Both the position numbers and the translations under genes were made by a program. The notes beneath the pieces are model-generated. The model saw only the letters and a list, made by a program, of their open reading frames with translations. It ran no database searches and was not told the origin of the DNA. Shown one piece after another: positions 1 to 64,000 of a DNA stretch of 64,000 nt (positions are counted from its first letter, which is position 1; each line of letters starts with the position of its first letter). This DNA is from Oscillospiraceae bacterium (GTDB lineage: Bacteria; Bacillota; Clostridia; Oscillospirales; Oscillospiraceae), in NCBI GenBank assembly GCA_017458065.1, contig JAFTGD010000065.1, positions 17,957-81,956 on the forward strand, in the 5' to 3' direction.

Positions 1-830
1 ATATAGTCATCCCCATATCTTTGTCTTAGATATGAATCAGTATCAATCATAAATGGATAGACTCTATCCTCAAATGGCAGTTCTTTAAATTTTAAGAATT
101 TTTCTCTCTCATACATCTCTCCAAAATAATGCCCCATTCCAGTTGTGGAAACTACATATTTTGAATGATTGTTATTTACCTTAGAGAAGCACTTTATTGC
201 TTTTTTTAGCCAATCTTCTATGGATCTATATGCAAACAAGCCTCCGAAGAAGCTTCTTAGTTTTACTTTCCTCTGCAATCCTTTCGATCCATATCTCATA
301 AGGTCGTCTTTTTGCTTTCTAGTTACTGAGCACGAGATGACAAACAAGTAAAACGTACACTGTATTCCATGAAGATAACGGAGAATTATATTATCGTATG
401 TGTTATCAATAACGAATAATTCTATATATACTCCTTTTCCTCTTTCATTCTTTTGAATCATTTCAGCCGTAGTTTCCGTATTGAATATTCTCGGTATATG
501 GGCGTAATACTTTTCATCCCCTGGACAGAGAAAATCAAATTTGGGATTTTTTTCTTCAGGGTACACTTCGGCAAATCTATTAAAGTCTTCCCTAGAAATA
601 AAAAGGTCCACATCTTCATCCCATGGAATAAAACCTTTATGCCGAACTGCGCCAAGTGCGCATCCACCTGCAATACCCCACTTAATATTATGTTTATCAC
701 AAACACGTTTCAAATCATCAATGAGTTCCATCAAAATCTCATGGATCTCTACTAATTCTTCATCTGTAACAACATGAAGCCCCATATCCTCGGGATTAAG
801 CGTTTTAATTTCATGAAGTAAACGGCCCAT
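1..830 (-). CDS. LicD-family phosphotransferase (C-terminus runs off the window start)
   Basis: Hand translation of the reverse strand from ATG 830 (AGGATGA just upstream) is open all the way to nt 1: MGRLLHEIKTLNPEDMGLHVVTDEELVEIHEILMELIDDLKRVCDKHNIKWGIAGGCALGAVRHKGFIPWDEDVDLFISREDF... The GxxLGAVRHKGFIPWDxDxD block is the LicD signature. It is absent from the ORF track because no stop lies inside the window. Confidence 0.8.
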   Translation of the reverse strand, partial: MGRLLHEIKTLNPEDMGLHVVTDEELVEIHEILMELIDDLKRVCDKHNIKWGIAGGCALGAVRHKGFIPWDEDVDLFISREDFNRFAEVYPEEKNPKFDFLCPGDEKYYAHIPRIFNTETTAEMIQKNERGKGVYIELFVIDNTYDNIILRYLHGIQCTFYLFVISCSVTRKQKDDLMRYGSKGLQRKVKLRSFFGGLFAYRSIEDWLKKAIKCFSKVNNNHSKYVVSTTGMGHYFGEMYEREKFLKFKELPFEDRVYPFMIDTDSYLRQRYGDDY

Positions 831-876
831 TTTTCATCCTGCCTTTATAACTATTATGCACTCAACGTTACAACAA

Positions 877-1692
877 TTATTTTTTTCTAACATAAACTAA
901 CCATAAGAATCTCGGGATGATATTAAAGTACCTCTTCATCATCCGCTTCGGTTCTTGGAATATCCTATATAACCATTCAAGATCATGTGTCTGCATCCAT
1001 ACTGGCGCTCGTTTTATATTGTCGGCATAATAATCAAATCCAGCACCAACGCTCATCATGAATCCCTTCAGAATCCCCTGATGATCAGCCGCAAAATAGT
1101 TTCCTTTAGGCGCACCTAGACTGAACCAGATAAAATCAGGGTTTGTAGCATTGATTTCTTCTACGGCCTGTTTATCTTCTTCCTCCGTAAGATTCCTGAA
1201 TCTCGAAGGTCTCATACCTGCTATCTGCAAGGCCGGATATTCTTTTTCAAGTTTCGTTTTCATCTTATCGAGAGTATCCTGTGTGGTTCCATAGAAATAG
1301 TGCCTTAATCCCTGTTTTTCAGAAACCTTGAATAATTCAATCATCAAGTCAGGACCTGTAATCCTCTCCATTCCTGGATAGCCCTTCTTCTGACCGTATG
1401 TCTTAAGAGGTCCACCGTCAGGAATAGACATTACCCCACCATTTTGACACCTGAAGAATTTATCGTCTTTATACGCCATTATTATTTCGTTTGTAGCCGT
1501 TATTGTAAGATAATCTCCTGAAAGCTCTTTAATATTCTTCGTCAGATAATCTACCAGCCACTTCATATTTCCTACTACGACTTCTGTACCAAGGATGGTG
1601 CAAGTCGTTAATTCGGCTTTATTTACTCTTCTCTCGAAGCCTTCCCTATAAACCATGTGGTTGATTGCGTTTTTACTTTTGTCCACTTTCAA
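877..1692 (-). CDS. WecB/TagA/CpsF-family glycosyltransferase (N-acetylmannosaminyltransferase-like)
   Basis: 271-aa ORF with WecG/TagA-like blocks (SIPDGGPLKTYGQKKG, NPDFIWFSLGAPKGNYF, GAGFDYYADNIKRAPVWMQ..LEWLYR). The listed start 1692 is TTG. GTG 1686 (GAGGA 8 nt upstream) and ATG 1656 are alternatives. Confidence 0.8.
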   Translation of the reverse strand: MKVDKSKNAINHMVYREGFERRVNKAELTTCTILGTEVVVGNMKWLVDYLTKNIKELSGDYLTITATNEIIMAYKDDKFFRCQNGGVMSIPDGGPLKTYGQKKGYPGMERITGPDLMIELFKVSEKQGLRHYFYGTTQDTLDKMKTKLEKEYPALQIAGMRPSRFRNLTEEEDKQAVEEINATNPDFIWFSLGAPKGNYFAADHQGILKGFMMSVGAGFDYYADNIKRAPVWMQTHDLEWLYRIFQEPKRMMKRYFNIIPRFLWLVYVRKK

Positions 1693-1696
1693 TTCC

Positions 1697-2485
1697 TCAC
1701 AGTGTCGTTAAGTAATCTATTGTCCTGTAGACATCCTCGATGTCATTACTCTTTCCCATTTCGATTGAGACATATCTATCGTATCCAGCGTCTCTCAGCA
1801 TATGCATTAAAGCCTTGTGTTCGACTCTACGTTCAATCAATTTCAGATTTGGTTCGCTGATGTGGACATGATTGATAAGATGGATATTTGAAGCAAGAGT
1901 CTCAATACTCTCCTCGTTATAGATGATAGTTCCAAAGTCCAGATTCAACAAGAACCCTTTGGAGCCAACTTCCTTAATAAGAACAACAGCTTCTTTGGTC
2001 GTATTCACAAAGTTCGTTCCATATATGACCGGGTTCGCTTCCATTGCCAGAACCGTTCCATGTTCAGCCGCATAATCACCAAGTTCTCTGAAGAAGTCCA
2101 CAGCCACAATCTTGTCATCATTATTGCCAATGACCCTGTTTTTTGGACAGCCAAATACGAGATTCCCAGCATCTATCGCCTCAGCAAAATCAATCGCTTG
2201 TTTCGTATAATCCAGAAGAACAGTTCTTTCTTCTTCCGTCCCGAATATCTTCTCACTGTGACCGTACCAAATAGATTGTATAGAGCAGATGTCTAAGTCA
2301 AACACCTCTTTCAATTTCAGGCTATATTTTTTTGCTTCTATCTTCTTTTCATACGGTATTTCCGAAAATAAACGAGTAGGAGCTATTTCCAGCCCACTGA
2401 ATCCAGCTTTTTGCATATACTCGTAGACTTGCAAATCATTATCCGAAGTCCAAGCAATATTAGAAATGGAAAACTTTATCCCCAT
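1697..2485 (-). CDS. sugar phosphate isomerase/epimerase, xylose-isomerase-like TIM barrel
   Basis: 262 aa with the general pattern of the AP_endonuc_2/xylose-isomerase-like TIM-barrel family (FSGLEIAP, AMEANP, HISEP). ATG has a GGAGAAGG RBS and overlaps the upstream gene by 10 nt. Confidence 0.6.
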   Translation of the reverse strand: MGIKFSISNIAWTSDNDLQVYEYMQKAGFSGLEIAPTRLFSEIPYEKKIEAKKYSLKLKEVFDLDICSIQSIWYGHSEKIFGTEEERTVLLDYTKQAIDFAEAIDAGNLVFGCPKNRVIGNNDDKIVAVDFFRELGDYAAEHGTVLAMEANPVIYGTNFVNTTKEAVVLIKEVGSKGFLLNLDFGTIIYNEESIETLASNIHLINHVHISEPNLKLIERRVEHKALMHMLRDAGYDRYVSIEMGKSNDIEDVYRTIDYLTTL

Positions 2486-3411
2486 ATTCTTTCCTTCTCC
2501 TCATCCACATATTGCTTCAGTTCAGCCAGCTCTGTTGCCTTATCAATCAGGTATCCGTCCTGTCCTCCAAAAAGTTCAGCATGAATAGTCTTGATATCAT
2601 AATTGTACGGTGGCTTTACCAACTCATTCACGAAAACGTTCCCTGACAGAACCTTATACACTTCCGCAACGCTTACAGGTTCAGTAGTGATATTCAGCAG
2701 TCGTAGACCATTCTTCAGCGCAGTCTGTATATCCGTCCACAACCTACCGAGGTTATAGAATTGGTATATAGATCTGCTATCTGTAAAGCTTATAGCATTG
2801 AAAGAATTAGTTCTGAAGAATTCAAATACTCTTTTTTTCTCATTACCCACAGCACTCAGATGGTAAAACTTATCATCGGCCAATGTGTATGCAGAAGCTA
2901 TCAAGTCACTTTCTCTCACAAGTTCCTGGTACTTCTTTTCGTTCAACATTCCAGGAATGACATTGATGTAGTCATAGATGAAATTCTTCTTAAGGTTAAG
3001 ACCGTATAACGCTGGGAGTCGCACAATCAAACTGTTCTCACAACTCTCAGATACCCATTTCTCTAGATACAATCTGTTCTTTCCATAAGGTAAGAGCTGC
3101 CTTTCGTCTATCACATGGTTCTCATCCACATCAAAAGTCCTATCATAAACAGCGACTGATGAAACCAGTACAATCTGCTTAGGTTTTATTGCTTTGATAT
3201 TTTCAATCGCCTGTAGAATATCCACGAAGTCAGCTTCAGGATTTGAGTTGGCCTTGAACATTGCAGCAGGGAGACCTGCGTAAACGAGCAGGTCCGGTGC
3301 CGTACCGTATGCACTCTCTATATTTTTTGAGTTGTAAAGATCTGTGAACTGATAGGAAGCACTTAGATTCGCTCCCACAAAACCTGTATAGCCAACAAGA
3401 GCAGTTCTCAT
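2476..3411 (-). CDS. NAD(P)-dependent epimerase/dehydratase-family (extended SDR) protein
   Basis: Rossmann motif GYTGFVG lies directly after ATG 3411. The track start 3438 is a TTG inside the upstream gene. LVSSVAVYD and PYGKNRL blocks are typical of sugar epimerase/reductase SDRs. Confidence 0.7.
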   Translation of the reverse strand: MRTALVGYTGFVGANLSASYQFTDLYNSKNIESAYGTAPDLLVYAGLPAAMFKANSNPEADFVDILQAIENIKAIKPKQIVLVSSVAVYDRTFDVDENHVIDERQLLPYGKNRLYLEKWVSESCENSLIVRLPALYGLNLKKNFIYDYINVIPGMLNEKKYQELVRESDLIASAYTLADDKFYHLSAVGNEKKRVFEFFRTNSFNAISFTDSRSIYQFYNLGRLWTDIQTALKNGLRLLNITTEPVSVAEVYKVLSGNVFVNELVKPPYNYDIKTIHAELFGGQDGYLIDKATELAELKQYVDEEKERIWG

Positions 3412-3415
3412 CACG

Positions 3416-4303
3416 TTACCCTTTCTGTACTTTTTCAATATTACTGATCAGATATTTTGAATCCTTCTCCTTCGAAATCAACCTTGCATAGTAGAGGAGA
3501 AACACGATATTCACAAGGATAAGTGCTAACCCAATAAGTACAGATGCACTAAACAACCATCCTAATCCTACTGAGATGCCAACGATCCCCGCTGAGATGA
3601 GTACGAGAATGAATACCAGCGAAACAGTACATACATTTTTACTAAACTCCGTATAGAGAAGAAAGCTATCAATTGCAAGGCTTAATCCCCTGGCCTTCCT
3701 CGGGCTGGCAGAACCCTTGTATTCAATTCTTGAATTCTTCAGCCCACAAGAGGCATACACAGCCTGTCTAAATGCGCTGCTCATATTCAGTTCAAGGACC
3801 CTGTTTATAGCTCTTCTGCTCACCAGTCTGAATGCAGAGGCGTTGATATCGTAGTCAGCATTTGAGTACTTGTTGAAGAGACGGTAGAACAGACTTCTGC
3901 TTACATTATTTTGTTTTGGTTCAACCGAAACTACATCATTACCTTTCAGAGACTCTTGGTACACATCCCATAGAAGGCCTTTATCAAAGATCATCTCAAG
4001 CGTATCGAATTCAAAAACGAAATCCCCGATAGAAACATCCAGTCCGGCGCGGAGGCACGCTTCAATCCCCTGTTTTACGCTCATGTGAACTAAAGTGATG
4101 GTACTTTCATCCGCAAGAGAGGGTAATACCTCTTTCAGGAATCTCTCATGCCTTGTGCTGCAGTCGTCCACAATGATAATTTCATAGTGATCGAAGTAGG
4201 ATTTCAGAGAATCTAGAAGATTCCTTGTAAACTTTTCGGCATCGTTGGCAAAGTCCGACAGATAGAGGACAGCACTAATAAAAACCGACTCTTTCTTATT
4301 CAT
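3416..4303 (-). CDS. GT2 glycosyltransferase with two C-terminal TM helices (GtrB/ArnC/DPM1-like architecture)
   Basis: 295 aa. The N-terminal GT-A region reads ISAVLYL...YEIIIVDDCST. The C-terminus has two hydrophobic helices (VSLVFILVLISAGIVGISVGL and LIGLALILVNIVFLLYYA). This layout matches polyprenol-phosphate glycosyltransferases. Confidence 0.7.
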   Translation of the reverse strand: MNKKESVFISAVLYLSDFANDAEKFTRNLLDSLKSYFDHYEIIIVDDCSTRHERFLKEVLPSLADESTITLVHMSVKQGIEACLRAGLDVSIGDFVFEFDTLEMIFDKGLLWDVYQESLKGNDVVSVEPKQNNVSRSLFYRLFNKYSNADYDINASAFRLVSRRAINRVLELNMSSAFRQAVYASCGLKNSRIEYKGSASPRKARGLSLAIDSFLLYTEFSKNVCTVSLVFILVLISAGIVGISVGLGWLFSASVLIGLALILVNIVFLLYYARLISKEKDSKYLISNIEKVQKG

Positions 4304-5453
4304 TTAAGAGCACCTCATCCAAATCATAAATGGTGTTTATTTTCCCACTAAATGCACTTACAAAGGTCGGATTCTGTTTCTCTACCTTAATCATTGTGGG
4401 TCTGGAATCATCTATTTCCGCAACCTTTAATATGGGTTTCATTGAAAACAGTGATTTCACATAAGAGAACTTAAGCTCTGGTAACATATACTTTCTCGCC
4501 AACTGACTCATATATGGCCATGCTGACTCCGGTTTAGCCGGACAGTCATTACAGTTTGCCAAATGCTTTGGAGAACATGCTCCATTGCTACGACTTTGAC
4601 ACTCAAACGTCGCTGTTTCATCGTAGGATGTAATATGAGGAGTGAACGTCACAGAAGTAAGGCTGTGATATCCGGTCTTTCCGAACGGCATGATAGAGAA
4701 AAATGGTCCATCCATAACCGTTAATCCAATATCCTTCAGCTTTTCATCAACTTCACACAGTATTATTTCGCAAAGCTCGTACTTGATATTGAAAGTCTCA
4801 TATCCCATCATCTTCTGGATTTCGTTGATTCCTGCGTATGTGGCATTCAAGATGAAAGGTGCTGAATACATAGTTCCAGAAGAGATCACGATCCAGTCCT
4901 GATCTGCTTCTTCGATTTTTTCAATCTTCTGGTTATAAAGAATATCTACACAGCCAGACTTCTTTAGCTCCTCTAAGTAATAGTCCCGTAAGATCATTGC
5001 GTCATAGGTGAATTCCTCTGTCAGAAATGCGCCATCACATAACCCAGTTCTGAAGAATTCTTTCTCATTTATACGTTCACAGGGAATGTTTGAATCATCG
5101 CAAAACTTCTGAAAAGCAGTAGCATTAGTCCAGGAAAGAGCAGCGCTCGTCGCGTAAATTTGTTTGAAATCCCGCTTGATACAGAAGCCGTAATCTTCGC
5201 AAAATCTTTGAAAATAATGAGCACTCTTCAGCGCCGTCATCTTACTCCTTGGATAATGATATCCCATATGGACACGCGCCTGATTGATATATGTAGCGCG
5301 CATAAACGCATTTGAATCGCGCTCAAGAACCAGAATATGCTGTCCTTGCTTTGCGCAGGTCATAGCGGAGTACAGACCGTATATGCCTGCGCCGAAGATT
5401 ATCTTGTCATATTGATCCACTGTTCTGCCCCTTATCTTCTGCTTCTTCATCAC
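4296..5453 (-). CDS. FAD-dependent oxidoreductase
   Basis: 385 aa with a dinucleotide-binding GAGIYG motif near the N-terminus followed by LVLERD. Overlaps the next gene by 8 nt. It does not resemble UDP-galactopyranose mutase by eye. Confidence 0.7.
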   Translation of the reverse strand: MMKKQKIRGRTVDQYDKIIFGAGIYGLYSAMTCAKQGQHILVLERDSNAFMRATYINQARVHMGYHYPRSKMTALKSAHYFQRFCEDYGFCIKRDFKQIYATSAALSWTNATAFQKFCDDSNIPCERINEKEFFRTGLCDGAFLTEEFTYDAMILRDYYLEELKKSGCVDILYNQKIEKIEEADQDWIVISSGTMYSAPFILNATYAGINEIQKMMGYETFNIKYELCEIILCEVDEKLKDIGLTVMDGPFFSIMPFGKTGYHSLTSVTFTPHITSYDETATFECQSRSNGACSPKHLANCNDCPAKPESAWPYMSQLARKYMLPELKFSYVKSLFSMKPILKVAEIDDSRPTMIKVEKQNPTFVSAFSGKINTIYDLDEVLLNE

Positions 5454-5562
5454 TCTTTAATTTCCACCGTCTACTTTCGTCAGCACCTGCAATTAAGAAA
5501 TACAAGAAAACCGCAATAACTAAAACAACAATGATTCCGAGGACTATAAATGCCATTTTCAT
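5407..5562 (-). CDS. possible small single-pass membrane peptide (51 codons)
   Basis: Found by hand: MKMAFIVLGIIVVLVIAVFLYFLIAGADESRRWKL... GAGGA lies about 10 nt upstream. It overlaps the 5' end of the FAD gene in another frame and may be spurious. Confidence 0.25.
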   Translation of the reverse strand: MKMAFIVLGIIVVLVIAVFLYFLIAGADESRRWKLKSDEEAEDKGQNSGSI

Positions 5563-5637
5563 TCTATTCAAATCCTCATCGCAGTCTTACCACACCACCA
5601 TCAAGACTATAGTTTTCCTTTTTAGTGTACATTCCAA

Positions 5638-6273
5638 TCATTCGATGACCGGTTCCCAATGTTCAGCCTTAAATGCTTGAAGACAAATCTTTAATTCCCG
5701 TTTATCCGTCTTTCGGACATTTAGATCAGGTAAATGCTCTATACTGAAATAACCGCTTTCTGTCGTTTCAGAGTTTCTGCGGAACTCCCCGCTAATCACT
5801 CTGCAAAGAACATGAACATTTTCAGCATGGAAATAGGATTGTGGTTTTGACCGCTTCTGATTATCAAATATCCCCACAAGTCTATATGGTTCAACAACAA
5901 GACCAGCTTCTTCCAAAACTTCTTTAACTGTATTGCTCATGATTGTCTGATCATAATCACACCATCCACCTGGAAGAACCCATTTACCATCGAAGTCCTT
6001 CACAAGAAGCACTTCCTCTTTTTCGTTAAAGATCGCTGCTCTTGTACTGATTTTTGGTGTCTGATAATCAGCATTTGCTTCAAATATCCGCTTTACTTTT
6101 TCTAAGGGTTCTTCACTCACAGCTGATGTGATTTCTGCTGCAATATCTCTGATTCTTTCATACCGTTCAGTATCAAATGCTGTATTTGTATATGTAAGAC
6201 CTGCAGCAGCTAATGCTTGAAGCTCATGTGCTAACTCTATGATTCGATTGCTGTTTACCTGGTTACTGTCCAT
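5638..6273 (-). CDS. NUDIX hydrolase with N-terminal helical domain
   Basis: 211 aa. Nudix box GGWCDYDQTIMSNTVKEVLEEAGL (KEVLEEAGL fits REUxEExGU). The N-terminal alpha-helical extension resembles ADP-ribose-pyrophosphatase-like Nudix proteins. Confidence 0.8.
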   Translation of the reverse strand: MDSNQVNSNRIIELAHELQALAAAGLTYTNTAFDTERYERIRDIAAEITSAVSEEPLEKVKRIFEANADYQTPKISTRAAIFNEKEEVLLVKDFDGKWVLPGGWCDYDQTIMSNTVKEVLEEAGLVVEPYRLVGIFDNQKRSKPQSYFHAENVHVLCRVISGEFRRNSETTESGYFSIEHLPDLNVRKTDKRELKICLQAFKAEHWEPVIE

Positions 6274-6412
6274 TTACGTTGTATTGCTCCTTCAGTTCCT
6301 CTATGGATAAACCTTGATATTGAACTTCCACTACTTCCACATACCATATTGTTGTGGGCAACACGGCCCTCTATGCCCGCTATTGGCCAGTACAATGCGT
6401 TTATCTTCCATC

Positions 6413-6850
6413 TCACTTCACAGCCTTTACTCTTCGGATCAGCCCTACGATTCCCACAGCTAATACCATGCCGATAAAATCTCTCATCAAATCCGTCGCA
6501 TCGAATTCTCTTGTTGGCAGAAGCACCTTTATCCCTTCATCTATCAATCCAACGCCACATCCGATCAAGATGATCACCCACCAGCGCCAGCCACATTCCC
6601 GGCCAAAGAGGCTCAAAATCACTCCGAACACGAAGAACATTACAAGGTGTGCGTTTGAGCGGATGCCATGGAAAGTCGTTGTTATGCCAAACCTCTCCAG
6701 CCACAATCTCAACCCTTCGCTGAGCCTCACCGTTCCATCCGGTGATTGCAGCGTCAGGAACAAATTCAAAGCGAGAATTGCGATGAGAAGTGCTCCGTAA
6801 ATTGTTTTTCTCTGCACATCCTTCTCCCTTTCCAAGCCCCTTCTCCGCAT
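6413..6850 (-). CDS. VanZ-family membrane protein
   Basis: 145 aa and multi-TM, with the VanZ-like C-terminal block LLPTREFDATDLMRDFIG. An in-frame GTG at 6817 with a GGAAAGGGAG RBS is an alternative start. Confidence 0.75.
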   Translation of the reverse strand: MRRRGLEREKDVQRKTIYGALLIAILALNLFLTLQSPDGTVRLSEGLRLWLERFGITTTFHGIRSNAHLVMFFVFGVILSLFGRECGWRWWVIILIGCGVGLIDEGIKVLLPTREFDATDLMRDFIGMVLAVGIVGLIRRVKAVK

Positions 6851-7055
6851 TTTTGCCTATTAGAAGTAATAGTTTTCTCTCCTCGTGCTCACGTTCGTAC
6901 AAGACAATTACGACGCAATATGAGCGATTTATGGTGCAATATGGGCTCTGATAAGACTACATATTGTGCTTTCTGGCGTTCTGAATACCATATTTATGGT
7001 TTCTGCTATGTAAATTGCACATTAGAAGTAACAGTTAGCTCAACAGGATCACATC

Positions 7056-7475
7056 TTACTTTCGCTGCACAATCCGTATGATCGTGACTATCACAGCTGC
7101 CAAACTAACTCCGATCATGTCTCTGATCAGATCAGTAAAATCAAACTCTCTCGTCGGCAGCCAGTTTTTCAGCAGTTCATCCGCCAGGCCTATGGCGCAG
7201 CCAAGGAGCACGGCGCGTGATAGCTTCCACTTTCTGGATCGGCAAAATGCACAGAGGGCGAGACTAAGCACAAAATACTCCACATAGTGGGCATTATGCC
7301 GCAGGGTCTCGCCATCTAATTGGATGCCCATTGTCCCAAGCAGTGACTGTGTCTTGTTTGTTAGTCTCCAAGTGTCCTCCGGTCTCTGTAGAGTGAGGTA
7401 GAAAATAACGGCAATGACGAGAACGGTTAACAGTCCAGCTGTCCGTTTCTTCCATAGATTTTTGCGCATGGTCAC
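7056..7475 (-). CDS. VanZ-family membrane protein (paralog)
   Basis: 139 aa with the block WLPTREFDFTDLIRDMIG matching the neighbouring VanZ. The listed start is GTG in a GTGA overlap with the upstream stop. ATG 7469 is an alternative. Confidence 0.75.
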   Translation of the reverse strand: MTMRKNLWKKRTAGLLTVLVIAVIFYLTLQRPEDTWRLTNKTQSLLGTMGIQLDGETLRHNAHYVEYFVLSLALCAFCRSRKWKLSRAVLLGCAIGLADELLKNWLPTREFDFTDLIRDMIGVSLAAVIVTIIRIVQRK

Positions 7476-8986
7476 ATGGCCCCGTCTTTGGTGAACATGG
7501 ACTGGAACGTCTTCAGGATCAGTCTAATGTCCAAGCCGAGGCTCCAGTGCTCGATATACTCCGTGTCGAGGCGGACTACTTCCTCAAAGTCGGTGATATT
7601 GCTGCGTCCGCTGGTCTGCCACATACCGGTAACTCCTGGGCGGAAAGCAAGCCGCGCCCGGTGGTGGTACTTGTACTTCTCCCACTCGTCCACCGTAGGA
7701 GGACGGGTGCCTACAATACTCATGTCGCCCTTGAGCACATTGAAGAACTGCGGGAATTCATCCAGGCTGTGGCTGCGGATAAATTCGCCGATGCCGGTCT
7801 TGTGGGTACCATCCGGAAGGATCTCGTTGCCGATGATGCGAGGGTCAAAATCGAGCTTGAACATCATGCCGTCAGAGACACGGTTCTGCTCCAGGAATTC
7901 TTGTTTTCGCTCGTCAGCATCCATATACATGGAGCGGATCTTATAGATCTTAAAGCGCTTGCCGTTCTGCCCTATCCGTTCCTGCTGAAAGATGATAGGC
8001 CCGGGAGAGGCTCTTTTGATCCACGGCCCGACGACAGCCATGATAAGCAGAGCAGCCAGGCTGCCCACCAGCCCGCCGAGGATATCGATCATCCTTTTCA
8101 GTAACAGCTGAAGCGGAGAAGCAAAGTTGGTCGTGAAGGTGACAACGTTGAAGCCGTTGACCTTCTCCAGGAAGCTCTTCTCCCCCAGGTCACCCAGCGA
8201 GACCCGGATATGGATCGGTAGCGCCATCTGTCGGCATTGCTCCAGCAGGGGGCTGTGCTCCAGTTCGGAAACCTCCGCCGGATAAAAGAAGATCTCGTCC
8301 ACCCATTCCCGGCAGATATAATCCGCGGCGTCCACCATATTGGCGACCACAGGGAGGCCCTCCACCGTGTCGCCCGAACCGTCCCGGTCGGTCAGCACGA
8401 CGCCGGAGAAACGCGCCTCGTCCAGGCCATTGCTGCGCGCCAGAACGGAGGCGACATCCGCCTCACGGCAGACGAGAATCATGTTTTTCTTCTCAATTCT
8501 GGCGCTGCGGCGCACCACGTTTCTCTTCCAGAGGATGCGGGTGAGGAAGGAGAGCCCAAGATAAAAGACAGCCGACAGGGCGACCGTCACACGGCTGTAG
8601 ATCTGAGAAGACTTTATCCCGAAGAGGACAAGGGCCAACGCGGCAAAGAGCACAAGAGTGTGCTTGACAGTCTGGGAGAACTCGACATAATATCCGCGAC
8701 GCATCACATTGTGCATGGTATCAAAGAGAACAAGGGTAAAGGCATCGAGGACCAACAACAGAACCGTCACATAGCGATAGGCACCGCTGCTGAAAAGGAG
8801 CAGATCTCCGTTATATACCAGATAGGCCAGGAAAAGGGAAAGCAGCAACTGAAAAAGATCAAGCACAATAAAGTCCAGGTGCTTGACCCATTTGAGATTG
8901 TTCCGCTTATACAAAAAGTTCTCCTCCTTTCCTGCTTTGATGCACATTCGGAATCCCTGAAGGTTCTTCTTTTTAAGCGGGTCCAT
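7472..8986 (-). CDS. polyprenyl-phosphate hexose-1-phosphate transferase (priming sugar transferase, WbaP/EpsE class)
   Basis: 504 aa with a multi-TM N-terminus plus a C-terminal bacterial sugar transferase domain (PGPIIFQQERIGQNGKRFKIYKIRSM, DEFPQFFNVLKGDMSIVGTRPP). Confidence 0.9.
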   Translation of the reverse strand: MDPLKKKNLQGFRMCIKAGKEENFLYKRNNLKWVKHLDFIVLDLFQLLLSLFLAYLVYNGDLLLFSSGAYRYVTVLLLVLDAFTLVLFDTMHNVMRRGYYVEFSQTVKHTLVLFAALALVLFGIKSSQIYSRVTVALSAVFYLGLSFLTRILWKRNVVRRSARIEKKNMILVCREADVASVLARSNGLDEARFSGVVLTDRDGSGDTVEGLPVVANMVDAADYICREWVDEIFFYPAEVSELEHSPLLEQCRQMALPIHIRVSLGDLGEKSFLEKVNGFNVVTFTTNFASPLQLLLKRMIDILGGLVGSLAALLIMAVVGPWIKRASPGPIIFQQERIGQNGKRFKIYKIRSMYMDADERKQEFLEQNRVSDGMMFKLDFDPRIIGNEILPDGTHKTGIGEFIRSHSLDEFPQFFNVLKGDMSIVGTRPPTVDEWEKYKYHHRARLAFRPGVTGMWQTSGRSNITDFEEVVRLDTEYIEHWSLGLDIRLILKTFQSMFTKDGAM

Positions 8987-9006
8987 TCAGAGATTTCGAA
9001 CAGGCA

Positions 9007-10023
9007 TCAGTTTGTGGATTCCGGCTCAAAAAAGAGCTTAATCACCTGGGCGCGCAGCGCCTCTTCGTCGGGATAGAACTCGATATATTTCTCGCCCATC
9101 CGGGTTTCTCCGGGGACAGTCTCGATCCCGTTGAAGCGGTAACCATCAAGACGTTCGGCAAGCTGTGCCAGTTCATCGGTGATAAGATCAGAAGTGGCAT
9201 AATCATCCAGAGTATCCGCCAACGTAATGGCAAAGCGATCGCTCGCCCGAAGCTTTGCACTCAGCCGGTCATACAGCGCGGTGATATATTCTCTCTGCCG
9301 AGCCATACGGTTGATGTTGGTACCGTCGGTAACAGTAGTCCTGATCCGGACGAACCTCAGCGCCTGTTGGCCGTGCAGGGTTACGTCCCTGCCTTGGACA
9401 AAGTCCGGATCCATCGCAGTGAGATCATCTTCAATATGTACCGTGACACCCCCCACCAGATCGTTCAGTACCGGGATGGCTTCCATCGTCACGGCATAAT
9501 AGTGATCAACGGGTACGCCGCAGAGCAGGCGCGAAACAGCTTCCGCCACATTACGGCAGCTGTCCTTGCCCCCGGAACCGAAACTGTGGGCATTGTTGAG
9601 ATGAGCGGTTACGAAGCCGTCCGGATTGCCGTTCGAGTCCAGCCTGCGTATCTCCATATAGGTATCCCGGTTCAGGTGCAGCAGAGAATACTCCTCGTTT
9701 GTACGGTCCGCGATCATCAGCATAATGAAATCCGCCTGCTTGTTGTTCAGGTTTTTATCCTCGTACCGGAACTCAGACTCCAGGGTTTCATCCGTGCCCA
9801 TAATCAGGTAGGTAGTGATATCGTCCCGGAGCTGATAAGTGACACCGTCAGATTCCAGGGTGATCTTCTCGATTTCGGGATCAGTCAGGTCGGAGGTCCG
9901 TTTCCGGTCTTCCGCCCGCTCCCAGAGAGATAGGCCGACAAAGCCGGCTGCAAGCACTATGACAAAAAGCAGCAGAACCCATATTTTGGTTTTTCTTCTG
10001 TGATGTCTCATGCGTATCCCCAT
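9007..10023 (-). CDS. LytR-CpsA-Psr (LCP) family glycopolymer ligase
   Basis: 338 aa with an N-terminal TM anchor and an LCP core (TYLIMGTDE..ADFIMLMIADRTN..LLHLNRDTYMEI). ATG 10011 is the more likely start because GGAGA abuts the first ATG. Confidence 0.85.
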   Translation of the reverse strand: MGIRMRHHRRKTKIWVLLLFVIVLAAGFVGLSLWERAEDRKRTSDLTDPEIEKITLESDGVTYQLRDDITTYLIMGTDETLESEFRYEDKNLNNKQADFIMLMIADRTNEEYSLLHLNRDTYMEIRRLDSNGNPDGFVTAHLNNAHSFGSGGKDSCRNVAEAVSRLLCGVPVDHYYAVTMEAIPVLNDLVGGVTVHIEDDLTAMDPDFVQGRDVTLHGQQALRFVRIRTTVTDGTNINRMARQREYITALYDRLSAKLRASDRFAITLADTLDDYATSDLITDELAQLAERLDGYRFNGIETVPGETRMGEKYIEFYPDEEALRAQVIKLFFEPESTN

Positions 10024-10046
10024 TCTCCGCCTTAATCGCTGAACAG

Positions 10047-10068
10047 CCCGGCGACCGAAATCGCCGGG
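10047..10068 (-). other. GC-rich hairpin between the acidic protein gene and the LCP gene
   Basis: CCCGGCGA-CCGAAA-TCGCCGGG is an 8-bp stem. No U-run follows on either strand, so its role is unclear. It could be an attenuator, a processing site or a weak terminator. Confidence 0.3.
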
Positions 10069-10096
10069 CCGACAGCCGGTTTCATAAAGTTATATC

Positions 10097-10594
10097 TCAG
10101 CCGACCTCAGACTCATCCTGAGAGGGAGCAACGACAGCAGGAACTGCAGCTGCTTTCTCTGCGGAAAAGGCCTTTACGAGAAGCGTCTTGGTGGCTTCGT
10201 CATAGCAGAAGCTGTCCGTAGTAACGGTAGCGGCTTCCTCAACCTCGGCAACCAGTGCGTCAAAGTCTTCGGCAGTGATCTCGGTCACTTCGGCGTCGTC
10301 AAAAGCAGCGACATCCTTGAGCAGCTCAACATCGCCGGCAGTGCTCACAGCCGTGATGGCGGCATCAGCAAAGACATCGTCCTCAAACTCTTCGACCGAA
10401 GCAGGCAGGACAACGCTCTCAAGATCCTTCATACCGGCAAAGGGTGCAGCCTCAACCTTGGTAATTCCGTCTGCAATGATCACGCATGCAACATCGAGAT
10501 CTTCCCATCCGGTCTTTGCGTCTTCTGCAAAAGCCATAACGCCGAGCGACGCGACCATGCAGAGTGCCAAAACAATTGCCAGAACCTTTTTCAT
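10097..10594 (-). CDS. secreted acidic protein with a single BspA-type leucine-rich repeat
   Basis: 165 aa. Signal peptide MKKVLAIVLALCMVASLGVMAFA/ED. The protein is very Asp/Glu/Ala/Val rich. The segment GITKVEAAPFAGMKDLESVVLPASVEEFEDDVF looks like one LRR_5 unit. Confidence 0.6.
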   Translation of the reverse strand: MKKVLAIVLALCMVASLGVMAFAEDAKTGWEDLDVACVIIADGITKVEAAPFAGMKDLESVVLPASVEEFEDDVFADAAITAVSTAGDVELLKDVAAFDDAEVTEITAEDFDALVAEVEEAATVTTDSFCYDEATKTLLVKAFSAEKAAAVPAVVAPSQDESEVG

Positions 10595-10622
10595 ACTTCA
10601 TTTCCTTCCTTTTTTTGAAATC

Positions 10623-10642
10623 TATGCAAAATGATTTGCATA
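10623..10642. promoter_or_regulatory. perfect inverted repeat TATGCAAA-ATGA-TTTGCATA
   Basis: Read directly. It has 8-bp arms and a 4-bp spacer, and lies in the 80-bp gap between cpsB and the acidic secreted protein gene, 29 nt upstream of the latter's ATG. Confidence 0.4.
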
Positions 10643-10674
10643 CAAAATAATGTGTTTCCGGAACCTGCTCCGGA

Positions 10675-11376
10675 TCATAAGCCGCCCTCCCACAGGAGCG
10701 TCTCCCCCAGCCGATCAATCTCACGCAAAGGCTCAGGACCAAGGTGTTTCTTGATCATGGCGACTGCTTCGTTCATCCGCGGCGGACGGGAAGACATGTT
10801 ATGGGCATCCGTACCGAGAAGATGGATCCTCCCCTCTTCCAAAAGCTTCAGTGCCTTGCGCCGCGAACGGAAGGGCAGGAAAAAGTCGGCATTGGACTGC
10901 ATCAGGATACCCAGGTCCAGGAATTCATCCCAGACGGAAACGGGCTGCTTGAAATAATACCGCTCAATATGAGCCATTATGATAGTATAATCCCCGCTGC
11001 GGGCCAGTTCCTTCACTTCGCGGATATAATACTCGCTCCAGGAGTCAAAAGGCATCTCCAGCAAAAGGATATTGGTCCCCTCCATACAGAGCTGCGGCAG
11101 CTCTTCCATATGGCTGATGCCGGGGAAGTAAAGTACTTCGGCGCCGAGAATAATCTCAGGGGCATCGTCCGGAAGTTCTGCAGACAAACGTTCCCATGCC
11201 TGCTCCCGTCGATAGAGGAAGCGCTGTGGGCTGCGCTGGGTGGCGTAAAAGTGAGAGCTTGCGACGACGGTATTGATATTCTGCTTGCGCATCGCCTTGA
11301 GCATCTGGATACTCATTTCTACATTTTTGCTGCCGTCGTCAATGCCGGGAAGAATATGGCTATGGAAATCGATCAT
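10675..11376 (-). CDS. CpsB/YwqE-type PHP-family protein-tyrosine phosphatase
   Basis: 233 aa. The N-terminus MIDFHSHILPGIDDGS, plus SSHFY and GTDAHN blocks, are the CpsB metal-binding motifs. ATGA overlap with the kinase gene. Confidence 0.9.
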   Translation of the reverse strand: MIDFHSHILPGIDDGSKNVEMSIQMLKAMRKQNINTVVASSHFYATQRSPQRFLYRREQAWERLSAELPDDAPEIILGAEVLYFPGISHMEELPQLCMEGTNILLLEMPFDSWSEYYIREVKELARSGDYTIIMAHIERYYFKQPVSVWDEFLDLGILMQSNADFFLPFRSRRKALKLLEEGRIHLLGTDAHNMSSRPPRMNEAVAMIKKHLGPEPLREIDRLGETLLWEGGL

Positions 11377-12245
11377 CCTTGAGCTTCCGTATCCTCTTTC
11401 TGATCGGCGCTGTCGTCGGTATCCCCCGCTTCGTCGCCGGCCGCATCCAGGAAGGCCTTTTTCTTGCTGCCGCTGGAGGAGGTATGTGACGCCTCGTAGC
11501 CATAGTCCGAGCCGTAGCCGTAGCCATAGCCGTACTTTTTGCTGTACTTACCGTAGGACTTGTAGCTGCCTTCGCCCACGGCCGCATCCGTCATGACAAA
11601 ACCGAGGAACTTCACGCCGAGCTTCTCCACTTGATACATGCAGTCGGCAAGCGCACGTCTGTCAGTGTAGTTCTGGCGGACAACACCGATGAGGCCGTCA
11701 GTCCATTTGGAGATGACCAATGCGTCCGTAACAATATTGACAGGCGGAAGGTCCAGGATGATCACATCAAAGATCTCCTGATAACGCTCCAGCAGGGTAT
11801 GCATTCTCTCTGAGCCAAGCAGCTCGGACGGGTTTGGCGGAATGTCTCCCGCGGGAAGAATATACCAGTTGTCAAAGTACCTTGACTTCCGTAGGCATGC
11901 CTGCTCCGAGCTCAGCCCGGCAATCAGATTGGACAGGCCGGGTGCCCCGTGAATCTCAAGCTTCGTGGATACACTGGGAAGACGCATATCGCCATCGACA
12001 AGCAGAACTCTTTTCCCGGACTGCGCAATGGTATACGCGATATTGACAGAGGTGGTGGACTTCCCTTCGCCGCGGACAGAACTCGTCACACCGATGACGT
12101 GGCAGTCCTTCTCAGGAAGGGAGAAGTTGAGATTCGTGCGGAGAAGCTTATAGGATTCCGCCGCGGCGAAGCTCAGATTATCGCAGACGAGACCGCTTTG
12201 CTTGTTCTTGCGGCCGGGCTTTGCAGCCAATTCCTTCTTCGCCAT
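11373..12245 (-). CDS. CpsD/CapB-type BY-kinase (cytoplasmic tyrosine autokinase)
   Basis: 290 aa with Walker A GEGKST, A' VLLVDGDMR and Walker B IILDLPP. The C-terminal tyrosine cluster SYKSYGKYSKKYGYGYGYGSDYGY has 9 Tyr and is followed by a 40-aa acidic tail. Confidence 0.9.
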   Translation of the reverse strand: MAKKELAAKPGRKNKQSGLVCDNLSFAAAESYKLLRTNLNFSLPEKDCHVIGVTSSVRGEGKSTTSVNIAYTIAQSGKRVLLVDGDMRLPSVSTKLEIHGAPGLSNLIAGLSSEQACLRKSRYFDNWYILPAGDIPPNPSELLGSERMHTLLERYQEIFDVIILDLPPVNIVTDALVISKWTDGLIGVVRQNYTDRRALADCMYQVEKLGVKFLGFVMTDAAVGEGSYKSYGKYSKKYGYGYGYGSDYGYEASHTSSSGSKKKAFLDAAGDEAGDTDDSADQKEDTEAQG

Positions 12246-13003
12246 CAGCTGACGCCCCCCTTCTTCGCCGGCGATGCATAGTAGCCGTATTTCTTGGAGG
12301 TTTTGGCAGTCAGGTCAGGGATCGTCGCCAGAACAGGAACCTGGTAATTCTGGAGGAGGTAATCCTCGCTGTGAATCACATTGTCCGTATAGGCGGTAAG
12401 CAGGACGATACCTGCGCAAAGCACCATGCCCATAAGCAGGCCGATGGCCGCGTACTTGATATAGCTGGGGGAAACGCGCTGATGCGGCGTAACCGCATAG
12501 TCGACAATCTCGACAGAGCTATTGGCAACAATGTCAGAGATCTTGTCCGGCAATATGTTTGCAATGGTATTGGCAAGCGTTCTTGCTTCCTCCGGACTGG
12601 TCGATGTGACCGTCACCTGGAACAGACCTGTAGAGTTCACCGCCTTGGCGGAAATCATTTCCCGCAGTTCTTCATAGGTATAGTCTACACCGCTTTGGCT
12701 GATAACCAGCTCCATATTGGCACGGGACTGGAGAATCGCGACATAAGTATCGACCAGGTCAGAGGCGGCACTGAGTTCACCCGTACTGATCGCGACCGCG
12801 CTCGACAAAGAGAAGGTGCTGTTGTTGACATAGAAGAGGGCATTCGCCTCATACTTGGGGGTTTTGAAAAACCTTGCGTATCCAAAAAGCAGTGCCGCAA
12901 ACATGATACCCACCAGCATGATCGGCACAACCTGTTTCCAGAGAACACGGATAACCTCCAACAGGTCGATATATTCTTCCTGGTCCTGATCTTTCTTAAT
13001 CAT
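12245..13003 (-). CDS. CpsC/YwqC-type Wzz-domain kinase modulator (chain-length determinant)
   Basis: 252 aa with TM helices at both ends (VVPIMLVGIMFAALLFGYA and AAIGLLMGMVLCAGIVLLTAY) around a Wzz-like loop. TGATG overlap with the kinase gene. Confidence 0.85.
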   Translation of the reverse strand: MIKKDQDQEEYIDLLEVIRVLWKQVVPIMLVGIMFAALLFGYARFFKTPKYEANALFYVNNSTFSLSSAVAISTGELSAASDLVDTYVAILQSRANMELVISQSGVDYTYEELREMISAKAVNSTGLFQVTVTSTSPEEARTLANTIANILPDKISDIVANSSVEIVDYAVTPHQRVSPSYIKYAAIGLLMGMVLCAGIVLLTAYTDNVIHSEDYLLQNYQVPVLATIPDLTAKTSKKYGYYASPAKKGGVS

Positions 13004-14142
13004 GGAGTTTCTTCCGCCTTCCCGGACTGCCCGACGCCATACATCGCATACGTATTGCTGATCTTTTCATCGAGAGCCGCAATCTGCCGATCCATCTCGG
13101 CTTCCTTCTGCTGCATCTCCCATTTCAGGAGAACGTTCTCGTCCAACGTCTCCCGATGCAGCGACAACGCCTTATCCACACTCACCGAACGGAATTTCGG
13201 CAGCAGAAGCTGCTGAGCCGGAGTCAGCGTGTCCAGATACATCTCATGCAGGACCTCGGGATCATTGGTGTCCACATAGATGTTGGGCGTAGGTCCCACC
13301 TGTTCAAAGTCTGCCAGAAGATCCTCTGCATAGAGAAGCTCTTTCCAGCTGTCGAGTACCTCGGTAAAGTCCTTCTTCTCCTGGCTCTCAACATTCTTGT
13401 TCTTGGTCTTGTCCCAGATCTCGTTCAGCGTCATGACCAGGACAAGGTTTGCGCCGTCCGTGCGCCCGAGGAGCTCAAGATCCGCAGTCGACCCGGTGTA
13501 GCCCCAGGTCATGGCGCCGGTCCTCCAAAGCGGAGCGCTTACATCGGTAACGGTATTGCTGCGTCCGTCGGAGGCATTGACAATCACAGTCTGGATGCCG
13601 CACTCGATGAGTTCTTCATCCATCGTTTCGCTGCTGTACTCATTATTCGGGAAATACACCGCTGTCGGAACAGGCAGATCCATCTGTGTGAGATTGCGTT
13701 CCAAAGCGCTGAACCAATAGCTGAAAGAACCGCCGACGTTCTCATACTTCACGCAGAGGCCCCAGCCGTCCGCCACCAACGTACGGATCTGATCCGCGGT
13801 AAGCTTGTTATAACTACCCGGGGTTTCCACAAAAGAGACAGGAAGCACACCGACGATATCGCGGCTGCGCATGACAGGCCAGACATCAGTAAAGATCTGC
13901 GCGTCCAACGTCTGGAAAAGGATCTCGACCGTACCATAGTCTCTCATTTTCAGAGCATAATCCGTCTCCAGGCTGCTCTTCTCCAGAAGAAGCGCCTCGC
14001 GCTCGCGCTCCAGAGGCTCGACCTCGGTATATAAGCTGCGCATCCGCTCGTCATCTTCGTGCTCGGTCTTCAGCAGGTAATACCCACCGGCGCCGAGCAT
14101 GGCGAGGATCAGGAGCAGCGCAATGGCTTTACGAAATGACAT
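13000..14142 (-). CDS. membrane-anchored protein of unknown function (first gene of the EPS operon)
   Basis: 380 aa. It has an N-terminal TM helix (AIALLLILAMLGAGGYYLL), charged coiled-coil-like stretches at both ends and a central alpha/beta-looking domain. ATGA overlap with cpsC supports real translation. I recognise no family signature. Confidence 0.6.
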   Translation of the reverse strand: MSFRKAIALLLILAMLGAGGYYLLKTEHEDDERMRSLYTEVEPLEREREALLLEKSSLETDYALKMRDYGTVEILFQTLDAQIFTDVWPVMRSRDIVGVLPVSFVETPGSYNKLTADQIRTLVADGWGLCVKYENVGGSFSYWFSALERNLTQMDLPVPTAVYFPNNEYSSETMDEELIECGIQTVIVNASDGRSNTVTDVSAPLWRTGAMTWGYTGSTADLELLGRTDGANLVLVMTLNEIWDKTKNKNVESQEKKDFTEVLDSWKELLYAEDLLADFEQVGPTPNIYVDTNDPEVLHEMYLDTLTPAQQLLLPKFRSVSVDKALSLHRETLDENVLLKWEMQQKEAEMDRQIAALDEKISNTYAMYGVGQSGKAEETP

Positions 14143-14266
14143 ATAAACATAACTCCGAAAAAGAATAATAAATCAGGTGCAGGACATTGTTGGACAGTTC
14201 GAAGAGTGGAGCTCAGTACACCAGACGAGTCTCTCACGTTACAATTCAGTTAGTTTTACTTTTCGT

Positions 14267-14295
14267 ATACTATCACATTTCTTTTGATCATGCAA
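14267..14295 (-). promoter_or_regulatory. candidate promoter of the EPS operon
   Basis: The minus strand reads TTGCAT (14295-14290), a 17-nt spacer, then TGaTAGTAT, an extended -10 (14272-14267). It sits in a 300-bp AT-rich gap, leaving a leader of about 115 nt to ATG 14142. Confidence 0.5.
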
Positions 14296-14361
14296 GAGTT
14301 AATTACGATAAAAAAATGCTTTCTTTTCCACTTTTTTTGTTAAATGTCATAGGAGGGACTA

Positions 14362-14370
14362 CCCCCCCCC
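14362..14370. repeat. C9 (G9 on the coding strand) homopolymer tract
   Basis: Read directly as a+ccccccccc at 14361-14370. It is the only G/C homopolymer of 8 nt or more that I noticed in the window, and lies about 67 nt upstream of the predicted -35. Confidence 0.9.
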
Positions 14371-14440
14371 ATTTCCTGAACTTCTTTTTCAGCTTCATGT
14401 GGTCAATTTGTCATTTTCTCTCTTTTATGCACGGCATCCG

Positions 14441-14474
14441 TGAAAATCCCCCCGGGAGCCGAAGCCCCCAGGGG
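14441..14474 (-). terminator. intrinsic terminator of ppdK
   Basis: The minus strand reads CCCCTGGGGGC-TTCG-GCTCCCGGGGGG followed by ATTTTCA. That is an 11-bp stem with 2 G-U pairs and a TTCG tetraloop, 28 nt after the stop. Confidence 0.75.
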
Positions 14475-14501
14475 TCTCGTGCAGGTCATGCTGTATGATT
14501 C

Positions 14502-17360
<2,859 letters not shown>

Positions 17361-17405
17361 TGTCATAATCCTTTCCACTTCATTAAAATCAAACTTAAAA
17401 TTTCT

Positions 17406-17434
17406 ATTTTAGGCCAAGGAATAATTTACCACAA
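17406..17434 (-). promoter_or_regulatory. candidate ppdK promoter
   Basis: The minus strand reads TTGTGG, a 17-nt spacer, then TAAAAT, about 45 nt upstream of ATG 17360. Confidence 0.4.
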
Positions 17435-17462
17435 AACAGGGGGAGGAATCAATGCATTTTCC

Positions 17463-18335
17463 TCACAAATCGACATTTCCAAAATTGCCAATTTCGTTGC
17501 TGATTCTTGCAAATTCCACAAGATTCAGCTTTTCACCCCGGATATTTGTGTCCAAATCGCAAAGTTTGAGAATTCTTTCACAGTCGGGTTTCGTAAGTCC
17601 GGGGACGGCGGCGCTCAGCGCGTTGACAAGCGTTTTGCGCCGCTGGTTGAAGGCGGCCCGGATGATGCGGAACATCAGCTCCTCATCCCGGACCTCCGCG
17701 GGCGGGGCCGGACGGCGCTGCAGACGGATCACCGCCGAGGTCACCTTCGGCTGGGGCATGAAGCAGTGCGGCGGCACTGTGAAGAGCAGCTCCGGCTCGC
17801 AGTACCACCGGACCAGCAGGCTGAAGGCGCCGTAGTCCTTCTTCCCCGGGGCGGCGCAGATCCGCTCGGCCACTTCTTTCTGGATCATGACGCAGATGCG
17901 GTCAAAGGCCTTCGTGCGGATCAGGGCTGTCAGCAGCGGGGTGGTAATGTTATAGGGGAGATTTGCGCAGACCAGCTTTGTGGGCAGGGTCAGCTTCTCG
18001 CGGATCAGGGCATCGAGGTCCAGCTTCATCACGTCGGCGAAGAGGATCTCGGTGTTGTCCCGGCCGGAGAGGGTCTCCTTCAAAAGGGGCTGAAGACTGC
18101 GGTCCAGCTCGACGGAGAGCACCTGTCCCGCCCGATCAGAGAGCTCGGCTGTGAGGCAGCCGATGCCGGGGCCGATCTCCAGCACGGCGCAGTCCCGGTC
18201 GGCCTGCACGCTATCGGCGATGCGGCGTGGGACAGAGGCGTCGATGAGGAAGTTCTGCCCCATGGATTTGGAAAAGCGAAACCCGTGTGCGTCCAGAAGA
18301 CGCCGGATCTCGCTCGGGTCGGTCAGATTGTTCAT
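17463..18335 (-). CDS. rsmA: 16S rRNA (adenine1518-N6/adenine1519-N6)-dimethyltransferase
   Basis: 290 aa with KSMGQNFLID, the SAM motif VLEIGPGIG and NLPYNITTP, all KsgA/RsmA hallmarks. Confidence 0.95.
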   Translation of the reverse strand: MNNLTDPSEIRRLLDAHGFRFSKSMGQNFLIDASVPRRIADSVQADRDCAVLEIGPGIGCLTAELSDRAGQVLSVELDRSLQPLLKETLSGRDNTEILFADVMKLDLDALIREKLTLPTKLVCANLPYNITTPLLTALIRTKAFDRICVMIQKEVAERICAAPGKKDYGAFSLLVRWYCEPELLFTVPPHCFMPQPKVTSAVIRLQRRPAPPAEVRDEELMFRIIRAAFNQRRKTLVNALSAAVPGLTKPDCERILKLCDLDTNIRGEKLNLVEFARISNEIGNFGNVDL

Positions 18336-18511
18336 CGGCTGCGAAGCCAGCGGAGCCAGTTGCCGACGACCGCCACAAGGGCCAGAGACACCAGAAGAAC
18401 GTTCATCTCGGTTTTCAGGCCGGTGCCGCGCGCGATCAGGACGATCGCAAAGACCGCGATCAGCGTCCAGAAGATGGCCATCACCAGAGTAAAAATACGG
18501 GTCCGTTTCAT
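18332..18511 (-). CDS. small two-TM membrane protein (59 aa)
   Basis: Hand-found and below the track cutoff: MKRTRIFTLVMAIFWTLIAVFAIVLIARGTGLKTEMNVLLVSLALVAVVGNWLRWLRSR. Its ATG overlaps the trmD stop (ATGA) and its stop overlaps the rsmA ATG (ATGA). Both overlaps argue for translational coupling. Confidence 0.6.
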   Translation of the reverse strand: MKRTRIFTLVMAIFWTLIAVFAIVLIARGTGLKTEMNVLLVSLALVAVVGNWLRWLRSR

Positions 18512-19812
18512 TGCTTTTTCTCCTTCAGCAGTTTCTCATAGCACTGTCGCGCCGGGTCATGGCCGGGCTCAGTGTCCAGGTCGGCGTTGCCGCGGTAGCG
18601 GTAGCCCGTCTCCCGCAGCAGGCGCAGGGCGGGTTTGTTCTTCCGGTGCGTGGCGGTGCGGATGCTGCGGCGCCCCAGGGCGCGGGTCCGGTCCTCGGCG
18701 AGGCGCAGCAGGGCCTCCGCGAGGCCGCTGCCCCGGTAGGCGGCGGCGACCGCCGCATGCCGCAGGACCGCATAAGAGGGGGGCTCGGACCACCTGCCGT
18801 CCCGGATGCCGTCGTAGCCGGGCTCGGGATTGACGCTCAGGGTGAAGAAAGCCGCCGTCTCGCCGCCATGCAGCACGAGGAAGCACTCCCCTGCCGCAAT
18901 CTCGCGGCGAAAGTCCTCCTCCGCGGGGTACGTGCCCTGCCACTGGTCGACGCCGTGGCGGGCGAGGCTCCGCCGTGCCTCCTCCCGGATCTGCAGGAGG
19001 CATGGGAGGTCCTCTTCCCCCGCCGGGCGGCAGGTGACGGGATCGGTCAGGCGCTTTTTCTTCTCCGCGCGGCGGAGCTCCTTCAGGAGGGCGCGGTCCT
19101 CGTCCGTCGCGGGCTCGAAGGCCCGGAACAGATCGGGGCGCTTGTCCCTCGTCCGCTCAAACTGCCTCAGGCGCCGCCAGCGCCCCACCTTCTCATGGTC
19201 GCCGTTTAAGAGCACTTCGGGTACCGCTCTCCCCTCCCAGGTCTCGGGCCGGGTGTACTGGGGGTACTCGAGCAGACCGTCCCAGTGGCTCTCGCCGATA
19301 TAACACTGCGGGTCGGACAGGACGCCCGGCACCAGCCGGCACACGGCGTCCGCCACCGCCATGGCGGCGATCTCGCCGCCGGTGAGCACAAAGTCGCCCA
19401 GGGAAATCTCCTCGTCGACGCAGGCCTCGATAAAGCGCTCGTCCACGCCCTCATAATGGCCGCAGACCAGCACCAGCTGGTCATAGTCCTGCCGGAGGCG
19501 TCTGGCGGTCGCCTGGGTGAAGGGCCTGCCCTGGGGCGAGAGATAGATTACCCGCCGGCGCAGATCCCCGCTCCCGGCCGTCGCAGCGTCGAGGCAGGCC
19601 TTCAGCGGCTGGGCCATCATGACGCAGCCGAAGCCGCCGCCGTAGGGATAGTCGTCCACCTGGCACTGGCGGTTCTCGGTATAATCGCGGATCTGCCAGC
19701 AGCGGATGTCGAGGATGCCCTTTCTGGCGGCGCGTCCAAGGATGCTCTCGTGCAGGACGGCGTCCACCGTCCCGGGGAAGAGCGTCAGGATATCGATACG
19801 CATCTCGGCCAT
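18508..19812 (-). CDS. trmD: tRNA (guanine37-N1)-methyltransferase fused to a C-terminal GNAT acetyltransferase domain
   Basis: 434 aa. Residues 1-~250 are TrmD (MRIDILTLFPG..., LSPQGRPF, LVCGHYEGVDERF, ISLGDFVLTGGE). Residues ~255-434 are a GNAT fold with acetyl-CoA motif A (YRGSGLAEALL). Confidence 0.9.
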   Translation of the reverse strand: MAEMRIDILTLFPGTVDAVLHESILGRAARKGILDIRCWQIRDYTENRQCQVDDYPYGGGFGCVMMAQPLKACLDAATAGSGDLRRRVIYLSPQGRPFTQATARRLRQDYDQLVLVCGHYEGVDERFIEACVDEEISLGDFVLTGGEIAAMAVADAVCRLVPGVLSDPQCYIGESHWDGLLEYPQYTRPETWEGRAVPEVLLNGDHEKVGRWRRLRQFERTRDKRPDLFRAFEPATDEDRALLKELRRAEKKKRLTDPVTCRPAGEEDLPCLLQIREEARRSLARHGVDQWQGTYPAEEDFRREIAAGECFLVLHGGETAAFFTLSVNPEPGYDGIRDGRWSEPPSYAVLRHAAVAAAYRGSGLAEALLRLAEDRTRALGRRSIRTATHRKNKPALRLLRETGYRYRGNADLDTEPGHDPARQCYEKLLKEKKQ

Positions 19813-19816
19813 GGCG

Positions 19817-20308
19817 TCACATACCCTCCAGCAGGCGCACCGTGACGACGCCTGCGTCCGCGTCGGCGCGGAGGATGAAGGCCGGGACCGCGGGGATCAG
19901 GATCTCGCGTCCGTCCGGGGCCTTCACCACGTACACGTCGCTCGCGGGACGCTCAAGGATCTCGGTCAGGGTGCCGACCTCGCTGCCGTCCTCCAGGACG
20001 ACGCGGGCCTCCAGCAGGTCCTGCAGGAAGTAGCCTCCCGGCGGGAGCATGGCGTCCTCCCGGGCAATGAAGACGGACTTGCCCTTGAGCTTCATGGCTT
20101 CGTTCACATCGGCGATGCCCTCCAGCGCCGCGATGACAAAGCGGTTCTGCGGGCGGGCCGAGAGCAGCCTCATCTCCGCACCGTCGACAAAGACGCGCGG
20201 GTACTCCGCCAGGGCGGCGGGGCTGTCCAGCCAGACCTCGATCTTCACTTCGCCGCGGACGCCGTGGGTGTTGGTGATGCGCCCCGCCTCGATATACGGC
20301 TGTTTCAT
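19817..20308 (-). CDS. rimM: ribosome maturation factor RimM
   Basis: MKQPYIEAGRITNTHGVRGEVKIEVWLDSP is the typical RimM N-terminus. ATG 20308 has a GGAGAG RBS. The longer track ORF (to 20389) would overlap the upstream gene. Confidence 0.9.
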   Translation of the reverse strand: MKQPYIEAGRITNTHGVRGEVKIEVWLDSPAALAEYPRVFVDGAEMRLLSARPQNRFVIAALEGIADVNEAMKLKGKSVFIAREDAMLPPGGYFLQDLLEARVVLEDGSEVGTLTEILERPASDVYVVKAPDGREILIPAVPAFILRADADAGVVTVRLLEGM

Positions 20309-20339
20309 GGGTGTTCCACTCTCCTCTGTCTGTGAGCTG

Positions 20340-21251
20340 TCATGCGCCGGTTCCGCTCTCCTGCGGACGGAGGGGCTCCACCCCGTCAAAGCCGGAGAGG
20401 GTCAGGCGCGCATCGACATACTGAAGCTCGCCTTCGAGATCCAGATCGTCCAGCTCATACTCCGTAAGCAGCCGCTCCAGTGCGCCGTCCATCAGCTCTC
20501 GGAGGAAGACGGCAAAGTCCATGTCCACCTGGACGAGCCTGTCGTCATCGTCAACCCAGAAGCTGACAGGGAGGCCCTGCAGGGCCTGCGCTTCCGCGGT
20601 CTCTCCAGCAGCGGAAGTCTCTTCTTCTGCTTCTCCGGTCTCTTCCCCCTCGGGGATGATGACGGCGGCTTCCGCTTCGTTGTCGGGGTCCGCGGTCTCC
20701 GGCCTCTCCAGGTCAAGCAGGACGAGCAGCTCCCCGACGAATTCGTCCGGGAGGATGCCGTCGTAACGCCTGGCATGGGCCCTGTTCACAAGGTCGTCGA
20801 CGGGGTCGGCGAAGTAATCGCCGCAGCGGGCGAGCAGCTTCAGGAGCTCGGCGCTGAGGGTATTCCGGTTCGTTTTCTTTTCCGGGATCAGCTCGCTCCC
20901 GGTATGTTCTTCATCCCAGGGATTGACGATCCAGCTTTCGCTGTTCTTCTGAATATCATAACGCAATTCGCGCTCGACGCCGAGGGTCTCCAGAAGGAGA
21001 TCGGTCCTGATGAGGAGCGGGGACGTCTCGGTATCAAAGCCGCCCGTCACGGTCGCTTCCATCCGAATCTTCTGCCCGCCGACGTCCAGCAGCGCGCCGA
21101 GATAAGCCTCCACATCGGTGTGGAAGCTCTCAAGCTTCGCCATGCGTCTGGCGGTCTTTGTCATCTGGGTCCGGAAAGCGCCGCAGCCGGAAAGCGCCAG
21201 GCACGAGGCCAGCGCCAGCAGCAGCGCGGCCGCTTTTCTCCAATGCTTCAT
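20340..21251 (-). CDS. putative lipoprotein of unknown function
   Basis: The ATG 21251 product starts MKHWRKAAALLLALASCLALSGCG, a signal peptide plus LSGC lipobox. It has an acidic Glu/Asp-rich linker in the middle. I recognise no family. Confidence 0.6.
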   Translation of the reverse strand: MKHWRKAAALLLALASCLALSGCGAFRTQMTKTARRMAKLESFHTDVEAYLGALLDVGGQKIRMEATVTGGFDTETSPLLIRTDLLLETLGVERELRYDIQKNSESWIVNPWDEEHTGSELIPEKKTNRNTLSAELLKLLARCGDYFADPVDDLVNRAHARRYDGILPDEFVGELLVLLDLERPETADPDNEAEAAVIIPEGEETGEAEEETSAAGETAEAQALQGLPVSFWVDDDDRLVQVDMDFAVFLRELMDGALERLLTEYELDDLDLEGELQYVDARLTLSGFDGVEPLRPQESGTGA

Positions 21252-21348
21252 TGCGTTTGTGTTCCTCCTCAGGATCTTCCGGATCGGCTTCGAAAAAAAA
21301 GGGAAGGACCTCTGCCGCTGCACAGAGCCGCGACGAGATCCTTTCCCC

Positions 21349-21579
21349 TCAGTCCAAAATCTCTACCGAGACTTTTTTACCCTTTCGCTGGGCGACGGCC
21401 CGCATCAGCACACGGATCTGCTTGACGATCCTGCCCTGCCGGCCTATGACCTTGCCCATGTCGCCGTCGGCCACGCGGACTTCAAGCACCGTCTCGCCGT
21501 CGACTTTGCGCTCGGTCACAGAGACCTCATCCGGATGATCTACAAGGCTCTGTACAATGTAGGTCAATAGCTCTTTCAT
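21349..21579 (-). CDS. KH-domain RNA-binding protein (YlqC family)
   Basis: 76 aa with GKVIGRQGRIVKQIR (GxxG KH motif), in the conserved position after rpsP. Confidence 0.9.
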   Translation of the reverse strand: MKELLTYIVQSLVDHPDEVSVTERKVDGETVLEVRVADGDMGKVIGRQGRIVKQIRVLMRAVAQRKGKKVSVEILD

Positions 21580-21593
21580 GGAAACTCCTTAAC

Positions 21594-21830
21594 TTATGCT
21601 TCGAGCTTTTTCATCAGGCCGCGTACGGTGTCCGTGGGCTGGGCGCCGTTGGAGATCCAGTACTGTACACGCTCGGTGTTGATCTTCAGCTTGTCGCTTT
21701 CAGCGGACGGGTTGTACACGCCGACTTCCTCGATGAAGCGGCCGTCGCGCGGGGCGCGGGAATCCGCCACAACAATACGATAGTAAGGGGCCTTCTTTGC
21801 ACCCATTCTGCGAAGTCTGATCTTAACCAT
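21594..21830 (-). CDS. rpsP: 30S ribosomal protein S16
   Basis: [41 protein letters not shown] is canonical bS16. Confidence 0.97.
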
Positions 21831-21933
21831 TCTATCTTCACCTCCAAATTAAAATATGCATAGAATAAAATATATCAGTCAGCGGCCCGCGCAGGATACG
21901 CGAGACCGGAAACTGCCACAGGGATTGCCCCGC

Positions 21934-23301
21934 TCAGAAGCGGAACCCGCCGCCGAGGCCGGGGAAGCCGCCGCCTGCGCGGCCCATCTTCTTCTGCAGC
22001 TTCTTCATGTTCTTGCCGGAGAGCTGCTTGACCATCTGCTGCATGGCGTCGTACTGCTTGAGCAGGCGGTTCACATCCACAACCGAAGTCCCGGAGCCCG
22101 CCGCGATGCGCTTTTTGCGGGAGGAGTTCAGCATCGCGGGATTCTGCCGCTCGGCCTTGGTCATGGAGAGGATGATCGCCTCCTGGCGGGAGAGCAGCTT
22201 CTCGTCCATTTTGGCGCCTTTCAGGGCCTTGGCGTCCATGCCCGGGATCAGCCCGGCAATATCGCCCAGGTCGCCCATGCCCCGCAGCTGGTTCATCTGG
22301 TCCAGATAGTCCGTCAGGGTGAAGCGGTTGGAGAGCAGCTTTTCCGCCGCCTCCTGGGCCTTCTTCTCGTCAAAGCTCTGCTCAGCCTTCTCGATCAGGG
22401 TGAGCACGTCGCCCATGCCGAGGATGCGGGATGCCATGCGGTCGGGATGGAAAGGCTCGATCATGTCGAGCTTCTCGCCAGTGCCGATAAACTTGATCGG
22501 CTTTCCGGTGGCGGCGCGGATCGAGAGCGCGGCGCCGCCTCGCGCGTCGCCGTCGAGCTTGGTGAGCATGACGCCCGTGACGCCCAGCGCCTCGTCGAAG
22601 GCTGTGGCGGCGTTCACCGCATCCTGGCCGGTCATGGCGTCGACCACGAGAAGGATCTCGGCCGGCTCGACCGCGTCGCGGATCTGCTGCAGCTCGGCCA
22701 TCAGGGCCTCGTCAATATGCAGACGGCCCGCGGTGTCAAGGAAGACGAGGTCGTTGCCGTGCTTTTTGGCATGCTCGATGGCGGCCCTGGCAATGTCGAC
22801 AGGATTCGTCGTGCCCATCTGGAAGACCGGGATATCCAGCTGTGCGCCGACCGTCTCCAGCTGCTTGATGGCGGCGGGACGGTAGATATCGCAGGCGACC
22901 AGCAGCGGGCGCTTGCCCTGCTTGCGCATATAGCCGGCGAGCTTGGCGCCGTTGGTGGTCTTGCCCGCGCCCTGCAGGCCGACCAGCATCACCACGGAGG
23001 GCGTCTTCGACGAGATGCTGAGCTTCTGGTTCTCGCCGCCCATGAGGCTGCAGAGCTCCTCGTTGACGATCTTGATGACCATCTGGGCCGGGGAGAGGGC
23101 CTCCAGCACCTCGGCGCCGCTGGCGCGCTCGGTCACGGTCTTCGTAAAGTCCTTGACGACCTTGTAGCTGACGTCCGCCTCCAGAAGGGCGAGACGGACC
23201 TCGCGCATGGCTTCTTTGATGTCGGCAGGGGTCAGACGCCCTTTGCCGCGCAGCCGCTTGAAGGCCGCGGTCAACTTGTCGGATAAGCTCTCAAACGCCA
23301 T
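21934..23301 (-). CDS. ffh: signal recognition particle protein Ffh
   Basis: 455 aa with the NG domain (GLQGAGKTT, DTAGR) and a Met-rich M domain with a GGGF tail. Confidence 0.97.
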   Translation of the reverse strand: MAFESLSDKLTAAFKRLRGKGRLTPADIKEAMREVRLALLEADVSYKVVKDFTKTVTERASGAEVLEALSPAQMVIKIVNEELCSLMGGENQKLSISSKTPSVVMLVGLQGAGKTTNGAKLAGYMRKQGKRPLLVACDIYRPAAIKQLETVGAQLDIPVFQMGTTNPVDIARAAIEHAKKHGNDLVFLDTAGRLHIDEALMAELQQIRDAVEPAEILLVVDAMTGQDAVNAATAFDEALGVTGVMLTKLDGDARGGAALSIRAATGKPIKFIGTGEKLDMIEPFHPDRMASRILGMGDVLTLIEKAEQSFDEKKAQEAAEKLLSNRFTLTDYLDQMNQLRGMGDLGDIAGLIPGMDAKALKGAKMDEKLLSRQEAIILSMTKAERQNPAMLNSSRKKRIAAGSGTSVVDVNRLLKQYDAMQQMVKQLSGKNMKKLQKKMGRAGGGFPGLGGGFRF

Positions 23302-23304
23302 GTC

Positions 23305-23655
23305 TCAGTCCTCCGTCTTCAAAAGGCCGCCGACCTCCGCTGCCGCCTCCTGCGCCAGGGCGCTCAGCTCGGCATCACAGGCGCAGCGCTCCATAAGCCG
23401 CTGCAGCTTCTCTTCCAGCCGCCTCAGGTGCTCCGCCGTCTTCTGCTGGCGGCGGATGAGGCCGGTCTTCTCCTCCGTCTGCTCCAGCGCGGCAGTGGCC
23501 CGGCGGATATGGTCCCAGGCCGCCTGACGGCTGATGCCGCAGGCTTCGGCAATCTCGGAAAGGGAGAGGTCCTCGTCATAGTACAGCTCACAGCACTCCC
23601 GCTGGCGCGGGGTGAGAAGTGCGCCGTAATAGTCCAGCAGCATGCTGCGGTACAT
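23305..23655 (-). CDS. ylxM: YlxM/UPF0122 putative helix-turn-helix protein
   Basis: MYRSMLLDYYGALLTPRQRECCELYYDEDLSLSEIAE matches the YlxM pattern. The track start 23694 is TTG and sits about 3 nt from the predicted TSS, so ATG 23655 is preferred. Confidence 0.8.
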   Translation of the reverse strand: MYRSMLLDYYGALLTPRQRECCELYYDEDLSLSEIAEACGISRQAAWDHIRRATAALEQTEEKTGLIRRQQKTAEHLRRLEEKLQRLMERCACDAELSALAQEAAAEVGGLLKTED

Positions 23656-23703
23656 GCGGTCCTGCGGCACGCGCTCGCCCCCTCTCTCACTCAAAGCGAG
23701 GCG

Positions 23704-23732
23704 ATCATAACACAGGCGGCACAGGCTGTCAA
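23704..23732 (-). promoter_or_regulatory. candidate promoter of the ylxM-ffh-rpsP... operon
   Basis: The minus strand reads TTGACA (23732-23727), a 17-nt spacer ending in TGT, then TATGAT (23709-23704). Confidence 0.55.
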
Positions 23733-23866
23733 GTATTTTTTCTTGTCACCTTGAAAAGGCGCAGGAGATTAGAGAAATCTTTCTCCCCTTCCCCCGATCT
23801 GCCTCTACCATTTTTCGGCTTTTTATGATATAGTATATTATTATTGATTTTCGAGGAGCGAAGGAT

Positions 23867-25195
23867 ATGGAATATTCCAGAGTTGAGATCCGCCCGGGCG
23901 TCTGGCTGACTCATCTGCGGGAGGACAAGTTCAAGACCGCCTGCTTCAGCGTGCATCTGCTGTCGCAGCTGAACCGCGAGACCGCCTCCATGAACGCGCT
24001 GATCCCCTATGTGCTGCGGCGCGGTACGGGGCAGTACCCGGACATGGAGACGCTGAGCGCCAGGATGGAAGAGCTTTACGGAACGGTGATCGAGCCCTCG
24101 ATCCGCCGCATCGGCGAGATCCACTGCTGCGGCTTTTACGCAAGCTTTCCGGAGGACGATTTTCTTCCGGGAGAGAAGCGCGTGCTGAATGATGCGACGG
24201 CTCTGACGCTGCAGATGCTGCTCGCGCCGCTCACGCGGGGCGGGCTGCTTCTGCCCGCGTATGTAGAGAGCGAGCGGGAGAAGCTGCTGGATCTCATCGC
24301 GTCCCGCGTCAACAACAAGCGCAGCTACGCCGTCATTCGCTGTATTGAGGAGATGTGCTGCTGCGAGGACTTTTCCGTCAGCCGCTACGGCGACGAGGAG
24401 AGCTGCCGCTCCATCAACTACAAGAAGCTGAGCCGGCATTACCGGACGCTGCTGCAGACCTGCCCGATTGAGCTGTTCTACTGCGGGCGCGCCTCCCTTG
24501 CCGAGATGAAGGCCATCCTGCGCGACCAGCTGGCAACGCTGCCCCGCGGGGAGATCGACGACGAGATCGGGACCGAGATCCGCATGAACGCGCTGGAGGA
24601 ACAGCCCCGCTATGCCGAGGAGGAGATGGACGTCGCCCAAGCCAACCTTGTCATCGGCTGGCGGCTGGGCGAGTGCATGGAGGACCCGGACTTTGCGGCC
24701 CTGTATGTGTTCAACGACGTCTTCGGCGGGAGCCCCAGCTCGAAGCTGTTTCTGAACGTGAGAGAAAAGCTCTCGCTCTGCTATTACGCCAGTTCCGTCA
24801 TCGATGTGCGCAAGGGGCTGCTGCTGGTCTCGTCCGGGATCCAGCTCTCGAACTGCGAGGCGGCGAAAAAGGAGATCTTCGCCCAGCTGGACGCGGTCCG
24901 CGAGGGCAATTTCACCGATGAAGAGCTGGAGACCGCAAAGGCCGGAGTAATTTCGGACCTGCGTTCGACGCCCGACTCGCAGGCGGCGCTGGAGAGCTTC
25001 TATCTTGCGCAGGCGGTGTCCGGGGCGGACTACAGCCCGGATGACCTCGCAGCGCTCGTGAGCGAGGTGACCGCGGAGCGCGTGACCGCCATCGCAAGGA
25101 CGGTCGAGTGCGACCAGATCTACCTGCTGCGGCAGGGGGCTGACGCGGAAGAGAGCACAGAGGAGGAAGACGAAGATGACGATGCAGAGGCTTGA
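23867..25195 (+). CDS. M16-family peptidase-like protein lacking the HxxEH zinc motif (YmfF-like)
   Basis: 442 aa with an insulinase-like two-domain layout and no HxxEH. It ends in an acidic tail (EESTEEEDEDDDAEA) and is paired with the next gene, as in Bacillus ymfF-ymfH. Confidence 0.7.
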   Translation: MEYSRVEIRPGVWLTHLREDKFKTACFSVHLLSQLNRETASMNALIPYVLRRGTGQYPDMETLSARMEELYGTVIEPSIRRIGEIHCCGFYASFPEDDFLPGEKRVLNDATALTLQMLLAPLTRGGLLLPAYVESEREKLLDLIASRVNNKRSYAVIRCIEEMCCCEDFSVSRYGDEESCRSINYKKLSRHYRTLLQTCPIELFYCGRASLAEMKAILRDQLATLPRGEIDDEIGTEIRMNALEEQPRYAEEEMDVAQANLVIGWRLGECMEDPDFAALYVFNDVFGGSPSSKLFLNVREKLSLCYYASSVIDVRKGLLLVSSGIQLSNCEAAKKEIFAQLDAVREGNFTDEELETAKAGVISDLRSTPDSQAALESFYLAQAVSGADYSPDDLAALVSEVTAERVTAIARTVECDQIYLLRQGADAEESTEEEDEDDDAEA

Positions 25196-26459
25196 TTACC
25201 CCGCGACGGGGGACGTGCTCTACAGTGGCACGGCCCGGAACGGGCTGCGCATCCGCGTGCTGCCAAAGCAGGGATTCTCGGGCTTCTACGCGGTGTTTGC
25301 GACGGACTACGGCGGGACCTACCGCCGCTTCACGCTGGACGGAGTCGTGCACGACACGCCGGCGGGCGTCGCCCACTATCTGGAGCACAAGATGTTCGAC
25401 CTGCCGGACGGGGACAACGCGCTGACGCTGCTGTCGCAGAACGGGGCCGACCCCAACGCGTTTACCGCCTCGGACGTGACCTGCTATTACTTCCACTGCA
25501 CGAGAATGTTCGAAGAGAACCTGCGCCTGCTGCTGCACTTTGTCTCGACGCCGTACTTCACGACGGAGACGGTGCAGAAGGAGCAGGGCATCATCGGGCA
25601 GGAGATCCACATGGGCGAAGACCGGCCCGGTACGGCCAATTACTATAACCTGCTGAATCTGCTCTACCGCAGCCACCCGATCCGCGAGAAGGTCATCGGC
25701 ACGGTGGAGAGCATCGCCGAGATCACGGCCGAGACGCTCTATGCCTGCCACGCCGCCTTCTACACGCCGGGCAACATGGTCCTGTGCGTGGCCGGGGACG
25801 TGGACCCGGAGAGCATCCTCGCCATCGCGGAAGAGGAGCTGCCCGCCGAGGGCGGGTCCGTACCGGTGGTCGACTTCGGCGAAGAGGAGGACCTGCTTCC
25901 CGTCCGGCAGCGCAGCGTGCTGGAGATGCCGGTTTCGGCGCCGCAGTTCCTTATCGGGGCGAAGCTGCGCCCCGCGGAAAAGGGCGAGGCCCTGTTTCGT
26001 CAGCAGCTGACCGCGTCTCTCGCGATGCGGCTGCTGGCGGGCGCTTCCAGCCCCTTCTACAACCGGCTCTATGAGTCGGGACTGCTGAACCGCAGCTTCG
26101 ACGCGGACGCGGACTTTTCCACCGGCGTCGGCACGGTCATCATCGGCGGCGAGAGCCGCGATCCGGACGCCGTGCTCACGGCGCTGCTGGAGGAAGTCGG
26201 GCGGATCGGCCGGGAGGGCATCGACGCGGGACTCTATGAGCGCACCAAACGGGCCGGGATCGGCACGGCGCTGCGCGGGATGGAGGACTTTGACGATGTG
26301 TGCGTGTCGCTGGCGCTGGATGAGTTTGACGGCTTCTGCTATCTCGACTACCCCGCCCTGATGGCGAGCATCGAGAAAAGCGAGTGCGAGGCCTTCATCC
26401 GGGAGACGCTGCAGCCGGAGCGCATCGCCCTCTCGATCGTGGAAGCGAAGAAGCCCTGA
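25176..26459 (+). CDS. M16-family zinc peptidase (YmfH-like)
   Basis: 427 aa. The HxxEH motif is present (GVAHYLEHKMF). GAGGAGGAAG RBS. Overlaps the previous gene by 20 nt. Confidence 0.8.
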   Translation: MTMQRLDYPATGDVLYSGTARNGLRIRVLPKQGFSGFYAVFATDYGGTYRRFTLDGVVHDTPAGVAHYLEHKMFDLPDGDNALTLLSQNGADPNAFTASDVTCYYFHCTRMFEENLRLLLHFVSTPYFTTETVQKEQGIIGQEIHMGEDRPGTANYYNLLNLLYRSHPIREKVIGTVESIAEITAETLYACHAAFYTPGNMVLCVAGDVDPESILAIAEEELPAEGGSVPVVDFGEEEDLLPVRQRSVLEMPVSAPQFLIGAKLRPAEKGEALFRQQLTASLAMRLLAGASSPFYNRLYESGLLNRSFDADADFSTGVGTVIIGGESRDPDAVLTALLEEVGRIGREGIDAGLYERTKRAGIGTALRGMEDFDDVCVSLALDEFDGFCYLDYPALMASIEKSECEAFIRETLQPERIALSIVEAKKP

Positions 26460-26462
26460 GCG

Positions 26463-27296
26463 ATGTTCCCTCTCCTTCTCGAGACCATCCAGAGGGACTC
26501 GGCCATCAGCTTTCCCATGCTCGGCGACTGGGTGATCGATCCCCCGGCCTCGTTCACGCTTTTCGGGCGCAGCATCTACCTCTACGGCGTGGTGATCGCG
26601 CTCGCGTTTCTGTGCGGGATCCTGCTCTCAGCCGGGAAGGCGCCGCAGTTCGGTATCAGCGCGGACAGCTTTTACGACCTGATGATCTGGGTCATCCCGC
26701 TCTCGATCCTCGGCGCGAGGCTCTACTACGTGGCCTTTCAGGCGGATTATTACCTGGCGCATCCGGGTGAGATTTTCGCCGTCTGGGAGGGCGGGCTCGC
26801 CATCTACGGCGGGATCATCGCGGGCTTTCTGGTCACGCTGGTGTTCTGCCGGGTGAAGCAGCACCCCTTCCCCGCCATGCTGGACGCGATGTCCTTCGGC
26901 ATCCTGCTCGGGCAGGCCATCGGGCGCTGGGGCAACTTCTTCAACCGCGAGGCCTTCGGCGCCGAGACGGAGATCTTCTGCCGGATGGGGCTTACGGCCC
27001 CGGACGGCTCCGCCGTCTATGTGCACCCGACCTTCCTGTACGAGAGCCTGTGGAATCTATGCGGACTGGTGCTGCTGAGTCTGTTTGTGCGGCGCGGAAA
27101 ACGCCGCTACGACGGGCAGTGCATCCTGCTGTACTTTCTCTGGTACGGCCTCGGCCGCGTCTGGATCGAGGGGCTGCGCACGGACAGTCTTTATCTCGGA
27201 TCCACGGGGATCCGCGTCTCCCAATTACTCAGTATTGTTCTCGTTCTGATCAGCACAGGAATCTTGATCAAAAAACGGAGGGAAAACCATGTCTGA
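26463..27296 (+). CDS. lgt: prolipoprotein diacylglyceryl transferase
   Basis: 277 aa with GLAIYGGIIAG and GRWGNFFNREAFG, which are Lgt signatures. Confidence 0.95.
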   Translation: MFPLLLETIQRDSAISFPMLGDWVIDPPASFTLFGRSIYLYGVVIALAFLCGILLSAGKAPQFGISADSFYDLMIWVIPLSILGARLYYVAFQADYYLAHPGEIFAVWEGGLAIYGGIIAGFLVTLVFCRVKQHPFPAMLDAMSFGILLGQAIGRWGNFFNREAFGAETEIFCRMGLTAPDGSAVYVHPTFLYESLWNLCGLVLLSLFVRRGKRRYDGQCILLYFLWYGLGRVWIEGLRTDSLYLGSTGIRVSQLLSIVLVLISTGILIKKRRENHV

Positions 27297-27756
27297 CTAC
27301 AAGGATTTTGTCGGCAATATTCTGAACAAGGCCAAAGACCTCGCCGGCAGCGAGGCCATCGGCGGCGCTGTGGAGAAGGTCAAGGACGCTGCCGCAAGCA
27401 CCGGCATCACCGATGTGATCGAGAAGGGCACGCAGCGCGCCAGGTCCTTCGGGACGGCGACCAGAAACACCCTGGACCTGAACCGCGAGCACAGGGAACT
27501 GGAGCGTGTCTTCGCCGAGATCGGCAAGCTTTACTATGAGCAGGCGCAGAGCACGGCGGAGGGCTTCTTCGTGCCGCTGTTTGAGCAGGTCACAGCTCTG
27601 CAGGACACCATCGCGGCAAAAGAGGCCGAGATCGAAGCCTACAGAGCTTCCTTCGGGACCGCGCCGGCAGAGGCCGGAGAGACGGGGCTGGAGAGCAGAA
27701 TCGACGACTTTGAGTCGATCGTGAACCAGACGGAGAACGATGGCGCCGCGAGGTAA
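27289..27756 (+). CDS. hypothetical helical protein (155 aa)
   Basis: ATG with a GGAGGG RBS. It overlaps lgt by 8 nt and the next gene by 17 nt. It looks coiled-coil-like (REHRELERVFAEIGKLYYEQAQ, AAKEAEIEAYR). I recognise no family. Confidence 0.6.
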   Translation: MSDYKDFVGNILNKAKDLAGSEAIGGAVEKVKDAAASTGITDVIEKGTQRARSFGTATRNTLDLNREHRELERVFAEIGKLYYEQAQSTAEGFFVPLFEQVTALQDTIAAKEAEIEAYRASFGTAPAEAGETGLESRIDDFESIVNQTENDGAAR

Positions 27757-29305
27757 GCTGCGCACCCTGCTGCCGCTGCTGATCGTCCTGCTCCTCGTCC
27801 TGGGCGTCTGCGTACACTTCTGTCTCTGGAAGAGCGGCATGTTCATCGACGAGATCTACACCTACGGACTCGCGAACAGCCGCTATATGCCCTTTATCGG
27901 GCACGGGGACCACGACCGGATCGCCGAACAGATCATCACGCGGGAGGACTTCTTTGACTACCTGGCGGTGACGGAGGGCGAGCCCGCACCCGACCCCGGA
28001 TCGGTCTACTATAACCAGGTGCAGGACGTCCATCCCCCGCTCTACTACTGGATCCTGAACCTCTGCTCGACGCTTGCGAGGGGACAGTTCAGCAAGTGGA
28101 TCGGGCTTATCCCGGATCTGATTCTCTATCTGGGGCTGCTGGCGCTGCTGTACATGCTGGGGTTGGAGCTCTTCCGCAATCCTTATGTCGCAGCTTCCGT
28201 GACGGTCCTCTACGGGCTGAGCCAGGTCGGGCTGAGCACGATGCTGATGATCCGTATGTACGTGCTGGTGACGCTGCTCACAGTACTGCTGGCCCTGCTC
28301 ACGGCGAAGGAGCTGCGCGCCCCTTCGCGGAAGAAGGAACTGGGCATCGGGGTCACGATCTTTCTGGGACTGATGACCCAGTACTACTTTGTGTTCTACG
28401 CCTTCTTTCTCTGCGCAGCGGCGGTGATCGTCTTCCTCTGCCGGAAGGAGCGGAAGGCGGCGCTCGGCTTCTCGCTCTTTGCCTTTGCGGGTGTAGGGGC
28501 GATGCTGCTGTGCTTTCCGGCGGTGTTCGACCAGATGACCGGGCAGCGCCTCGGGCCCGAGAGCGACGCGCTGGCAAACCTGAAGAACGTCGGCGCCTGG
28601 GCCGGACGGCTGCGGTATTATTTCGGCCAGTTCCGCGTCGGGCTGCCGGGTGCCATTGCCTTTGCGCTGATTGCGGCCCTCATGTGGATGGTGCTGTCTC
28701 TGGTCCGGAAGGAGACGCGCCTGCAGCGCGGGGACTGGCGCTTCCTGATCCTGCTGCTGCCGGTGATCCCGACGGTAATGGTTCCGGCGATTATCTCGCC
28801 CGTGCTGGAGGGCCGGTATATCTACAACATCATGCCCATTGCGGCGGTGGCCACGGGCTTCTGCCTGACGGCCTGCGGACGGCATATGGATATGCGCGCC
28901 GCCTTCGGCGGGATTCTGGCGTTCAGCCTGCTCTGGTCGCTGCGGACGGTGCCGGACTATATCTATGACGAGCACCGGGGCTACAGCGAGGCGGTCTCGG
29001 CCCACGCAGGGGCGCCCTGCCTGTACCTCACGGAGTACTACGCCGGACCGACCCAGGACATGCTGCAGCTGATGGCCTTTGACGAGGTCTATGTGGCGGG
29101 CGATCCCGAGTCCCCCGCGCTGGCGGAGTATCTGGAGCGGGAGAACGCGGACGAGCTCGTCGTCTACATCGACATCGACAGCATGTGGGGCTCGGGCTTT
29201 GATCCGGGCGAGATGCTGGAGGAACTGGAAGCCGCGACGGGCTATGCCGAGGAAGAGCACCTCTATCAATACGCGCTGAGCGATACCTATCTGTTGAGGA
29301 GATAA
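27740..29305 (+). CDS. GT-C fold membrane glycosyltransferase (PMT_2/ArnT-like, GT39/GT83 type)
   Basis: 521 aa with more than 10 TM segments. The first-loop acidic motif FIDEIYTY and the HPPLYYW motif are typical of polyprenol-phosphate-sugar-dependent GT-C enzymes. It also has a soluble C-terminal domain. Confidence 0.75.
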   Translation: MAPRGKLRTLLPLLIVLLLVLGVCVHFCLWKSGMFIDEIYTYGLANSRYMPFIGHGDHDRIAEQIITREDFFDYLAVTEGEPAPDPGSVYYNQVQDVHPPLYYWILNLCSTLARGQFSKWIGLIPDLILYLGLLALLYMLGLELFRNPYVAASVTVLYGLSQVGLSTMLMIRMYVLVTLLTVLLALLTAKELRAPSRKKELGIGVTIFLGLMTQYYFVFYAFFLCAAAVIVFLCRKERKAALGFSLFAFAGVGAMLLCFPAVFDQMTGQRLGPESDALANLKNVGAWAGRLRYYFGQFRVGLPGAIAFALIAALMWMVLSLVRKETRLQRGDWRFLILLLPVIPTVMVPAIISPVLEGRYIYNIMPIAAVATGFCLTACGRHMDMRAAFGGILAFSLLWSLRTVPDYIYDEHRGYSEAVSAHAGAPCLYLTEYYAGPTQDMLQLMAFDEVYVAGDPESPALAEYLERENADELVVYIDIDSMWGSGFDPGEMLEELEAATGYAEEEHLYQYALSDTYLLRR

Positions 29306-29308
29306 AGC

Positions 29309-30220
29309 ATGTTATCTGTGATTTTGCCCTCGTACAACGAGGAGAAGATGATCCCCGTCGCGGCCGCGACCCTCACTGAGATCCTGGACGGGGCGGCGAT
29401 CCCCTTCGAGCTGCTGTTTGTCAACGACGGTTCACGCGACGGCACCTGGGCGGAGATCTGCGCAGCGCGCGAGCGGGACCCGCGGGTCTGCGGGGTGTGT
29501 TTCAGCCGCAACTTCGGCAAGGAGGCAGCGATGTTTGCAGGGCTTGAGAAGGCCAAAGGTGACTGCTGTGTGGTCATCGACTGCGACCTGCAGCACCCGC
29601 CTGAAAAGATCGTGGAGATGTACCGGCTCTGGGAACAGGGCTACGAGGTCGTCGAGGGCATCAAGCACGACCGCGGTCAGGAGAGCGGTTTCCACCGCTT
29701 CGCGGCGAACAGCTTCTACGGGCTGATCAGCCGGGCGACCGGAATCGACATGGCCTCCTCCTCCGACTTCAAGCTGCTGGACCGGAAGGTCGTGGACACG
29801 CTGAACGCCATGCCGGAGCGGAACGTCTTTTTCCGGGCGCTGAGCTTCTGGGTGGGCTTTAAGAAAACCGAAGTGACCTACGACGTGCGGGAGCGCACCG
29901 TCGGCGAGAGCAAGTGGTCCACCAGGTCCCTGATCCGGTACGCCATCACGAACATCGGGTCCTTCTCTTCGCTGCCGCTGCATCTGGTGACGGTGATGGG
30001 CATCATCACGCTGGTGATCTCGATCGTGTTCTCCATTGTCGCGCTGGTGCAGAAGCTGACGGGCGTGGCGCTCGGCGGCTTCACGACGGTGATTATTCTG
30101 CTGCTGTTCATCGGCAGCCTGGTCATGATTTCGCTTGGGATCATCGGCTACTACATCGCCCGCATCTATGACGAGATCAAGGGCAGACCCAGATATATTA
30201 TCGAGGAGTATCGAGGATGA
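29309..30220 (+). CDS. polyprenol-phosphate glycosyltransferase (GtrB/CsbB/ArnC-like GT2)
   Basis: 303 aa with VILPSYNEE, LFVNDGSRDGT, VIDCDLQHPPE and two C-terminal TM helices. Confidence 0.9.
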   Translation: MLSVILPSYNEEKMIPVAAATLTEILDGAAIPFELLFVNDGSRDGTWAEICAARERDPRVCGVCFSRNFGKEAAMFAGLEKAKGDCCVVIDCDLQHPPEKIVEMYRLWEQGYEVVEGIKHDRGQESGFHRFAANSFYGLISRATGIDMASSSDFKLLDRKVVDTLNAMPERNVFFRALSFWVGFKKTEVTYDVRERTVGESKWSTRSLIRYAITNIGSFSSLPLHLVTVMGIITLVISIVFSIVALVQKLTGVALGGFTTVIILLLFIGSLVMISLGIIGYYIARIYDEIKGRPRYIIEEYRG

Positions 30221-30654
30221 CAGACAAGATCAGAGCGCTGTGTATCAAACACAGAGAGATTATCGTATACCTGATCGTCGGCGTGCTGACGACGATTTTT
30301 GCCTGGGGGGTGAAGTTCCTCTGGAACATCATCTTCTACGCCGGGACGGCACACCCGCTGCCGGTGCAGACCACCATCCTGACCATCGTGGAGTTCGTGG
30401 CCGGCGTGGCCTTTGCCTATCCGACCAACCGCAAGTGGGTCTTCCGGAGCACCAATCCCAACATCCTCAAAGAAGCGACGGGCTTCGTAGCCGCGCGTCT
30501 GGCCACCCTCGGGATCCAGATGCTGCTGAACCTGGTGCTTATCAACGTGCTGGGGATGAACTTCTACATCGCGACGGTGCTTATCTCGGTAGTGGTTGTC
30601 GTCAGCAACTATGTCTTCTCCAAACTGCTGGTCTTCCGGAAGAAGGCGGAGTAG
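30217..30654 (+). CDS. GtrA-family membrane protein
   Basis: 145 aa with 4 TM segments and a GtrA-like pattern (YLIVGVLTTIFAWGVKF..., YPTNRKWVFRS). ATGA overlap with gtrB. Confidence 0.85.
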   Translation: MTDKIRALCIKHREIIVYLIVGVLTTIFAWGVKFLWNIIFYAGTAHPLPVQTTILTIVEFVAGVAFAYPTNRKWVFRSTNPNILKEATGFVAARLATLGIQMLLNLVLINVLGMNFYIATVLISVVVVVSNYVFSKLLVFRKKAE

Positions 30655-30657
30655 GCG

Positions 30658-31728
30658 GTGAGGAGACATTCGAAAACCGCTTCTGCAGCCCGGGAAGCAG
30701 CTTCCTCCCGTTCCGGGACCGGGCGCCGGCAGGCCGCGCTGAGGCGCATTGCCGTCCTCTGTGCGACCGCCCTTCTCGCGGCCGGGCTCTCAGGCTGCCG
30801 CATGGGCGGTCAGGACATGACGCTCTCCGAGTGGATCGAGGTCCTCGAGAACTGGCGTCTGCCCGGGCTGCGGGAGGATCCGCCGCCCACCCAGGCGCTT
30901 CCGGACGCAGGTGCGGAGGGGATGAGCGCCGAGGAGGCCGAGGCCATGCTCGCGGAGGCGGAAGCCCTCGCCGAAGCGCAGGCGGAACGGCTGCGCCGGG
31001 TGCAGGCTTCACTGCTCGGCGAGTGGTCCGAGCTCTCGGACCATCTGCCGCTGTTCCGGCCGATCGTTTCCTGGTACGGCAACCTGAAGCTGAAAGAGGA
31101 CGGCAGCTACACCAGCGGAACGACCTCCGGCACCTGGGAGCTGGACGAGACCGGGAGCGAGCTGATCCTGCGCGGCACACGCGGCAGGACCGTCGCTCAG
31201 ATCGTGGAGGACGGGAAGTATCTGAAGCTCTGCGTGCCGGAGCTGCGGCTGAACTTCCTGCGGAAGGACGAGCTGAAGGACTTTATCGACGAGCGTTTTG
31301 TCTCGGTGCGAATCAGCAAGGACAATGTTGAGGACTATCTCGCAAAGCCGGTCAACATCGGCGTGATCCTGGATGAGAAGGACCGCCCTACCAAGGAGAG
31401 CGCATGGGTGGTCGGAAGCAATGTGTTTCCGGAGGGGCTGGTGTATTACGGGCGCAGCGAGGACTTCTCGGTCACGCTGCAGAACAACGCCACCGGCAGC
31501 CGAAGCTTCTCCATCCCCTATGACACTCTGCCGCTCGTCACCGGGGCAACATTCGGCCACTTCACCGAGGCGAAGGGCACGCTCGTGTTTATCCGGGCAG
31601 AATATGTGGCGGAGAACCGCATGACCGATGCACGGACGCGGATGCTGACTTTCACCGACGGGACGACGCACACCACGTCCCTGACCTGGTACTCCGATCT
31701 TGCGAACTACGCCGACTGGGCGTTTTGA
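30658..31728 (+). CDS. putative lipoprotein of unknown function
   Basis: 356 aa. GTG start 3 nt after the gtrA stop. Signal peptide with lipobox (LLAAGLSGC), an Ala/Glu-rich linker, then a beta-rich-looking domain. Confidence 0.6.
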   Translation: MRRHSKTASAAREAASSRSGTGRRQAALRRIAVLCATALLAAGLSGCRMGGQDMTLSEWIEVLENWRLPGLREDPPPTQALPDAGAEGMSAEEAEAMLAEAEALAEAQAERLRRVQASLLGEWSELSDHLPLFRPIVSWYGNLKLKEDGSYTSGTTSGTWELDETGSELILRGTRGRTVAQIVEDGKYLKLCVPELRLNFLRKDELKDFIDERFVSVRISKDNVEDYLAKPVNIGVILDEKDRPTKESAWVVGSNVFPEGLVYYGRSEDFSVTLQNNATGSRSFSIPYDTLPLVTGATFGHFTEAKGTLVFIRAEYVAENRMTDARTRMLTFTDGTTHTTSLTWYSDLANYADWAF

Positions 31729-31749
31729 TCTTTCATTATGACTGACAAA

Positions 31750-31777
31750 GCAGGGGCTGCCGACCGGCAGCCCCTGC
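31750..31777. terminator. bidirectional intrinsic terminator between the lipoprotein gene and dnaJ
   Basis: A perfect 12-bp stem pairs GCAGGGGCTGCC with GGCAGCCCCTGC around loop GACC. It is flanked by A-rich sequence upstream and TGTATTTG downstream, between convergent genes. Confidence 0.8.
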
Positions 31778-31805
31778 TGTATTTGTGCGGTATCACACTC
31801 GGGTT

Positions 31806-32939
31806 TTATTTCTTTTTCTTGCCGAAGATGCCGGAGGACTTGCTGTGCTCCTCGCCCATGGTGGAGGCGAAGGCGCGCAGGGCCTCCTTCTGTGCGGCGT
31901 TCAGGTTCTTCGGCACGGTGACGTTGACCGAGACGAACTGGTCGCCCCTGCCGCTGCCGCGCAGATACGGGATGCCCTTCCCGCGGAGGCGGAACACCGC
32001 ACCAGGCTGCGTCCCCTCCGGGATGGTGAGCTTCACCTTGCCGTCGAGGGTCGGCACTTCAACCTCGGCGCCGAGGGCCGCCTGCGCATAGCTGATCTCC
32101 TGCTCCATCAGGACCGAGGTCCCGTCGCGCTCAAAGATCGCGTGCGGGCGGACGATCACACTGATCAGCAGATCGCCGGCCGGGCCGCCGTTTGCCCCGG
32201 CGTTGCCGTAGCCCTGACGGGAGATGGTCTGTCCGTCGTCGATGCCGGCGGGGACCTTGACGGTCATCTTCTTGGCCCGGCGGACGCTGCCCATGCCGCG
32301 GCAGGTCTTGCAGGGCTGGTGGATGATCTTGCCGGTACCGCGGCACTTGGAGCACGGGCTCATGGTCTGCGCCATGCCAAAGGGGGTTCGCTGTGTGGTG
32401 CGGACCTGTCCGGTGCCCTTACAGTCCGGGCAGACCTCGGGAGTGGTCCCGGGGGCACAGCCGGTGCCCCCGCAGTCCGTGCACTGTTCCACACGGGGGA
32501 TGTTCAGCTCCTTCTCACAACCGAAGGCCGCCTCCTCAAAGCTGATGTTCAGCTGGGTGCGGACATTGTCGCCGCGGCGCGGCGCGTTGGGATTGGCGCT
32601 ACGCGTGCTGCCGCCAAAGCCGAAGATATCCCCGAAGCTGGAGAACAGGTCGCTGAAGTCGCCAAAGCCGCCGCCAAAGCCCTCGAACCCGCCGCCGTAA
32701 CCGGCGTTCGGATCAAAGGCCGCGTGGCCGAACTGGTCGTACTTCTTGCGCTTTTCCTCGTCGGAGAGGACCTCATAGGCCTCGTTGGCCTCCTTGAAGC
32801 GCTCCTCGCAGGCCTTGTCCCCGGGGTGCAGATCCGGATGGTTTGCCTTCGTCACCTTGCGATATGCTTTTTTGATCTCATCTGCCGTGGCGTCCTTCTT
32901 GACGCCAAGCACTTCATAGTAATCTCTTTTTTCTGCCAT
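31806..32939 (-). CDS. dnaJ: molecular chaperone DnaJ
   Basis: MAEKRDYYEVLGV J-domain with HPD, a G/F region and four CxxCxGxG zinc-finger repeats. ATG 32939 has GGAG 7 nt upstream. Confidence 0.97.
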   Translation of the reverse strand: MAEKRDYYEVLGVKKDATADEIKKAYRKVTKANHPDLHPGDKACEERFKEANEAYEVLSDEEKRKKYDQFGHAAFDPNAGYGGGFEGFGGGFGDFSDLFSSFGDIFGFGGSTRSANPNAPRRGDNVRTQLNISFEEAAFGCEKELNIPRVEQCTDCGGTGCAPGTTPEVCPDCKGTGQVRTTQRTPFGMAQTMSPCSKCRGTGKIIHQPCKTCRGMGSVRRAKKMTVKVPAGIDDGQTISRQGYGNAGANGGPAGDLLISVIVRPHAIFERDGTSVLMEQEISYAQAALGAEVEVPTLDGKVKLTIPEGTQPGAVFRLRGKGIPYLRGSGRGDQFVSVNVTVPKNLNAAQKEALRAFASTMGEEHSKSSGIFGKKKK

Positions 32940-33049
32940 TCTGTACTCCGAAAACATCCTGTTTTACGCACCAACGAGGCGAGGATATTTCCCCGCCTCC
33001 CTGGTATGATGGAATCCGCTCTGTGAATGTGGGGCCTTGCGCAGACCTC

Positions 33050-34900
<1,851 letters not shown>

Positions 34901-35004
34901 TTTAAAATCCTCCTGTATAAAAAGATAAGTTTTTACAAAATTGAAAGTGTTTTATCTATAAACGGAGCATGCTCCGGTTATATGCGTTTGTCTGCGGTTT
35001 CCGC

Positions 35005-35652
35005 TCAGTTGGCCACCTTGACCATCGCGAAGCGGATCACCTTGTCGCCGAGCTTGAATCCCTTCTGGAAGACCTCGACGATCTCGTTCTCGCCCTTTTC
35101 CTCATCGTCCACATGCATGACGGCGTTGTGCATCTCGGGGTCGAACTTCTCTCCCAGGCACTCGATCTCTTTGACCCCCAGCTTCTCCAGCGTGGTGCAG
35201 AACTGGGTCATGATCATCTCGACGCCTTTCTTATAGGCCTCGTCCTCGGTGCTCTGCTTGAGTGCGCGCTCGAGGTTGTCGTAAACCGGGAGGAACTGGG
35301 ACACCGCGTTTGCCTTGATGTCGCCGTAGATGGCATCCTTCTCCTTCTGGCTGCGGCGGCGGAAGTTGTCGTACTCGGCGCAGATGCGCAGGAACTTGTC
35401 GTTCAGCTCCGCCTTTTCTTTCTCCAGGGCTTCGATCTTTTCCTCTTCCCTGGAGGGCTTTTTGCCGAATCTGCGTTTTTCCTTTTTCTCCGGTTCCTTC
35501 GCTTCTTCTGCATCCTTCACGTCAGAAGAGGCTTCCGATTCCTTTTCCGCTTCCGGTGTCGTCGCTTCGGGCTGCTGTTCGGCCGCTTCTTCCGGAGTCT
35601 GCGTTTCCGGCGTCTCCTGCTCCGGTATCACATCGTTCTTCTCATCGTTCAT
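35005..35652 (-). CDS. grpE: nucleotide exchange factor GrpE
   Basis: 215 aa with an acidic N-terminus, the GrpE core (AEYDNFRRRSQKE, GFKLGDKVIRFAMVKV) and the expected operon position. Confidence 0.95.
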   Translation of the reverse strand: MNDEKNDVIPEQETPETQTPEEAAEQQPEATTPEAEKESEASSDVKDAEEAKEPEKKEKRRFGKKPSREEEKIEALEKEKAELNDKFLRICAEYDNFRRRSQKEKDAIYGDIKANAVSQFLPVYDNLERALKQSTEDEAYKKGVEMIMTQFCTTLEKLGVKEIECLGEKFDPEMHNAVMHVDDEEKGENEIVEVFQKGFKLGDKVIRFAMVKVAN

Positions 35653-36740
35653 TTGTCTCTATCCTCGCTCTTCTTGATTATCAGCTTGTTGTGCATGCCC
35701 TCGGGCGGCGCGTCCCCGCTTCCGAGGCGTCTGGAGAGCCCCGCCGCCAGGAAGCGCAGCTTGGAGGCGACCGCGGAATAATCCATCCTCGTCGGGCCCA
35801 CAATGCCGATCAGGCCGCGGGTGTTGTCCCCGGCGTCGTAGCTTGCGATCACCACGCTCGAATCCTTCAGCTCCTCGGCGATGTTCTCCGGGCCGATCAG
35901 CACACGGACCTCGCTGCTGTCGGTGAGGTCGCCCTCCGCGGGCGGGAGAATATATCCGCCGCCGGACAGATAGCTCATCAGGCGGTGGGCTTTGTCCGGA
36001 TCCCGGAACTCCGGCTGGTTCAGCAGCCGGTTCTCGCCCGAGACGAAGGCGGTGGGCGCTGCGGCCTCGGACAGGGTCTCGATCGCGAAAGCGGCGATCA
36101 CCGAGGTAAGACCCATGCTGTCATCCGCAGCCCGCTCGGTGGAGCGGATCAGCAGAGGGGTGATCTGGTCTTCCGTGATGCCGGTAAAGCCCGAGTTGAA
36201 CAGGGCGCTCAGCCGCTGTACCATCATCTGGTCCACCGAGACCGGCAGATGGACGAGCTTGGACTTCACGGAGTTGTTGGAGAGCATCAGCACGATAATG
36301 AAGGTGTTGGCGTCCACATAGATCAGGTCAACACGCTTGATCGTCATCGGGGAAGCCGCCGTCAGCGCCAGCGCCGGGTAGTCCGTCAGTTGGGAGGCCA
36401 GCCTGCTGATGCTGCTGATGGTGTCGTCCAGCTCCTGCAGCTTGGTATTGAGGCGGCGGTTGAGTTCCTCCGTCTCTTCCAGAGAGTACTTCTGCTGCTG
36501 CATCAGCTCGTTGACATACATGCGGTAGCCCATCGGGGTCGGGACGCGGCCCGCGGAAGTGTGGGGCTGTTCCAGATAGCCCAGGGCGACCAGCTCCGCA
36601 AGCTCATTGCGGATCGTAGCGGAAGAGCAGCCGAGCCCTGCGTTCTCCGCCAGATGCTTGCTGCCGACCGGCTCGGCCGTGCGGATGTACTCATCCACGA
36701 CCGCTGCCAGGATTTTCTTTTTTCTTTCGCTGATGCTCAT
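35649..36740 (-). CDS. hrcA: heat-inducible transcription repressor HrcA
   Basis: MSISERKKKILAAVVDEYIRTAEPVGSKHL is the typical HrcA N-terminus. ATG 36740 lies directly downstream of CIRCE, and the longer track ORF would include the operator. Confidence 0.93.
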   Translation of the reverse strand: MSISERKKKILAAVVDEYIRTAEPVGSKHLAENAGLGCSSATIRNELAELVALGYLEQPHTSAGRVPTPMGYRMYVNELMQQQKYSLEETEELNRRLNTKLQELDDTISSISRLASQLTDYPALALTAASPMTIKRVDLIYVDANTFIIVLMLSNNSVKSKLVHLPVSVDQMMVQRLSALFNSGFTGITEDQITPLLIRSTERAADDSMGLTSVIAAFAIETLSEAAAPTAFVSGENRLLNQPEFRDPDKAHRLMSYLSGGGYILPPAEGDLTDSSEVRVLIGPENIAEELKDSSVVIASYDAGDNTRGLIGIVGPTRMDYSAVASKLRFLAAGLSRRLGSGDAPPEGMHNKLIIKKSEDRDK

Positions 36741-36764
36741 CTTAGCACTCACCTTGCAGGACTG

Positions 36765-36791
36765 TTGGCACTCTCTCTTTTCGAGTGCTAA
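36765..36791 (-). promoter_or_regulatory. CIRCE operator (HrcA binding site)
   Basis: The minus strand reads TTAGCACTC-GAAAAGAGA-GAGTGCCAA, one mismatch from the consensus TTAGCACTC-N9-GAGTGCTAA. A third perfect half-site GAGTGCTAA lies at 36742-36750. Confidence 0.9.
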
Positions 36792-36818
36792 TATACCATG
36801 AATGCCTGCTCTTGTCAA
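36790..36818 (-). promoter_or_regulatory. sigma-A-type promoter of the hrcA-grpE-dnaK-dnaJ operon
   Basis: The minus strand reads TTGACA (36818-36813), a 17-nt spacer, then TATATT (36795-36790). The -10 runs directly into CIRCE. Confidence 0.65.
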
Positions 36819-36951
36819 GCGTCTGGGAACCGGTTTCCGGAGAATTCACATTTTTGTCATGAATCCCTTTTTCCCGTTGGATCGTTCTTTCTTATCATCT
36901 CTGTTTCCGTGTTTTTTGCTATCTATGCACAAAAAAACTTTCGCAATTTTG

Positions 36952-36980
36952 TTTACAAATGACAAACAAGGGAGTAGAAT
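36952..36980 (+). promoter_or_regulatory. candidate promoter of the marR-MFS unit
   Basis: TTTACA, a 17-nt spacer, then TAGAAT, about 38 nt upstream of ATG 37018. It overlaps a TTTGT-TT-ACAAA mini-palindrome. Confidence 0.45.
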
Positions 36981-37017
36981 AAGACCATCATTTTTCATAC
37001 AATGGGTGGGGTTGCAT

Positions 37018-37479
37018 ATGGTTGAGGAAAGCTTTAAATCCGTATTTGACAAATTCAAGTTCCAGTTCTTCCGCAAGATCTTTGAGTCCGTGCGTGAGCG
37101 CGACGGGTCGCTCTCGGCGATGGAGGCCTTCTCGCTGGAGATCATTGAGCTGCTGGATGCGCCGACCATCGGCGAGTTTGCAGACTTTCTGAACATCTCG
37201 CAGTCCAACGCCACCTACAAGGTCAACAGCCTCATGCGCAAGGGCTATCTGGAACGGCAGAATTCTGAGACCGACCGGAGGGAGTATCACCTGGTCCTTT
37301 CGGAGAAGTTCCACAACTACATGTCGCTGCTGACCTCCTATGAGGATACTGTTCTGGGGAGGATCCAGGCGCGCTTCACCCCGGAGGAGCTTGAAGTGTT
37401 TGACCGGATGATGACGACGATATCGGATGAGCTCATGCCGGAGTGCGATGTGCTCGCCGGCAGCAAAAAGAAGGACTGA
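37018..37479 (+). CDS. MarR-family transcriptional regulator
   Basis: The 153-aa product from ATG 37018 has a winged-helix segment (IGEFADFLNISQSNATYKVNSLMRKGYLERQNSETDRREYHLVLSEK). The longer track ORF (from 36802) lacks coding character upstream. Confidence 0.8.
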   Translation: MVEESFKSVFDKFKFQFFRKIFESVRERDGSLSAMEAFSLEIIELLDAPTIGEFADFLNISQSNATYKVNSLMRKGYLERQNSETDRREYHLVLSEKFHNYMSLLTSYEDTVLGRIQARFTPEELEVFDRMMTTISDELMPECDVLAGSKKKD

Positions 37480-37493
37480 GAGGGACCTGACCC

Positions 37494-38939
37494 ATGGACC
37501 ACACTCTTGAAACCCCTGTGACACTGAAGCTTAACTATAAGCGCACGGCCCTGATCGGCTTTGCCTTCTTCGGCATCCTGCTGCTGTGGCAGGTGTACGA
37601 CTCCTGGTGCCCGACCTTTCTGACGGACATCTTTGCGCGGAACATCTATGACATGTCCTCCGCCGAGCTGAAGGCCAGCGACCCGGCAAAAATCCTGAAC
37701 GTGCAGTGGATCGTCGGCATCATCATGGCCTGCGACAACCTGGCGGCGCTGATCCTGCTGCCGGTCTTCGGCAACCTCTCGGACCGGACCGACACCCCGA
37801 TCGGAAAACGCATGCCCTTTATCCTGGTCGGGACCTTTGTCTCTGCGGTTGCCTTCCCCTTTATCCCGCTTTTCTTCCACTATAACAACGTGGTCGGGAT
37901 GGTCATCGCGATGGCGGTTGTGCTGCTCTTCATGATGATGTACCGCAATCCGGCGGTCGCCCTCATGCCGGACATCACGCCAAAGCCCCTGCGCGCCAAG
38001 GCAAACGGCATCATCAACATCATGGGCTATTTCGGCGGCGCCTTTGCGACGGTGCTCGGCATCTTCCTGGTGCTCAGCAGCTACATCAACGCCCCGGTCG
38101 CAGAGCGCAACCTCTGGACCATCGAGCTGCCCTTCATCATCGCCTCGGTCTTGATGGTCATCTCGGCGCTCGTCCTCTTCGCCACCATCAAGGAGAAGAA
38201 GATCGAGGCCGAGATCCATGACGAGCTGGAGCTGGGCGAGCGCCTCGCCGCGGTGGAAACGCCCATCGACGACGACAAGCCCATGTCCCGGGCAAACCGC
38301 AGAATGCTCCTCGCGATCCTGGGGGCGGAATTCCTCTGGTTCATGTCCGACAATGCGCTGGGCACCTATATCGGCAACTATGTCATCTATCATCTGCAGT
38401 CCGCCTCCAGCGCGACCATGATCCTGACGATCCTGGGCGGGCTCGCTTCGGTCATCGGCTTTGCCATCGCCGGCGGGATCGCGGATAAGATCGGCCGCAA
38501 GTGGACCATCTCCACGGGGCTTGCGATCACCTTTGCAGGGCTGGTGGTCATGTGCTTTGTGACGCCGACCGGCCGCGCCGTCGGGGAGCGCGGGGAATTT
38601 GCCTTCCCGACACTGCTCTACGCCGTGTGGGTTCTGAAAGGCTTTGGCATGGCGCTGGTGCACAACTGCTCCTTCCCGATGGTGGTAGAGCTCTGCTCTT
38701 CCAAAAAGATCGGCAAGTTCACGGGGTTCTATTACGCCGCCAGCATGTCCGCCCAGACCGTCACCCCGGTGCTGCTGGGTCTGGTCCTGAACGCAACGCT
38801 CGCCTGGCGCACGTTGCCGGTCTATGCGGCGATCCTCACCGCCTGCAGCTTTGCGGTGTTCACCCTGCTCGTCAAAAACATCCGGGCCTCCAGGGTGGCC
38901 AACGTTACCGGCATCGAAGCCCTCGATATCGACGACTGA
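37494..38939 (+). CDS. MFS transporter
   Basis: 481 aa with about 12 TM segments and a GNLSDR-type loop motif (FGNLSDRTDTPIGKRMPF), typical of MFS/GPH-like sugar carriers. Confidence 0.8.
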   Translation: MDHTLETPVTLKLNYKRTALIGFAFFGILLLWQVYDSWCPTFLTDIFARNIYDMSSAELKASDPAKILNVQWIVGIIMACDNLAALILLPVFGNLSDRTDTPIGKRMPFILVGTFVSAVAFPFIPLFFHYNNVVGMVIAMAVVLLFMMMYRNPAVALMPDITPKPLRAKANGIINIMGYFGGAFATVLGIFLVLSSYINAPVAERNLWTIELPFIIASVLMVISALVLFATIKEKKIEAEIHDELELGERLAAVETPIDDDKPMSRANRRMLLAILGAEFLWFMSDNALGTYIGNYVIYHLQSASSATMILTILGGLASVIGFAIAGGIADKIGRKWTISTGLAITFAGLVVMCFVTPTGRAVGERGEFAFPTLLYAVWVLKGFGMALVHNCSFPMVVELCSSKKIGKFTGFYYAASMSAQTVTPVLLGLVLNATLAWRTLPVYAAILTACSFAVFTLLVKNIRASRVANVTGIEALDIDD

Positions 38940-39003
38940 CCCGCCTGTCCCGCACTATTCCGCTGTTAATACTCATTACTGTTGATATTGGATAAGGAGA
39001 ACT

Positions 39004-39831
39004 ATGGATAAGAAGTATCTGAAACCCTGTCTGACCGCCGCGCTTGCCCTCGCAGCCGTCCCCGTCTATGCCGTCGCCCCCGGGCATATCAGCCGCCGCC
39101 AGCGGTCCATCTTCCGCGGGGTCAACTACGCGCACCGCGGGCTCCATACCCGGGATAAGGTGATCCCGGAGAACTCGCTGCCCGCGTTCCGGCAGGCAGC
39201 CAAAGAGGGCTACGGCATCGAGCTGGATGTCCAGCTCTCCAAAGACGGCGAGGTCGTCGTCTTCCACGACGACACGCTGGACCGCGTCTGCGGCGTCCAC
39301 GCGCGGGTCGACGACCTGACCTATGCCGAGCTCTCGCAGCTCCGCCTTTGCGGCACCGACGAGGAGATCCCGCTGTTTGAGGATGTGCTGAAGTCCATCC
39401 GCGGCTGCGAAGCCCTGATCGTCGAGCTGAAAAACGGCCCCCGCAACCGGGAGTTGTGCGAGAAGACCAAGGCCCTGCTGGAGAGTTACCACGGCAATGT
39501 CTGCATCGAGAGCTTCAACCCCTTGATCGTCGCATGGTTCCGTGTGCACGCGCCGGAGCTGGTGCGCGGGCAGCTTGCGACAAGCCTGCAGAATTATGCC
39601 GACGACGGGATCCGGGGCTTCAAGGCCTTTGTCCTGCACAACACCATGCTGAACTTTTTGGCGCGGCCGCAGTTTATTGCGTACCGCATCGGCTACCGGC
39701 CTCCCCTTGTCCGGCTTGCCACGGCGCTCGGCGCGATGAACATCGGCTGGACCTCCCACGAGCCCAGAAACGAACACAAGCGCGACGCGGTGATCTTCGA
39801 GTTCTACCGTCCGCGTCAGCGGTACCAATAA
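39004..39831 (+). CDS. glycerophosphodiester phosphodiesterase family protein (membrane-anchored or secreted)
   Basis: 275 aa with an N-terminal hydrophobic segment and the GDPD motifs AHRG..ENSLPAF and GIELDVQLSKDGEVVVFHDDTLDR. Confidence 0.85.
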   Translation: MDKKYLKPCLTAALALAAVPVYAVAPGHISRRQRSIFRGVNYAHRGLHTRDKVIPENSLPAFRQAAKEGYGIELDVQLSKDGEVVVFHDDTLDRVCGVHARVDDLTYAELSQLRLCGTDEEIPLFEDVLKSIRGCEALIVELKNGPRNRELCEKTKALLESYHGNVCIESFNPLIVAWFRVHAPELVRGQLATSLQNYADDGIRGFKAFVLHNTMLNFLARPQFIAYRIGYRPPLVRLATALGAMNIGWTSHEPRNEHKRDAVIFEFYRPRQRYQ

Positions 39832-39842
39832 GGACCTTTCGC

Positions 39843-39932
39843 CTCCCTGCGCTGTCTTCCGCCGCGGATTTTCCATATGGGATATGGAAAGTTTGCGCCT
39901 TTGGACGCCGCGCAGGGAGCGTTCTGGTTTTT
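39843..39932 (+). terminator. long nested hairpin plus T6 run downstream of the GDPD gene
   Basis: The outer 10-bp stem is CTCCCTGCGC (39843-39852) with GCGCAGGGAG (39910-39919). The inner 9-bp stem is TTTCCATAT (39870-39878) with ATATGGAAA (39882-39890) and extends further by imperfect pairing. TTTTTT lies at 39927-39932. Confidence 0.45.
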
Positions 39933-39963
39933 TAGCGCACTCTTTACCCCCTCCTATGATATA

Positions 39964-41103
39964 ATGACTGAAAGACGAATGAAAGACCGGAGCGAGGCTC
40001 GAAACGTGCGGGAATTCTTTCAAAAACTGAAGACATACGCGCCCCTGTCGCTGAAGGGCTGGCTGGTGTATCTGATCTCGATGCTGCTCGCCTCGCTGCT
40101 CTGTATCATGCTGCAGCAGGTCAGCACCTCCGACGTCCATGTGCCGATCATCTTTGTGCTGGTGGTGCTGGTGGTCTCGCTTCTGACCGAGGGCTACTTC
40201 TACGGGATCCTGGCCGCGCTCACCAGCGTCATCGCGGTGAATTACGCTTTCACCTCGCCCTATATGCAGATCGATTTTTCGCCTTATGGCTATCCGCTCA
40301 CCTTCATGACGCTGCTCGCGGTCGGCGTTGCCGTCTCGACGCTCATGACGCGCGACCAGCAGCGGGAAAAGCTACGCCTCGAGACCGAGCGCGAAAAGCT
40401 GCGCGCCAACCTGCTGCGCGGCATGTCCCACGATCTGCGCACGCCGCTGACAGGGATCAGCGGGTCGATCTCGGCCGTGCTGGACAACGCAGAATATCTG
40501 AGCCCGGATCAGCAGCGGGAACTGCTGGAGGGCGCCAAGGAGCACGCGGACTGGCTCTGCCGTATGGTGGAGAATCTGCTCTCCGTCACGCGCATCGGCG
40601 AAGACCAGCCCGGTTCGCTCCACACCCAGGAGGAAGCCCTGGAAGAGGTGATCGGCGCAGCGGTGCTCTCCTTTCGGAAACGGAACCCGGATATTGCGGT
40701 GGAGGTCTCGGTGCCGGACACGGTGCTGATGGTTCCGATGGACCCGGTCCTGATCCAGCAGGTCCTCCAGAATCTGCTGGACAACGCCGTCATCCACGGG
40801 AAAACGACCGGACGCATCCGCGTCGAGGCGACAGCCGAGGGCAATACCGCCCGCGTCTCCGTCAAGGACGACGGCGTCGGGATCTCTCCAGACCGGCTGG
40901 AGCACCTGTTCGACGGGACGCTCCCCTTCTCCGGCACACAGCAGAGCTTCGACCAGACGCGCAGCCTCGGCATCGGTCTGAGCGTCTGCCGCACCGTCAT
41001 CCAGGCCCACGGCGGTAGCATCTCCGCCGGGAACCGCCCCGAAGGGGGTGCGTGCTTCTCTTTCACATTACCACTGGGAGGTAAGCAAGTTGAAAATCCG
41101 TGA
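39964..41103 (+). CDS. sensor histidine kinase, KdpD C-terminal type (membrane DUF4118-like + HisKA + HATPase)
   Basis: H-box GMSHDLRTPLTGISG, N box LLDNAVIHG and G boxes DDGVGI/GIGLSV, with 3-4 TM helices ahead. It has no KdpD N-terminal/Usp sensor region. The track start 39877 lies inside the hairpin, so ATG 39964 or 39979 is preferred. Confidence 0.8.
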   Translation: MTERRMKDRSEARNVREFFQKLKTYAPLSLKGWLVYLISMLLASLLCIMLQQVSTSDVHVPIIFVLVVLVVSLLTEGYFYGILAALTSVIAVNYAFTSPYMQIDFSPYGYPLTFMTLLAVGVAVSTLMTRDQQREKLRLETEREKLRANLLRGMSHDLRTPLTGISGSISAVLDNAEYLSPDQQRELLEGAKEHADWLCRMVENLLSVTRIGEDQPGSLHTQEEALEEVIGAAVLSFRKRNPDIAVEVSVPDTVLMVPMDPVLIQQVLQNLLDNAVIHGKTTGRIRVEATAEGNTARVSVKDDGVGISPDRLEHLFDGTLPFSGTQQSFDQTRSLGIGLSVCRTVIQAHGGSISAGNRPEGGACFSFTLPLGGKQVENP

Positions 41104-41791
41104 CCGCATTATGATCGTCGAGGACGAAAAGAGCATCGCAGGCTTTATCAAGGCCATCCTCAGTTCCAACGGCTACGACGCTATGGTCGCCCAGACTGGG
41201 AGCGAGGCGCTGTCGATGATCAGCTCGCACTGCCCGGATCTCGTGATTCTCGATCTCGGTCTCCCGGACATGGACGGGATCCAGATCATCTCCAAGGTAC
41301 GCAGCTGGACCCAGCTGCCGATCATCGTGGTCTCGGCCCGCGGCAACGAGCAGGACAAGGTCTCGGCGCTGGAGCTGGGCGCCGACGATTATATCACCAA
41401 GCCCTTCGGCGCGGCGGAGCTGCTGGCCCGTATCCGCGTGGCCATCCGCCACACGCGAAACAGCGCGGGCTCCCTCGCCGACAGCAGCAGGTTCACCTCG
41501 GGAGAGCTGACGGTCGATTACGACAAGCACCAGGTGCTGATCTCCGGGGAGAACGCAAAGCTCACGCAGAACGAATTCCGCATCGTGGCGCTCCTCTCGC
41601 GCTATGCAGGGAAGGTCCTCACCTATGACTACATCATGAAGGAACTGTGGGGTCCCCAGACCGGCGGCGGGAACCAGATCCTCCGTGTCAACATGGCCAA
41701 CATCCGCCGCAAGATTGAGCTGAACCCGGCCGAACCGCAATATATCTTTACCGAAGTCGGCGTCGGATACCGCATGGTCGAAGGCGACTGA
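41090..41791 (+). CDS. OmpR-family response regulator (KdpE-like)
   Basis: Receiver domain (IMIVEDE, LVILDLGLPDMDG, SARG) plus a winged-helix output domain (LTQNEFRIVALL, YIFTEVGVGYRM). TTG 41090 follows GGGAGG, and ATG 41111 is an alternative. Confidence 0.85.
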   Translation: MKIRDRIMIVEDEKSIAGFIKAILSSNGYDAMVAQTGSEALSMISSHCPDLVILDLGLPDMDGIQIISKVRSWTQLPIIVVSARGNEQDKVSALELGADDYITKPFGAAELLARIRVAIRHTRNSAGSLADSSRFTSGELTVDYDKHQVLISGENAKLTQNEFRIVALLSRYAGKVLTYDYIMKELWGPQTGGGNQILRVNMANIRRKIELNPAEPQYIFTEVGVGYRMVEGD

Positions 41792-41808
41792 TCAATCAAA
41801 CAGCATTA

Positions 41809-41843
41809 CCCCGGTCGATCCACTGTGAGTGAATCGACCGGGG
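41809..41843. terminator. bidirectional intrinsic terminator between the response regulator and cotH genes
   Basis: An 11-bp stem pairs CCCCGGTCGAT with ATCGACCGGGG around a 13-nt loop, followed by TATTTTC. It lies between convergent genes. Confidence 0.65.
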
Positions 41844-41862
41844 TATTTTCACAGATATAGTT

Positions 41863-44367
41863 TCAGCGCCTTTTCTTCACAAAGTCCGGAAGATATTCCG
41901 TCGCCTCTGATGTTTTCAAAGCTCCATTGGCGACGAGCAGCCGTACGATATTATTTGCCTGTCCATCCTTTTTGGTAATGAAGCCGCGGATATCCCCGAC
42001 CAGGTGTTCCCAGTCGGCCGGCTTCCCGCCCCAGCGCGTCTTTTCCCTTGCGATCTCAGGCCGGATCCCGTCGGCGAAGCGGTCGATCCGCTCCAGCATG
42101 GCCTCGTCAGAAAGCGGGCCGTGCAGGGCGTCATTCAGCTGCAGGCAGAACGCTTTCCGGAAGTCCGCGTTTTTCCACAGCGCCCCGGCGAGCCGGTTGT
42201 AGGCGTAGTATCCTCTGGTCGTCAGAGAAGGGAGATTACCCTCGGTGAAGAGCCCAAGATCCAGATCGGAGAGGCCGTAGCGCAGCTGCTGGTCTTCTTC
42301 CGACCAGTAGAAGCGCATGTTGGGAGAGTTAAAATCGATATTGCCGCTGTAGTCCTGGAGGATCAGCCATGCGACGACGCTGTCGATGTTGACGTGCCCG
42401 GCGACGAACTCATAGTTCTCCTGTTTGGACAGATCATGTGTGATGGCAAAGCGGTAGATCTCTTCCGCCATGCTGTCAGCAGGCCATTTCCCCTGCCACT
42501 GCTTCACCGTCTCAGGCAGGGTACCGTAATGGTTGGCGTAATGCTCTGCAGAGTGGGCCTCCCGCAGATTGTAGAGCCCCCAGTACCGGCCATTGATGTA
42601 GAGCACCACATAGCGGTGGTCCTGGGCGGGCAGCGCCGGGAAGCATTCTTTTGCGACCTCATGCATGAGGGCATCCCGCATATAGCTGGAGCTGTCCCCC
42701 TCCTGGGCGGTACGCAGCAGTACAGAATCGAACTCTGTCACGCCGTTTCCAAAAAGATCGCTGTGAAGCGCTCCGCCATAGCGATCCCGAAAGCTCAGCT
42801 TCAGCGACTTCTTCTCCTGGACAAATTTGGATGTCGCCCCGTGGAGCTTGACCCCGCAGTCGGTCCTCAGGCTTCCGTCTTCTCCGTAGAGCATGACAGC
42901 TGCGGGGATCTCGATCTCTTCATGCGGGGTGTAATACACGCCTCTCTCGCCGAACATTTTTTCGCCATCGCAGACGAGGCTCACAACCGGAAGTGCATGT
43001 TCTTCGTTCAGGATATAACTGAGGCTGAGAACCTCGCTGCGGGTATGATTCTCCCGGAAGCTGGCCGCCCGGATGACGCCGGTCGAAGTTATGGTGAGAG
43101 GGCCGGTATACTCGGCGGAATACGCATCCGGTTCGCTCCCGTCCGTGGTGTAGCGGATGATGCCGGGACCGCGCAGCTCCACTGTCACCGACTCCACGCC
43201 GTTATACACGCCGTCTTCTCCGATCAGTTCCGGCATCTCGTCGCTAAAGCGCACTCCGCCTCTGTTGACAGCACCGGGCGTCGGGTTTTCCAGATAGAAC
43301 CAGCCTTCGTCCCCCACACGGCCGTAGCTGTAGCCCAGAGGGATGTCTTTTAAGCAGACGTAATCACAGAGGCTTCCGTCCGCCCTGCTCAGATACAGCT
43401 CCTCTTTCTGTGCGTTCAATGCGATGTGCAGGCACTGCTCATTCCCGATGTCGGCAGAGCAGTACAGCAGCGCCAGACTGCCGGGAGCCAGCCCGGCACC
43501 GGGCAGGCGTGCTTTGTATCTGTCACTCTCTTGATCAGACAGAAAATACTGTCCGAGATCCAGCACCTGATCCGTTGGATTATAGAGCTCGATCAGATCG
43601 TAGTACTCCCCGCCGAGAGGTGCAAACCTGTCATTAAAAACGATCGCCTCGTTGATCACAAGATCATGACGGGCCATCGTCTGCTCTCTCTGGAAAGCCT
43701 CAAACCCGGCTTCTGAGTTCTCATACCCTGGCGTTGACCATCTGCTGATATGCAGTTTCCCCGTTTCCGGGTCGCGCGCCGCGCTGGTGTCTTCTTCCAG
43801 TTCCACAGCGGGGAATGTGTCAGCCAGGCCGCCTGTTGGCGTGAACAGTCTCAGCCTCTCTCCGGATGCCGAAATAGCGAAATTGCTGTGCATTTCCTCT
43901 CCGTCGATTCGGTCTTCCCTGTCGCAGAAGACAATCCGGAAAGCGCCCGGCTCCAGGACGCAGTCCGGGAATATCCATCTGTCCTTCCCGCAGCGCAGCT
44001 GATAACCGCCGAGCTCGACCCGTTCATTGCCGTCATTGCACAGCTCAATCCAGTCGCCGAAGTTTCCCGCTCGGTCAGCAAGGATGCTCTCGTTGGAAGA
44101 CATGATCTCGCTGATGCAGACATGGCCCTGCTGCTCCGTCTCCTGACTCCCCGTCTCCACGCCGGCGAACCCCTCTTCCACATTCGCCCGCCGAAGAAGG
44201 GCGCAGCCAGCGAGGCCAGCAATCAAAGCCAGGAGCATCAACAGAAGCGTAACAACATTTCTGCCGACGCGCCATATGTGATGCAATTGCGCAAACAGCA
44301 CCAGACCCGGATGTTTCGGGCCTGGTGCTGTTCGATCTCTGTTGTTGGAGGGATAAAAAACGATCAC
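41863..44367 (-). CDS. CotH-kinase-family protein with two lamin-tail (LTD) domains, probable lipoprotein
   Basis: 834 aa. Lipobox LIAGLAGC follows a hydrophobic stretch. Two LTD-like units are present (ISEIMSSN..DWIELCN and VINEAIVFN..DLIELYN). The C-terminal CotH domain reads KLHGATSKF..KKSLKLSF, LLRTAQEGDSSYMRD. GTG start in a GTGA overlap with the DHHW gene. Confidence 0.8.
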   Translation of the reverse strand: MIVFYPSNNRDRTAPGPKHPGLVLFAQLHHIWRVGRNVVTLLLMLLALIAGLAGCALLRRANVEEGFAGVETGSQETEQQGHVCISEIMSSNESILADRAGNFGDWIELCNDGNERVELGGYQLRCGKDRWIFPDCVLEPGAFRIVFCDREDRIDGEEMHSNFAISASGERLRLFTPTGGLADTFPAVELEEDTSAARDPETGKLHISRWSTPGYENSEAGFEAFQREQTMARHDLVINEAIVFNDRFAPLGGEYYDLIELYNPTDQVLDLGQYFLSDQESDRYKARLPGAGLAPGSLALLYCSADIGNEQCLHIALNAQKEELYLSRADGSLCDYVCLKDIPLGYSYGRVGDEGWFYLENPTPGAVNRGGVRFSDEMPELIGEDGVYNGVESVTVELRGPGIIRYTTDGSEPDAYSAEYTGPLTITSTGVIRAASFRENHTRSEVLSLSYILNEEHALPVVSLVCDGEKMFGERGVYYTPHEEIEIPAAVMLYGEDGSLRTDCGVKLHGATSKFVQEKKSLKLSFRDRYGGALHSDLFGNGVTEFDSVLLRTAQEGDSSSYMRDALMHEVAKECFPALPAQDHRYVVLYINGRYWGLYNLREAHSAEHYANHYGTLPETVKQWQGKWPADSMAEEIYRFAITHDLSKQENYEFVAGHVNIDSVVAWLILQDYSGNIDFNSPNMRFYWSEEDQQLRYGLSDLDLGLFTEGNLPSLTTRGYYAYNRLAGALWKNADFRKAFCLQLNDALHGPLSDEAMLERIDRFADGIRPEIAREKTRWGGKPADWEHLVGDIRGFITKKDGQANNIVRLLVANGALKTSEATEYLPDFVKKRR

Positions 44368-45764
44368 TTCATCAAGTTGTCCAGAAGGGACTGGGCCTGA
44401 CGTGTCTGGCTGACACCGATGCTCTGCGCCAGGATCACATCCTGCACGCCGTACTGTTCCGCCACAATGCTCACCGGGGTAAAATTCTTACGGTAATCCA
44501 GAATATAAACCTTGTGATAGTGCTGCGTAAGATATACCGTAAACGGATTGCCGTAGGAATCCTTGATCACCATGCAGTCCGGCGCGTCAGGCAGATTGTC
44601 ATTGGTGAGAATCGTAATAGGGTTATCGCCGGCAATGAAGCAGTTATACTTCATATTCGGCGCTGCCTCGCTCTCGTCCACGATCACCGTTGTGTAGTGC
44701 GGATACCCGGCAATCTCCATGTGGATGTTCTCATTGCCGGGGGGCACCAGGGCGATGACCTCATCGGCTTTGAGGTTGCGGGAGTTCACGGAGTGGGTGT
44801 AGGTCCCTTCAAATTCACCCATGTTCCATTCGGTGAATTCATCCAGAGGAACCGGCTCAAAACCCGCCTCTTCGCAGAACGCCTGATATGCGTAATATGC
44901 CCCGAGCGCTGTCCAGTGGTGGTCGGTGTTGAAGTAGATATACTCCGTATTGTGCTTAAGCATGTTGTTGAAGGCGTTGACTTTATGGACGTTGTCGTTC
45001 TCCTGGGCGAACATATAGCGGAGCGTCTTCCCCTGGTCCGCGCTGCCGAGCTCACTGAGCAGCTCGGAAGAGATCAGGACGCTGATGCTGGTCGGCGCAG
45101 GGAGATTGAAAAAGCGGATTCCCTTGGCCGCCAGAGCGTCTCCTGCCTTATTCATGAGCGCGGCATGGTGGTCGGAAGCAGACTGGTCAAACCCGAGCCT
45201 TGACAGAATCGTTCCATCGATGACAACAAGATCCCCGTAGATACCCGCTTCATCTTCTCCGGCCAGGCCTCCCCAATCCTCAATGACAGCATCGGGATCT
45301 GCCGGCTTCGCCGCTTCCGCCACGATTGCAGCAGCTTCGGCTGCTTCTGCAGCCGCCCGTTCTTCTGCTTCCCTTCTGGCGGCAGCCTCCGCCTCCGCCT
45401 GTTCCAGCAGGGCGTCAAGCTCGTCATTGTCATTCGCCGCGTTGGTCTGGTTCAGCGCGATCTCGTTCTTGCCCAGACCATGCAGTGCGTCCATGCGTTC
45501 GGAAATCTCCAGCATCGTTTCCCGACCAGGGAAGGTGTCAGAAAACCACATGCCGATATCGTCAAAGTAATCGCCGCTCAGAAGGGCGTCGACGGAAAAC
45601 GTCGGAAACTCCCTTAAGGTCCGCTTCTCCCGCACGGAAGCAGCCGGCCGCAGCGGAATCAGGAATGCGATCAAGGTCATGACTGCCAAAACGACGAGGA
45701 ACGGTCCTGCCATCTCGAGCTCATATCTCTTTTTCCCGATTTTCTTTTCTTCTTGTTGACTCAT
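44364..45764 (-). CDS. DHHW-family protein (AlgJ/AlgX-like O-acyltransferase partner)
   Basis: 466 aa with an N-terminal TM anchor, an Ala/Glu-rich linker and the literal DHHW motif (YFNTDHHWTALGAYYAY). GAGGAAGAGG RBS. Confidence 0.85.
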   Translation of the reverse strand: MSQQEEKKIGKKRYELEMAGPFLVVLAVMTLIAFLIPLRPAASVREKRTLREFPTFSVDALLSGDYFDDIGMWFSDTFPGRETMLEISERMDALHGLGKNEIALNQTNAANDNDELDALLEQAEAEAAARREAEERAAAEAAEAAAIVAEAAKPADPDAVIEDWGGLAGEDEAGIYGDLVVIDGTILSRLGFDQSASDHHAALMNKAGDALAAKGIRFFNLPAPTSISVLISSELLSELGSADQGKTLRYMFAQENDNVHKVNAFNNMLKHNTEYIYFNTDHHWTALGAYYAYQAFCEEAGFEPVPLDEFTEWNMGEFEGTYTHSVNSRNLKADEVIALVPPGNENIHMEIAGYPHYTTVIVDESEAAPNMKYNCFIAGDNPITILTNDNLPDAPDCMVIKDSYGNPFTVYLTQHYHKVYILDYRKNFTPVSIVAEQYGVQDVILAQSIGVSQTRQAQSLLDNLMK

Positions 45765-45777
45765 ATTCGCCTCTTCC

Positions 45778-47214
45778 TCAGAATTGGAAGTACAGGAACG
45801 GATTATAGCTCTCGCCTACCAGGGCGCAGGTGGAGAGCAGCAGGAGCAGGATCGGGACCAGCATCTTCCTGCACCCGTTCCAAATGCCGTTTCGCGCGAG
45901 CACATTGGACAGTATTCTCGGCAGCGGAGTACAGGCAACTGCCGAAACCAGCAGCAGAAACAGATTGTTCTGCAGAATTGTCCCCGTGACAAAGTCTGAC
46001 AGCGCATTTCCGTTCAGGCCGAACAGCCCGAGCGCCACCGTCCATCCCAGCCGGATGTCTGTAAAGCGGAACAGCACCCAACCCAGGAAAACCACAAGCA
46101 GCAGATAGAGATGCGGCAGCACGCGGAGATGCTTCAGCACGCGACGCAGGAAGAGCCGCTCAATCATCAGAAAGACAAACCAGTACAGGCCCCAGAGGAC
46201 AAAATTCCAGCTGGCACCATGCCAGAGCCCGGTCAGCGCCCAGACGACAAAGGTGTTAAACACGGTGCGAAGGGCAGATTTCCGGTTCCCGCCAAGAGGG
46301 ATATACACATAGTCCCGGAAGAAGCGGCTCAGAGACATGTGCCATCTGCGCCAGAACTCGGTCACGGAATTTGCCGCATAGGGATAACGGAAATTCTCAG
46401 GATAGTGGAGGCCCAGCATCTTGCCCATGCCGATGGCCATGTCGGAGTAAGCGCTGAAGTCCAGATAAATCTGCATCATGAAAGCCGCCATGCCCATCCA
46501 GGCGCCGAGCACCGTCACGCCCTGCAGATGTGCAAGATTATCCACAAACAGCGCCGGATCCGAAATGGTGCTGTCGCTCAGGAGAAGGGCGTCCGTCAGC
46601 GCGCCGCAGGGGTTTGCAAGTAAAGCTTTTTTTGCAAGCCCGCAGGTGAAGCGGCGGATGCCGTCGGTCATCTCCTCCGCACCGGAACGCCGGACGAAAA
46701 GCTCTTCCGCGATGCTGTTATAACGGACGATCGGTCCGGCGATGCACTGGTGGAACAGCGCAGCATAGAGCAGCACATGCCAGTAGGCATGCTCCGCCTT
46801 GGCATCTCCCCTGTAGACGTCGATCACATAGGTCAGGAGCTGGAAGGTGTAGAAGGAAATGCCGATCGGAAGCGTGATGCGCTGTACCAGTTCCGGGACC
46901 TCGCCGAAAATGGAGCAGACGAGCCCGGCGTACTTGAAGACGCCGATCAGCATCAGGTCGATCAGGGTCGCGAGCGCAACCCAGGCCTTCCGCTCTCCCT
47001 GCCCTTCGGCCGCATCGATCCGGAGCGCGCAGAACCAGTCCACCGCCGCCATCAGCATCAGAAGCAGCACATACTTGGGTTCGCCCCAGGCATAGAAGAT
47101 CAGCGAGAAAATGAGCAGCGAGATATTCTTCGCCCGCAGGCTCCCGCACAGGGCACATGCCGCCAGCGACAGCGGAAGGAACGCATATAGAAAGATCAGA
47201 CTTGAAAAAACCAT
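45778..47214 (-). CDS. MBOAT-family membrane O-acyltransferase (AlgI/DltB/PatA-like)
   Basis: 478 aa and multi-TM, with FWRRWHMSLSRFFRDYVYIPLGGNR containing the conserved MBOAT His. Confidence 0.92.
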   Translation of the reverse strand: MVFSSLIFLYAFLPLSLAACALCGSLRAKNISLLIFSLIFYAWGEPKYVLLLMLMAAVDWFCALRIDAAEGQGERKAWVALATLIDLMLIGVFKYAGLVCSIFGEVPELVQRITLPIGISFYTFQLLTYVIDVYRGDAKAEHAYWHVLLYAALFHQCIAGPIVRYNSIAEELFVRRSGAEEMTDGIRRFTCGLAKKALLANPCGALTDALLLSDSTISDPALFVDNLAHLQGVTVLGAWMGMAAFMMQIYLDFSAYSDMAIGMGKMLGLHYPENFRYPYAANSVTEFWRRWHMSLSRFFRDYVYIPLGGNRKSALRTVFNTFVVWALTGLWHGASWNFVLWGLYWFVFLMIERLFLRRVLKHLRVLPHLYLLLVVFLGWVLFRFTDIRLGWTVALGLFGLNGNALSDFVTGTILQNNLFLLLVSAVACTPLPRILSNVLARNGIWNGCRKMLVPILLLLLSTCALVGESYNPFLYFQF

Positions 47215-47290
47215 CTCGTTCTGTCAGAACCCTTTCTCAGGTTTTGGCTTACGGGGAGAGCATCGCTCGCCCCTCGTTTTGTCTGCCGGA

Positions 47291-47319
47291 ATTATACGTC
47301 AAGATCGTATAAAAAGCAA
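47291..47319 (-). promoter_or_regulatory. candidate promoter of the MBOAT-DHHW-cotH operon
   Basis: The minus strand reads TTGCTT (47319-47314), a 17-nt spacer, then TATAAT (47296-47291). A leader of about 70 nt follows and contains a GGGGCGAGC/GCTCTCCCC hairpin. Confidence 0.5.
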
Positions 47320-47330
47320 CAACAGCATGC

Positions 47331-47356
47331 AAAATCCCGCCGGGTTTGGCGGGATT
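47331..47356 (-). terminator. intrinsic terminator after carB-dapF-like
   Basis: The minus strand reads AATCCCGCC-AAACC-CGGCGGGATTTTGCAT, a 9-bp GC stem plus a U-run, about 80 nt after the stop at 47436. Confidence 0.7.
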
Positions 47357-47435
47357 CTTTGCGTTTTTCTTATCGTTAATTTTTCGGGACAGGCGCCCGG
47401 TTATTCGTTCTCCCGAAGGACTGAAACGCGGCGCT

Positions 47436-50400
47436 TCAGTACTCGAAGATGCCGGTGAACACTGTGGTCGCGCCGCCGGTGAGGAGCACGCGGTCGTCGC
47501 AGTAGTTGACCGTCAGGTCGCCGCCGGGGAGGGTCACCTTGACATCCGTTCCCTTGTCGCAGTATCCGCTCTCCACCGCGGCTGCCACCGCGGCGCAGGC
47601 CCCCGTCCCGCAGGCCAGGGTCTGGCCGCTGCCGCGTTCCCAGACGCGCATGCGCAGCGCGGTGCGGCTCACCACACGAACGAACTCCGCGTTCACCCGC
47701 TCGGGGAACATCTCCGCGTGCTCAAACTGCGGGCCGACGGTCTCCAGGTCCAGCGTATCGATGTTGTCACAGAAGACCACGCAGTGGGGGTTGCCGACCG
47801 TGAGGCAGGTAACCTTCCATTCCCTGCCGCCGATCTGAACGGGGCTCTGCACCAGTCGCTCCTGCGCTGTGAGAACCGGGATCTCCGCCGGGACCAGACT
47901 CGCCCGACCCATGTCCACCGTGACCGAGCTCACCGTACCGTCCCGGCAGAAAAGCCGCAGATGCCGCAGTCCGCCTGCAGTCTCCACCGTGAGGAACTCT
48001 GTGCGCAGATATCCCCTGTCATACAGGTATTTGCCGATGCAGCGCAGGTTGTTCCCCGCCATCATGCCCTCGCTCCCGTCGCGGTTGAAGCTGCGCATCT
48101 TTACATCGGCGATACGGGAGTCCTCAATCAGGACGATGCCGTCAGCGCCGATGCCGTAATGCGGCTGGCACAGGGAGACACAGAGCGATTCCGGACAGGA
48201 GATGGAGCCGTCAAAGTTCTCGATAAAGATATAGTCGTTCCCGCAGTCCTGCATTTTGGTGAAGGGGATGCTCTGCCGCCAGCGGCGCATCCGGTTCAGG
48301 TCGACCAGCTCAGTGTTGCTCTCGTGGTAGCGCCCGGCGATGCTGTCGGCGAGCGCATTTGCGGTATCCAGCGAAGTGAGGCACGGAATGCCCAGCTGCA
48401 TGGCCCGCCTGTGAAGCGCGATATAGTCCCCCATGGTGCCGTCCTTCACTGCACCGGTATAGACGATCAGCTCGAGGGCCGTCCGCCTTGCCGTCTCCGC
48501 TGCGTCCGCTGAGCGCAGGCTCTCCGGATCAAAGGCCTCCGCCGGGAGCCCAGCGTCACGGATCGCCGCCGCGGTCCCTTCCGTCGCGTAAAGCTTCAGC
48601 CCGAGGTCATGGAAGCGCCTCGCCAGCGTCAGGATCTCGGGGTAGTCCGCTGTCTCAACACTGAGGAGCACGCTGCTGCCCGCTGACGGGAGCCGGAAGC
48701 CGGCCGCCGTGAGCCCTTTGAACATGGCCTCGGCAAAGCTGCGGCCGATGCCCAGCACCTCGCCGGTGGATTTCATCTCCGGACCGAGGATGGAGTTCGC
48801 GTCGGACAGCTTCTCAAAGGAAAACACCGGTACCTTCACTGCGTAGTAGGGCGGCGTGCGCCAGAGCCCCGTGCCGTAACCGAGCTCCCGCAGGCTGGCG
48901 CCCAGCATGATGTGCGCCGCCAGATCCACCATGGGGACATTGGTCACCTTGGAGATATACGGCACGGTACGGGAGGCACGGGGGTTGACCTCGATGACAT
49001 ACAGCTCGTCCTCATAGATGAGATACTGGATGTTCACAAGTCCTTTCGTCCCCAGGGCGAGCGCCAGCTTCTCCGACACGTCGCAGATCCGGTGGAGGAA
49101 ACGGTCGGTGAGGTTATAGGGCGGATAGACCGCGATAGAGTCCCCGCTGTGGACGCCGGCCCGCTCAATGTGCTCCATGATCCCCGGGATCAGCACATCG
49201 GTCCCGTCGGAGATGACGTCGACCTCCAGCTCGATCCCCGGCATGTATTTGTCCACCAGAACGGGGTTCTCGATCCCGCCTGCGAGGATTCCCTTCATAT
49301 AGGTCTCAGTGGTCTCCGGATCCCGGGAGATGCACATGTTCTGTCCGCCTATGACATAGCTCGGCCGGAGCAGGACGGGATAGCCCAGCTCTTCGGCCGC
49401 CTGCAGCGCTTCCTCCAGGGTGTTCACGCCGCGGCCGCGGGGCCGCCGGATGCCGAAGCGCTCCAGCAGCTCATCGAAGCGGGCGCGGTCTTCGGCGATA
49501 TCGATGCTGTCCGCGGAGGTGCCGAGGATCTGAATGCCCTGATCCGAGAGAAACTTGGTCAGCTTGATGGCGGTCTGGCCGCCGAAAGCCACCACAACGC
49601 CGACGGGGTTCTCCACCCGGATCACGTTCCACACGTCCTCCGGACAGAGCGGTTCAAAGTACAAACGGTCTGCGGTGTCATAGTCGGTGGAGACGGTCTC
49701 GGGGTTATTGTTCACGATCACCACGTCATAGCCCATCTCCCGCAGGGTCCAGACACAGTGGACCGAGCTGTAGTCGAACTCGATCCCCTGCCCGATCCGG
49801 ATTGGGCCGGAGCCCAGCACCATCACGACGGGCTTTCCGCTGCGGTGGAAGCTTCGCGACTCGCAGACGCTGTCGCATGTGGAGTAGAAATAAGGCGTCT
49901 GCGCATCGAATTCGGCCGCGCAGGTATCCACCATCTTATACACAAACGCAGAGCTCTTCGGCAGCGGAGCCCCGCTCAGTCTCTCCAGAGCAGCGTCGGT
50001 ATAACCGAGCTTTTTCGCCGTCTCATAGTCCTCTCTGCTGAGAGGCCGCCCCTCGATGCCCTTTTCCAGCTCGGCCATGTTTGCGAGCTTATGGAGGAAG
50101 AAGCGGTCAATGCGGGTGATCTGATGGATCTCCTCCGCCGTGATCCCCTGCTTCAGCGCTTCGAAGACCGTGAACAGGCGGTGGTCGTCCTGATCCTGCA
50201 GCCGTTCGGTGATCGGTCTGGCATCCCGGGAAGGCGCGTTCAGGGTATCGAGAGAGATCTCCGCACCGCGCACCGCCTTCATCAGCGCCATCTCGAAGTT
50301 CGGCGCGATGGCCATCACCTCACCGGTTGCCTTCATCTGGGTCCCCAGACGCCGGCTCGCATGGGGGAACTTATCAAAGGGCCATTTTGGCAGCTTCACC

Positions 50401-51461
50401 ACCACGTAATCGAGAGCCGGTTCAAAGCAGGCGCAGGTCTTGCCGGTGATGTCGTTTGTGATCTCATCCAGCGTATAACCCAGAGCAAGCCTGGTGCTGA
50501 TCTTGGCGATGGGGTAGCCGGTGGCCTTGGACGCCAGAGCTGAGGAGCGCGACACACGGGGGTTTACCTCGATCACCGCATATTCAAAGCTCTCCGGGTC
50601 CAGGGCAAACTGGCAGTTGCAGCCGCCCACGATGCCGAGGGCTGTGATGATGTCCAGTGCCGCGCTGCGCAGCATCTGGTACTCCCGATCCGCCAGCGTC
50701 AGCGCCGGCGCCACGACGATCGAGTCGCCTGTGTGGATGCCGACAGGGTCGAAGTTCTCCATCGAGCAGACCGCGATAACGTTGCCGACCGCGTCCCGCA
50801 TGGTCTCAAACTCGATCTCCTTCCAGCCCGAGATGCACTTTTCAACCAGAATCTGGGTGATCGGCGAGAGGTCCAGCCCGTTGCGCGCAATGGCGCTCAG
50901 TTCCTCCGGGTTTTCCGCGATCCCGCCGCCGGTACCGCCGAGGGTATAAGCCGGACGTACAATCACCGGATAGCCGATCTCCCCGGCGATCCCCAGCGCC
51001 TGCTCCACCGTCACGGCGGTAGCAGACGGAATCACCGGCTGACCCATCGCCTCCAGCGTCTCACGAAAACGCTCTCGATCCTCCGCTTTCTCAATGCTCT
51101 CAATATCCGAGCCCAGCAGACGGACGCCGTATTTGGCCAGAGTTCCGTCCCTGCTGAGCTGCATCGCAAGCGTCAGACCGGTCTGTCCTCCCAGGCCCGC
51201 CAGCAGGCCGTCCGGGCGCTCCTTCTCGATGATGCGGCGCAGTGTCTCCGGCGTGAGAGGCTCCAGATAGATGGCGTCGGCGAGCTTCTTGTCGGTCATG
51301 ATGGTTGCGGGATTCGAGTTGACGAGGACGGTCTCGATCCCCTCCTGGCGCAGGATGCGGCAGGCCTGGGCGCCGGCGTAGTCGAATTCCGCCGCCTGCC
51401 CGATAACGATCGGCCCTGAGCCGATCACCAGGACCTTATGGATGCTCTTGTCCTTAGGCAT
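47436..51461 (-). CDS. carB: carbamoyl-phosphate synthase large subunit fused in frame to a C-terminal DapF-like (diaminopimelate epimerase fold) domain
   Basis: 1341 aa. Residues 1-~1060 are a complete CarB (MPKDKSIHKVLVIGSGPIVIGQAAEFDY, a second ATP-grasp half, MGS-like domain). Residues 1065-1341 read IPFTKMQDCGNDYIFIE..FNRDGSEGMMAGNNLRC..VGNPHCVVF..ERGSGQTLACGTGACAA, which are DapF hallmarks. Confidence 0.9.
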   Translation of the reverse strand: MPKDKSIHKVLVIGSGPIVIGQAAEFDYAGAQACRILRQEGIETVLVNSNPATIMTDKKLADAIYLEPLTPETLRRIIEKERPDGLLAGLGGQTGLTLAMQLSRDGTLAKYGVRLLGSDIESIEKAEDRERFRETLEAMGQPVIPSATAVTVEQALGIAGEIGYPVIVRPAYTLGGTGGGIAENPEELSAIARNGLDLSPITQILVEKCISGWKEIEFETMRDAVGNVIAVCSMENFDPVGIHTGDSIVVAPALTLADREYQMLRSAALDIITALGIVGGCNCQFALDPESFEYAVIEVNPRVSRSSALASKATGYPIAKISTRLALGYTLDEITNDITGKTCACFEPALDYVVVKLPKWPFDKFPHASRRLGTQMKATGEVMAIAPNFEMALMKAVRGAEISLDTLNAPSRDARPITERLQDQDDHRLFTVFEALKQGITAEEIHQITRIDRFFLHKLANMAELEKGIEGRPLSREDYETAKKLGYTDAALERLSGAPLPKSSAFVYKMVDTCAAEFDAQTPYFYSTCDSVCESRSFHRSGKPVVMVLGSGPIRIGQGIEFDYSSVHCVWTLREMGYDVVIVNNNPETVSTDYDTADRLYFEPLCPEDVWNVIRVENPVGVVVAFGGQTAIKLTKFLSDQGIQILGTSADSIDIAEDRARFDELLERFGIRRPRGRGVNTLEEALQAAEELGYPVLLRPSYVIGGQNMCISRDPETTETYMKGILAGGIENPVLVDKYMPGIELEVDVISDGTDVLIPGIMEHIERAGVHSGDSIAVYPPYNLTDRFLHRICDVSEKLALALGTKGLVNIQYLIYEDELYVIEVNPRASRTVPYISKVTNVPMVDLAAHIMLGASLRELGYGTGLWRTPPYYAVKVPVFSFEKLSDANSILGPEMKSTGEVLGIGRSFAEAMFKGLTAAGFRLPSAGSSVLLSVETADYPEILTLARRFHDLGLKLYATEGTAAAIRDAGLPAEAFDPESLRSADAAETARRTALELIVYTGAVKDGTMGDYIALHRRAMQLGIPCLTSLDTANALADSIAGRYHESNTELVDLNRMRRWRQSIPFTKMQDCGNDYIFIENFDGSISCPESLCVSLCQPHYGIGADGIVLIEDSRIADVKMRSFNRDGSEGMMAGNNLRCIGKYLYDRGYLRTEFLTVETAGGLRHLRLFCRDGTVSSVTVDMGRASLVPAEIPVLTAQERLVQSPVQIGGREWKVTCLTVGNPHCVVFCDNIDTLDLETVGPQFEHAEMFPERVNAEFVRVVSRTALRMRVWERGSGQTLACGTGACAAVAAAVESGYCDKGTDVKVTLPGGDLTVNYCDDRVLLTGGATTVFTGIFEY

Positions 51462-52572
51462 TTGCGCCCTCCTCTCCGTTCATCATGGCAAGAAAGCGGT
51501 CAAACAGAAAGCCTGTGTCGTGCGGTCCTGCACAGGCCTCCGGATGGAACTGCACCGTGAAGCACTTCTTTCCCGGGTATTCGAGCCCCTCACAGCTCCG
51601 GTCGTTGGCGTTCCAGAAGCTCAGCCCGGCGATCCCCTCCACGCTCTCATTCCGGACAGCGTAGCCATGGTTCTGGGTTGTGATCCAGGTCCGTCTGCCG
51701 TCCGTGACCGGCTGGTTTGCCCCGCGATGGCCGTACTTCAGCTTGTAGGTCTCGCCGCCCATGGCGAGCGCGCAGAGCTGATGCCCGAGACAGATGCCGA
51801 AAACGGGAACCTGTCCCACCAGCTTCCGGATCTGTGCAACCTCATAGACGTTCTCCGCCGGGTCGCCCGGGCCGTTGGAGAGCATCACGCCGTCCGGGTC
51901 CATTGCAAGGATTTCCTCCGCCGGCGTATCGTGCGGAACCAGCGTCACACGGCAGCCTCTCGACGTGAGACTGCGGATGATATTCCGCTTTGCACCGTAG
52001 TCGACCAGCACCACGTGATGGCCTGACGCCCCGGTGCACACAGCGTCTGCCGGGAAGCGGATGCTGTGCCTGGTGCTGACCATCGGGACGACCTTTTCCA
52101 CCCGGTAGCGCTGCACCGGGGCGAGATCAGCGGGGATCTCCCGGCAGAGGCAGGCGTTCATAACGCCCTCTTCACGGATGATCCTCGTGATGGCGCGGGT
52201 ATCCACGCCGCAGATGCCGGGGATGCCGCGCTCATTCAGAAAGCTGTCCAGATCCCCTTCGCTGCGGAAGTTGGACGGACTGCCGCAGAGCTCCCGGACC
52301 ACATAGCCTTTGGCGAAGCAGTCCCCTTCAAAGTCCTGCGGAATAAGCCCGTAATTCCCGATCATGGGGAAGGTCTGCAGAATGATCTGCCCGGCATAGC
52401 TGGGATCGGTCAGGGTCTCGAGGTAGCCGGTCATTCCGGTGGTGAAGACCAGCTCTCCCACCGAAGCGGCTGCCTGTTCTGTATTCCCCCATGCGCCAAT
52501 GGGATGGCCCGAAAAAGCCATCCCGTTTTGCAGTACAAGATATACACTGTCCATATCGTTACTCACTGTCAT
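51454..52572 (-). CDS. carA: carbamoyl-phosphate synthase small (glutaminase) subunit
   Basis: 372 aa with a CPSase_sm N-domain and a class-I GATase with the catalytic FGICLGHQL. Overlaps carB by 8 nt. Confidence 0.95.
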   Translation of the reverse strand: MTVSNDMDSVYLVLQNGMAFSGHPIGAWGNTEQAAASVGELVFTTGMTGYLETLTDPSYAGQIILQTFPMIGNYGLIPQDFEGDCFAKGYVVRELCGSPSNFRSEGDLDSFLNERGIPGICGVDTRAITRIIREEGVMNACLCREIPADLAPVQRYRVEKVVPMVSTRHSIRFPADAVCTGASGHHVVLVDYGAKRNIIRSLTSRGCRVTLVPHDTPAEEILAMDPDGVMLSNGPGDPAENVYEVAQIRKLVGQVPVFGICLGHQLCALAMGGETYKLKYGHRGANQPVTDGRRTWITTQNHGYAVRNESVEGIAGLSFWNANDRSCEGLEYPGKKCFTVQFHPEACAGPHDTGFLFDRFLAMMNGEEGANA

Positions 52573-52632
52573 AGATTATGCCGATTTGCCCGAACATTTT
52601 TCTTCTCTGCCTTATGAAGGGCTGCGGCACTG

Positions 52633-53616
52633 TTACAGCGTTGCAGCCATAACCGCCTTAATTGTGTGCATGCGGTTTTCCGCCTCGTCGAAGACAATCG
52701 ACTGAGGCCCTTCAAACACCTCATTCGTGACTTCCATCTCCGTCAGGCCAAAGGTCTTATAGACTGCCACGGCGTTTTCCGTCTCCAGGTCGTGATAGGC
52801 CGGCAGGCAGTGCATAAACCGGCACTGAGGCCCCGCAGCCCCCATCAGCTGCTGGTTAATCTGATAGGGCAGCAGGTCATGGATACGCTCCGCCCAGACC
52901 GCCTCCGGTTCGCCCATGGAGACCCAGATGTCCGTATACAGCACATCCGCGCCCTGTACGGCCTTCATCGGGTCGGTCTCAAACTCCAGCGTCGCTCCGG
53001 TCTCGGCGGCAACTGCCTTGCACTGCGCGATGAGCGCCGCGTCAGGGAAGTATTTCTCCGGGGCGCAGGCGACAAAGTGCAGGCCCATCTTCGCGCAGCC
53101 AACCATGAGGGAGTTCCCCATGTTGTAGCGCGCGTCCCCGAAGTAGACCAGCTTTCTCCCTTTCAGGCTGCCAAAGTGTTCCCGGATGGTCAGGAAATCC
53201 GCCAGGATCTGCGTCGGGTGGAACTCGTTTGTCAGGCCGTTCCAGACCGGCACGCCCGCATAGGCTGCCAGCTTCTCAACCCGCTTCTGCTCAAAGCCGC
53301 GGTATTCGATCCCGTCGAACATCCGTCCCAGCACCCGCGCTGTATCGGCGATGCTCTCCTTCTTCCCGATCTGAGATCCCTTCGGGTCCAGATAGACCGG
53401 GTGCATGCCCAGATCTGCCGCCGCCACTTCAAAGCTGCAGCGGGTCCTGGTGCTCGTTTTCTCAAAAACCAGGGCGATGTTCTTTCCCTCACAGAGGCGG
53501 TGGGGAATGCCGGCCTTTTTCTTTGCCTTCAGATCCGCCGCCAGATCCAGCAGCCCTTCGATCTCCTCGGAGCTGAAATCCAGCAGCTTCAGGAAGCTTT
53601 TGCCTTTCAGGTTCAT
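52633..53616 (-). CDS. argF: ornithine carbamoyltransferase
   Basis: [11 protein letters not shown].., [13 protein letters not shown] and FMHCLPA are OTCase motifs. ATG 53616 forms an ATGA overlap with the argD stop. The track start 53622 is GTG. Confidence 0.93.
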
Positions 53617-54776
53617 ACACACGCTCCTTTGACAATCTCGATTGCCTTTGCCAGCACATCTTTCGGGATGTTCAGCGCCGGCAGAAGCCGGACCTTGTCC
53701 TTTGCCGTCAGGCAGAGGACACCGTTTTCCATACAGGTCTTGACTACATCCGCCGCAGGCTTCGCGGTCTTGATCCCGATCATCAGTCCCATGCCGCTGA
53801 CCGCCTCAACGCCGGGCGCCCCCTCGAGCATGGAGAAGGCCATCTCACTCTTTGCTTTCACTTCCGCGAGCAGGTCGTCGTCAATTCGCTCCAGAATACT
53901 GATCGCGCCGGCGCAGCAGACCGGGTTCCCGCCGAAGGTGGAGCCGTGGTCTCCGTGGCCGAGGGTAAACTCGGTCTTCTCTCCGAAGAGTACCGCCCCC
54001 AGCGGCAGGCCGCCGCCGATGCCTTTGGCGGTAGAGACGACATCCGGCTGAATGCCGAAGTTCATATAGGCGTATAGTGCTCCGGTACGGCCGTTGCCGG
54101 TCTGGACCTCGTCCACCAGCAGGAGGATATCCTCTTCTTTGCAAAAGGCCGCAAGTCCCTGCACAAAGCTCTTCTCCAGCGGGATGACGCCGCCCTCCCC
54201 CTGGATGCACTCGATCATTACCGCGGCCGCCTTGTTCTCCAGCGCTGCAGTCTTCACCGCCTCCAGGTTGTTCGCCGGCGCGTGTACAAAGCCCGGTGTC
54301 AGAGGCTGGAACAGCTCGTGATAATGGTCCTGACCGGTGGCGGCGAGGGTCGTCAGCGTCCGGCCGTGGAAGCTGTTCTCCATGGTGACGATGGTGTAGT
54401 ATTCCGGTCCCTTCTTCTCGGCAGCGTACTTGCGCGCCGCCTTGATGGCGCCTTCATTCGCTTCGGCGCCGGAGTTGCAGAAAAAGACCTTTTTCATACC
54501 CGTGCGCTCGCACAGTATTTGTGCCAGCTTGGCACAGGGCTCGGTATAGTAGAGGTTGGACATGTGCTGCAGCTTCCCGAGCTGGGCGGTCACCGCCGCC
54601 TGCCACCCGTCATCCGCGATGCCGAAGGCGGTCACACCAATGCCGCTCCCCATGTCGATGTATTCCTTCCCCGTCTCATCGTAGACAAGGGAGCCCTTCC
54701 CGCTGACCAGCTCCACGGGGAAGCGGGCGTAGGTATTGGCAACATACTGCTGATCAAGTGTCTTGAGGTCTTTCAT
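53613..54776 (-). CDS. argD: acetylornithine aminotransferase
   Basis: A class-III aminotransferase starting [21 protein letters not shown], with the PLP-lysine region ([11 protein letters not shown]). ATG 54776 forms an ATGA overlap with the argB stop, and the longer track ORF is not supported. Confidence 0.92.
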
Positions 54777-55648
54777 AGTTCTGTCTCCTCTCCGTAAACC
54801 ATTGTACCTGCGCCTTCGTCCGTCAGGATCTCCATCAGGATCGAATGAGGCACCCTGCCGTCCATGATGATCACGCGCTCGACCCCCCGGTGGATCGCGT
54901 CGATACAGCATTCCACCTTGGGGATCATGCCGCCCGCGATGACGTTCTCTTCAAACAGCTTCACCGCCTCTGCGATGGTGAGCTCCGGGATCAGAGTGCT
55001 CGGGTCGTTCCGGTCCCGCAGGACGCCGGCAATATCCGTCATCATGATAAGCCTCTCCGCCCCCAGCGCACCGGCAATGTAAGCCGCCGCCGTATCGCCG
55101 TTGATGTTGTAGGTGTTGCCCTCGGCATCACAGCCCAGCGTAGATACCACGGGGATATAGCCCTTCTCCAGCAGGTCCAGCACCGGCTCGACGTTGACGC
55201 GGGTGATGCTGCCGACAAAGCCGAGCTCCGCCCGCTTTCTCTTTGCCTCGATGAGTCCGCCGTCCATGCCGGAGATACCCATGGCCTTGCCGCCCTTGAC
55301 CTCCAGGAGCTTGACCAGGGTCTTGTTGACCTTGCCGGCGAGGACCATCTGCACGATGTCCACGGTCTCCTGATCGGTAACGCGCAGTCCGTCCACAAAC
55401 TCCGGCTTTTTCCCAAGGCGGTTCATCATCTCGCTGATCTCGGGTCCGCCGCCGTGCACCAGCACCACCTTGACCCCAACCAGCCAGAGCAGGACGATAT
55501 CCTCCATCACCTGCTGCCGAAGCTGTTCGCTGACCATGGCGTTGCCGCCGTATTTGACGACGACGATTTTCCCGTTATACTGCCGGATGTACGGCAGCGC
55601 CTGCGTGAGCACCTGTGCCCGCTGACTGTTGGTAAATATGTCTTCCAT
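54773..55648 (-). CDS. argB: acetylglutamate kinase
   Basis: 291 aa with KIVVVKYGGNAM and LVHGGGPEI. Confidence 0.95.
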   Translation of the reverse strand: MEDIFTNSQRAQVLTQALPYIRQYNGKIVVVKYGGNAMVSEQLRQQVMEDIVLLWLVGVKVVLVHGGGPEISEMMNRLGKKPEFVDGLRVTDQETVDIVQMVLAGKVNKTLVKLLEVKGGKAMGISGMDGGLIEAKRKRAELGFVGSITRVNVEPVLDLLEKGYIPVVSTLGCDAEGNTYNINGDTAAAYIAGALGAERLIMMTDIAGVLRDRNDPSTLIPELTIAEAVKLFEENVIAGGMIPKVECCIDAIHRGVERVIIMDGRVPHSILMEILTDEGAGTMVYGEETEL

Positions 55649-56863
55649 TTAAGTCCTGTAATCTCCGTTGATCTTCACATAGTCATAGGTGAGGTCGCAG
55701 CCCCAGGCTTTCGCTGCCGCGCTTCCGTCGCCCAGCGTGATGACAATGTCGATCTCACTCTCGTGCAGGACCTCCGCCGCCTTCTCCTCGGAGAACGGGA
55801 TGCCCGCTCCGTCCTTGCAGACCGCAACCGTACCCGCCTCCGACCGGAACTCGACATCCACCTTCGTAATATCCACGTCCGCACCGCTGTAGCCGATGGC
55901 ACAGAGCACGCGGCCCCAGTTGGCATCCTCACCGAACATCGCCGCCTTTGTCAGGCTGGAACTGATCACGCTTCTGGCAACCGTCTTTGCCGCCTTGTCG
56001 TCCTTGGCTCCGGTGACGGTGCACTCCAGCAGCTTTGTCGCGCCTTCCCCGTCTCCGGCGATCATCCGGCAGAGCTGGACCGTGACGGTGTTGAGCGCGC
56101 ACATGAAGGCGCTGAAGTCCTCCCCTTCTTCGGTAATCTCCTCGTTCCCGGCAAGACCGTTTGCCAGCAGCACCACCATGTCGTTGGTGGAGGTGTCGCC
56201 GTCGACGCTGATCATGTTGAAGGTGCTCTGGATGTCCCCCGAGAGCGCTTTCTGCAGCAGGGCGGGGCTCACTGCCGCATCAGTCGTCAGGAACACCAGC
56301 ATTGTCGCCATATTGGGATGGATCATACCGCTGCCCTTGGCAATACCGCCGAGGCGGCAGATCTTCCCGCCGAGGGCAAACTCCACCGCGACGGACTTCT
56401 CTTTCGTGTCCGTGGTCATGATGGCGGCGCAGGCTTCTGAACTGCCTTCCGGGGAGAGCGCTGCGGCGAGCTTCGGGATCCCTGCCGCAATCGGCGCAAT
56501 GGGAAGCGGCTGACCGATCACGCCGGTGGACGCCACGACGACGTCCTCCGCTTTGATTCCAAGGGCTTCAGCCGTCAGACTGCTCATGGTCTCGGCGATC
56601 TCGATGCCGTCGGCATTGCAGGTGTTGGCGTTACCGCTGTTGCAGATCACCGCCTGCGCCTTGCCGTCGGCAATATGGGCCTTGGTCACGGTGAGGGGCG
56701 CGCCCTTCACCAGGTTGGTGGTGTAGACCGTGGCGGCATTGGCCGGGACTTCGCTCACGATCAGGGCCAGGTCCTTTTTCTGCGGGTTTTTCCGGATCCC
56801 GCAGTAGACGCCCGCGGCTTTGAATCCTTTCGCGGCGCAGACGCCGCCGGAGATGATGTTCAT
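55649..56863 (-). CDS. argJ: bifunctional ornithine acetyltransferase / N-acetylglutamate synthase
   Basis: Starts MNIISGGVCAAKGFKAAGVYCGIRKN. The autoprocessing site is PNMATMLVFLTTDA. ATG 56863 is chosen because the track start overlaps argC. Confidence 0.93.
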   Translation of the reverse strand: MNIISGGVCAAKGFKAAGVYCGIRKNPQKKDLALIVSEVPANAATVYTTNLVKGAPLTVTKAHIADGKAQAVICNSGNANTCNADGIEIAETMSSLTAEALGIKAEDVVVASTGVIGQPLPIAPIAAGIPKLAAALSPEGSSEACAAIMTTDTKEKSVAVEFALGGKICRLGGIAKGSGMIHPNMATMLVFLTTDAAVSPALLQKALSGDIQSTFNMISVDGDTSTNDMVVLLANGLAGNEEITEEGEDFSAFMCALNTVTVQLCRMIAGDGEGATKLLECTVTGAKDDKAAKTVARSVISSSLTKAAMFGEDANWGRVLCAIGYSGADVDITKVDVEFRSEAGTVAVCKDGAGIPFSEEKAAEVLHESEIDIVITLGDGSAAAKAWGCDLTYDYVKINGDYRT

Positions 56864-56894
56864 GATGTGTTCCTTTCGCTTTGCGCTGGGCCGG

Positions 56895-57809
56895 TCAGAG
56901 GACCAGGCCTGTCGTCTCATCGACGCCCAATACAATGTTCATGTTCTGGATCGCGGCGCCTGAGGCGCCTTTGCCCAGGTTGTCAAATGTCGAGATCAGC
57001 AGGATGCGATCTTCGTTGCCGGCAACGGTGATCACCATGTCATCCCGCCCGGAGAGGGCGTTCCCCGCGATCAGACCGTCGGTGTATTCCTCATAATGGA
57101 CTACCTTGCTGTGGTAGCAGGCTTTGTAGAGCTGCCTGACATCCTCCGCGCTCCCTTTCAGATCCTTTTGGAACAGGGGAACCGTCACCGCCATGCCGCT
57201 GTAGTAGTCCGCCACAATGGGGCAGAAAAACGGCGCTGTTGTGAGACCGGAGATCTTTACCATTTCTTTCAGATGCTTGTGGCTCTGCCCCAGAGCGTAC
57301 TGTCTGGGCGAATCCAGGGCCGGATCCCGGTCTGCGGACTCATAGTCGGCGATCATACTCTTCCCGCCGCCGGAGTACCCGGTTACCGAAAAACAGGTCA
57401 GCGCCGTCCCGGGAGCGATCAGGCCTTCGTGTACCAGGGGCTCCACCAGCGAGATAAAGCCGCTGGCGTGGCAGCCGGGGTTCCCGATCCGGCGGCTGGC
57501 AGCAATCTTCTCCCGCTGCCCGTGCAGTTCGGGGAAGCCGTAGTCCCAGCCGGGTTCCGTCCGGTGGGCAGTGGAGGTATCGATGATTGCGGTATTCCCG
57601 TGCACCAGTTCCGCCGCCTCGATGGCCGCGGCATCCGGCAGGCACAGAAACGCGATATCCGCCTCGTTGAGGATCGCCTCCCTCGCCGCCTTATCCTTGC
57701 GCAGCTCCGCCGGAAGGCTCAGCAGCTCCAGCTCTTTCCTGTCCGACAGACGCTCGTGGATCCGCAGGCCGGTGGTGCCCGCGCTGCCGTCTATGAATAC
57801 TTTCGTCAT
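56895..57809 (-). CDS. argC: N-acetyl-gamma-glutamyl-phosphate reductase (short, type-2 form)
   Basis: Starts MTKVFIDGSAGTTGLRI, with the active-site region GNPGCHASG. ATG 57809 forms an ATGA overlap with the argH stop. Confidence 0.9.
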   Translation of the reverse strand: MTKVFIDGSAGTTGLRIHERLSDRKELELLSLPAELRKDKAAREAILNEADIAFLCLPDAAAIEAAELVHGNTAIIDTSTAHRTEPGWDYGFPELHGQREKIAASRRIGNPGCHASGFISLVEPLVHEGLIAPGTALTCFSVTGYSGGGKSMIADYESADRDPALDSPRQYALGQSHKHLKEMVKISGLTTAPFFCPIVADYYSGMAVTVPLFQKDLKGSAEDVRQLYKACYHSKVVHYEEYTDGLIAGNALSGRDDMVITVAGNEDRILLISTFDNLGKGASGAAIQNMNIVLGVDETTGLVL

Positions 57810-59182
57810 GTTTCCAGTTCCTTTCGCACGAAGGCGATCTGCTTTTCCACGGAGGCGACGGAAGTCCCGCCCTCGCTGATCCTCTTCTCCATGCATGTCT
57901 TGAGGTCGATCGCCTGATAGAGCTCTTCATCGAAGAACTCACTGTACTGCCGATAGGTCTCGAGCGGAAGCGCCTCCAGGACGGTCCCGTTCTCGATGCA
58001 GAGCCGCACCAGCTGTCCGGAGATCTTGTAAGCGCTCCGGAAGGGCATCCCCTTTTTTACCAGCCAGTCCGCCAGATCCGTTGCGTTGATAAACCCGCTC
58101 TGCGCCGCGTGGAGCATGTTCTCCTTGTTTACGGTCATGGTCGCGAGCATTGGCGTCAGGATTCCGAGACACATTTTCACCGTGTCGCAGGCGTCGAACA
58201 CGCCCTCCTTGTCCTCCTGCATATCCTTGTTATATGCGAGCGGGAGACCTTTCAACGTGGTGAGCAGTCCGATCAGATCTCCGTATACCCGTCCGGTCTT
58301 GCCGCGGATCAGTTCCGCCATGTCGGCGTTCCGCTTCTGCGGCATGATGGAGGAGCCCGTCGTATAGGCGTTGGAGAAGGAGATGAACCGGAACTCCCAG
58401 CTGGCCCAGAGGATCAGCTCCTCCGAGAGGCGGGACAGATGCATCATCAGGATCGAGAGCGTGCTCAGAAGCTCCGCGGCAAAGTCCCGGTCCGAGACGC
58501 CGTCCATGCTGTTGAGGCAGATCCCGTCAAAACCGAGGCGCTCCGCCTCCATCCGGCGGTCCGTGTCATAGGTGGTCCCCGCCAGGGCGCAGCAGCCGAT
58601 GGGCGAGATGTTCATCCGCCTGCGGCAGTCCCGAAGGCGGTCCAGGTCCCGCAGCAGCATCATCGCGTAGGCCATCATGTAGTGCCCGAAGCTCACGGGC
58701 TGCGCCCGCTGCAGATGGGTATATCCCGGCATGATGGTCTCGGTGTGCTGTTCCGCCAGATCTGCCAGCACCTTCAGAATACCGCGGATGAGAGCGGCTA
58801 TCTCGTCACTCTCATCCCTCAGATACATGCGCAGGTCCAGCGCGACCTGGTCGTTCCGGCTGCGCGCGGTGTGCAGCTTCTTTCCGGTGTCGCCGATCCG
58901 TTCGGTCAGTACCTGCTCGACAAACATATGGATGTCTTCGGCACTCCCGTCAATTTTGAGCTTCCCGCTCTCCAGGTCCTCCAGGATACCGGCGAGCCCG
59001 TCTGTCAGCGCTTCACAGTCGCTTTGGGAAAGGATTCCCTTTGCAGCAAGCATCTCGGCATGGGCAATGCTTCCGGTGATGTCCTGACGGAACATCCTCT
59101 GATCAAAGCGGATGGAGGAATTGAAGTCGTCCGCCGCCGGATCGGTGTCCCCGGCTGTGACGCCGGCCCACATCTTTGCCAT
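57806..59182 (-). CDS. argH: argininosuccinate lyase
   Basis: 458 aa with the fumarate-lyase signature GSSIMPQKRNADMAE. Confidence 0.96.
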   Translation of the reverse strand: MAKMWAGVTAGDTDPAADDFNSSIRFDQRMFRQDITGSIAHAEMLAAKGILSQSDCEALTDGLAGILEDLESGKLKIDGSAEDIHMFVEQVLTERIGDTGKKLHTARSRNDQVALDLRMYLRDESDEIAALIRGILKVLADLAEQHTETIMPGYTHLQRAQPVSFGHYMMAYAMMLLRDLDRLRDCRRRMNISPIGCCALAGTTYDTDRRMEAERLGFDGICLNSMDGVSDRDFAAELLSTLSILMMHLSRLSEELILWASWEFRFISFSNAYTTGSSIMPQKRNADMAELIRGKTGRVYGDLIGLLTTLKGLPLAYNKDMQEDKEGVFDACDTVKMCLGILTPMLATMTVNKENMLHAAQSGFINATDLADWLVKKGMPFRSAYKISGQLVRLCIENGTVLEALPLETYRQYSEFFDEELYQAIDLKTCMEKRISEGGTSVASVEKQIAFVRKELET

Positions 59183-59185
59183 GGC

Positions 59186-60400
<1,215 letters not shown>

Positions 60401-60414
60401 AATATTAGCTCCTT

Positions 60415-60432
60415 ATTGAATATTTATGCAGT
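60415..60432 (-). promoter_or_regulatory. ARG-box-like operator 1 (candidate ArgR/AhrC site)
   Basis: TGAATATTTATGCA (60417-60430) differs at one position from the palindromic core TGAAT-WWWW-ATTCA. It lies between the -10 and the RBS. Confidence 0.5.
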
Positions 60433-60433
60433 G

Positions 60434-60462
60434 ATTATAGGGCCGGCATCCAGAAAAGTCAA
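60434..60462 (-). promoter_or_regulatory. near-consensus sigma-A promoter of the arginine operon
   Basis: The minus strand reads TTGACT (60462-60457), a 17-nt spacer, then TATAAT (60439-60434). Confidence 0.65.
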
Positions 60463-60468
60463 GTTCTA

Positions 60469-60486
60469 TTTTCATATTTATGCACA
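60469..60486 (-). promoter_or_regulatory. ARG-box-like operator 2
   Basis: TTCATATTTATGCA (60471-60484) shares the 11-mer ATATTTATGCA with box 1. The centres are 54 bp apart, and this box lies just upstream of the -35. Confidence 0.4.
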
Positions 60487-60549
60487 GTTGCAAAGAGGGC
60501 GTTTCCGCTCTCTCCCGTTCTTATGCAAATAGCACAAAGCCGCAGAACA

Positions 60550-60579
60550 ATACCGCCGCAGTTTCTGTGGCGGCGGTAT
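60550..60579 (-). terminator. intrinsic terminator after the DUF3298-like lipoprotein gene
   Basis: A 10-bp GC-rich stem pairs ATACCGCCGC with GCGGCGGTAT around a 10-nt loop, followed on the minus strand by TGTTCTG. Confidence 0.55.
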
Positions 60580-60600
60580 CCGGTATGCTGTATAAGCGGC

Positions 60601-61902
60601 TCAGCCCTGAGAGGCGGGCGGATTCTCCGTCAGGATGATCCTTCCGTCCTCGCCGGAGAGGCCGATCATATATTCATGCACCTCTCTGAGATCCCGGTAG
60701 CGGAGCATCGTATCGGGCAGATCCCCCGGAAACAGAAGCGCCATCTGCAGCGCGCAGTCGCAGAAGCGCCCGCAGAAGAACAGCTCCCGGTCTGCATAAA
60801 AATGAGCGTCCGCGCCCGGATATGCCGTCCAGATGCTGACGTCCCTGGCGTCCCCGGAAAAGACGATGAGGCCGGTCTCGCCGCCGTCGCCGATCACCAC
60901 CTGGTCGACGATGTCGAGGCTTCCCTCCTGGATTTCAGGCATCTCGATCATCGCGACGTCCGCCGTGCCGGAAACGGCGGGCGGGAACCAGCGGGCATCC
61001 AGGAGGCCTTCCAGCTTTTCATACGGGATGCTGAAATCCGTGAGGCCGGAGGCATAGTCTCCGAGCTCGTACAGCCCGGACGTCAGGTGGAAGGCATCCT
61101 CCCCCGGGTACCAGGCGCCGTCCCGCAGCAGCGCCCGGAAGGCGGTCTCATAGTCCTCCGGGGCGGTCAGGGAGAGCTGGCTGGCATAGTAGCCGTCCCG
61201 GTCCTCCTGCACCAGGCGGAGCATTTCGGAGACGAGGCGCTCCCGGAAAGCCTCCGGATCGGCGCAGAGATTCTCCAGGTGGAGCCGCTCCCCCGTTCCG
61301 GCGTCAAAACAGACCGCCTCCTCCGCGTAGCCGCCGTGCGCGCCGCCGAGGTAGTCATAGGTACTCACCAGGAAAACACAGATCTCATCATCCGCCCGCA
61401 GCACCGTCACATACCGGGTCGAGGTCAGCTCCGAAGGGATGCCGTCATATTCCCTGGAGATGGTGTAATTGTCCTCGGCGGCGGCCAGCATGGCATCGTA
61501 TCCGTATATGTTTCCCTCCCCGGCACCGCTGCCGGTATACCAGAGATCCTGCAGCGCCGCCATTTCCTCGGTCATGCGCTGTGCCGCTTCCGGCGCCAGT
61601 TCCGAATCCACCCGGACATTGTCCCATGCGAAGGTGAGGATCCGGTTCGTCCCCGTCTCGGGATCGAAAGCCTCTTTCGACATGCGTTCCATATGAATCA
61701 GCATGCCGTGATCGGGCACCGTCACTTCGGCGCGCATTTCAGAGCCGCTCTCCACGGCGGGCAGATCCGCCTGCTGCTCCGTCGTCGGCCGGGGCGTCTC
61801 CGCCGGGGCGGACGCCGTGCCGCAGCCGGTGAGAAGCATTGCGCAGCACAACAGGCATACAAGGGTCAACCTGACTATTCTCATACATATCTCCTTCAGC
61901 AT
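60601..61902 (-). CDS. lipoprotein with DUF3298/RsiV-like domain
   Basis: 433 aa with signal peptide plus lipobox (LLTGCG). The block YDYLGGAHGGY resembles the DUF3298 (PdaC/RsiV-type) GGAHG motif. Confidence 0.65.
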   Translation of the reverse strand: MLKEICMRIVRLTLVCLLCCAMLLTGCGTASAPAETPRPTTEQQADLPAVESGSEMRAEVTVPDHGMLIHMERMSKEAFDPETGTNRILTFAWDNVRVDSELAPEAAQRMTEEMAALQDLWYTGSGAGEGNIYGYDAMLAAAEDNYTISREYDGIPSELTSTRYVTVLRADDEICVFLVSTYDYLGGAHGGYAEEAVCFDAGTGERLHLENLCADPEAFRERLVSEMLRLVQEDRDGYYASQLSLTAPEDYETAFRALLRDGAWYPGEDAFHLTSGLYELGDYASGLTDFSIPYEKLEGLLDARWFPPAVSGTADVAMIEMPEIQEGSLDIVDQVVIGDGGETGLIVFSGDARDVSIWTAYPGADAHFYADRELFFCGRFCDCALQMALLFPGDLPDTMLRYRDLREVHEYMIGLSGEDGRIILTENPPASQG

Positions 61903-61928
61903 AAAGCTGTTTTCTTCCCGTTTCTGTC

Positions 61929-64000
61929 TTATTCGGACCGCAGCGCGATGACCGGGTCCTTTTTTGCCGCCACGCCGGAGGGGATCAGCCCCGCGATGAA
62001 GGTCAGGATCACGCTGATCAGCACAAGGAAGACGGCACCGATCAGCGGGAGCGAGGACTTCAGCGACATGATGCCGGTGAGGTCGTGGACGATGATGTTG
62101 ATGGGGATGTTCAGGACCGCCGTCACCAGAATGCCGATCAGGCCGGCGGCCAGGCCGACGATGAAGGTCTCGGCGTTGAAGACGCGGGAAATGTCACGCT
62201 TCGAGGCGCCGATGGCGCGAAGAATTCCGATCTCCTTGGTCCGCTCCAGGACGGAGATGTAGGTGATGATTCCGATCATGATGGAGGATACCACCAGCGA
62301 GATGCCGACAAAGGCAATCAGGACATAGCTGATGACATTGATGATGGTCGTAATTGAGCTCATCAGCAGCGCCACCATATCGGTATAGTGGATCTCGTCC
62401 TCCTCTTCCACCGTGTCGTTATACGCCTCGATGGCGTCGGCAATGGCGTCCTTGTTTTCAAAGGTCGAGGCGTAGAGATTGATCGCCGACGGACTGTCCA
62501 GATCCACATAGCCAAGCTTTTTGAGCGTATCCTTCAGCGTCTGGGTGGAATAGACCGGGGGCATCGCGTTGTCATAGATCCAGAGATAGTCATCGTCGCT
62601 GAGCGAGAGCAGCTGAAAATCCGCCGCCAGCTGCCGATCGGAGAGTTTCTCATATAGCGCCTTCATCTGGACCGCGTACTGGGCGCGCACCGTCTCGACC
62701 ATCATCTGGCGAACGGAATCAAACAGGGTGTCGTCGTCCAGGTCTTCCAGCATGCTGCGGTATTCGGGATAATAGTCCAGCACCGATTTCTCAATATCGG
62801 CACGGTCCATCCCCTCCATCTGTTCGTCCAGCATGTCGTTCAGGGTCTTCTCGTCCGGCTCGCACATGTAGGTCACATAGAGATCGGCGATCTCCGCCTC
62901 CGTGGCATGGGCGATATAGTCTCTGGCCGCATCGCGCTTCTTGTCCTTGCTCAGGGCTTCGTTCTCGTCCAGGAAGGGCAGGCCGGAGAACACGTCGACC
63001 TCCGGGTTTCGGAGCTGCCGGCGCACCAGGTCCCGGGTCTCCGCCTCCCGCATGATGTGCTCCACCAGGGCATGGGTGTAGCCGATCGCCCCGGTCATCA
63101 TTCCGGAGAGGGCGTCCTCGTTCTGGCGGATAATGCCAACCAGACGGACCTCCAGGCCGTCGCGGTAGAGGGTCTTCAGGCCGAGCTGTTCCGCGGTGAG
63201 ATCCACCGTCTCGCCGTCCTCAATGCGGAAGGTATCCGCCGGGAAGATATAGCGGAAGCTCTTGCTGCAGAGCTCCTCATAGCTCCAGCGCTCCTGCCGG
63301 CTCTCCACCGACTCGGCCGTGAGGAAGGACTGCATGTCCTCGGCGACGGTGGAGTTGGACTTCAGGCCCAGGGCGTAGAGCACCAGGTCCGAGATCTCGT
63401 TGTTGTCATCGACAACCAGCACCGCCTCGTCATAGCTCTCGGGCCAGTGCCCGTAGAGCAGATCATACTGTTCGCGAAGGAGAGGGTTCACGAGTCCGTC
63501 CTCCTCGCCGGGCAGCATCTCCTGCCAGACATTGGCAATGGAATAATACTGGCCGTAGGTAGAGAAGAAGCTGGAATAGTTGCCGCCGTAGATGGCGCTC
63601 ATGGTCTCCTGCAGGAGCTGGACAATGTCGGTCTTGACGATGTTCCCGTCCGGGTCCTCGGCATAGAGATTCATATCCAGGTCGTAGCTGTACTGAACGG
63701 AGCTGATATAGTCACGGATGCCGCCGCCGTTTGCGTCCAGGAAGGCCTTGAAGTCGCGGAGGTTGTTGGTCTCCTTCTCGGCGGAGACCATCGAGTTCAT
63801 CAGGTCGTACATGATGGTGCTGGAATAGACCGCGTCCTTCTCATGCCGGTTCTGTGAATCCGAAGCCTGTATCCCCATCAGCGAGGTCATCATCCCCGTC
63901 ATGTCCACCGATTCCGCCTGAATCGTGATGGGATAGCTGGAGAGCGTATCCTCCTGGACCTTGTCGATGTAGTTCTGGATTCCGTTGGAGAGGGACATGA
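61929..64000 (-). CDS. FtsX/MacB-type ABC transporter permease with a large extracytoplasmic domain (N-terminus probably outside the window)
   Basis: The C-terminal FtsX domain reads RTKEIGILRAIGASKRDISRVFNAETFIVGLAAG..., followed by 3 TM helices. The listed Met at 63998 is 2 nt from the window edge, and no N-terminal TM helix is seen, so the gene is likely truncated. Confidence 0.8.
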   Translation of the reverse strand, partial: MSLSNGIQNYIDKVQEDTLSSYPITIQAESVDMTGMMTSLMGIQASDSQNRHEKDAVYSSTIMYDLMNSMVSAEKETNNLRDFKAFLDANGGGIRDYISSVQYSYDLDMNLYAEDPDGNIVKTDIVQLLQETMSAIYGGNYSSFFSTYGQYYSIANVWQEMLPGEEDGLVNPLLREQYDLLYGHWPESYDEAVLVVDDNNEISDLVLYALGLKSNSTVAEDMQSFLTAESVESRQERWSYEELCSKSFRYIFPADTFRIEDGETVDLTAEQLGLKTLYRDGLEVRLVGIIRQNEDALSGMMTGAIGYTHALVEHIMREAETRDLVRRQLRNPEVDVFSGLPFLDENEALSKDKKRDAARDYIAHATEAEIADLYVTYMCEPDEKTLNDMLDEQMEGMDRADIEKSVLDYYPEYRSMLEDLDDDTLFDSVRQMMVETVRAQYAVQMKALYEKLSDRQLAADFQLLSLSDDDYLWIYDNAMPPVYSTQTLKDTLKKLGYVDLDSPSAINLYASTFENKDAIADAIEAYNDTVEEEDEIHYTDMVALLMSSITTIINVISYVLIAFVGISLVVSSIMIGIITYISVLERTKEIGILRAIGASKRDISRVFNAETFIVGLAAGLIGILVTAVLNIPINIIVHDLTGIMSLKSSLPLIGAVFLVLISVILTFIAGLIPSGVAAKKDPVIALRSE

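Follow-up and report, generated by a model that had tools for sequence, protein, structure and literature searches.

The window analysed here, a 64,000-nucleotide stretch of an Oscillospiraceae genome, carries an ffh-rpsP-KH-rimM-trmD unit in which the trmD reading frame runs on into a GNAT acetyltransferase domain (trmD::GNAT, Table 1). The first-pass annotation had described a 434-codon trmD frame encoding a covalent TrmD-GNAT protein inside a ribosome-biogenesis operon, and this description is borne out: the frame contains no internal stop codon and holds both Pfam domains. The peptide strings quoted there were all found in the translation, with DEDRALLKELRRAEKKKR ending at residue 254, AAYRGSGLAEALLRLAE spanning residues 357–373 and RLLRETGYRY residues 397–406. 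Residue 255 does begin at nt 19050, and the proposed domain boundaries hold. A promoter and terminator scan of positions 17300–22000 gave no minus-strand site from rpsP to rsmA, which is weakly consistent with a single transcription unit covering these genes. Public databases label such fusion proteins plain ‘TrmD’, a name that hides the second domain.

Table 1. Features of the trmD::GNAT locus (positions in the window).
Feature	Position	Strand	Remarks
trmD::GNAT ORF	18508..19812	(-)	434 codons + stop (18508-18510); both Pfam domains share one frame
TrmD module, residues 1-250	19063..19812	(-)	SPOUT catalytic domain + C-terminal helical tRNA-binding domain
Basic linker, residues ~251-258, KKKRLTDP	19039..19062	(-)	From AF2 secondary structure, alignment, dN/dS
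GNAT acetyltransferase domain, 2pc1 type, residues 259-430	18523..19038	(-)	From PF00583, AF2, Foldseek, phmmer
Acetyl-CoA pyrophosphate-binding motif A, Y359-R-G-S-G-L-A365 (R/Q-x-x-G-x-G/A)	18718..18738	(-)	
rimM	19817..20389	(-)	Directly upstream; stop 4 nt ahead of trmD::GNAT ATG
rsmA/ksgA, 16S rRNA A1518/A1519 dimethyltransferase	17463..18335	(-)	Conserved downstream neighbour, in the place of rplS

TrmD is the tRNA (guanosine37-N1)-methyltransferase, an essential enzyme of bacteria and an antibiotic target, and the m1G37 that it makes guards against +1 frameshifting. The TrmD module exceeded the cutoffs of both NCBIfam TrmD equivalogs (NF000648, 297.8 bits against 220; TIGR00088, 282.4 bits against 195). 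Pfam tRNA_m1G_MT (PF01746) matched residues 26–226 with 190.7 bits, covering positions 2–195 of the 195 in the model, and residues 3–247 aligned to residues 8–249 of H. influenzae TrmD (PDB 4ypw) with 231 bits. Judged by this coverage and alignment, the N-terminal SPOUT domain and the C-terminal tRNA-binding domain are both complete. No other PF01746 match occurs in the 96%-complete genome, and trmD::GNAT encodes its sole TrmD. Residues R159, D133 and E121 (R154, D128 and E116 in E. coli and H. influenzae) are conserved, and E174 stands at the position of the catalytic D169. Because a glutamate occupies this position in all 14 TrmDs of the family that we examined, fused and unfused alike, and because the genome has only this one TrmD, the module is likely to be active despite E174.

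The C-terminal part matched Pfam Acetyltransf_1 (PF00583) at residues 294–404, scoring 44.3 bits within the whole protein and 47.5 bits when searched alone (cutoff 20.7). AF2 modelled the domain with a pLDDT of 96.9 and a pTM of 0.91, and Foldseek returned at least 500 GNAT matches in the PDB, the best being 2pc1 (TM 0.84/0.90, rmsd 1.5 Å). Acetyl-CoA motif A, also pointed out in the first reading of the sequence, is present and intact: R360-G-S-G363-L-A365 lies between strand 347–355 and helix 364–378 of the AF2 model. Among 25 fused proteins the GNAT showed strong conservation throughout, with G361 and G363 invariant and R360 at least 90% conserved. With fused and free-standing members pooled, the GNAT signature residues were also at least 90% conserved; the family signatures are D/Q-W-Q, Y333, D-G-x-W and D-T-H-x-x-N, and this protein and the main fused clade retain every one of them together with motif A. 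The domain is one of a large GNAT family whose members are otherwise free-standing proteins of ~170 aa. These relatives are named only ‘GNAT family N-acetyltransferase’, and many of them sit in unrelated gene neighbourhoods. Our literature search found no paper describing a TrmD-GNAT fusion and none on the function of the 2pc1 family.

A short basic linker joins the two modules. In the AF2 secondary structure, helix 237–250 is followed by the GNAT strand 259–263; region 228–262 varied more than any other in an alignment of fused proteins, and dN/dS of the linker was 0.29–0.67. The AF2 model of the whole protein contained two folded domains at a pTM of only 0.57, which indicates that they probably have no fixed mutual orientation. 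A complex prediction with two copies of TrmD and the GNAT domain scored 0.02 against a mark of 0.32; it lends an interaction no support, and it does not count against one.

Neither a frameshift nor a stop was found at the junction. Logan contigs from three samples besides the likely source spanned positions 19030–19080 with no insertion, deletion or joint; a single run differed, by one C>T substitution at 18863. The GNAT part matched 406 protein clusters, of which nearly all of the best 120 were ~430 aa long with both Pfam domains. The same ~430-aa protein was recovered from several hundred independent assemblies, and at 80 of the 80 best species-representative genome loci the GNAT was fused in frame with TrmD and followed by rsmA. 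The fusion is not an assembly artefact: that a lost stop or a frameshift at this point had joined two separate genes is refuted by the junction-spanning contigs, the independent assemblies and the in-frame loci, and we give it next to no credence.

The fusion is a conserved trait of many uncultured Oscillospiraceae from gut and rumen. Of 201 genomes sampled from the family, 36 carried it, and the sampling of the order's other families gave none. Its carriers are Candidatus Limivicinus and related lineages, with at least 80 species representatives. Identity of TrmD to the query was 71–77% in fused genomes and 59–70% in the others. A GNAT of this subfamily was missing at E 1e-15 from 149 of the 201 genomes, and its function is therefore accessory. 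Estimates of dN/dS, with dS near saturation, were 0.15–0.44 for the GNAT and 0.08–0.21 for TrmD, and the GNAT evolves two to three times faster. Four diverged fused lineages (G183, G080, G095 and G124) have lost motif A, D-Q-W and D-T-H, and the domain is still fused. Median pI was 8.15 for fused GNAT domains and 6.08 for free-standing ones. Further afield, the ESM Atlas held at least 30 clusters combining TrmD with Acetyltransf_1, many of them from Actinomycetota and with a different secondary GNAT signature.

The fusion is genuine and probably vertically inherited, and it most likely derives from two neighbouring operon genes, since the closest free-standing GNATs of sister lineages share the trmD-rsmA operon. 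There the unit reads rpsP, KH, rimM, trmD, a PanK-II/Fumble-like gene, GNAT, rsmA, and those GNATs (P0134, P0140, P0271 and that of L018) are flanked by trmD/Fumble-like on one side and rsmA on the other, at 3-nt gaps or overlaps. The fused clade would have lost the stop codon of trmD, and its PanK-like gene would have disappeared or been relocated. Queried with the L018 protein, the present 96%-complete genome yielded no PanK-II/Fumble-like gene. Fused genomes that retain it have the order trmD::GNAT, PanK-like, rsmA and not trmD, PanK-like, GNAT, so the merger route needs a rearrangement. In the GNAT tree the fused GNATs all fall on one side, while the operon-resident free-standing clade is left unplaced as their sister and many forks are open; the route of origin is thus plausible, not proven.

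TrmD readily takes on fusion partners. Within the same family TrmD is also joined to Peptidase_M29, with the split form in L020, and elsewhere it fuses with RimM, L19, Tm1570 and NUDIX; 3955 clusters exceed 385 aa. The 120 longer proteins listed as matches to E. coli TrmD residues 1–220 were RimM-TrmD, TrmD-L19, TrmD-Tm1570 and TrmD-NUDIX, and GNAT fusions were absent among them. Comparison by hhalign of the GNAT profile with the extra C-terminal domains of the G013 and G143 TrmDs gave no similarity. Because TrmD fuses with so many operon neighbours, the fusion alone is weak evidence of shared chemistry.

We considered several known acetyltransferases as identities for the GNAT, and an NCBIfam search gave no equivalog match to this part of the protein. 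RimI (TIGR01575) was rejected at 17.9–20.5 bits against a cutoff of 86.4; the true RimI of this genome is encoded elsewhere, on another contig, and scores 118.7 bits. An RNA cytidine acetyltransferase of the TmcA/NAT10 type was rejected on its domain content, in that Pfam showed only tRNA_m1G_MT and GNAT-clan families and none of the helicase-type ATPase or tRNA-binding flanks. Streptothricin and aminoglycoside acetyltransferases (NF000359 sat3, NF000358 sat2, AAC(3)) have cutoffs of 300–420 bits that were not reached; the best resistance model, sat3, gave 25–27 bits against 360, a generic GNAT similarity only. A GNAT toxin of the TacT/AtaT/ItaT type, which would be a free-standing protein encoded beside a small antitoxin gene, was set aside from gene context and architecture: rimM and rsmA adjoin the gene in 80/80 loci, and the domain is fused to an essential enzyme. 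Nothing in the profile, structure-model and context comparisons ties the GNAT to tRNA. The first-pass annotation was accurate on the fusion, the motif and the boundaries; its proposal that the GNAT makes a second modification of tRNA or of a ribosomal protein is neither supported nor refuted, with no RimI, TmcA or resistance model matching. One point that speaks for it is the operon location of the nearest free-standing GNATs, which are likewise found between trmD and rsmA.

On balance, and with moderate confidence, we favour a merger of operon neighbours that produced a two-enzyme polypeptide of independent modules, in which fusion provides co-expression and fixed stoichiometry. The TrmD module would dimerise and, like free-standing TrmD, use S-adenosylmethionine to form m1G37 in tRNA, while a short, flexible, basic linker would tether an entire 2pc1-type GNAT domain. 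We infer that this domain binds acetyl-CoA through the intact motif A and acetylates an amine acceptor; the residues that line its acceptor pocket are common to the free-standing 170-aa relatives. Its acceptor would most likely be that of the free-standing family members. The main effect would be the obligatory co-expression, at 1:1 stoichiometry, of two activities in a ribosome-biogenesis operon, with no new reaction at G37.

Another possible, though rather unlikely, explanation is that the GNAT acetylates a component of translation (a 30S or 50S protein in the manner of RimJ or RimL, an assembly factor, tRNA or aminoacyl-tRNA) and is delivered to it by the TrmD dimer or by co-expression with rimM and rsmA. 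That the GNAT keeps its place between trmD and rsmA whether split or fused could equally mean a translation-linked target, which speaks against a mere merger. The linker is basic, as is the C-terminal tail, and fused GNAT domains have a somewhat higher median pI than their free-standing counterparts. TrmD-GNAT architectures are also spread over many Atlas clusters and two phyla; should those fusions have arisen independently, it would be less likely that neighbours had merged by chance. However, no RimI, RimJ, RimL or TmcA model matched (RimI reached 18–20 bits of 86.4), and the true RimI is elsewhere in the genome. Structural likeness to RimI, RimJ and RimL is generic (TM 0.61–0.68, 14–19% identity), and the helicase/ATPase module of RNA cytidine acetyltransferases is absent. 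Family members beyond this lineage occur in unrelated contexts, most genomes of the family do without this GNAT, which is hence accessory, and its motifs have decayed in some fused lineages. A bolder proposal, which we regard as doubtful, is that TrmD acts as a tRNA-docking platform from which the fused enzyme would acetylate tRNA, the amino acid of aminoacyl-tRNA or some ribosomal component that it meets as tRNA or the 30S subunit matures.

It is improbable that the GNAT is a regulatory module tuning m1G37 output to metabolic state, either as an acetyl-CoA sensor or by acetylating lysines on TrmD itself (or on RsmA or RimM). The 1:1 covalent tether to an essential enzyme and the conserved acetyl-CoA motif would suit such a role, but the same acceptor-pocket residues are conserved in free-standing relatives unlinked to trmD, and no fixed interdomain arrangement is predicted. 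Very improbable is a catalytically dead GNAT, kept for folding or solubility or as a decaying remnant: the four lineages that stay fused after losing their motifs and the faster evolution of the GNAT agree with this, whereas the intact motif A and signatures here and in the main fused clade, the invariant G361 and G363 (n=25), a dN/dS well below 1 and the very confident fold prediction all argue against it.

Under the preferred reading, in which the GNAT acts independently, the protein would cleanly illustrate how operon neighbours fuse and would offer a handle on the 2pc1/3h4q/2fia family, which has structures and no function. Should tRNA or the ribosome be its target instead, the GNAT would define a new modification pathway. 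Were TrmD indeed a docking platform, the TrmD-GNAT fusions of Bacillota and Actinomycetota, which seem to involve different GNAT subfamilies, would be convergent couplings of m1G37 methylation to an acetyl-CoA-dependent step and would connect central carbon status to reading-frame maintenance in a way not known before. In any case, throughout a whole clade of uncultured Oscillospiraceae that are abundant in rumen and gut, TrmD is made solely in this fused form, joined to an intact acetyltransferase.

Among known systems, fusion residues 1–250 correspond to a full-length TrmD such as that of H. influenzae (PDB 4ypw, 3axz, 1uaj). The fusion shares with free-standing TrmD the operon position after rimM, and it differs in its additional 180-aa C-terminal GNAT, in the Glu174 at the catalytic Asp169 position, which is typical of the lineage, and in being followed by rsmA and not by rplS. 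For the GNAT, 2pc1 of Streptococcus agalactiae 2603 belongs to the same subfamily by sequence (phmmer E 1.4e-14) and by fold, with ~27% identity and the D-Q-W-Q and T-H-x-K-N signatures in common, as do by sequence 3h4q of S. aureus (E 1.9e-9) and 2fia of E. faecalis (E 2.9e-6). Unlike the domain fused to TrmD, these three are free-standing proteins of 160–200 aa; they are structural-genomics GNATs with no assigned substrate, and the match names none. RimI, RimJ and RimL have in common with the fused domain the GNAT fold, acetyl-CoA motif A and, by genomic context, a link to ribosome biogenesis. The TmcA/NAT10-type tRNA/rRNA cytidine N4-acetyltransferases likewise join a GNAT covalently to an RNA-binding or RNA-modifying module, but they need a helicase-type ATPase and a dedicated tRNA-binding domain, both lacking here, and belong to another GNAT subfamily. 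The only TrmD fusion that our literature search found to have been studied is the double-knotted TrmD-Tm1570 of Calditerrivibrio nitroreducens (PDB 8b1n; PMC11187310; bioRxiv 10.1101/2023.03.13.532328). It too carries a second catalytic domain C-terminal to TrmD, in ~436 aa, but there TrmD is joined to another SPOUT methyltransferase (PF09936) and the protein assembles into a compact homodimer, whereas the partner here is a GNAT for which no fixed packing is predicted.

The trmD::GNAT ORF flagged by the first-pass annotation runs for 434 codons on the minus strand (18508..19812) without an internal stop, with residue 255 beginning at nt 19050, and the three sequence strings quoted there all occur where they had been placed. 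Pfam profiles delimited both proposed domains, tRNA_m1G_MT at residues 26–226 (190.7 bits) and Acetyltransf_1 at residues 294–404 (44.3 bits in the whole protein, 47.5 bits in the C-terminal 180 aa alone; gathering cutoff 20.7), and two NCBIfam TrmD equivalogs matched at 297.8 bits (cutoff 220) and 282.4 bits (cutoff 195). In the AF2 model the final TrmD helix spans residues 237–250 and the first GNAT strand 259–263; the interdomain linker, KKKRLTDP, is short and basic and, with its surroundings (228–262), forms the least conserved region of the alignment. The whole-protein model (98-row alignment) had a mean pLDDT of 85.9 and a pTM of only 0.57, while the GNAT domain modelled alone reached 96.9 and 0.91; the modelling fits two well-folded domains without a defined mutual orientation.

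TrmD residues 3–247 align with H. influenzae TrmD (231 bits) and keep R154, D128 and E116 (E. coli/H. influenzae numbering). The general-base position, D169, is occupied by Glu174, and Glu stands there in every Oscillospiraceae TrmD examined, fused and unfused alike. Because trmD::GNAT is the only PF01746 match in this 96%-complete genome, the essential TrmD function must, judging from gene content, be supplied by the fusion protein. In the GNAT domain, motif A reads Y359-R-G-S-G-L-A365; across 25 fused proteins G361 and G363 never vary and R360 is kept in at least 90%, and D289, W291, Q292, H315, Y333, D338, G339, W341, R385, H389, N392 and R405–N409 are likewise invariant.

The fusion is found in many Oscillospiraceae and, among 300 genomes of the order, was seen in no other family. 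GNAT is continuous with TrmD, in an open frame of at least 386 aa, in 36 of the 201 family genomes sampled (134 genera), with 56% down to 34% GNAT identity to the query; 149 of the 201 have no GNAT of this subfamily at E 1e-15. Other families of the order have free-standing relatives only (28–39% identity), with trmD and rsmA absent within 1.5 kb at 4 of 4 loci checked. A GTDB one-genome-per-species scan found 279 relatives, and in all of the best 80 loci the TrmD and GNAT matches share one frame with no stop between them. These 80 come from records titled uncultured Oscillospiraceae, Ruminococcaceae and Candidatus Limivicinus MAGs, from rumen or gut of goat, sheep, deer, yak, horse and rabbit and from human stool.

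All 80 have the gene order (ffh, rpsP, KH), rimM, trmD::GNAT, rsmA, (ppdK). The rsmA start frequently lies 3–15 nt past the fusion stop (~29 loci), and most other gaps are ~130–240 nt; the window's gap is 172 nt (18336–18507), with no promoter-like or terminator-like site on its minus strand. The best-scoring free-standing relatives (P0134, P0140, P0271 and a 192-aa GNAT of genome G156) belong to a unit of rpsP, KH, rimM, trmD, a Fumble/PanK-II-like gene, GNAT, rsmA and proB, with 3-nt gaps or overlaps. Two loci (L017, L019) have trmD, the PanK-like gene and rsmA without GNAT, and two fused genomes (L011, L014) have trmD::GNAT, the PanK-like gene and rsmA. In the split operons a CoA-biosynthesis-type gene adjoins an acetyl-CoA user; searching the window's genome with the L018 protein as query gave no homologue.

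On the simplest reading, trmD would have merged with a GNAT gene that already lay between it and rsmA. Fused domains all fall on one side of the GNAT-domain tree (SH-aLRT 87 for the split between them and the free-standing clade), and the tree singles out no free-standing group as their sister. Identity of the TrmD domain to the query is higher in fused genomes (71–77%) than in others (59–70%), a pattern that fits a single origin followed by vertical inheritance. Nearby, a lipoprotein-like ORF (so described in another first-pass note) lies between KH and rimM; tblastn found it at the equivalent place in 11 of the 80 loci, and it is therefore a lineage-specific insertion and no assembly peculiarity. 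A 1339-codon open frame antisense to ppdK, rsmA and the trmD::GNAT 3' end most likely reflects high GC and opposite-strand codon bias rather than a gene.

Coordinates of features in the window and in related trmD-region loci (L)
Feature	Locus	Position	Strand
Open frame antisense to ppdK, rsmA, trmD::GNAT	window	14814-18833	+
327-aa ORF, KH-to-rimM insertion	window	20340-21323	-
Fumble/type-II-pantothenate-kinase-like gene (265-280 aa), trmD to GNAT in split operons	L018	1962-2801	-
same	L045	1869-2666	
same	L046	3202-4035	
same	L053	3139-3972	
Diverged trmD::GNAT	L028	2325-3521	-
same	L029	2808-4004	+
same	L030	2815-4080	-
same	L032	2567-3778	+
TrmD-M29 fusion	L033	494-2455	-
same	L034	2817-4805	+
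same	L035	2465-4453	+
TrmD and M29, adjacent yet separate (G071)	L020	1681-3658	-
TrmD with other C-terminal domain (G013/G143)	L025	2579-3775	+
same	L026	2330-3469	-

Taken at sequence level, trmD::GNAT is a real, old and conserved fusion protein, and probably a bifunctional one. At the family's signature positions, conservation is at least 90% over fused and free-standing members pooled, which suggests an acceptor type common to both. We consider it somewhat probable that operon neighbours fused into two independently acting modules, the GNAT working on the same amine acceptor as its free-standing relatives. That the acceptor belongs to the translation apparatus and the linkage is functional seems unlikely, though three points favour it: the GNAT keeps its place between trmD and rsmA, split and fused alike, the fused domain is modestly more basic than free-standing ones (median pI 8.15 vs 6.08), and the ESM Atlas lists at least 30 clusters (each of at least 50 members) with TrmD plus Acetyltransf_1, many from Actinomycetota, which carry an Acetyltransf_10 signature as opposed to Acetyltransf_7 in the window's protein. 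Against it, TrmD fusions with neighbouring genes are common. TrmD-containing proteins of >385 aa form 3955 clusters database-wide, RimM-TrmD, TrmD-L19, TrmD-Tm1570 and TrmD-NUDIX among them, and TrmD-Tm1570 is the one fusion found to have been studied (PDB 8b1n; PMC11187310). Within the Oscillospiraceae, a second, unrelated C-terminal fusion occurs in G021, G164 and G048, where TrmD continues in frame into a complete Peptidase_M29 aminopeptidase (654–662 aa; Pfam 532 bits). In G013 and G143, TrmD (399 and 380 aa) ends in a further domain of ~150 aa with no detectable similarity to the studied GNAT family (hhalign probability <5%) and, in just one of them, a sub-threshold Acetyltransf_3 match. 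Since TrmD is so frequent a partner, commonly fusing with whichever gene adjoins, fusion alone does not imply shared chemistry. We found no publication on a TrmD-GNAT fusion, and databases show the architecture under the annotation "TrmD" only.

A regulatory GNAT, sensing acetyl-CoA or auto-acetylating, is improbable. Still less probable is an inert passenger domain. Four diverged fused lineages (G183, G080, G095, G124) have lost motif A, D-Q-W and D-T-H, yet their domain is still fused and retains D-G-K-W and Y-R-G-N-L; catalysis is therefore dispensable in some lineages, and their domain may be a pseudo-enzyme. The window's GNAT, however, has every family signature intact, and pairwise Nei-Gojobori omega (rough, with dS near saturation) was 0.15–0.44 for GNAT, 0.08–0.21 for TrmD and 0.29–0.67 for the linker, which indicates that GNAT is constrained, but less than TrmD. 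G095 also encodes an intact 176-aa GNAT as a free-standing gene, immediately after the fusion and ahead of rsmA. That an artefact created the fusion is virtually impossible given the same-frame junction in the best 80 species loci and in Logan contigs from three samples besides the probable source, which cross 19030–19080 without inserted or deleted letters or joints; in 1.5 kb one run alone differs, with C>T at 18863. The GNAT part alone matched 406 clusters in 5.8 billion proteins, and nearly all of the best 120 are 423–474 aa with PF01746 and PF00583, the rest being a few shorter fragments.

By sequence the GNAT falls within a large family whose free-standing members are ~170–175 aa long (907 clusters at E <1e-10 among 1.84 billion representatives, mostly 30–42% identical), for which databases and the ESM Atlas offer no name beyond "GNAT family N-acetyltransferase". 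No NCBIfam equivalog fits the GNAT part: RimI (18–20 bits; cutoff 86.4) and sat3 (25–27 bits; cutoff 360) were both rejected, and the genome has its true RimI at another locus (118.7 bits). Among solved structures 2pc1 of S. agalactiae comes closest (E 1.4e-14, TM 0.84/0.90, rmsd 1.5 Å), followed by 3h4q (S. aureus) and 2fia (E. faecalis); none of these structural-genomics entries has an assigned substrate. Of the characterised structures SbzI is nearest, at ~20% identity, and RimI, RimJ, RimL and SpeG resemble the fused GNAT only at the generic GNAT level (TM 0.61–0.68).

Follow-up and report, generated by a model that had tools for sequence, protein, structure and literature searches.

A fused diaminopimelate epimerase domain without its first catalytic cysteine is a conserved trait of CarB in many gut Oscillospiraceae

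Introduction

Carbamoyl-phosphate synthase (CPSase) is a classic example of allostery, known mainly from regulatory studies of the Escherichia coli and mammalian enzymes. In human CPS1, which is homologous to the CarB described here, an inactive glutaminase-like domain (5dou, 6uel) has a regulatory role, and HisZ, a paralogue of HisRS, regulates ATP-phosphoribosyltransferase. In both cases an enzyme fold minus a catalytic residue is kept in or on a biosynthetic enzyme.

The diaminopimelate (DAP) epimerase DapF belongs to a fold superfamily in which loss of a cysteine or a change of substrate can yield a new activity. The trans-3-hydroxy-L-proline dehydratases, relatives of proline racemase that arose after loss of one cysteine, have Thr at the changed position, while the O-ureidoserine racemase 7vdy keeps both cysteines. 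Substituting either cysteine abolishes activity in the DapF homologue PddB, a diaminobutyrate racemase (PMC8225329), and that paper cites the same outcome for Mycobacterium tuberculosis DapF. DapF can also act without catalysis, as E. coli DapF is a protein partner of RppH (6d13; PMC6061855, PMC4227774). Here, we describe a DapF-derived domain fused to the C-terminus of CarB; the literature that we searched gave no description of a CarB-DapF fusion or of a DapF lacking a catalytic cysteine.

Results

A complete DapF continues the CarB reading frame in the last gene of an arginine operon

The window, a 64,000-nucleotide stretch of DNA from an Oscillospiraceae bacterium, contains a carB gene that a first-pass annotation had described as fused in frame to a complete dapF. 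The gene, here called carB::dapF*, is a single uninterrupted reading frame on the minus strand (47436..51461), with 1341 codons plus a TGA stop at 47436-47438 and neither a stop nor a start at the junction. Both halves are full length, since the CarB equivalog model NF003671 matched residues 1-1043 (1420.7 bits, cut-off 599) and the DapF equivalog TIGR00652 matched residues 1066-1339 (257 bits in the full protein, cut-off 114.65). On the isolated domain TIGR00652 scored 262.7 bits over profile positions 2-268 of 270. A second CarB model, TIGR01369, scored 1395.7 bits on the fusion protein (cut-off 1027). Pfam detected two copies each of CPSase_L_D1 and CPSase_L_D2, one each of CPSase_L_D3 and MGS, and two of DAP_epimerase (PF01678; 183.7 bits, Pfam cut-off 34.7).

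CarB proper (residues 1-1043; 48333..51461, minus strand) consists of two pre-ATP-grasp/ATP-grasp units, an oligomerization domain and an MGS-like allosteric domain (PF02142; residues 942-1029; 48375..48638, minus strand). It is joined to the DapF-derived domain by only ~20 residues, the CarB C-terminal tail and junction HESNTELVDLNRMRRWRQS (residues 1044-1064; 48270..48332, minus strand), of which residues 1044-1053 have a pLDDT below 50 in an AlphaFold model of residues 930-1341. The motif NTELVD(I/L)N at the junction is kept across the whole fusion family. E. coli CarB (1a9x, 1bxr; 1073 aa) likewise has full synthetase, oligomerization and MGS-like domains and an adjacent carA, but the window protein has 277 extra residues after the usual C-terminus.

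The carB::dapF* ATG overlaps the stop codon of carA by 8 nt (ATGCCTAA) and is preceded by the ribosome-binding site GGAGAGGAGG. carA, encoding the glutaminase subunit (51454..52572, minus strand; NF009475, 414.7 bits), lies downstream of arginine biosynthesis genes that span 52633..60400 on the same strand, each a maximal ORF scoring above the cut-off of its NCBIfam model. These are argG (59186-60400), argH (57806-59182), argC (56895-57896), argJ (55649-56935) and argF (52633-53622), identified by curated equivalog models, argB (54773-55648), by an equivalog_domain model, and argD (53613-54911), by a subfamily model. The operon order is argGHCJBDF-carA-carB::dapF*, with the fusion gene last. 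About 80 nt past its stop is a palindromic G+C-rich hairpin (47333..47356) that has no strand assigned; it was flagged on the plus strand only, and the minus-strand stem is followed by TTTTGCATGCTGTTG. The hairpin likely marks the end of the operon. There were no lysine or DAP genes among the neighboring genes in the window, nor around the corresponding locus of one isolate, Oscillospiraceae bacterium CM74B_53B (JAWQDD01, L024), which also carries an Ala-type fusion (see below).

The fusion is a large family rather than a peculiarity of one genome

An identical 1341-aa protein was called on five independent metagenome contigs, and a CarB::DapF fusion with the same in-frame junction was present in all 80 best species-level genome matches, cultured isolates included. 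Nearly all of those 80 are labeled Oscillospiraceae, Ruminococcaceae, Christensenellaceae or unclassified Clostridia. The survey of CarB lengths in relatives gave the same picture: the 70 loci with a complete gene all have the fusion in one open frame of 1290-1428 codons, measured between stops, and none of the 80 best loci lacks the fusion. The fusion is thus a large family. These data contradict an origin by artifact, in which carB and a separate dapF would have been joined by a lost stop, a frameshift or mis-assembly, and we consider that explanation practically negligible. The reverse artifact does exist. Seemingly free Ala-type proteins of 284 aa appear in databases (P0014 and similar entries), and the one that we traced, P0014, is a fusion split by a run of N in its scaffold, so these entries provide no evidence for a free Ala-type version.

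The DapF-derived domain keeps its fold and has alanine at the first catalytic position

The DapF-derived domain, DapF* (residues 1065-1341; 47439..48269, minus strand), has a complete two-lobed DAP-epimerase fold, as indicated by TIGR00652, by 9mro, and by AlphaFold and Foldseek. It matches 9mro with E = 9e-69 and is 39-42% identical to the closest solved DapF structures. Mean pLDDT exceeds 90 across most of the domain, and Foldseek aligned the model to 2otn and 9mro with TM scores of 0.85-0.89. The orientation of DapF* relative to the allosteric domain is not fixed in the model (pTM 0.67), and no interface between the two can be claimed.

The sequence mAGNNlrc aligns to mCGNGirc of the solved DapFs 9mro, 2otn, 3ejx and 8qzy, placing Ala1135 (codon GCG; 48057..48059, minus strand) at the first catalytic position, Cys73 in E. 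coli/H. influenzae numbering, as first proposed. A base-call or assembly error was already argued against by the codon, which differs from TGC/TGT at all three positions, and is further excluded by the five contigs above and by recurrence of the same substitution in other loci (see below). The second catalytic cysteine is kept as Cys1284 (Cys217 equivalent; codon TGC; 47610..47612, minus strand) in ACGTGAC. No column separated Cys-less fusions from free DapFs more sharply than residue 73 (Jensen-Shannon divergence 0.98). Only part of the MAGNN motif singled out by the annotation carries this signal. The last G of CGNG is not invariant, being G in 63 and A in 47 of 110 free DapFs, so GNN is unusual, yet the diagnostic change is Cys-to-Ala alone.

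The window protein has N11, N64, G74, N75, N157, H159, N190, E208, R209, C217, G218 and T219, set against a list of DAP-contact residues that we take from the H. influenzae and Arabidopsis DapF complexes. DapF* thus resembles canonical DapF (TIGR00652 / PF01678; 2otn, 9mro, 3ejx, 1gqz) in its full two-lobed fold and in its substrate-contact residues besides Cys73. It differs from canonical DapF in having Ala for the first catalytic Cys, in forming the C-terminus of CarB rather than a free protein, and in lying in an arginine operon rather than a lysine/peptidoglycan context. Because DapF uses a thiolate-thiol two-base mechanism, a domain with Ala at this position should not epimerize DAP, and DapF* is probably unable to convert LL-DAP to meso-DAP. 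The earlier judgment that two-base epimerization is improbable agrees with the finding that members of the DapF family need both cysteines (PMC8225329).

Loss of the first cysteine is confined to fused domains

Ala occupied the first Cys position in 94 of 97 database matches caught by a motif pattern, the other three having Gly. At the species level, 42 of 78 genome loci have Ala at residue 73, while 22 of 78 are fusions that keep both cysteines (MCGN[GA]IRC); in different Cys-less lineages the vacated residue is Ala, Gly, Ser or Phe. Among free-standing DapF representatives, 109 of 110 have Cys73, and all Cys-less homologues that we found proved to be CarB fusions or pieces of such fusions. 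Loss of the first Cys is therefore confined to the fused context. The fusion also confuses database names: pieces of it are listed as 'diaminopimelate epimerase, partial', and a free DapF as 'carbamoyl-phosphate synthase large subunit'.

A tblastn search of the 64-kb window with the DapF* domain returned the fusion itself and no stand-alone dapF. Across 81 related loci, a second dapF copy was present only in Acutalibacter (L050), 16 nt 3' of the fusion, and in Neglectibacter (L060), 1.8 kb 3' of it; both copies are free and canonical, and both loci are Cys-type. A homologue search with the free Neglectibacter DapF recovered Neglectibacter and Acutalibacter relatives only, all from Cys-type lineages. 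Were the genome of the window to lack another active DapF, either its fused domain would have to be catalytic or its route to meso-DAP would have to bypass DapF.

Ala-type fusions form a clade that correlates with arginine operons

In a neighbor-joining tree of the domain, with moderate bootstrap support, Cys-type fusions lie at the base of one fused clade, nearest the free-standing DapFs. In the bootstraps the fused set did not score cleanly as strictly monophyletic, because P0121, a truncated fusion fragment, and P0137, a free protein, grouped within it. The Ala clade has no Cys member; position 73 is Ala in 45, Gly in 7 and Ser in 1. Cys members were absent from the clade in 30 of 50 bootstraps, and 40 of 50 placed no more than one there; CarB identity ranks cleanly set apart the same clade. 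Gly, Ser and Phe members are also scattered inside the Cys grade, which indicates repeated independent losses of the cysteine.

Gene context follows the same division. Of 22 Cys-type fusions, 13 are immediately followed by the LL-DAP aminotransferase gene dapL (TIGR03542, 491-509 bits), pyrG or both, whereas neither gene lies downstream at any of 32 Ala-type loci. Arginine genes lie upstream of 21 of 28 Ala-type loci and of none of 17 Cys-type fusions (Fisher p ~4e-7 for the downstream contrast and ~3e-7 for the upstream one). The Ala clade therefore correlates with placement in the arginine operon. Cys-retaining fusions (Ruminococcus, Acutalibacter, Neglectibacter, Christensenellaceae and others; L038, L050, L060, L061, L078, L081) share the architecture, junction and family motifs of the window protein. 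Unlike it, they keep both cysteines, have invariant N11 and D43, retain the CarB RxxDK nucleotide-site motif, and have dapL and/or pyrG downstream with no arginine operon upstream. They may plausibly be bifunctional enzymes.

Comparison of these loci shows that fusion preceded loss: the earliest fused domains had both cysteines and dapL as a neighbor, Cys73 disappeared afterwards on more than one occasion, and the Ala clade is derived. An ancestor in the clostridial group that includes Oscillospiraceae, Ruminococcaceae and relatives had the order carA-carB-dapF-dapL, with dapF after carB. dapF then fused to carB, apparently by read-through over a short junction, and the fused domain at first retained both cysteines. 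Cys73 was later lost from it on the branch that led to the present organism, and the resulting gene is now, in most cases, the last of an arginine operon.

The domain is under purifying selection and most of its pocket is conserved

The absence of a catalytic Cys, together with incipient variation at N11 and D43, which we take to lie adjacent to the lost Cys73, could mean that DapF* is a functionless remnant in the course of being lost. Estimates of dN/dS were nevertheless about 0.2 for the DapF* part (0.17-0.25), similar to CarB (0.13-0.22). Across Ala-type fusions, DapF* is 50-72% identical to the window domain and better conserved than the MGS domain in all but one locus. Its frame is intact and its length full in the 70 complete loci, and the model has the DapF fold at high confidence. 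Decay is already contradicted by these results and appears very improbable. By sequence criteria, with a catalytic residue gone, the fold kept and purifying selection acting, DapF* would instead be classed as a pseudoenzyme domain.

The pocket is conserved almost completely. Among 61 Cys-less fusions, N190, E208, R209, G218 and T/S219 are kept in 61 and N64, N75, N157, H159 and C217 in 60. Relaxation was limited to two sites and to Cys-less members, with N11 replaced by D in 13 and D43 by Y/E in 12. These counts bear on a structural explanation, in which CarB folding or oligomerization came to need DapF* while another DapF took over catalysis, so that the Cys became dispensable but the domain did not, with no regulatory ligand involved. 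Such a ratchet would fit repeated loss of the Cys without loss of the domain, the lack of any fusion-free member among the 80 best loci, and the free dapF paralogue in two Cys-type genomes. Conserved surface motifs peculiar to the family, among them [CS]PES and NTELVD(I/L)N, also favor it, as does position 268 (E. coli Y268 equivalent), which is always Y or F; DapF is itself dimeric, and the structure of a Y268A mutant is in the PDB (4ik0). If only structure were maintained, however, the polar cleft should drift, yet N64, N75, N157, N190, E208, R209, C217, G218 and T219 are kept in 60-61 of 61 members that share only 50-78% identity. Pocket conservation could in part reflect fold stability. 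We regard a purely structural role as rather unlikely.

The same pocket could instead serve another reaction. Retention of Cys217, His159 and Glu208 in 60-61 of 61 Cys-less members would fit a surviving half-reaction, that is, one-base chemistry such as alpha-proton exchange, beta-elimination or dehydration of a DAP-like or ureido amino acid, or slow water-assisted epimerization. The DapF fold serves other substrates in the O-ureidoserine racemase 7vdy and in PddB, although PddB, unlike DapF*, keeps both Cys (PMC8225329). Foldseek also placed the one-Cys dehydratases 6r76 and 4k7g of the superfamily among the structural neighbors, and the origin of the trans-3-hydroxy-L-proline dehydratases provides a parallel. 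Those dehydratases are only 13-17% identical to DapF*, however, and the model for them, NF047722, scored 15.4 bits against a cut-off of 550. Where they have Thr, the fusions tolerate Ala, Gly, Ser or Phe, which argues against a new catalytic residue at position 73 because such variety provides no definite catalytic group and a Phe would leave no room for water. The arginine-operon context hints at no substrate with a beta-leaving group.

A column-by-column contrast identified C25, N18, E49, R63/65 and N76 as clade-specific new residues. None was judged plausible as a compensating active-site base, and no column held a clade-wide new candidate base near the site. C25 aligns with the S of an S-P-E stretch in E. 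coli DapF, and its distance from the pocket is our structural judgment. An altered chemistry seems decidedly unlikely. With a pocket ~98-100% conserved around a variable vacated site, we favor a ligand-sensing pseudoenzyme over an altered chemistry.

The RxxDK nucleotide-effector motif of CarB is eroded in the Ala clade

In an alignment of the window protein with E. coli CarB (1a9x), E-T-A-D-Y stands where the E. coli enzyme has the nucleotide-site motif R950-x-x-D-K954, with E for R950 and Y for K954, and V replaces E892 (E. coli numbering). K954 and R950 are assigned to the IMP/UMP site and E892 to the ornithine site of the E. coli enzyme. T974 and T977 are kept in the same alignment, which is unreliable past residue 988.

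The RxxDK motif is invariant in Cys-type fusions, where its Lys is retained in 18 of 18, and eroded in the Ala clade, where the Lys is gone from 26 of 32 Ala-type fusions. Erosion tracks the Ala clade rather than loss of the Cys itself, since fusions with Gly or Ser that lie outside the clade still have the Lys. This pattern fits an altered regulatory logic in the Ala clade.

Discussion

We propose that the epimerase-dead DapF* has been kept as a non-catalytic, ligand-binding regulatory module on an arginine-operon CarB, a reading to which we give about an even chance of being right. Its ligand would be DAP or an L-diamino or ureido amino acid resembling it, and the domain, placed beside the CarB allosteric domain, would modulate carbamoyl-phosphate synthesis. 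More tentatively, and less likely than not, DapF* may be a new allosteric input to CPSase, a sensor of DAP or of a related diamino or ureido amino acid such as lysine, ornithine or citrulline, that would replace the nucleotide effector site, whose RxxDK motif is eroded in the same clade. A specific link between ornithine and the domain is speculation.

Precedents differ from DapF*. CPS1 and HisZ have folds and origins other than those of DapF*, for which a regulatory role is proposed here. The E. coli DapF-RppH complex provides a precedent for DapF acting by protein-protein contact rather than by epimerization, although DapF there is free and fully active and binds an RNA pyrophosphohydrolase instead of CarB (6d13; PMC6061855, PMC4227774).

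A CarB carrying a Cys-less DapF is a conserved and, apparently, so far undescribed trait of many gut Oscillospiraceae. It places a conserved extra domain of 277 residues at the regulatory end of CarB in a large and abundant group of gut and rumen Clostridia. The family also offers a natural before-and-after series, from free DapF, through fused DapF with both cysteines beside dapL, to fused Cys-less DapF in the arginine operon, so that the origin of a pseudoenzyme domain can be tested directly. Metabolic reconstructions could meanwhile assign to these genomes a DapF activity that the fused domain probably lacks. If the proposal is true, a sensor derived from DapF would tune the synthesis of carbamoyl phosphate for the arginine pathway in a large group of gut Oscillospiraceae.

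A complete CarB fused to a complete DapF-derived domain

The carB::dapF* gene (47436-51461, minus strand) is a single uninterrupted open reading frame of 1341 residues. Pfam detected two pre-ATP-grasp and two ATP-grasp units, the oligomerization domain, and the MGS-like allosteric domain (residues 942-1029) in the CarB part, along with two DAP_epimerase repeats in the same protein, as the first-pass annotation had anticipated. The NCBIfam CarB equivalog matched residues 1-1043 (1420.7 bits), and the DapF equivalog TIGR00652 (cut-off 114.65 bits) matched residues 1066-1339 with 257 bits for the full protein and 262.7 bits for the domain alone, spanning profile positions 2-268 of 270. Both halves of the in-frame fusion are therefore complete. 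The gap between them is approximately 20 residues, and the DapF part starts at the equivalent of residue 2 of free DapF (I-P-F-T-K-M-x-x-x-G-N-D-Y).

In residue-by-residue alignments with four solved DapF structures, Ala1135 (GMMAGNNLRC; codon GCG, 48057-48059, minus strand) aligned with the first catalytic Cys of mCGNGiRC, and Cys1284 (ACGTG; codon TGC, 47610-47612, minus strand) with the second, which bears out the initial claims of a GCG-encoded Ala at the first position and a retained second Cys. In an AlphaFold model of residues 930-1341, the DapF part was confident and its top structural matches were DapF structures (TM 0.85-0.89), while the placement of DapF* relative to CarB was not defined (pTM 0.67).

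The identical 1341-aa product was called on five independent metagenome contigs, effectively excluding an assembly artefact and settling the earlier concern about a lost stop codon or frameshift. The sole apparent split version traced, P0014 (284 aa), was caused by a run of N in its scaffold: at L082, 10 N (5921-5930) interrupt the fusion, which is then called as two genes, a "CarB" of 1047 aa and a "DapF" of 284 aa, the latter mimicking a stand-alone Cys-less DapF.

Related fusions and their gene neighborhoods

When the junction and domain were used as a query, the best 120 protein matches were all fusion fragments with 58-76% identity, and the catalytic position was Ala in 94 and Gly in 3 of the 97 that were motif-matched. 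Scanning one genome for each species gave at least 600 matches, and the top 80 all spanned both the CarB tail and the DapF part. These 80, with a top identity of 78% to the window, were almost all labeled Oscillospiraceae, Ruminococcaceae, Christensenellaceae, or unclassified Clostridia, comprised MAGs and isolates, and included Acutalibacter, Neglectibacter, and Ruminococcus sp. FC2018. All 70 loci with a complete gene had a stop-to-stop open frame of 1290-1428 codons. Two of the 80 assemblies were labeled Selenomonadaceae (L011) and Treponema (L048); like Oscillospiraceae-labeled loci, their fusions were 56-62% identical to the window over the junction and DapF part and 61-75% over CarB where full length was comparable, and we suspect that both are mis-binned or mislabeled. 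The fusion has also led to naming mix-ups: a free 280-aa Acutalibacter muris DapF (P0378) is named "carbamoyl-phosphate synthase large subunit" by JGI, and CarB-DapF fragments (P0015, P0020, and similar) are named "diaminopimelate epimerase, partial" by NCBI.

We classified 78 species-level loci from the best-matching set by the residue at the Cys73 position (E. coli numbering), giving 22 Cys, 42 Ala, and 14 other types (11 Gly, 2 Ser, 1 Phe). Arginine genes lay directly upstream of carA in 21/28 Ala-type loci, compared to 0/17 Cys-type and 2/8 other loci (Fisher p ~3e-7, Ala versus Cys). Conversely, dapL or pyrG was found on the same strand within 4 kb downstream in 13/22 Cys-type loci, compared to 0/32 Ala-type and 0/12 other loci (p ~4e-7). 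The aminotransferase 3' of Cys-type fusions is LL-diaminopimelate aminotransferase (TIGR03542, 491-509 bits; cut-off 364.7).

Two Cys-type fusions are followed by a free canonical dapF, 16 nt downstream in Acutalibacter (L050, 10997-11839) and 1.8 kb downstream in Neglectibacter (L060, 12769-13626), and then by pyrG and dapL, placing two DapF-type domains within ~3 kb in an apparent tandem duplication. The free copies were 58-64% identical to Cys-type fused domains (62-64% for Neglectibacter) and at most 58% identical to the nine nearest other free-standing representatives, no higher than to the fused domains. In L031, a MAG with an Ala-type fusion that falls near the window's subclade, a partial gene for LL-DAP aminotransferase sits 9 kb 3' of the fusion (20347-20949; 199 bits, half the model) and pyrG is on the opposite strand; these may be remnants of an ancestral carB::dapF-dapL/pyrG neighborhood. 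The partial dapL points to LL-DAP synthesis in these organisms, which would then require an epimerase encoded at some locus.

In the window, from an uncultured, Oscillospiraceae-like bacterium (GC 57.7%), the fusion is the last gene of a co-directional argG-argH-argC-argJ-argB-argD-argF-carA-carB::dapF* block, each gene of which scored above threshold for a curated family model of the arginine pathway. The carA stop and carB start overlap by 8 nt, and a G+C-rich hairpin lies ~80 nt past the fusion stop. The genes downstream, all on the minus strand, encode an MBOAT/DltB-like acyltransferase (45778-47214), a DHHW/AlgX-like protein (44364-45764), and an 834-aa CotH-kinase/lamin-tail-domain protein (41863-44367), and look like a surface-polymer acylation module (41863-47214); the MBOAT-DHHW pair also lies 3' of the fusion on an ENA contig (L001). 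The search for a stand-alone dapF proposed earlier, run on the 64-kb window, found only the fusion and no second DapF homologue.

Elsewhere in the window, a 737-aa ORF (33023-35236, plus strand) matches Pfam PF10712 "NAD-GH" (E = 2e-147) and has a 616-aa ORF antisense to it (33050-34900, minus strand). Hits to PF10712 frequently represent the antisense strand of a conserved gene read as protein, and presumably one ORF here is a shadow of the other. A 434-aa ORF (18508-19812, minus strand) combines a TrmD tRNA (m1G) methyltransferase domain with a C-terminal GNAT acetyltransferase domain.

Fusion preceded loss of the catalytic Cys

In a neighbor-joining tree of 210 DapF domains, the fused domains formed one clade, with the free L050 and L060 copies near its base, Cys-type members as its basal grade, and a derived Ala-type clade of 45 Ala, 7 Gly, 1 Ser, and 0 Cys members. 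With the catalytic column removed, this Ala clade was free of Cys members in 30/50 bootstraps and held at most one in 40/50; CarB identity to the window set the same clade apart without overlap. Gly, Ser, and Phe members scattered in the Cys grade (L048, L059, L066, L071, L073, L077, L080) indicate further independent losses. Cys occupied the catalytic position in 109/110 free-standing DapF representatives, and, given the tree order, fusion therefore preceded Cys loss. All Cys-less homologues found were CarB fusions or fragments thereof, and by these comparisons the catalytic Cys became dispensable only in fused domains. Unlike the window's DapF*, an aminotransferase (class I/II)-DapF fusion (P0202, 687 aa) and a DapF-Mur ligase fusion (P0230, 776 aa) unite pathway neighbors and retain both Cys, which are also kept in a DapF fusion with an unassigned 400-residue N-terminal part (P0160, 687 aa).

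Selection and possible roles of DapF*

Catalysis in the DapF family depends on a thiolate-thiol pair and is lost when either Cys is substituted (PMC8225329); the same source also cites M. tuberculosis DapF for the two-Cys requirement. With Ala1135 in place of the first Cys, the window domain is therefore not expected to interconvert LL-DAP and meso-DAP, and the loss of epimerization predicted in the first-pass annotation agrees with this mechanism.

Compared with four close relatives, dN/dS was 0.17-0.25 for the DapF* part and 0.13-0.22 for CarB, values that are approximate because dS is near saturation. Across Ala-type fusions, identity to the window was 50-72% for the DapF* part and 37-68% for the MGS domain. 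Among 61 Cys-less fusions (E. coli numbering), the pocket was otherwise conserved, including the site recognizing the distal L-amino-acid end of DAP: N190, E208, R209, G218, and T/S219 were kept in 61, N64, N75, N157, H159, and C217 in 60, and G74 in 58. With dN/dS near that of CarB, decay is effectively excluded, and the domain is still, and selectively, under selection. Column 73 was the most discriminating between Cys-less fusions and free DapFs (Jensen-Shannon divergence 0.98). N11 and D43, which we place beside the lost Cys, were relaxed (Asp in 13/61 and Tyr/Glu in 12/61, respectively) but invariant across the 22 Cys-type loci; the window's subclade, with the signature A-G-N-N, has both intact.

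Given how well the rest of the pocket is conserved, the domain probably still has DAP or a similar amino acid as its ligand. We favor, with middling confidence, a ligand-binding, regulatory pseudoenzyme domain, attached directly after the allosteric domain of CarB; a purely structural dependency of CarB on DapF* is unlikely. Surviving one-base chemistry would rely on the retained Cys217, His159, and Glu208, but position 73 accepts Ala, Gly, Ser, or Phe and so offers no new catalytic group, making this quite improbable. Membership in the one-Cys hydroxyproline dehydratase family was rejected (15.4 bits; cut-off 550).

CarB itself has an R950-x-x-D-K954 motif (E. coli numbering), which we take to be its IMP/UMP site. 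All 18/18 Cys-type fusions retain it, while its Lys is lost in 26/32 Ala-clade members (replaced by Y, Q, L, R, and others); the window equivalent (CarB residues 936-940, MGS region 48375-48638; equivalents in L002-L081) reads E-T-A-D-Y. This erosion follows the Ala clade rather than Cys loss itself, and hints that regulatory logic has changed in the clade.

Sequence and fold both place DapF* in the DapF family, yet the defining catalytic feature is absent, and an epimerase annotation is therefore unwarranted. Conceptually, it resembles HisZ and the dead glutaminase-like domain of human CPS1. A further parallel is E. coli DapF, a non-catalytic partner of RppH (PMC6061855). In our full-text literature search, neither a CarB-DapF fusion nor a Cys-less DapF turned up. 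The original observation is confirmed, and its interpretation was largely right but incomplete. The fusion occurs family-wide across a major gut bacterial group, and its clear evolutionary series makes it experimentally tractable.
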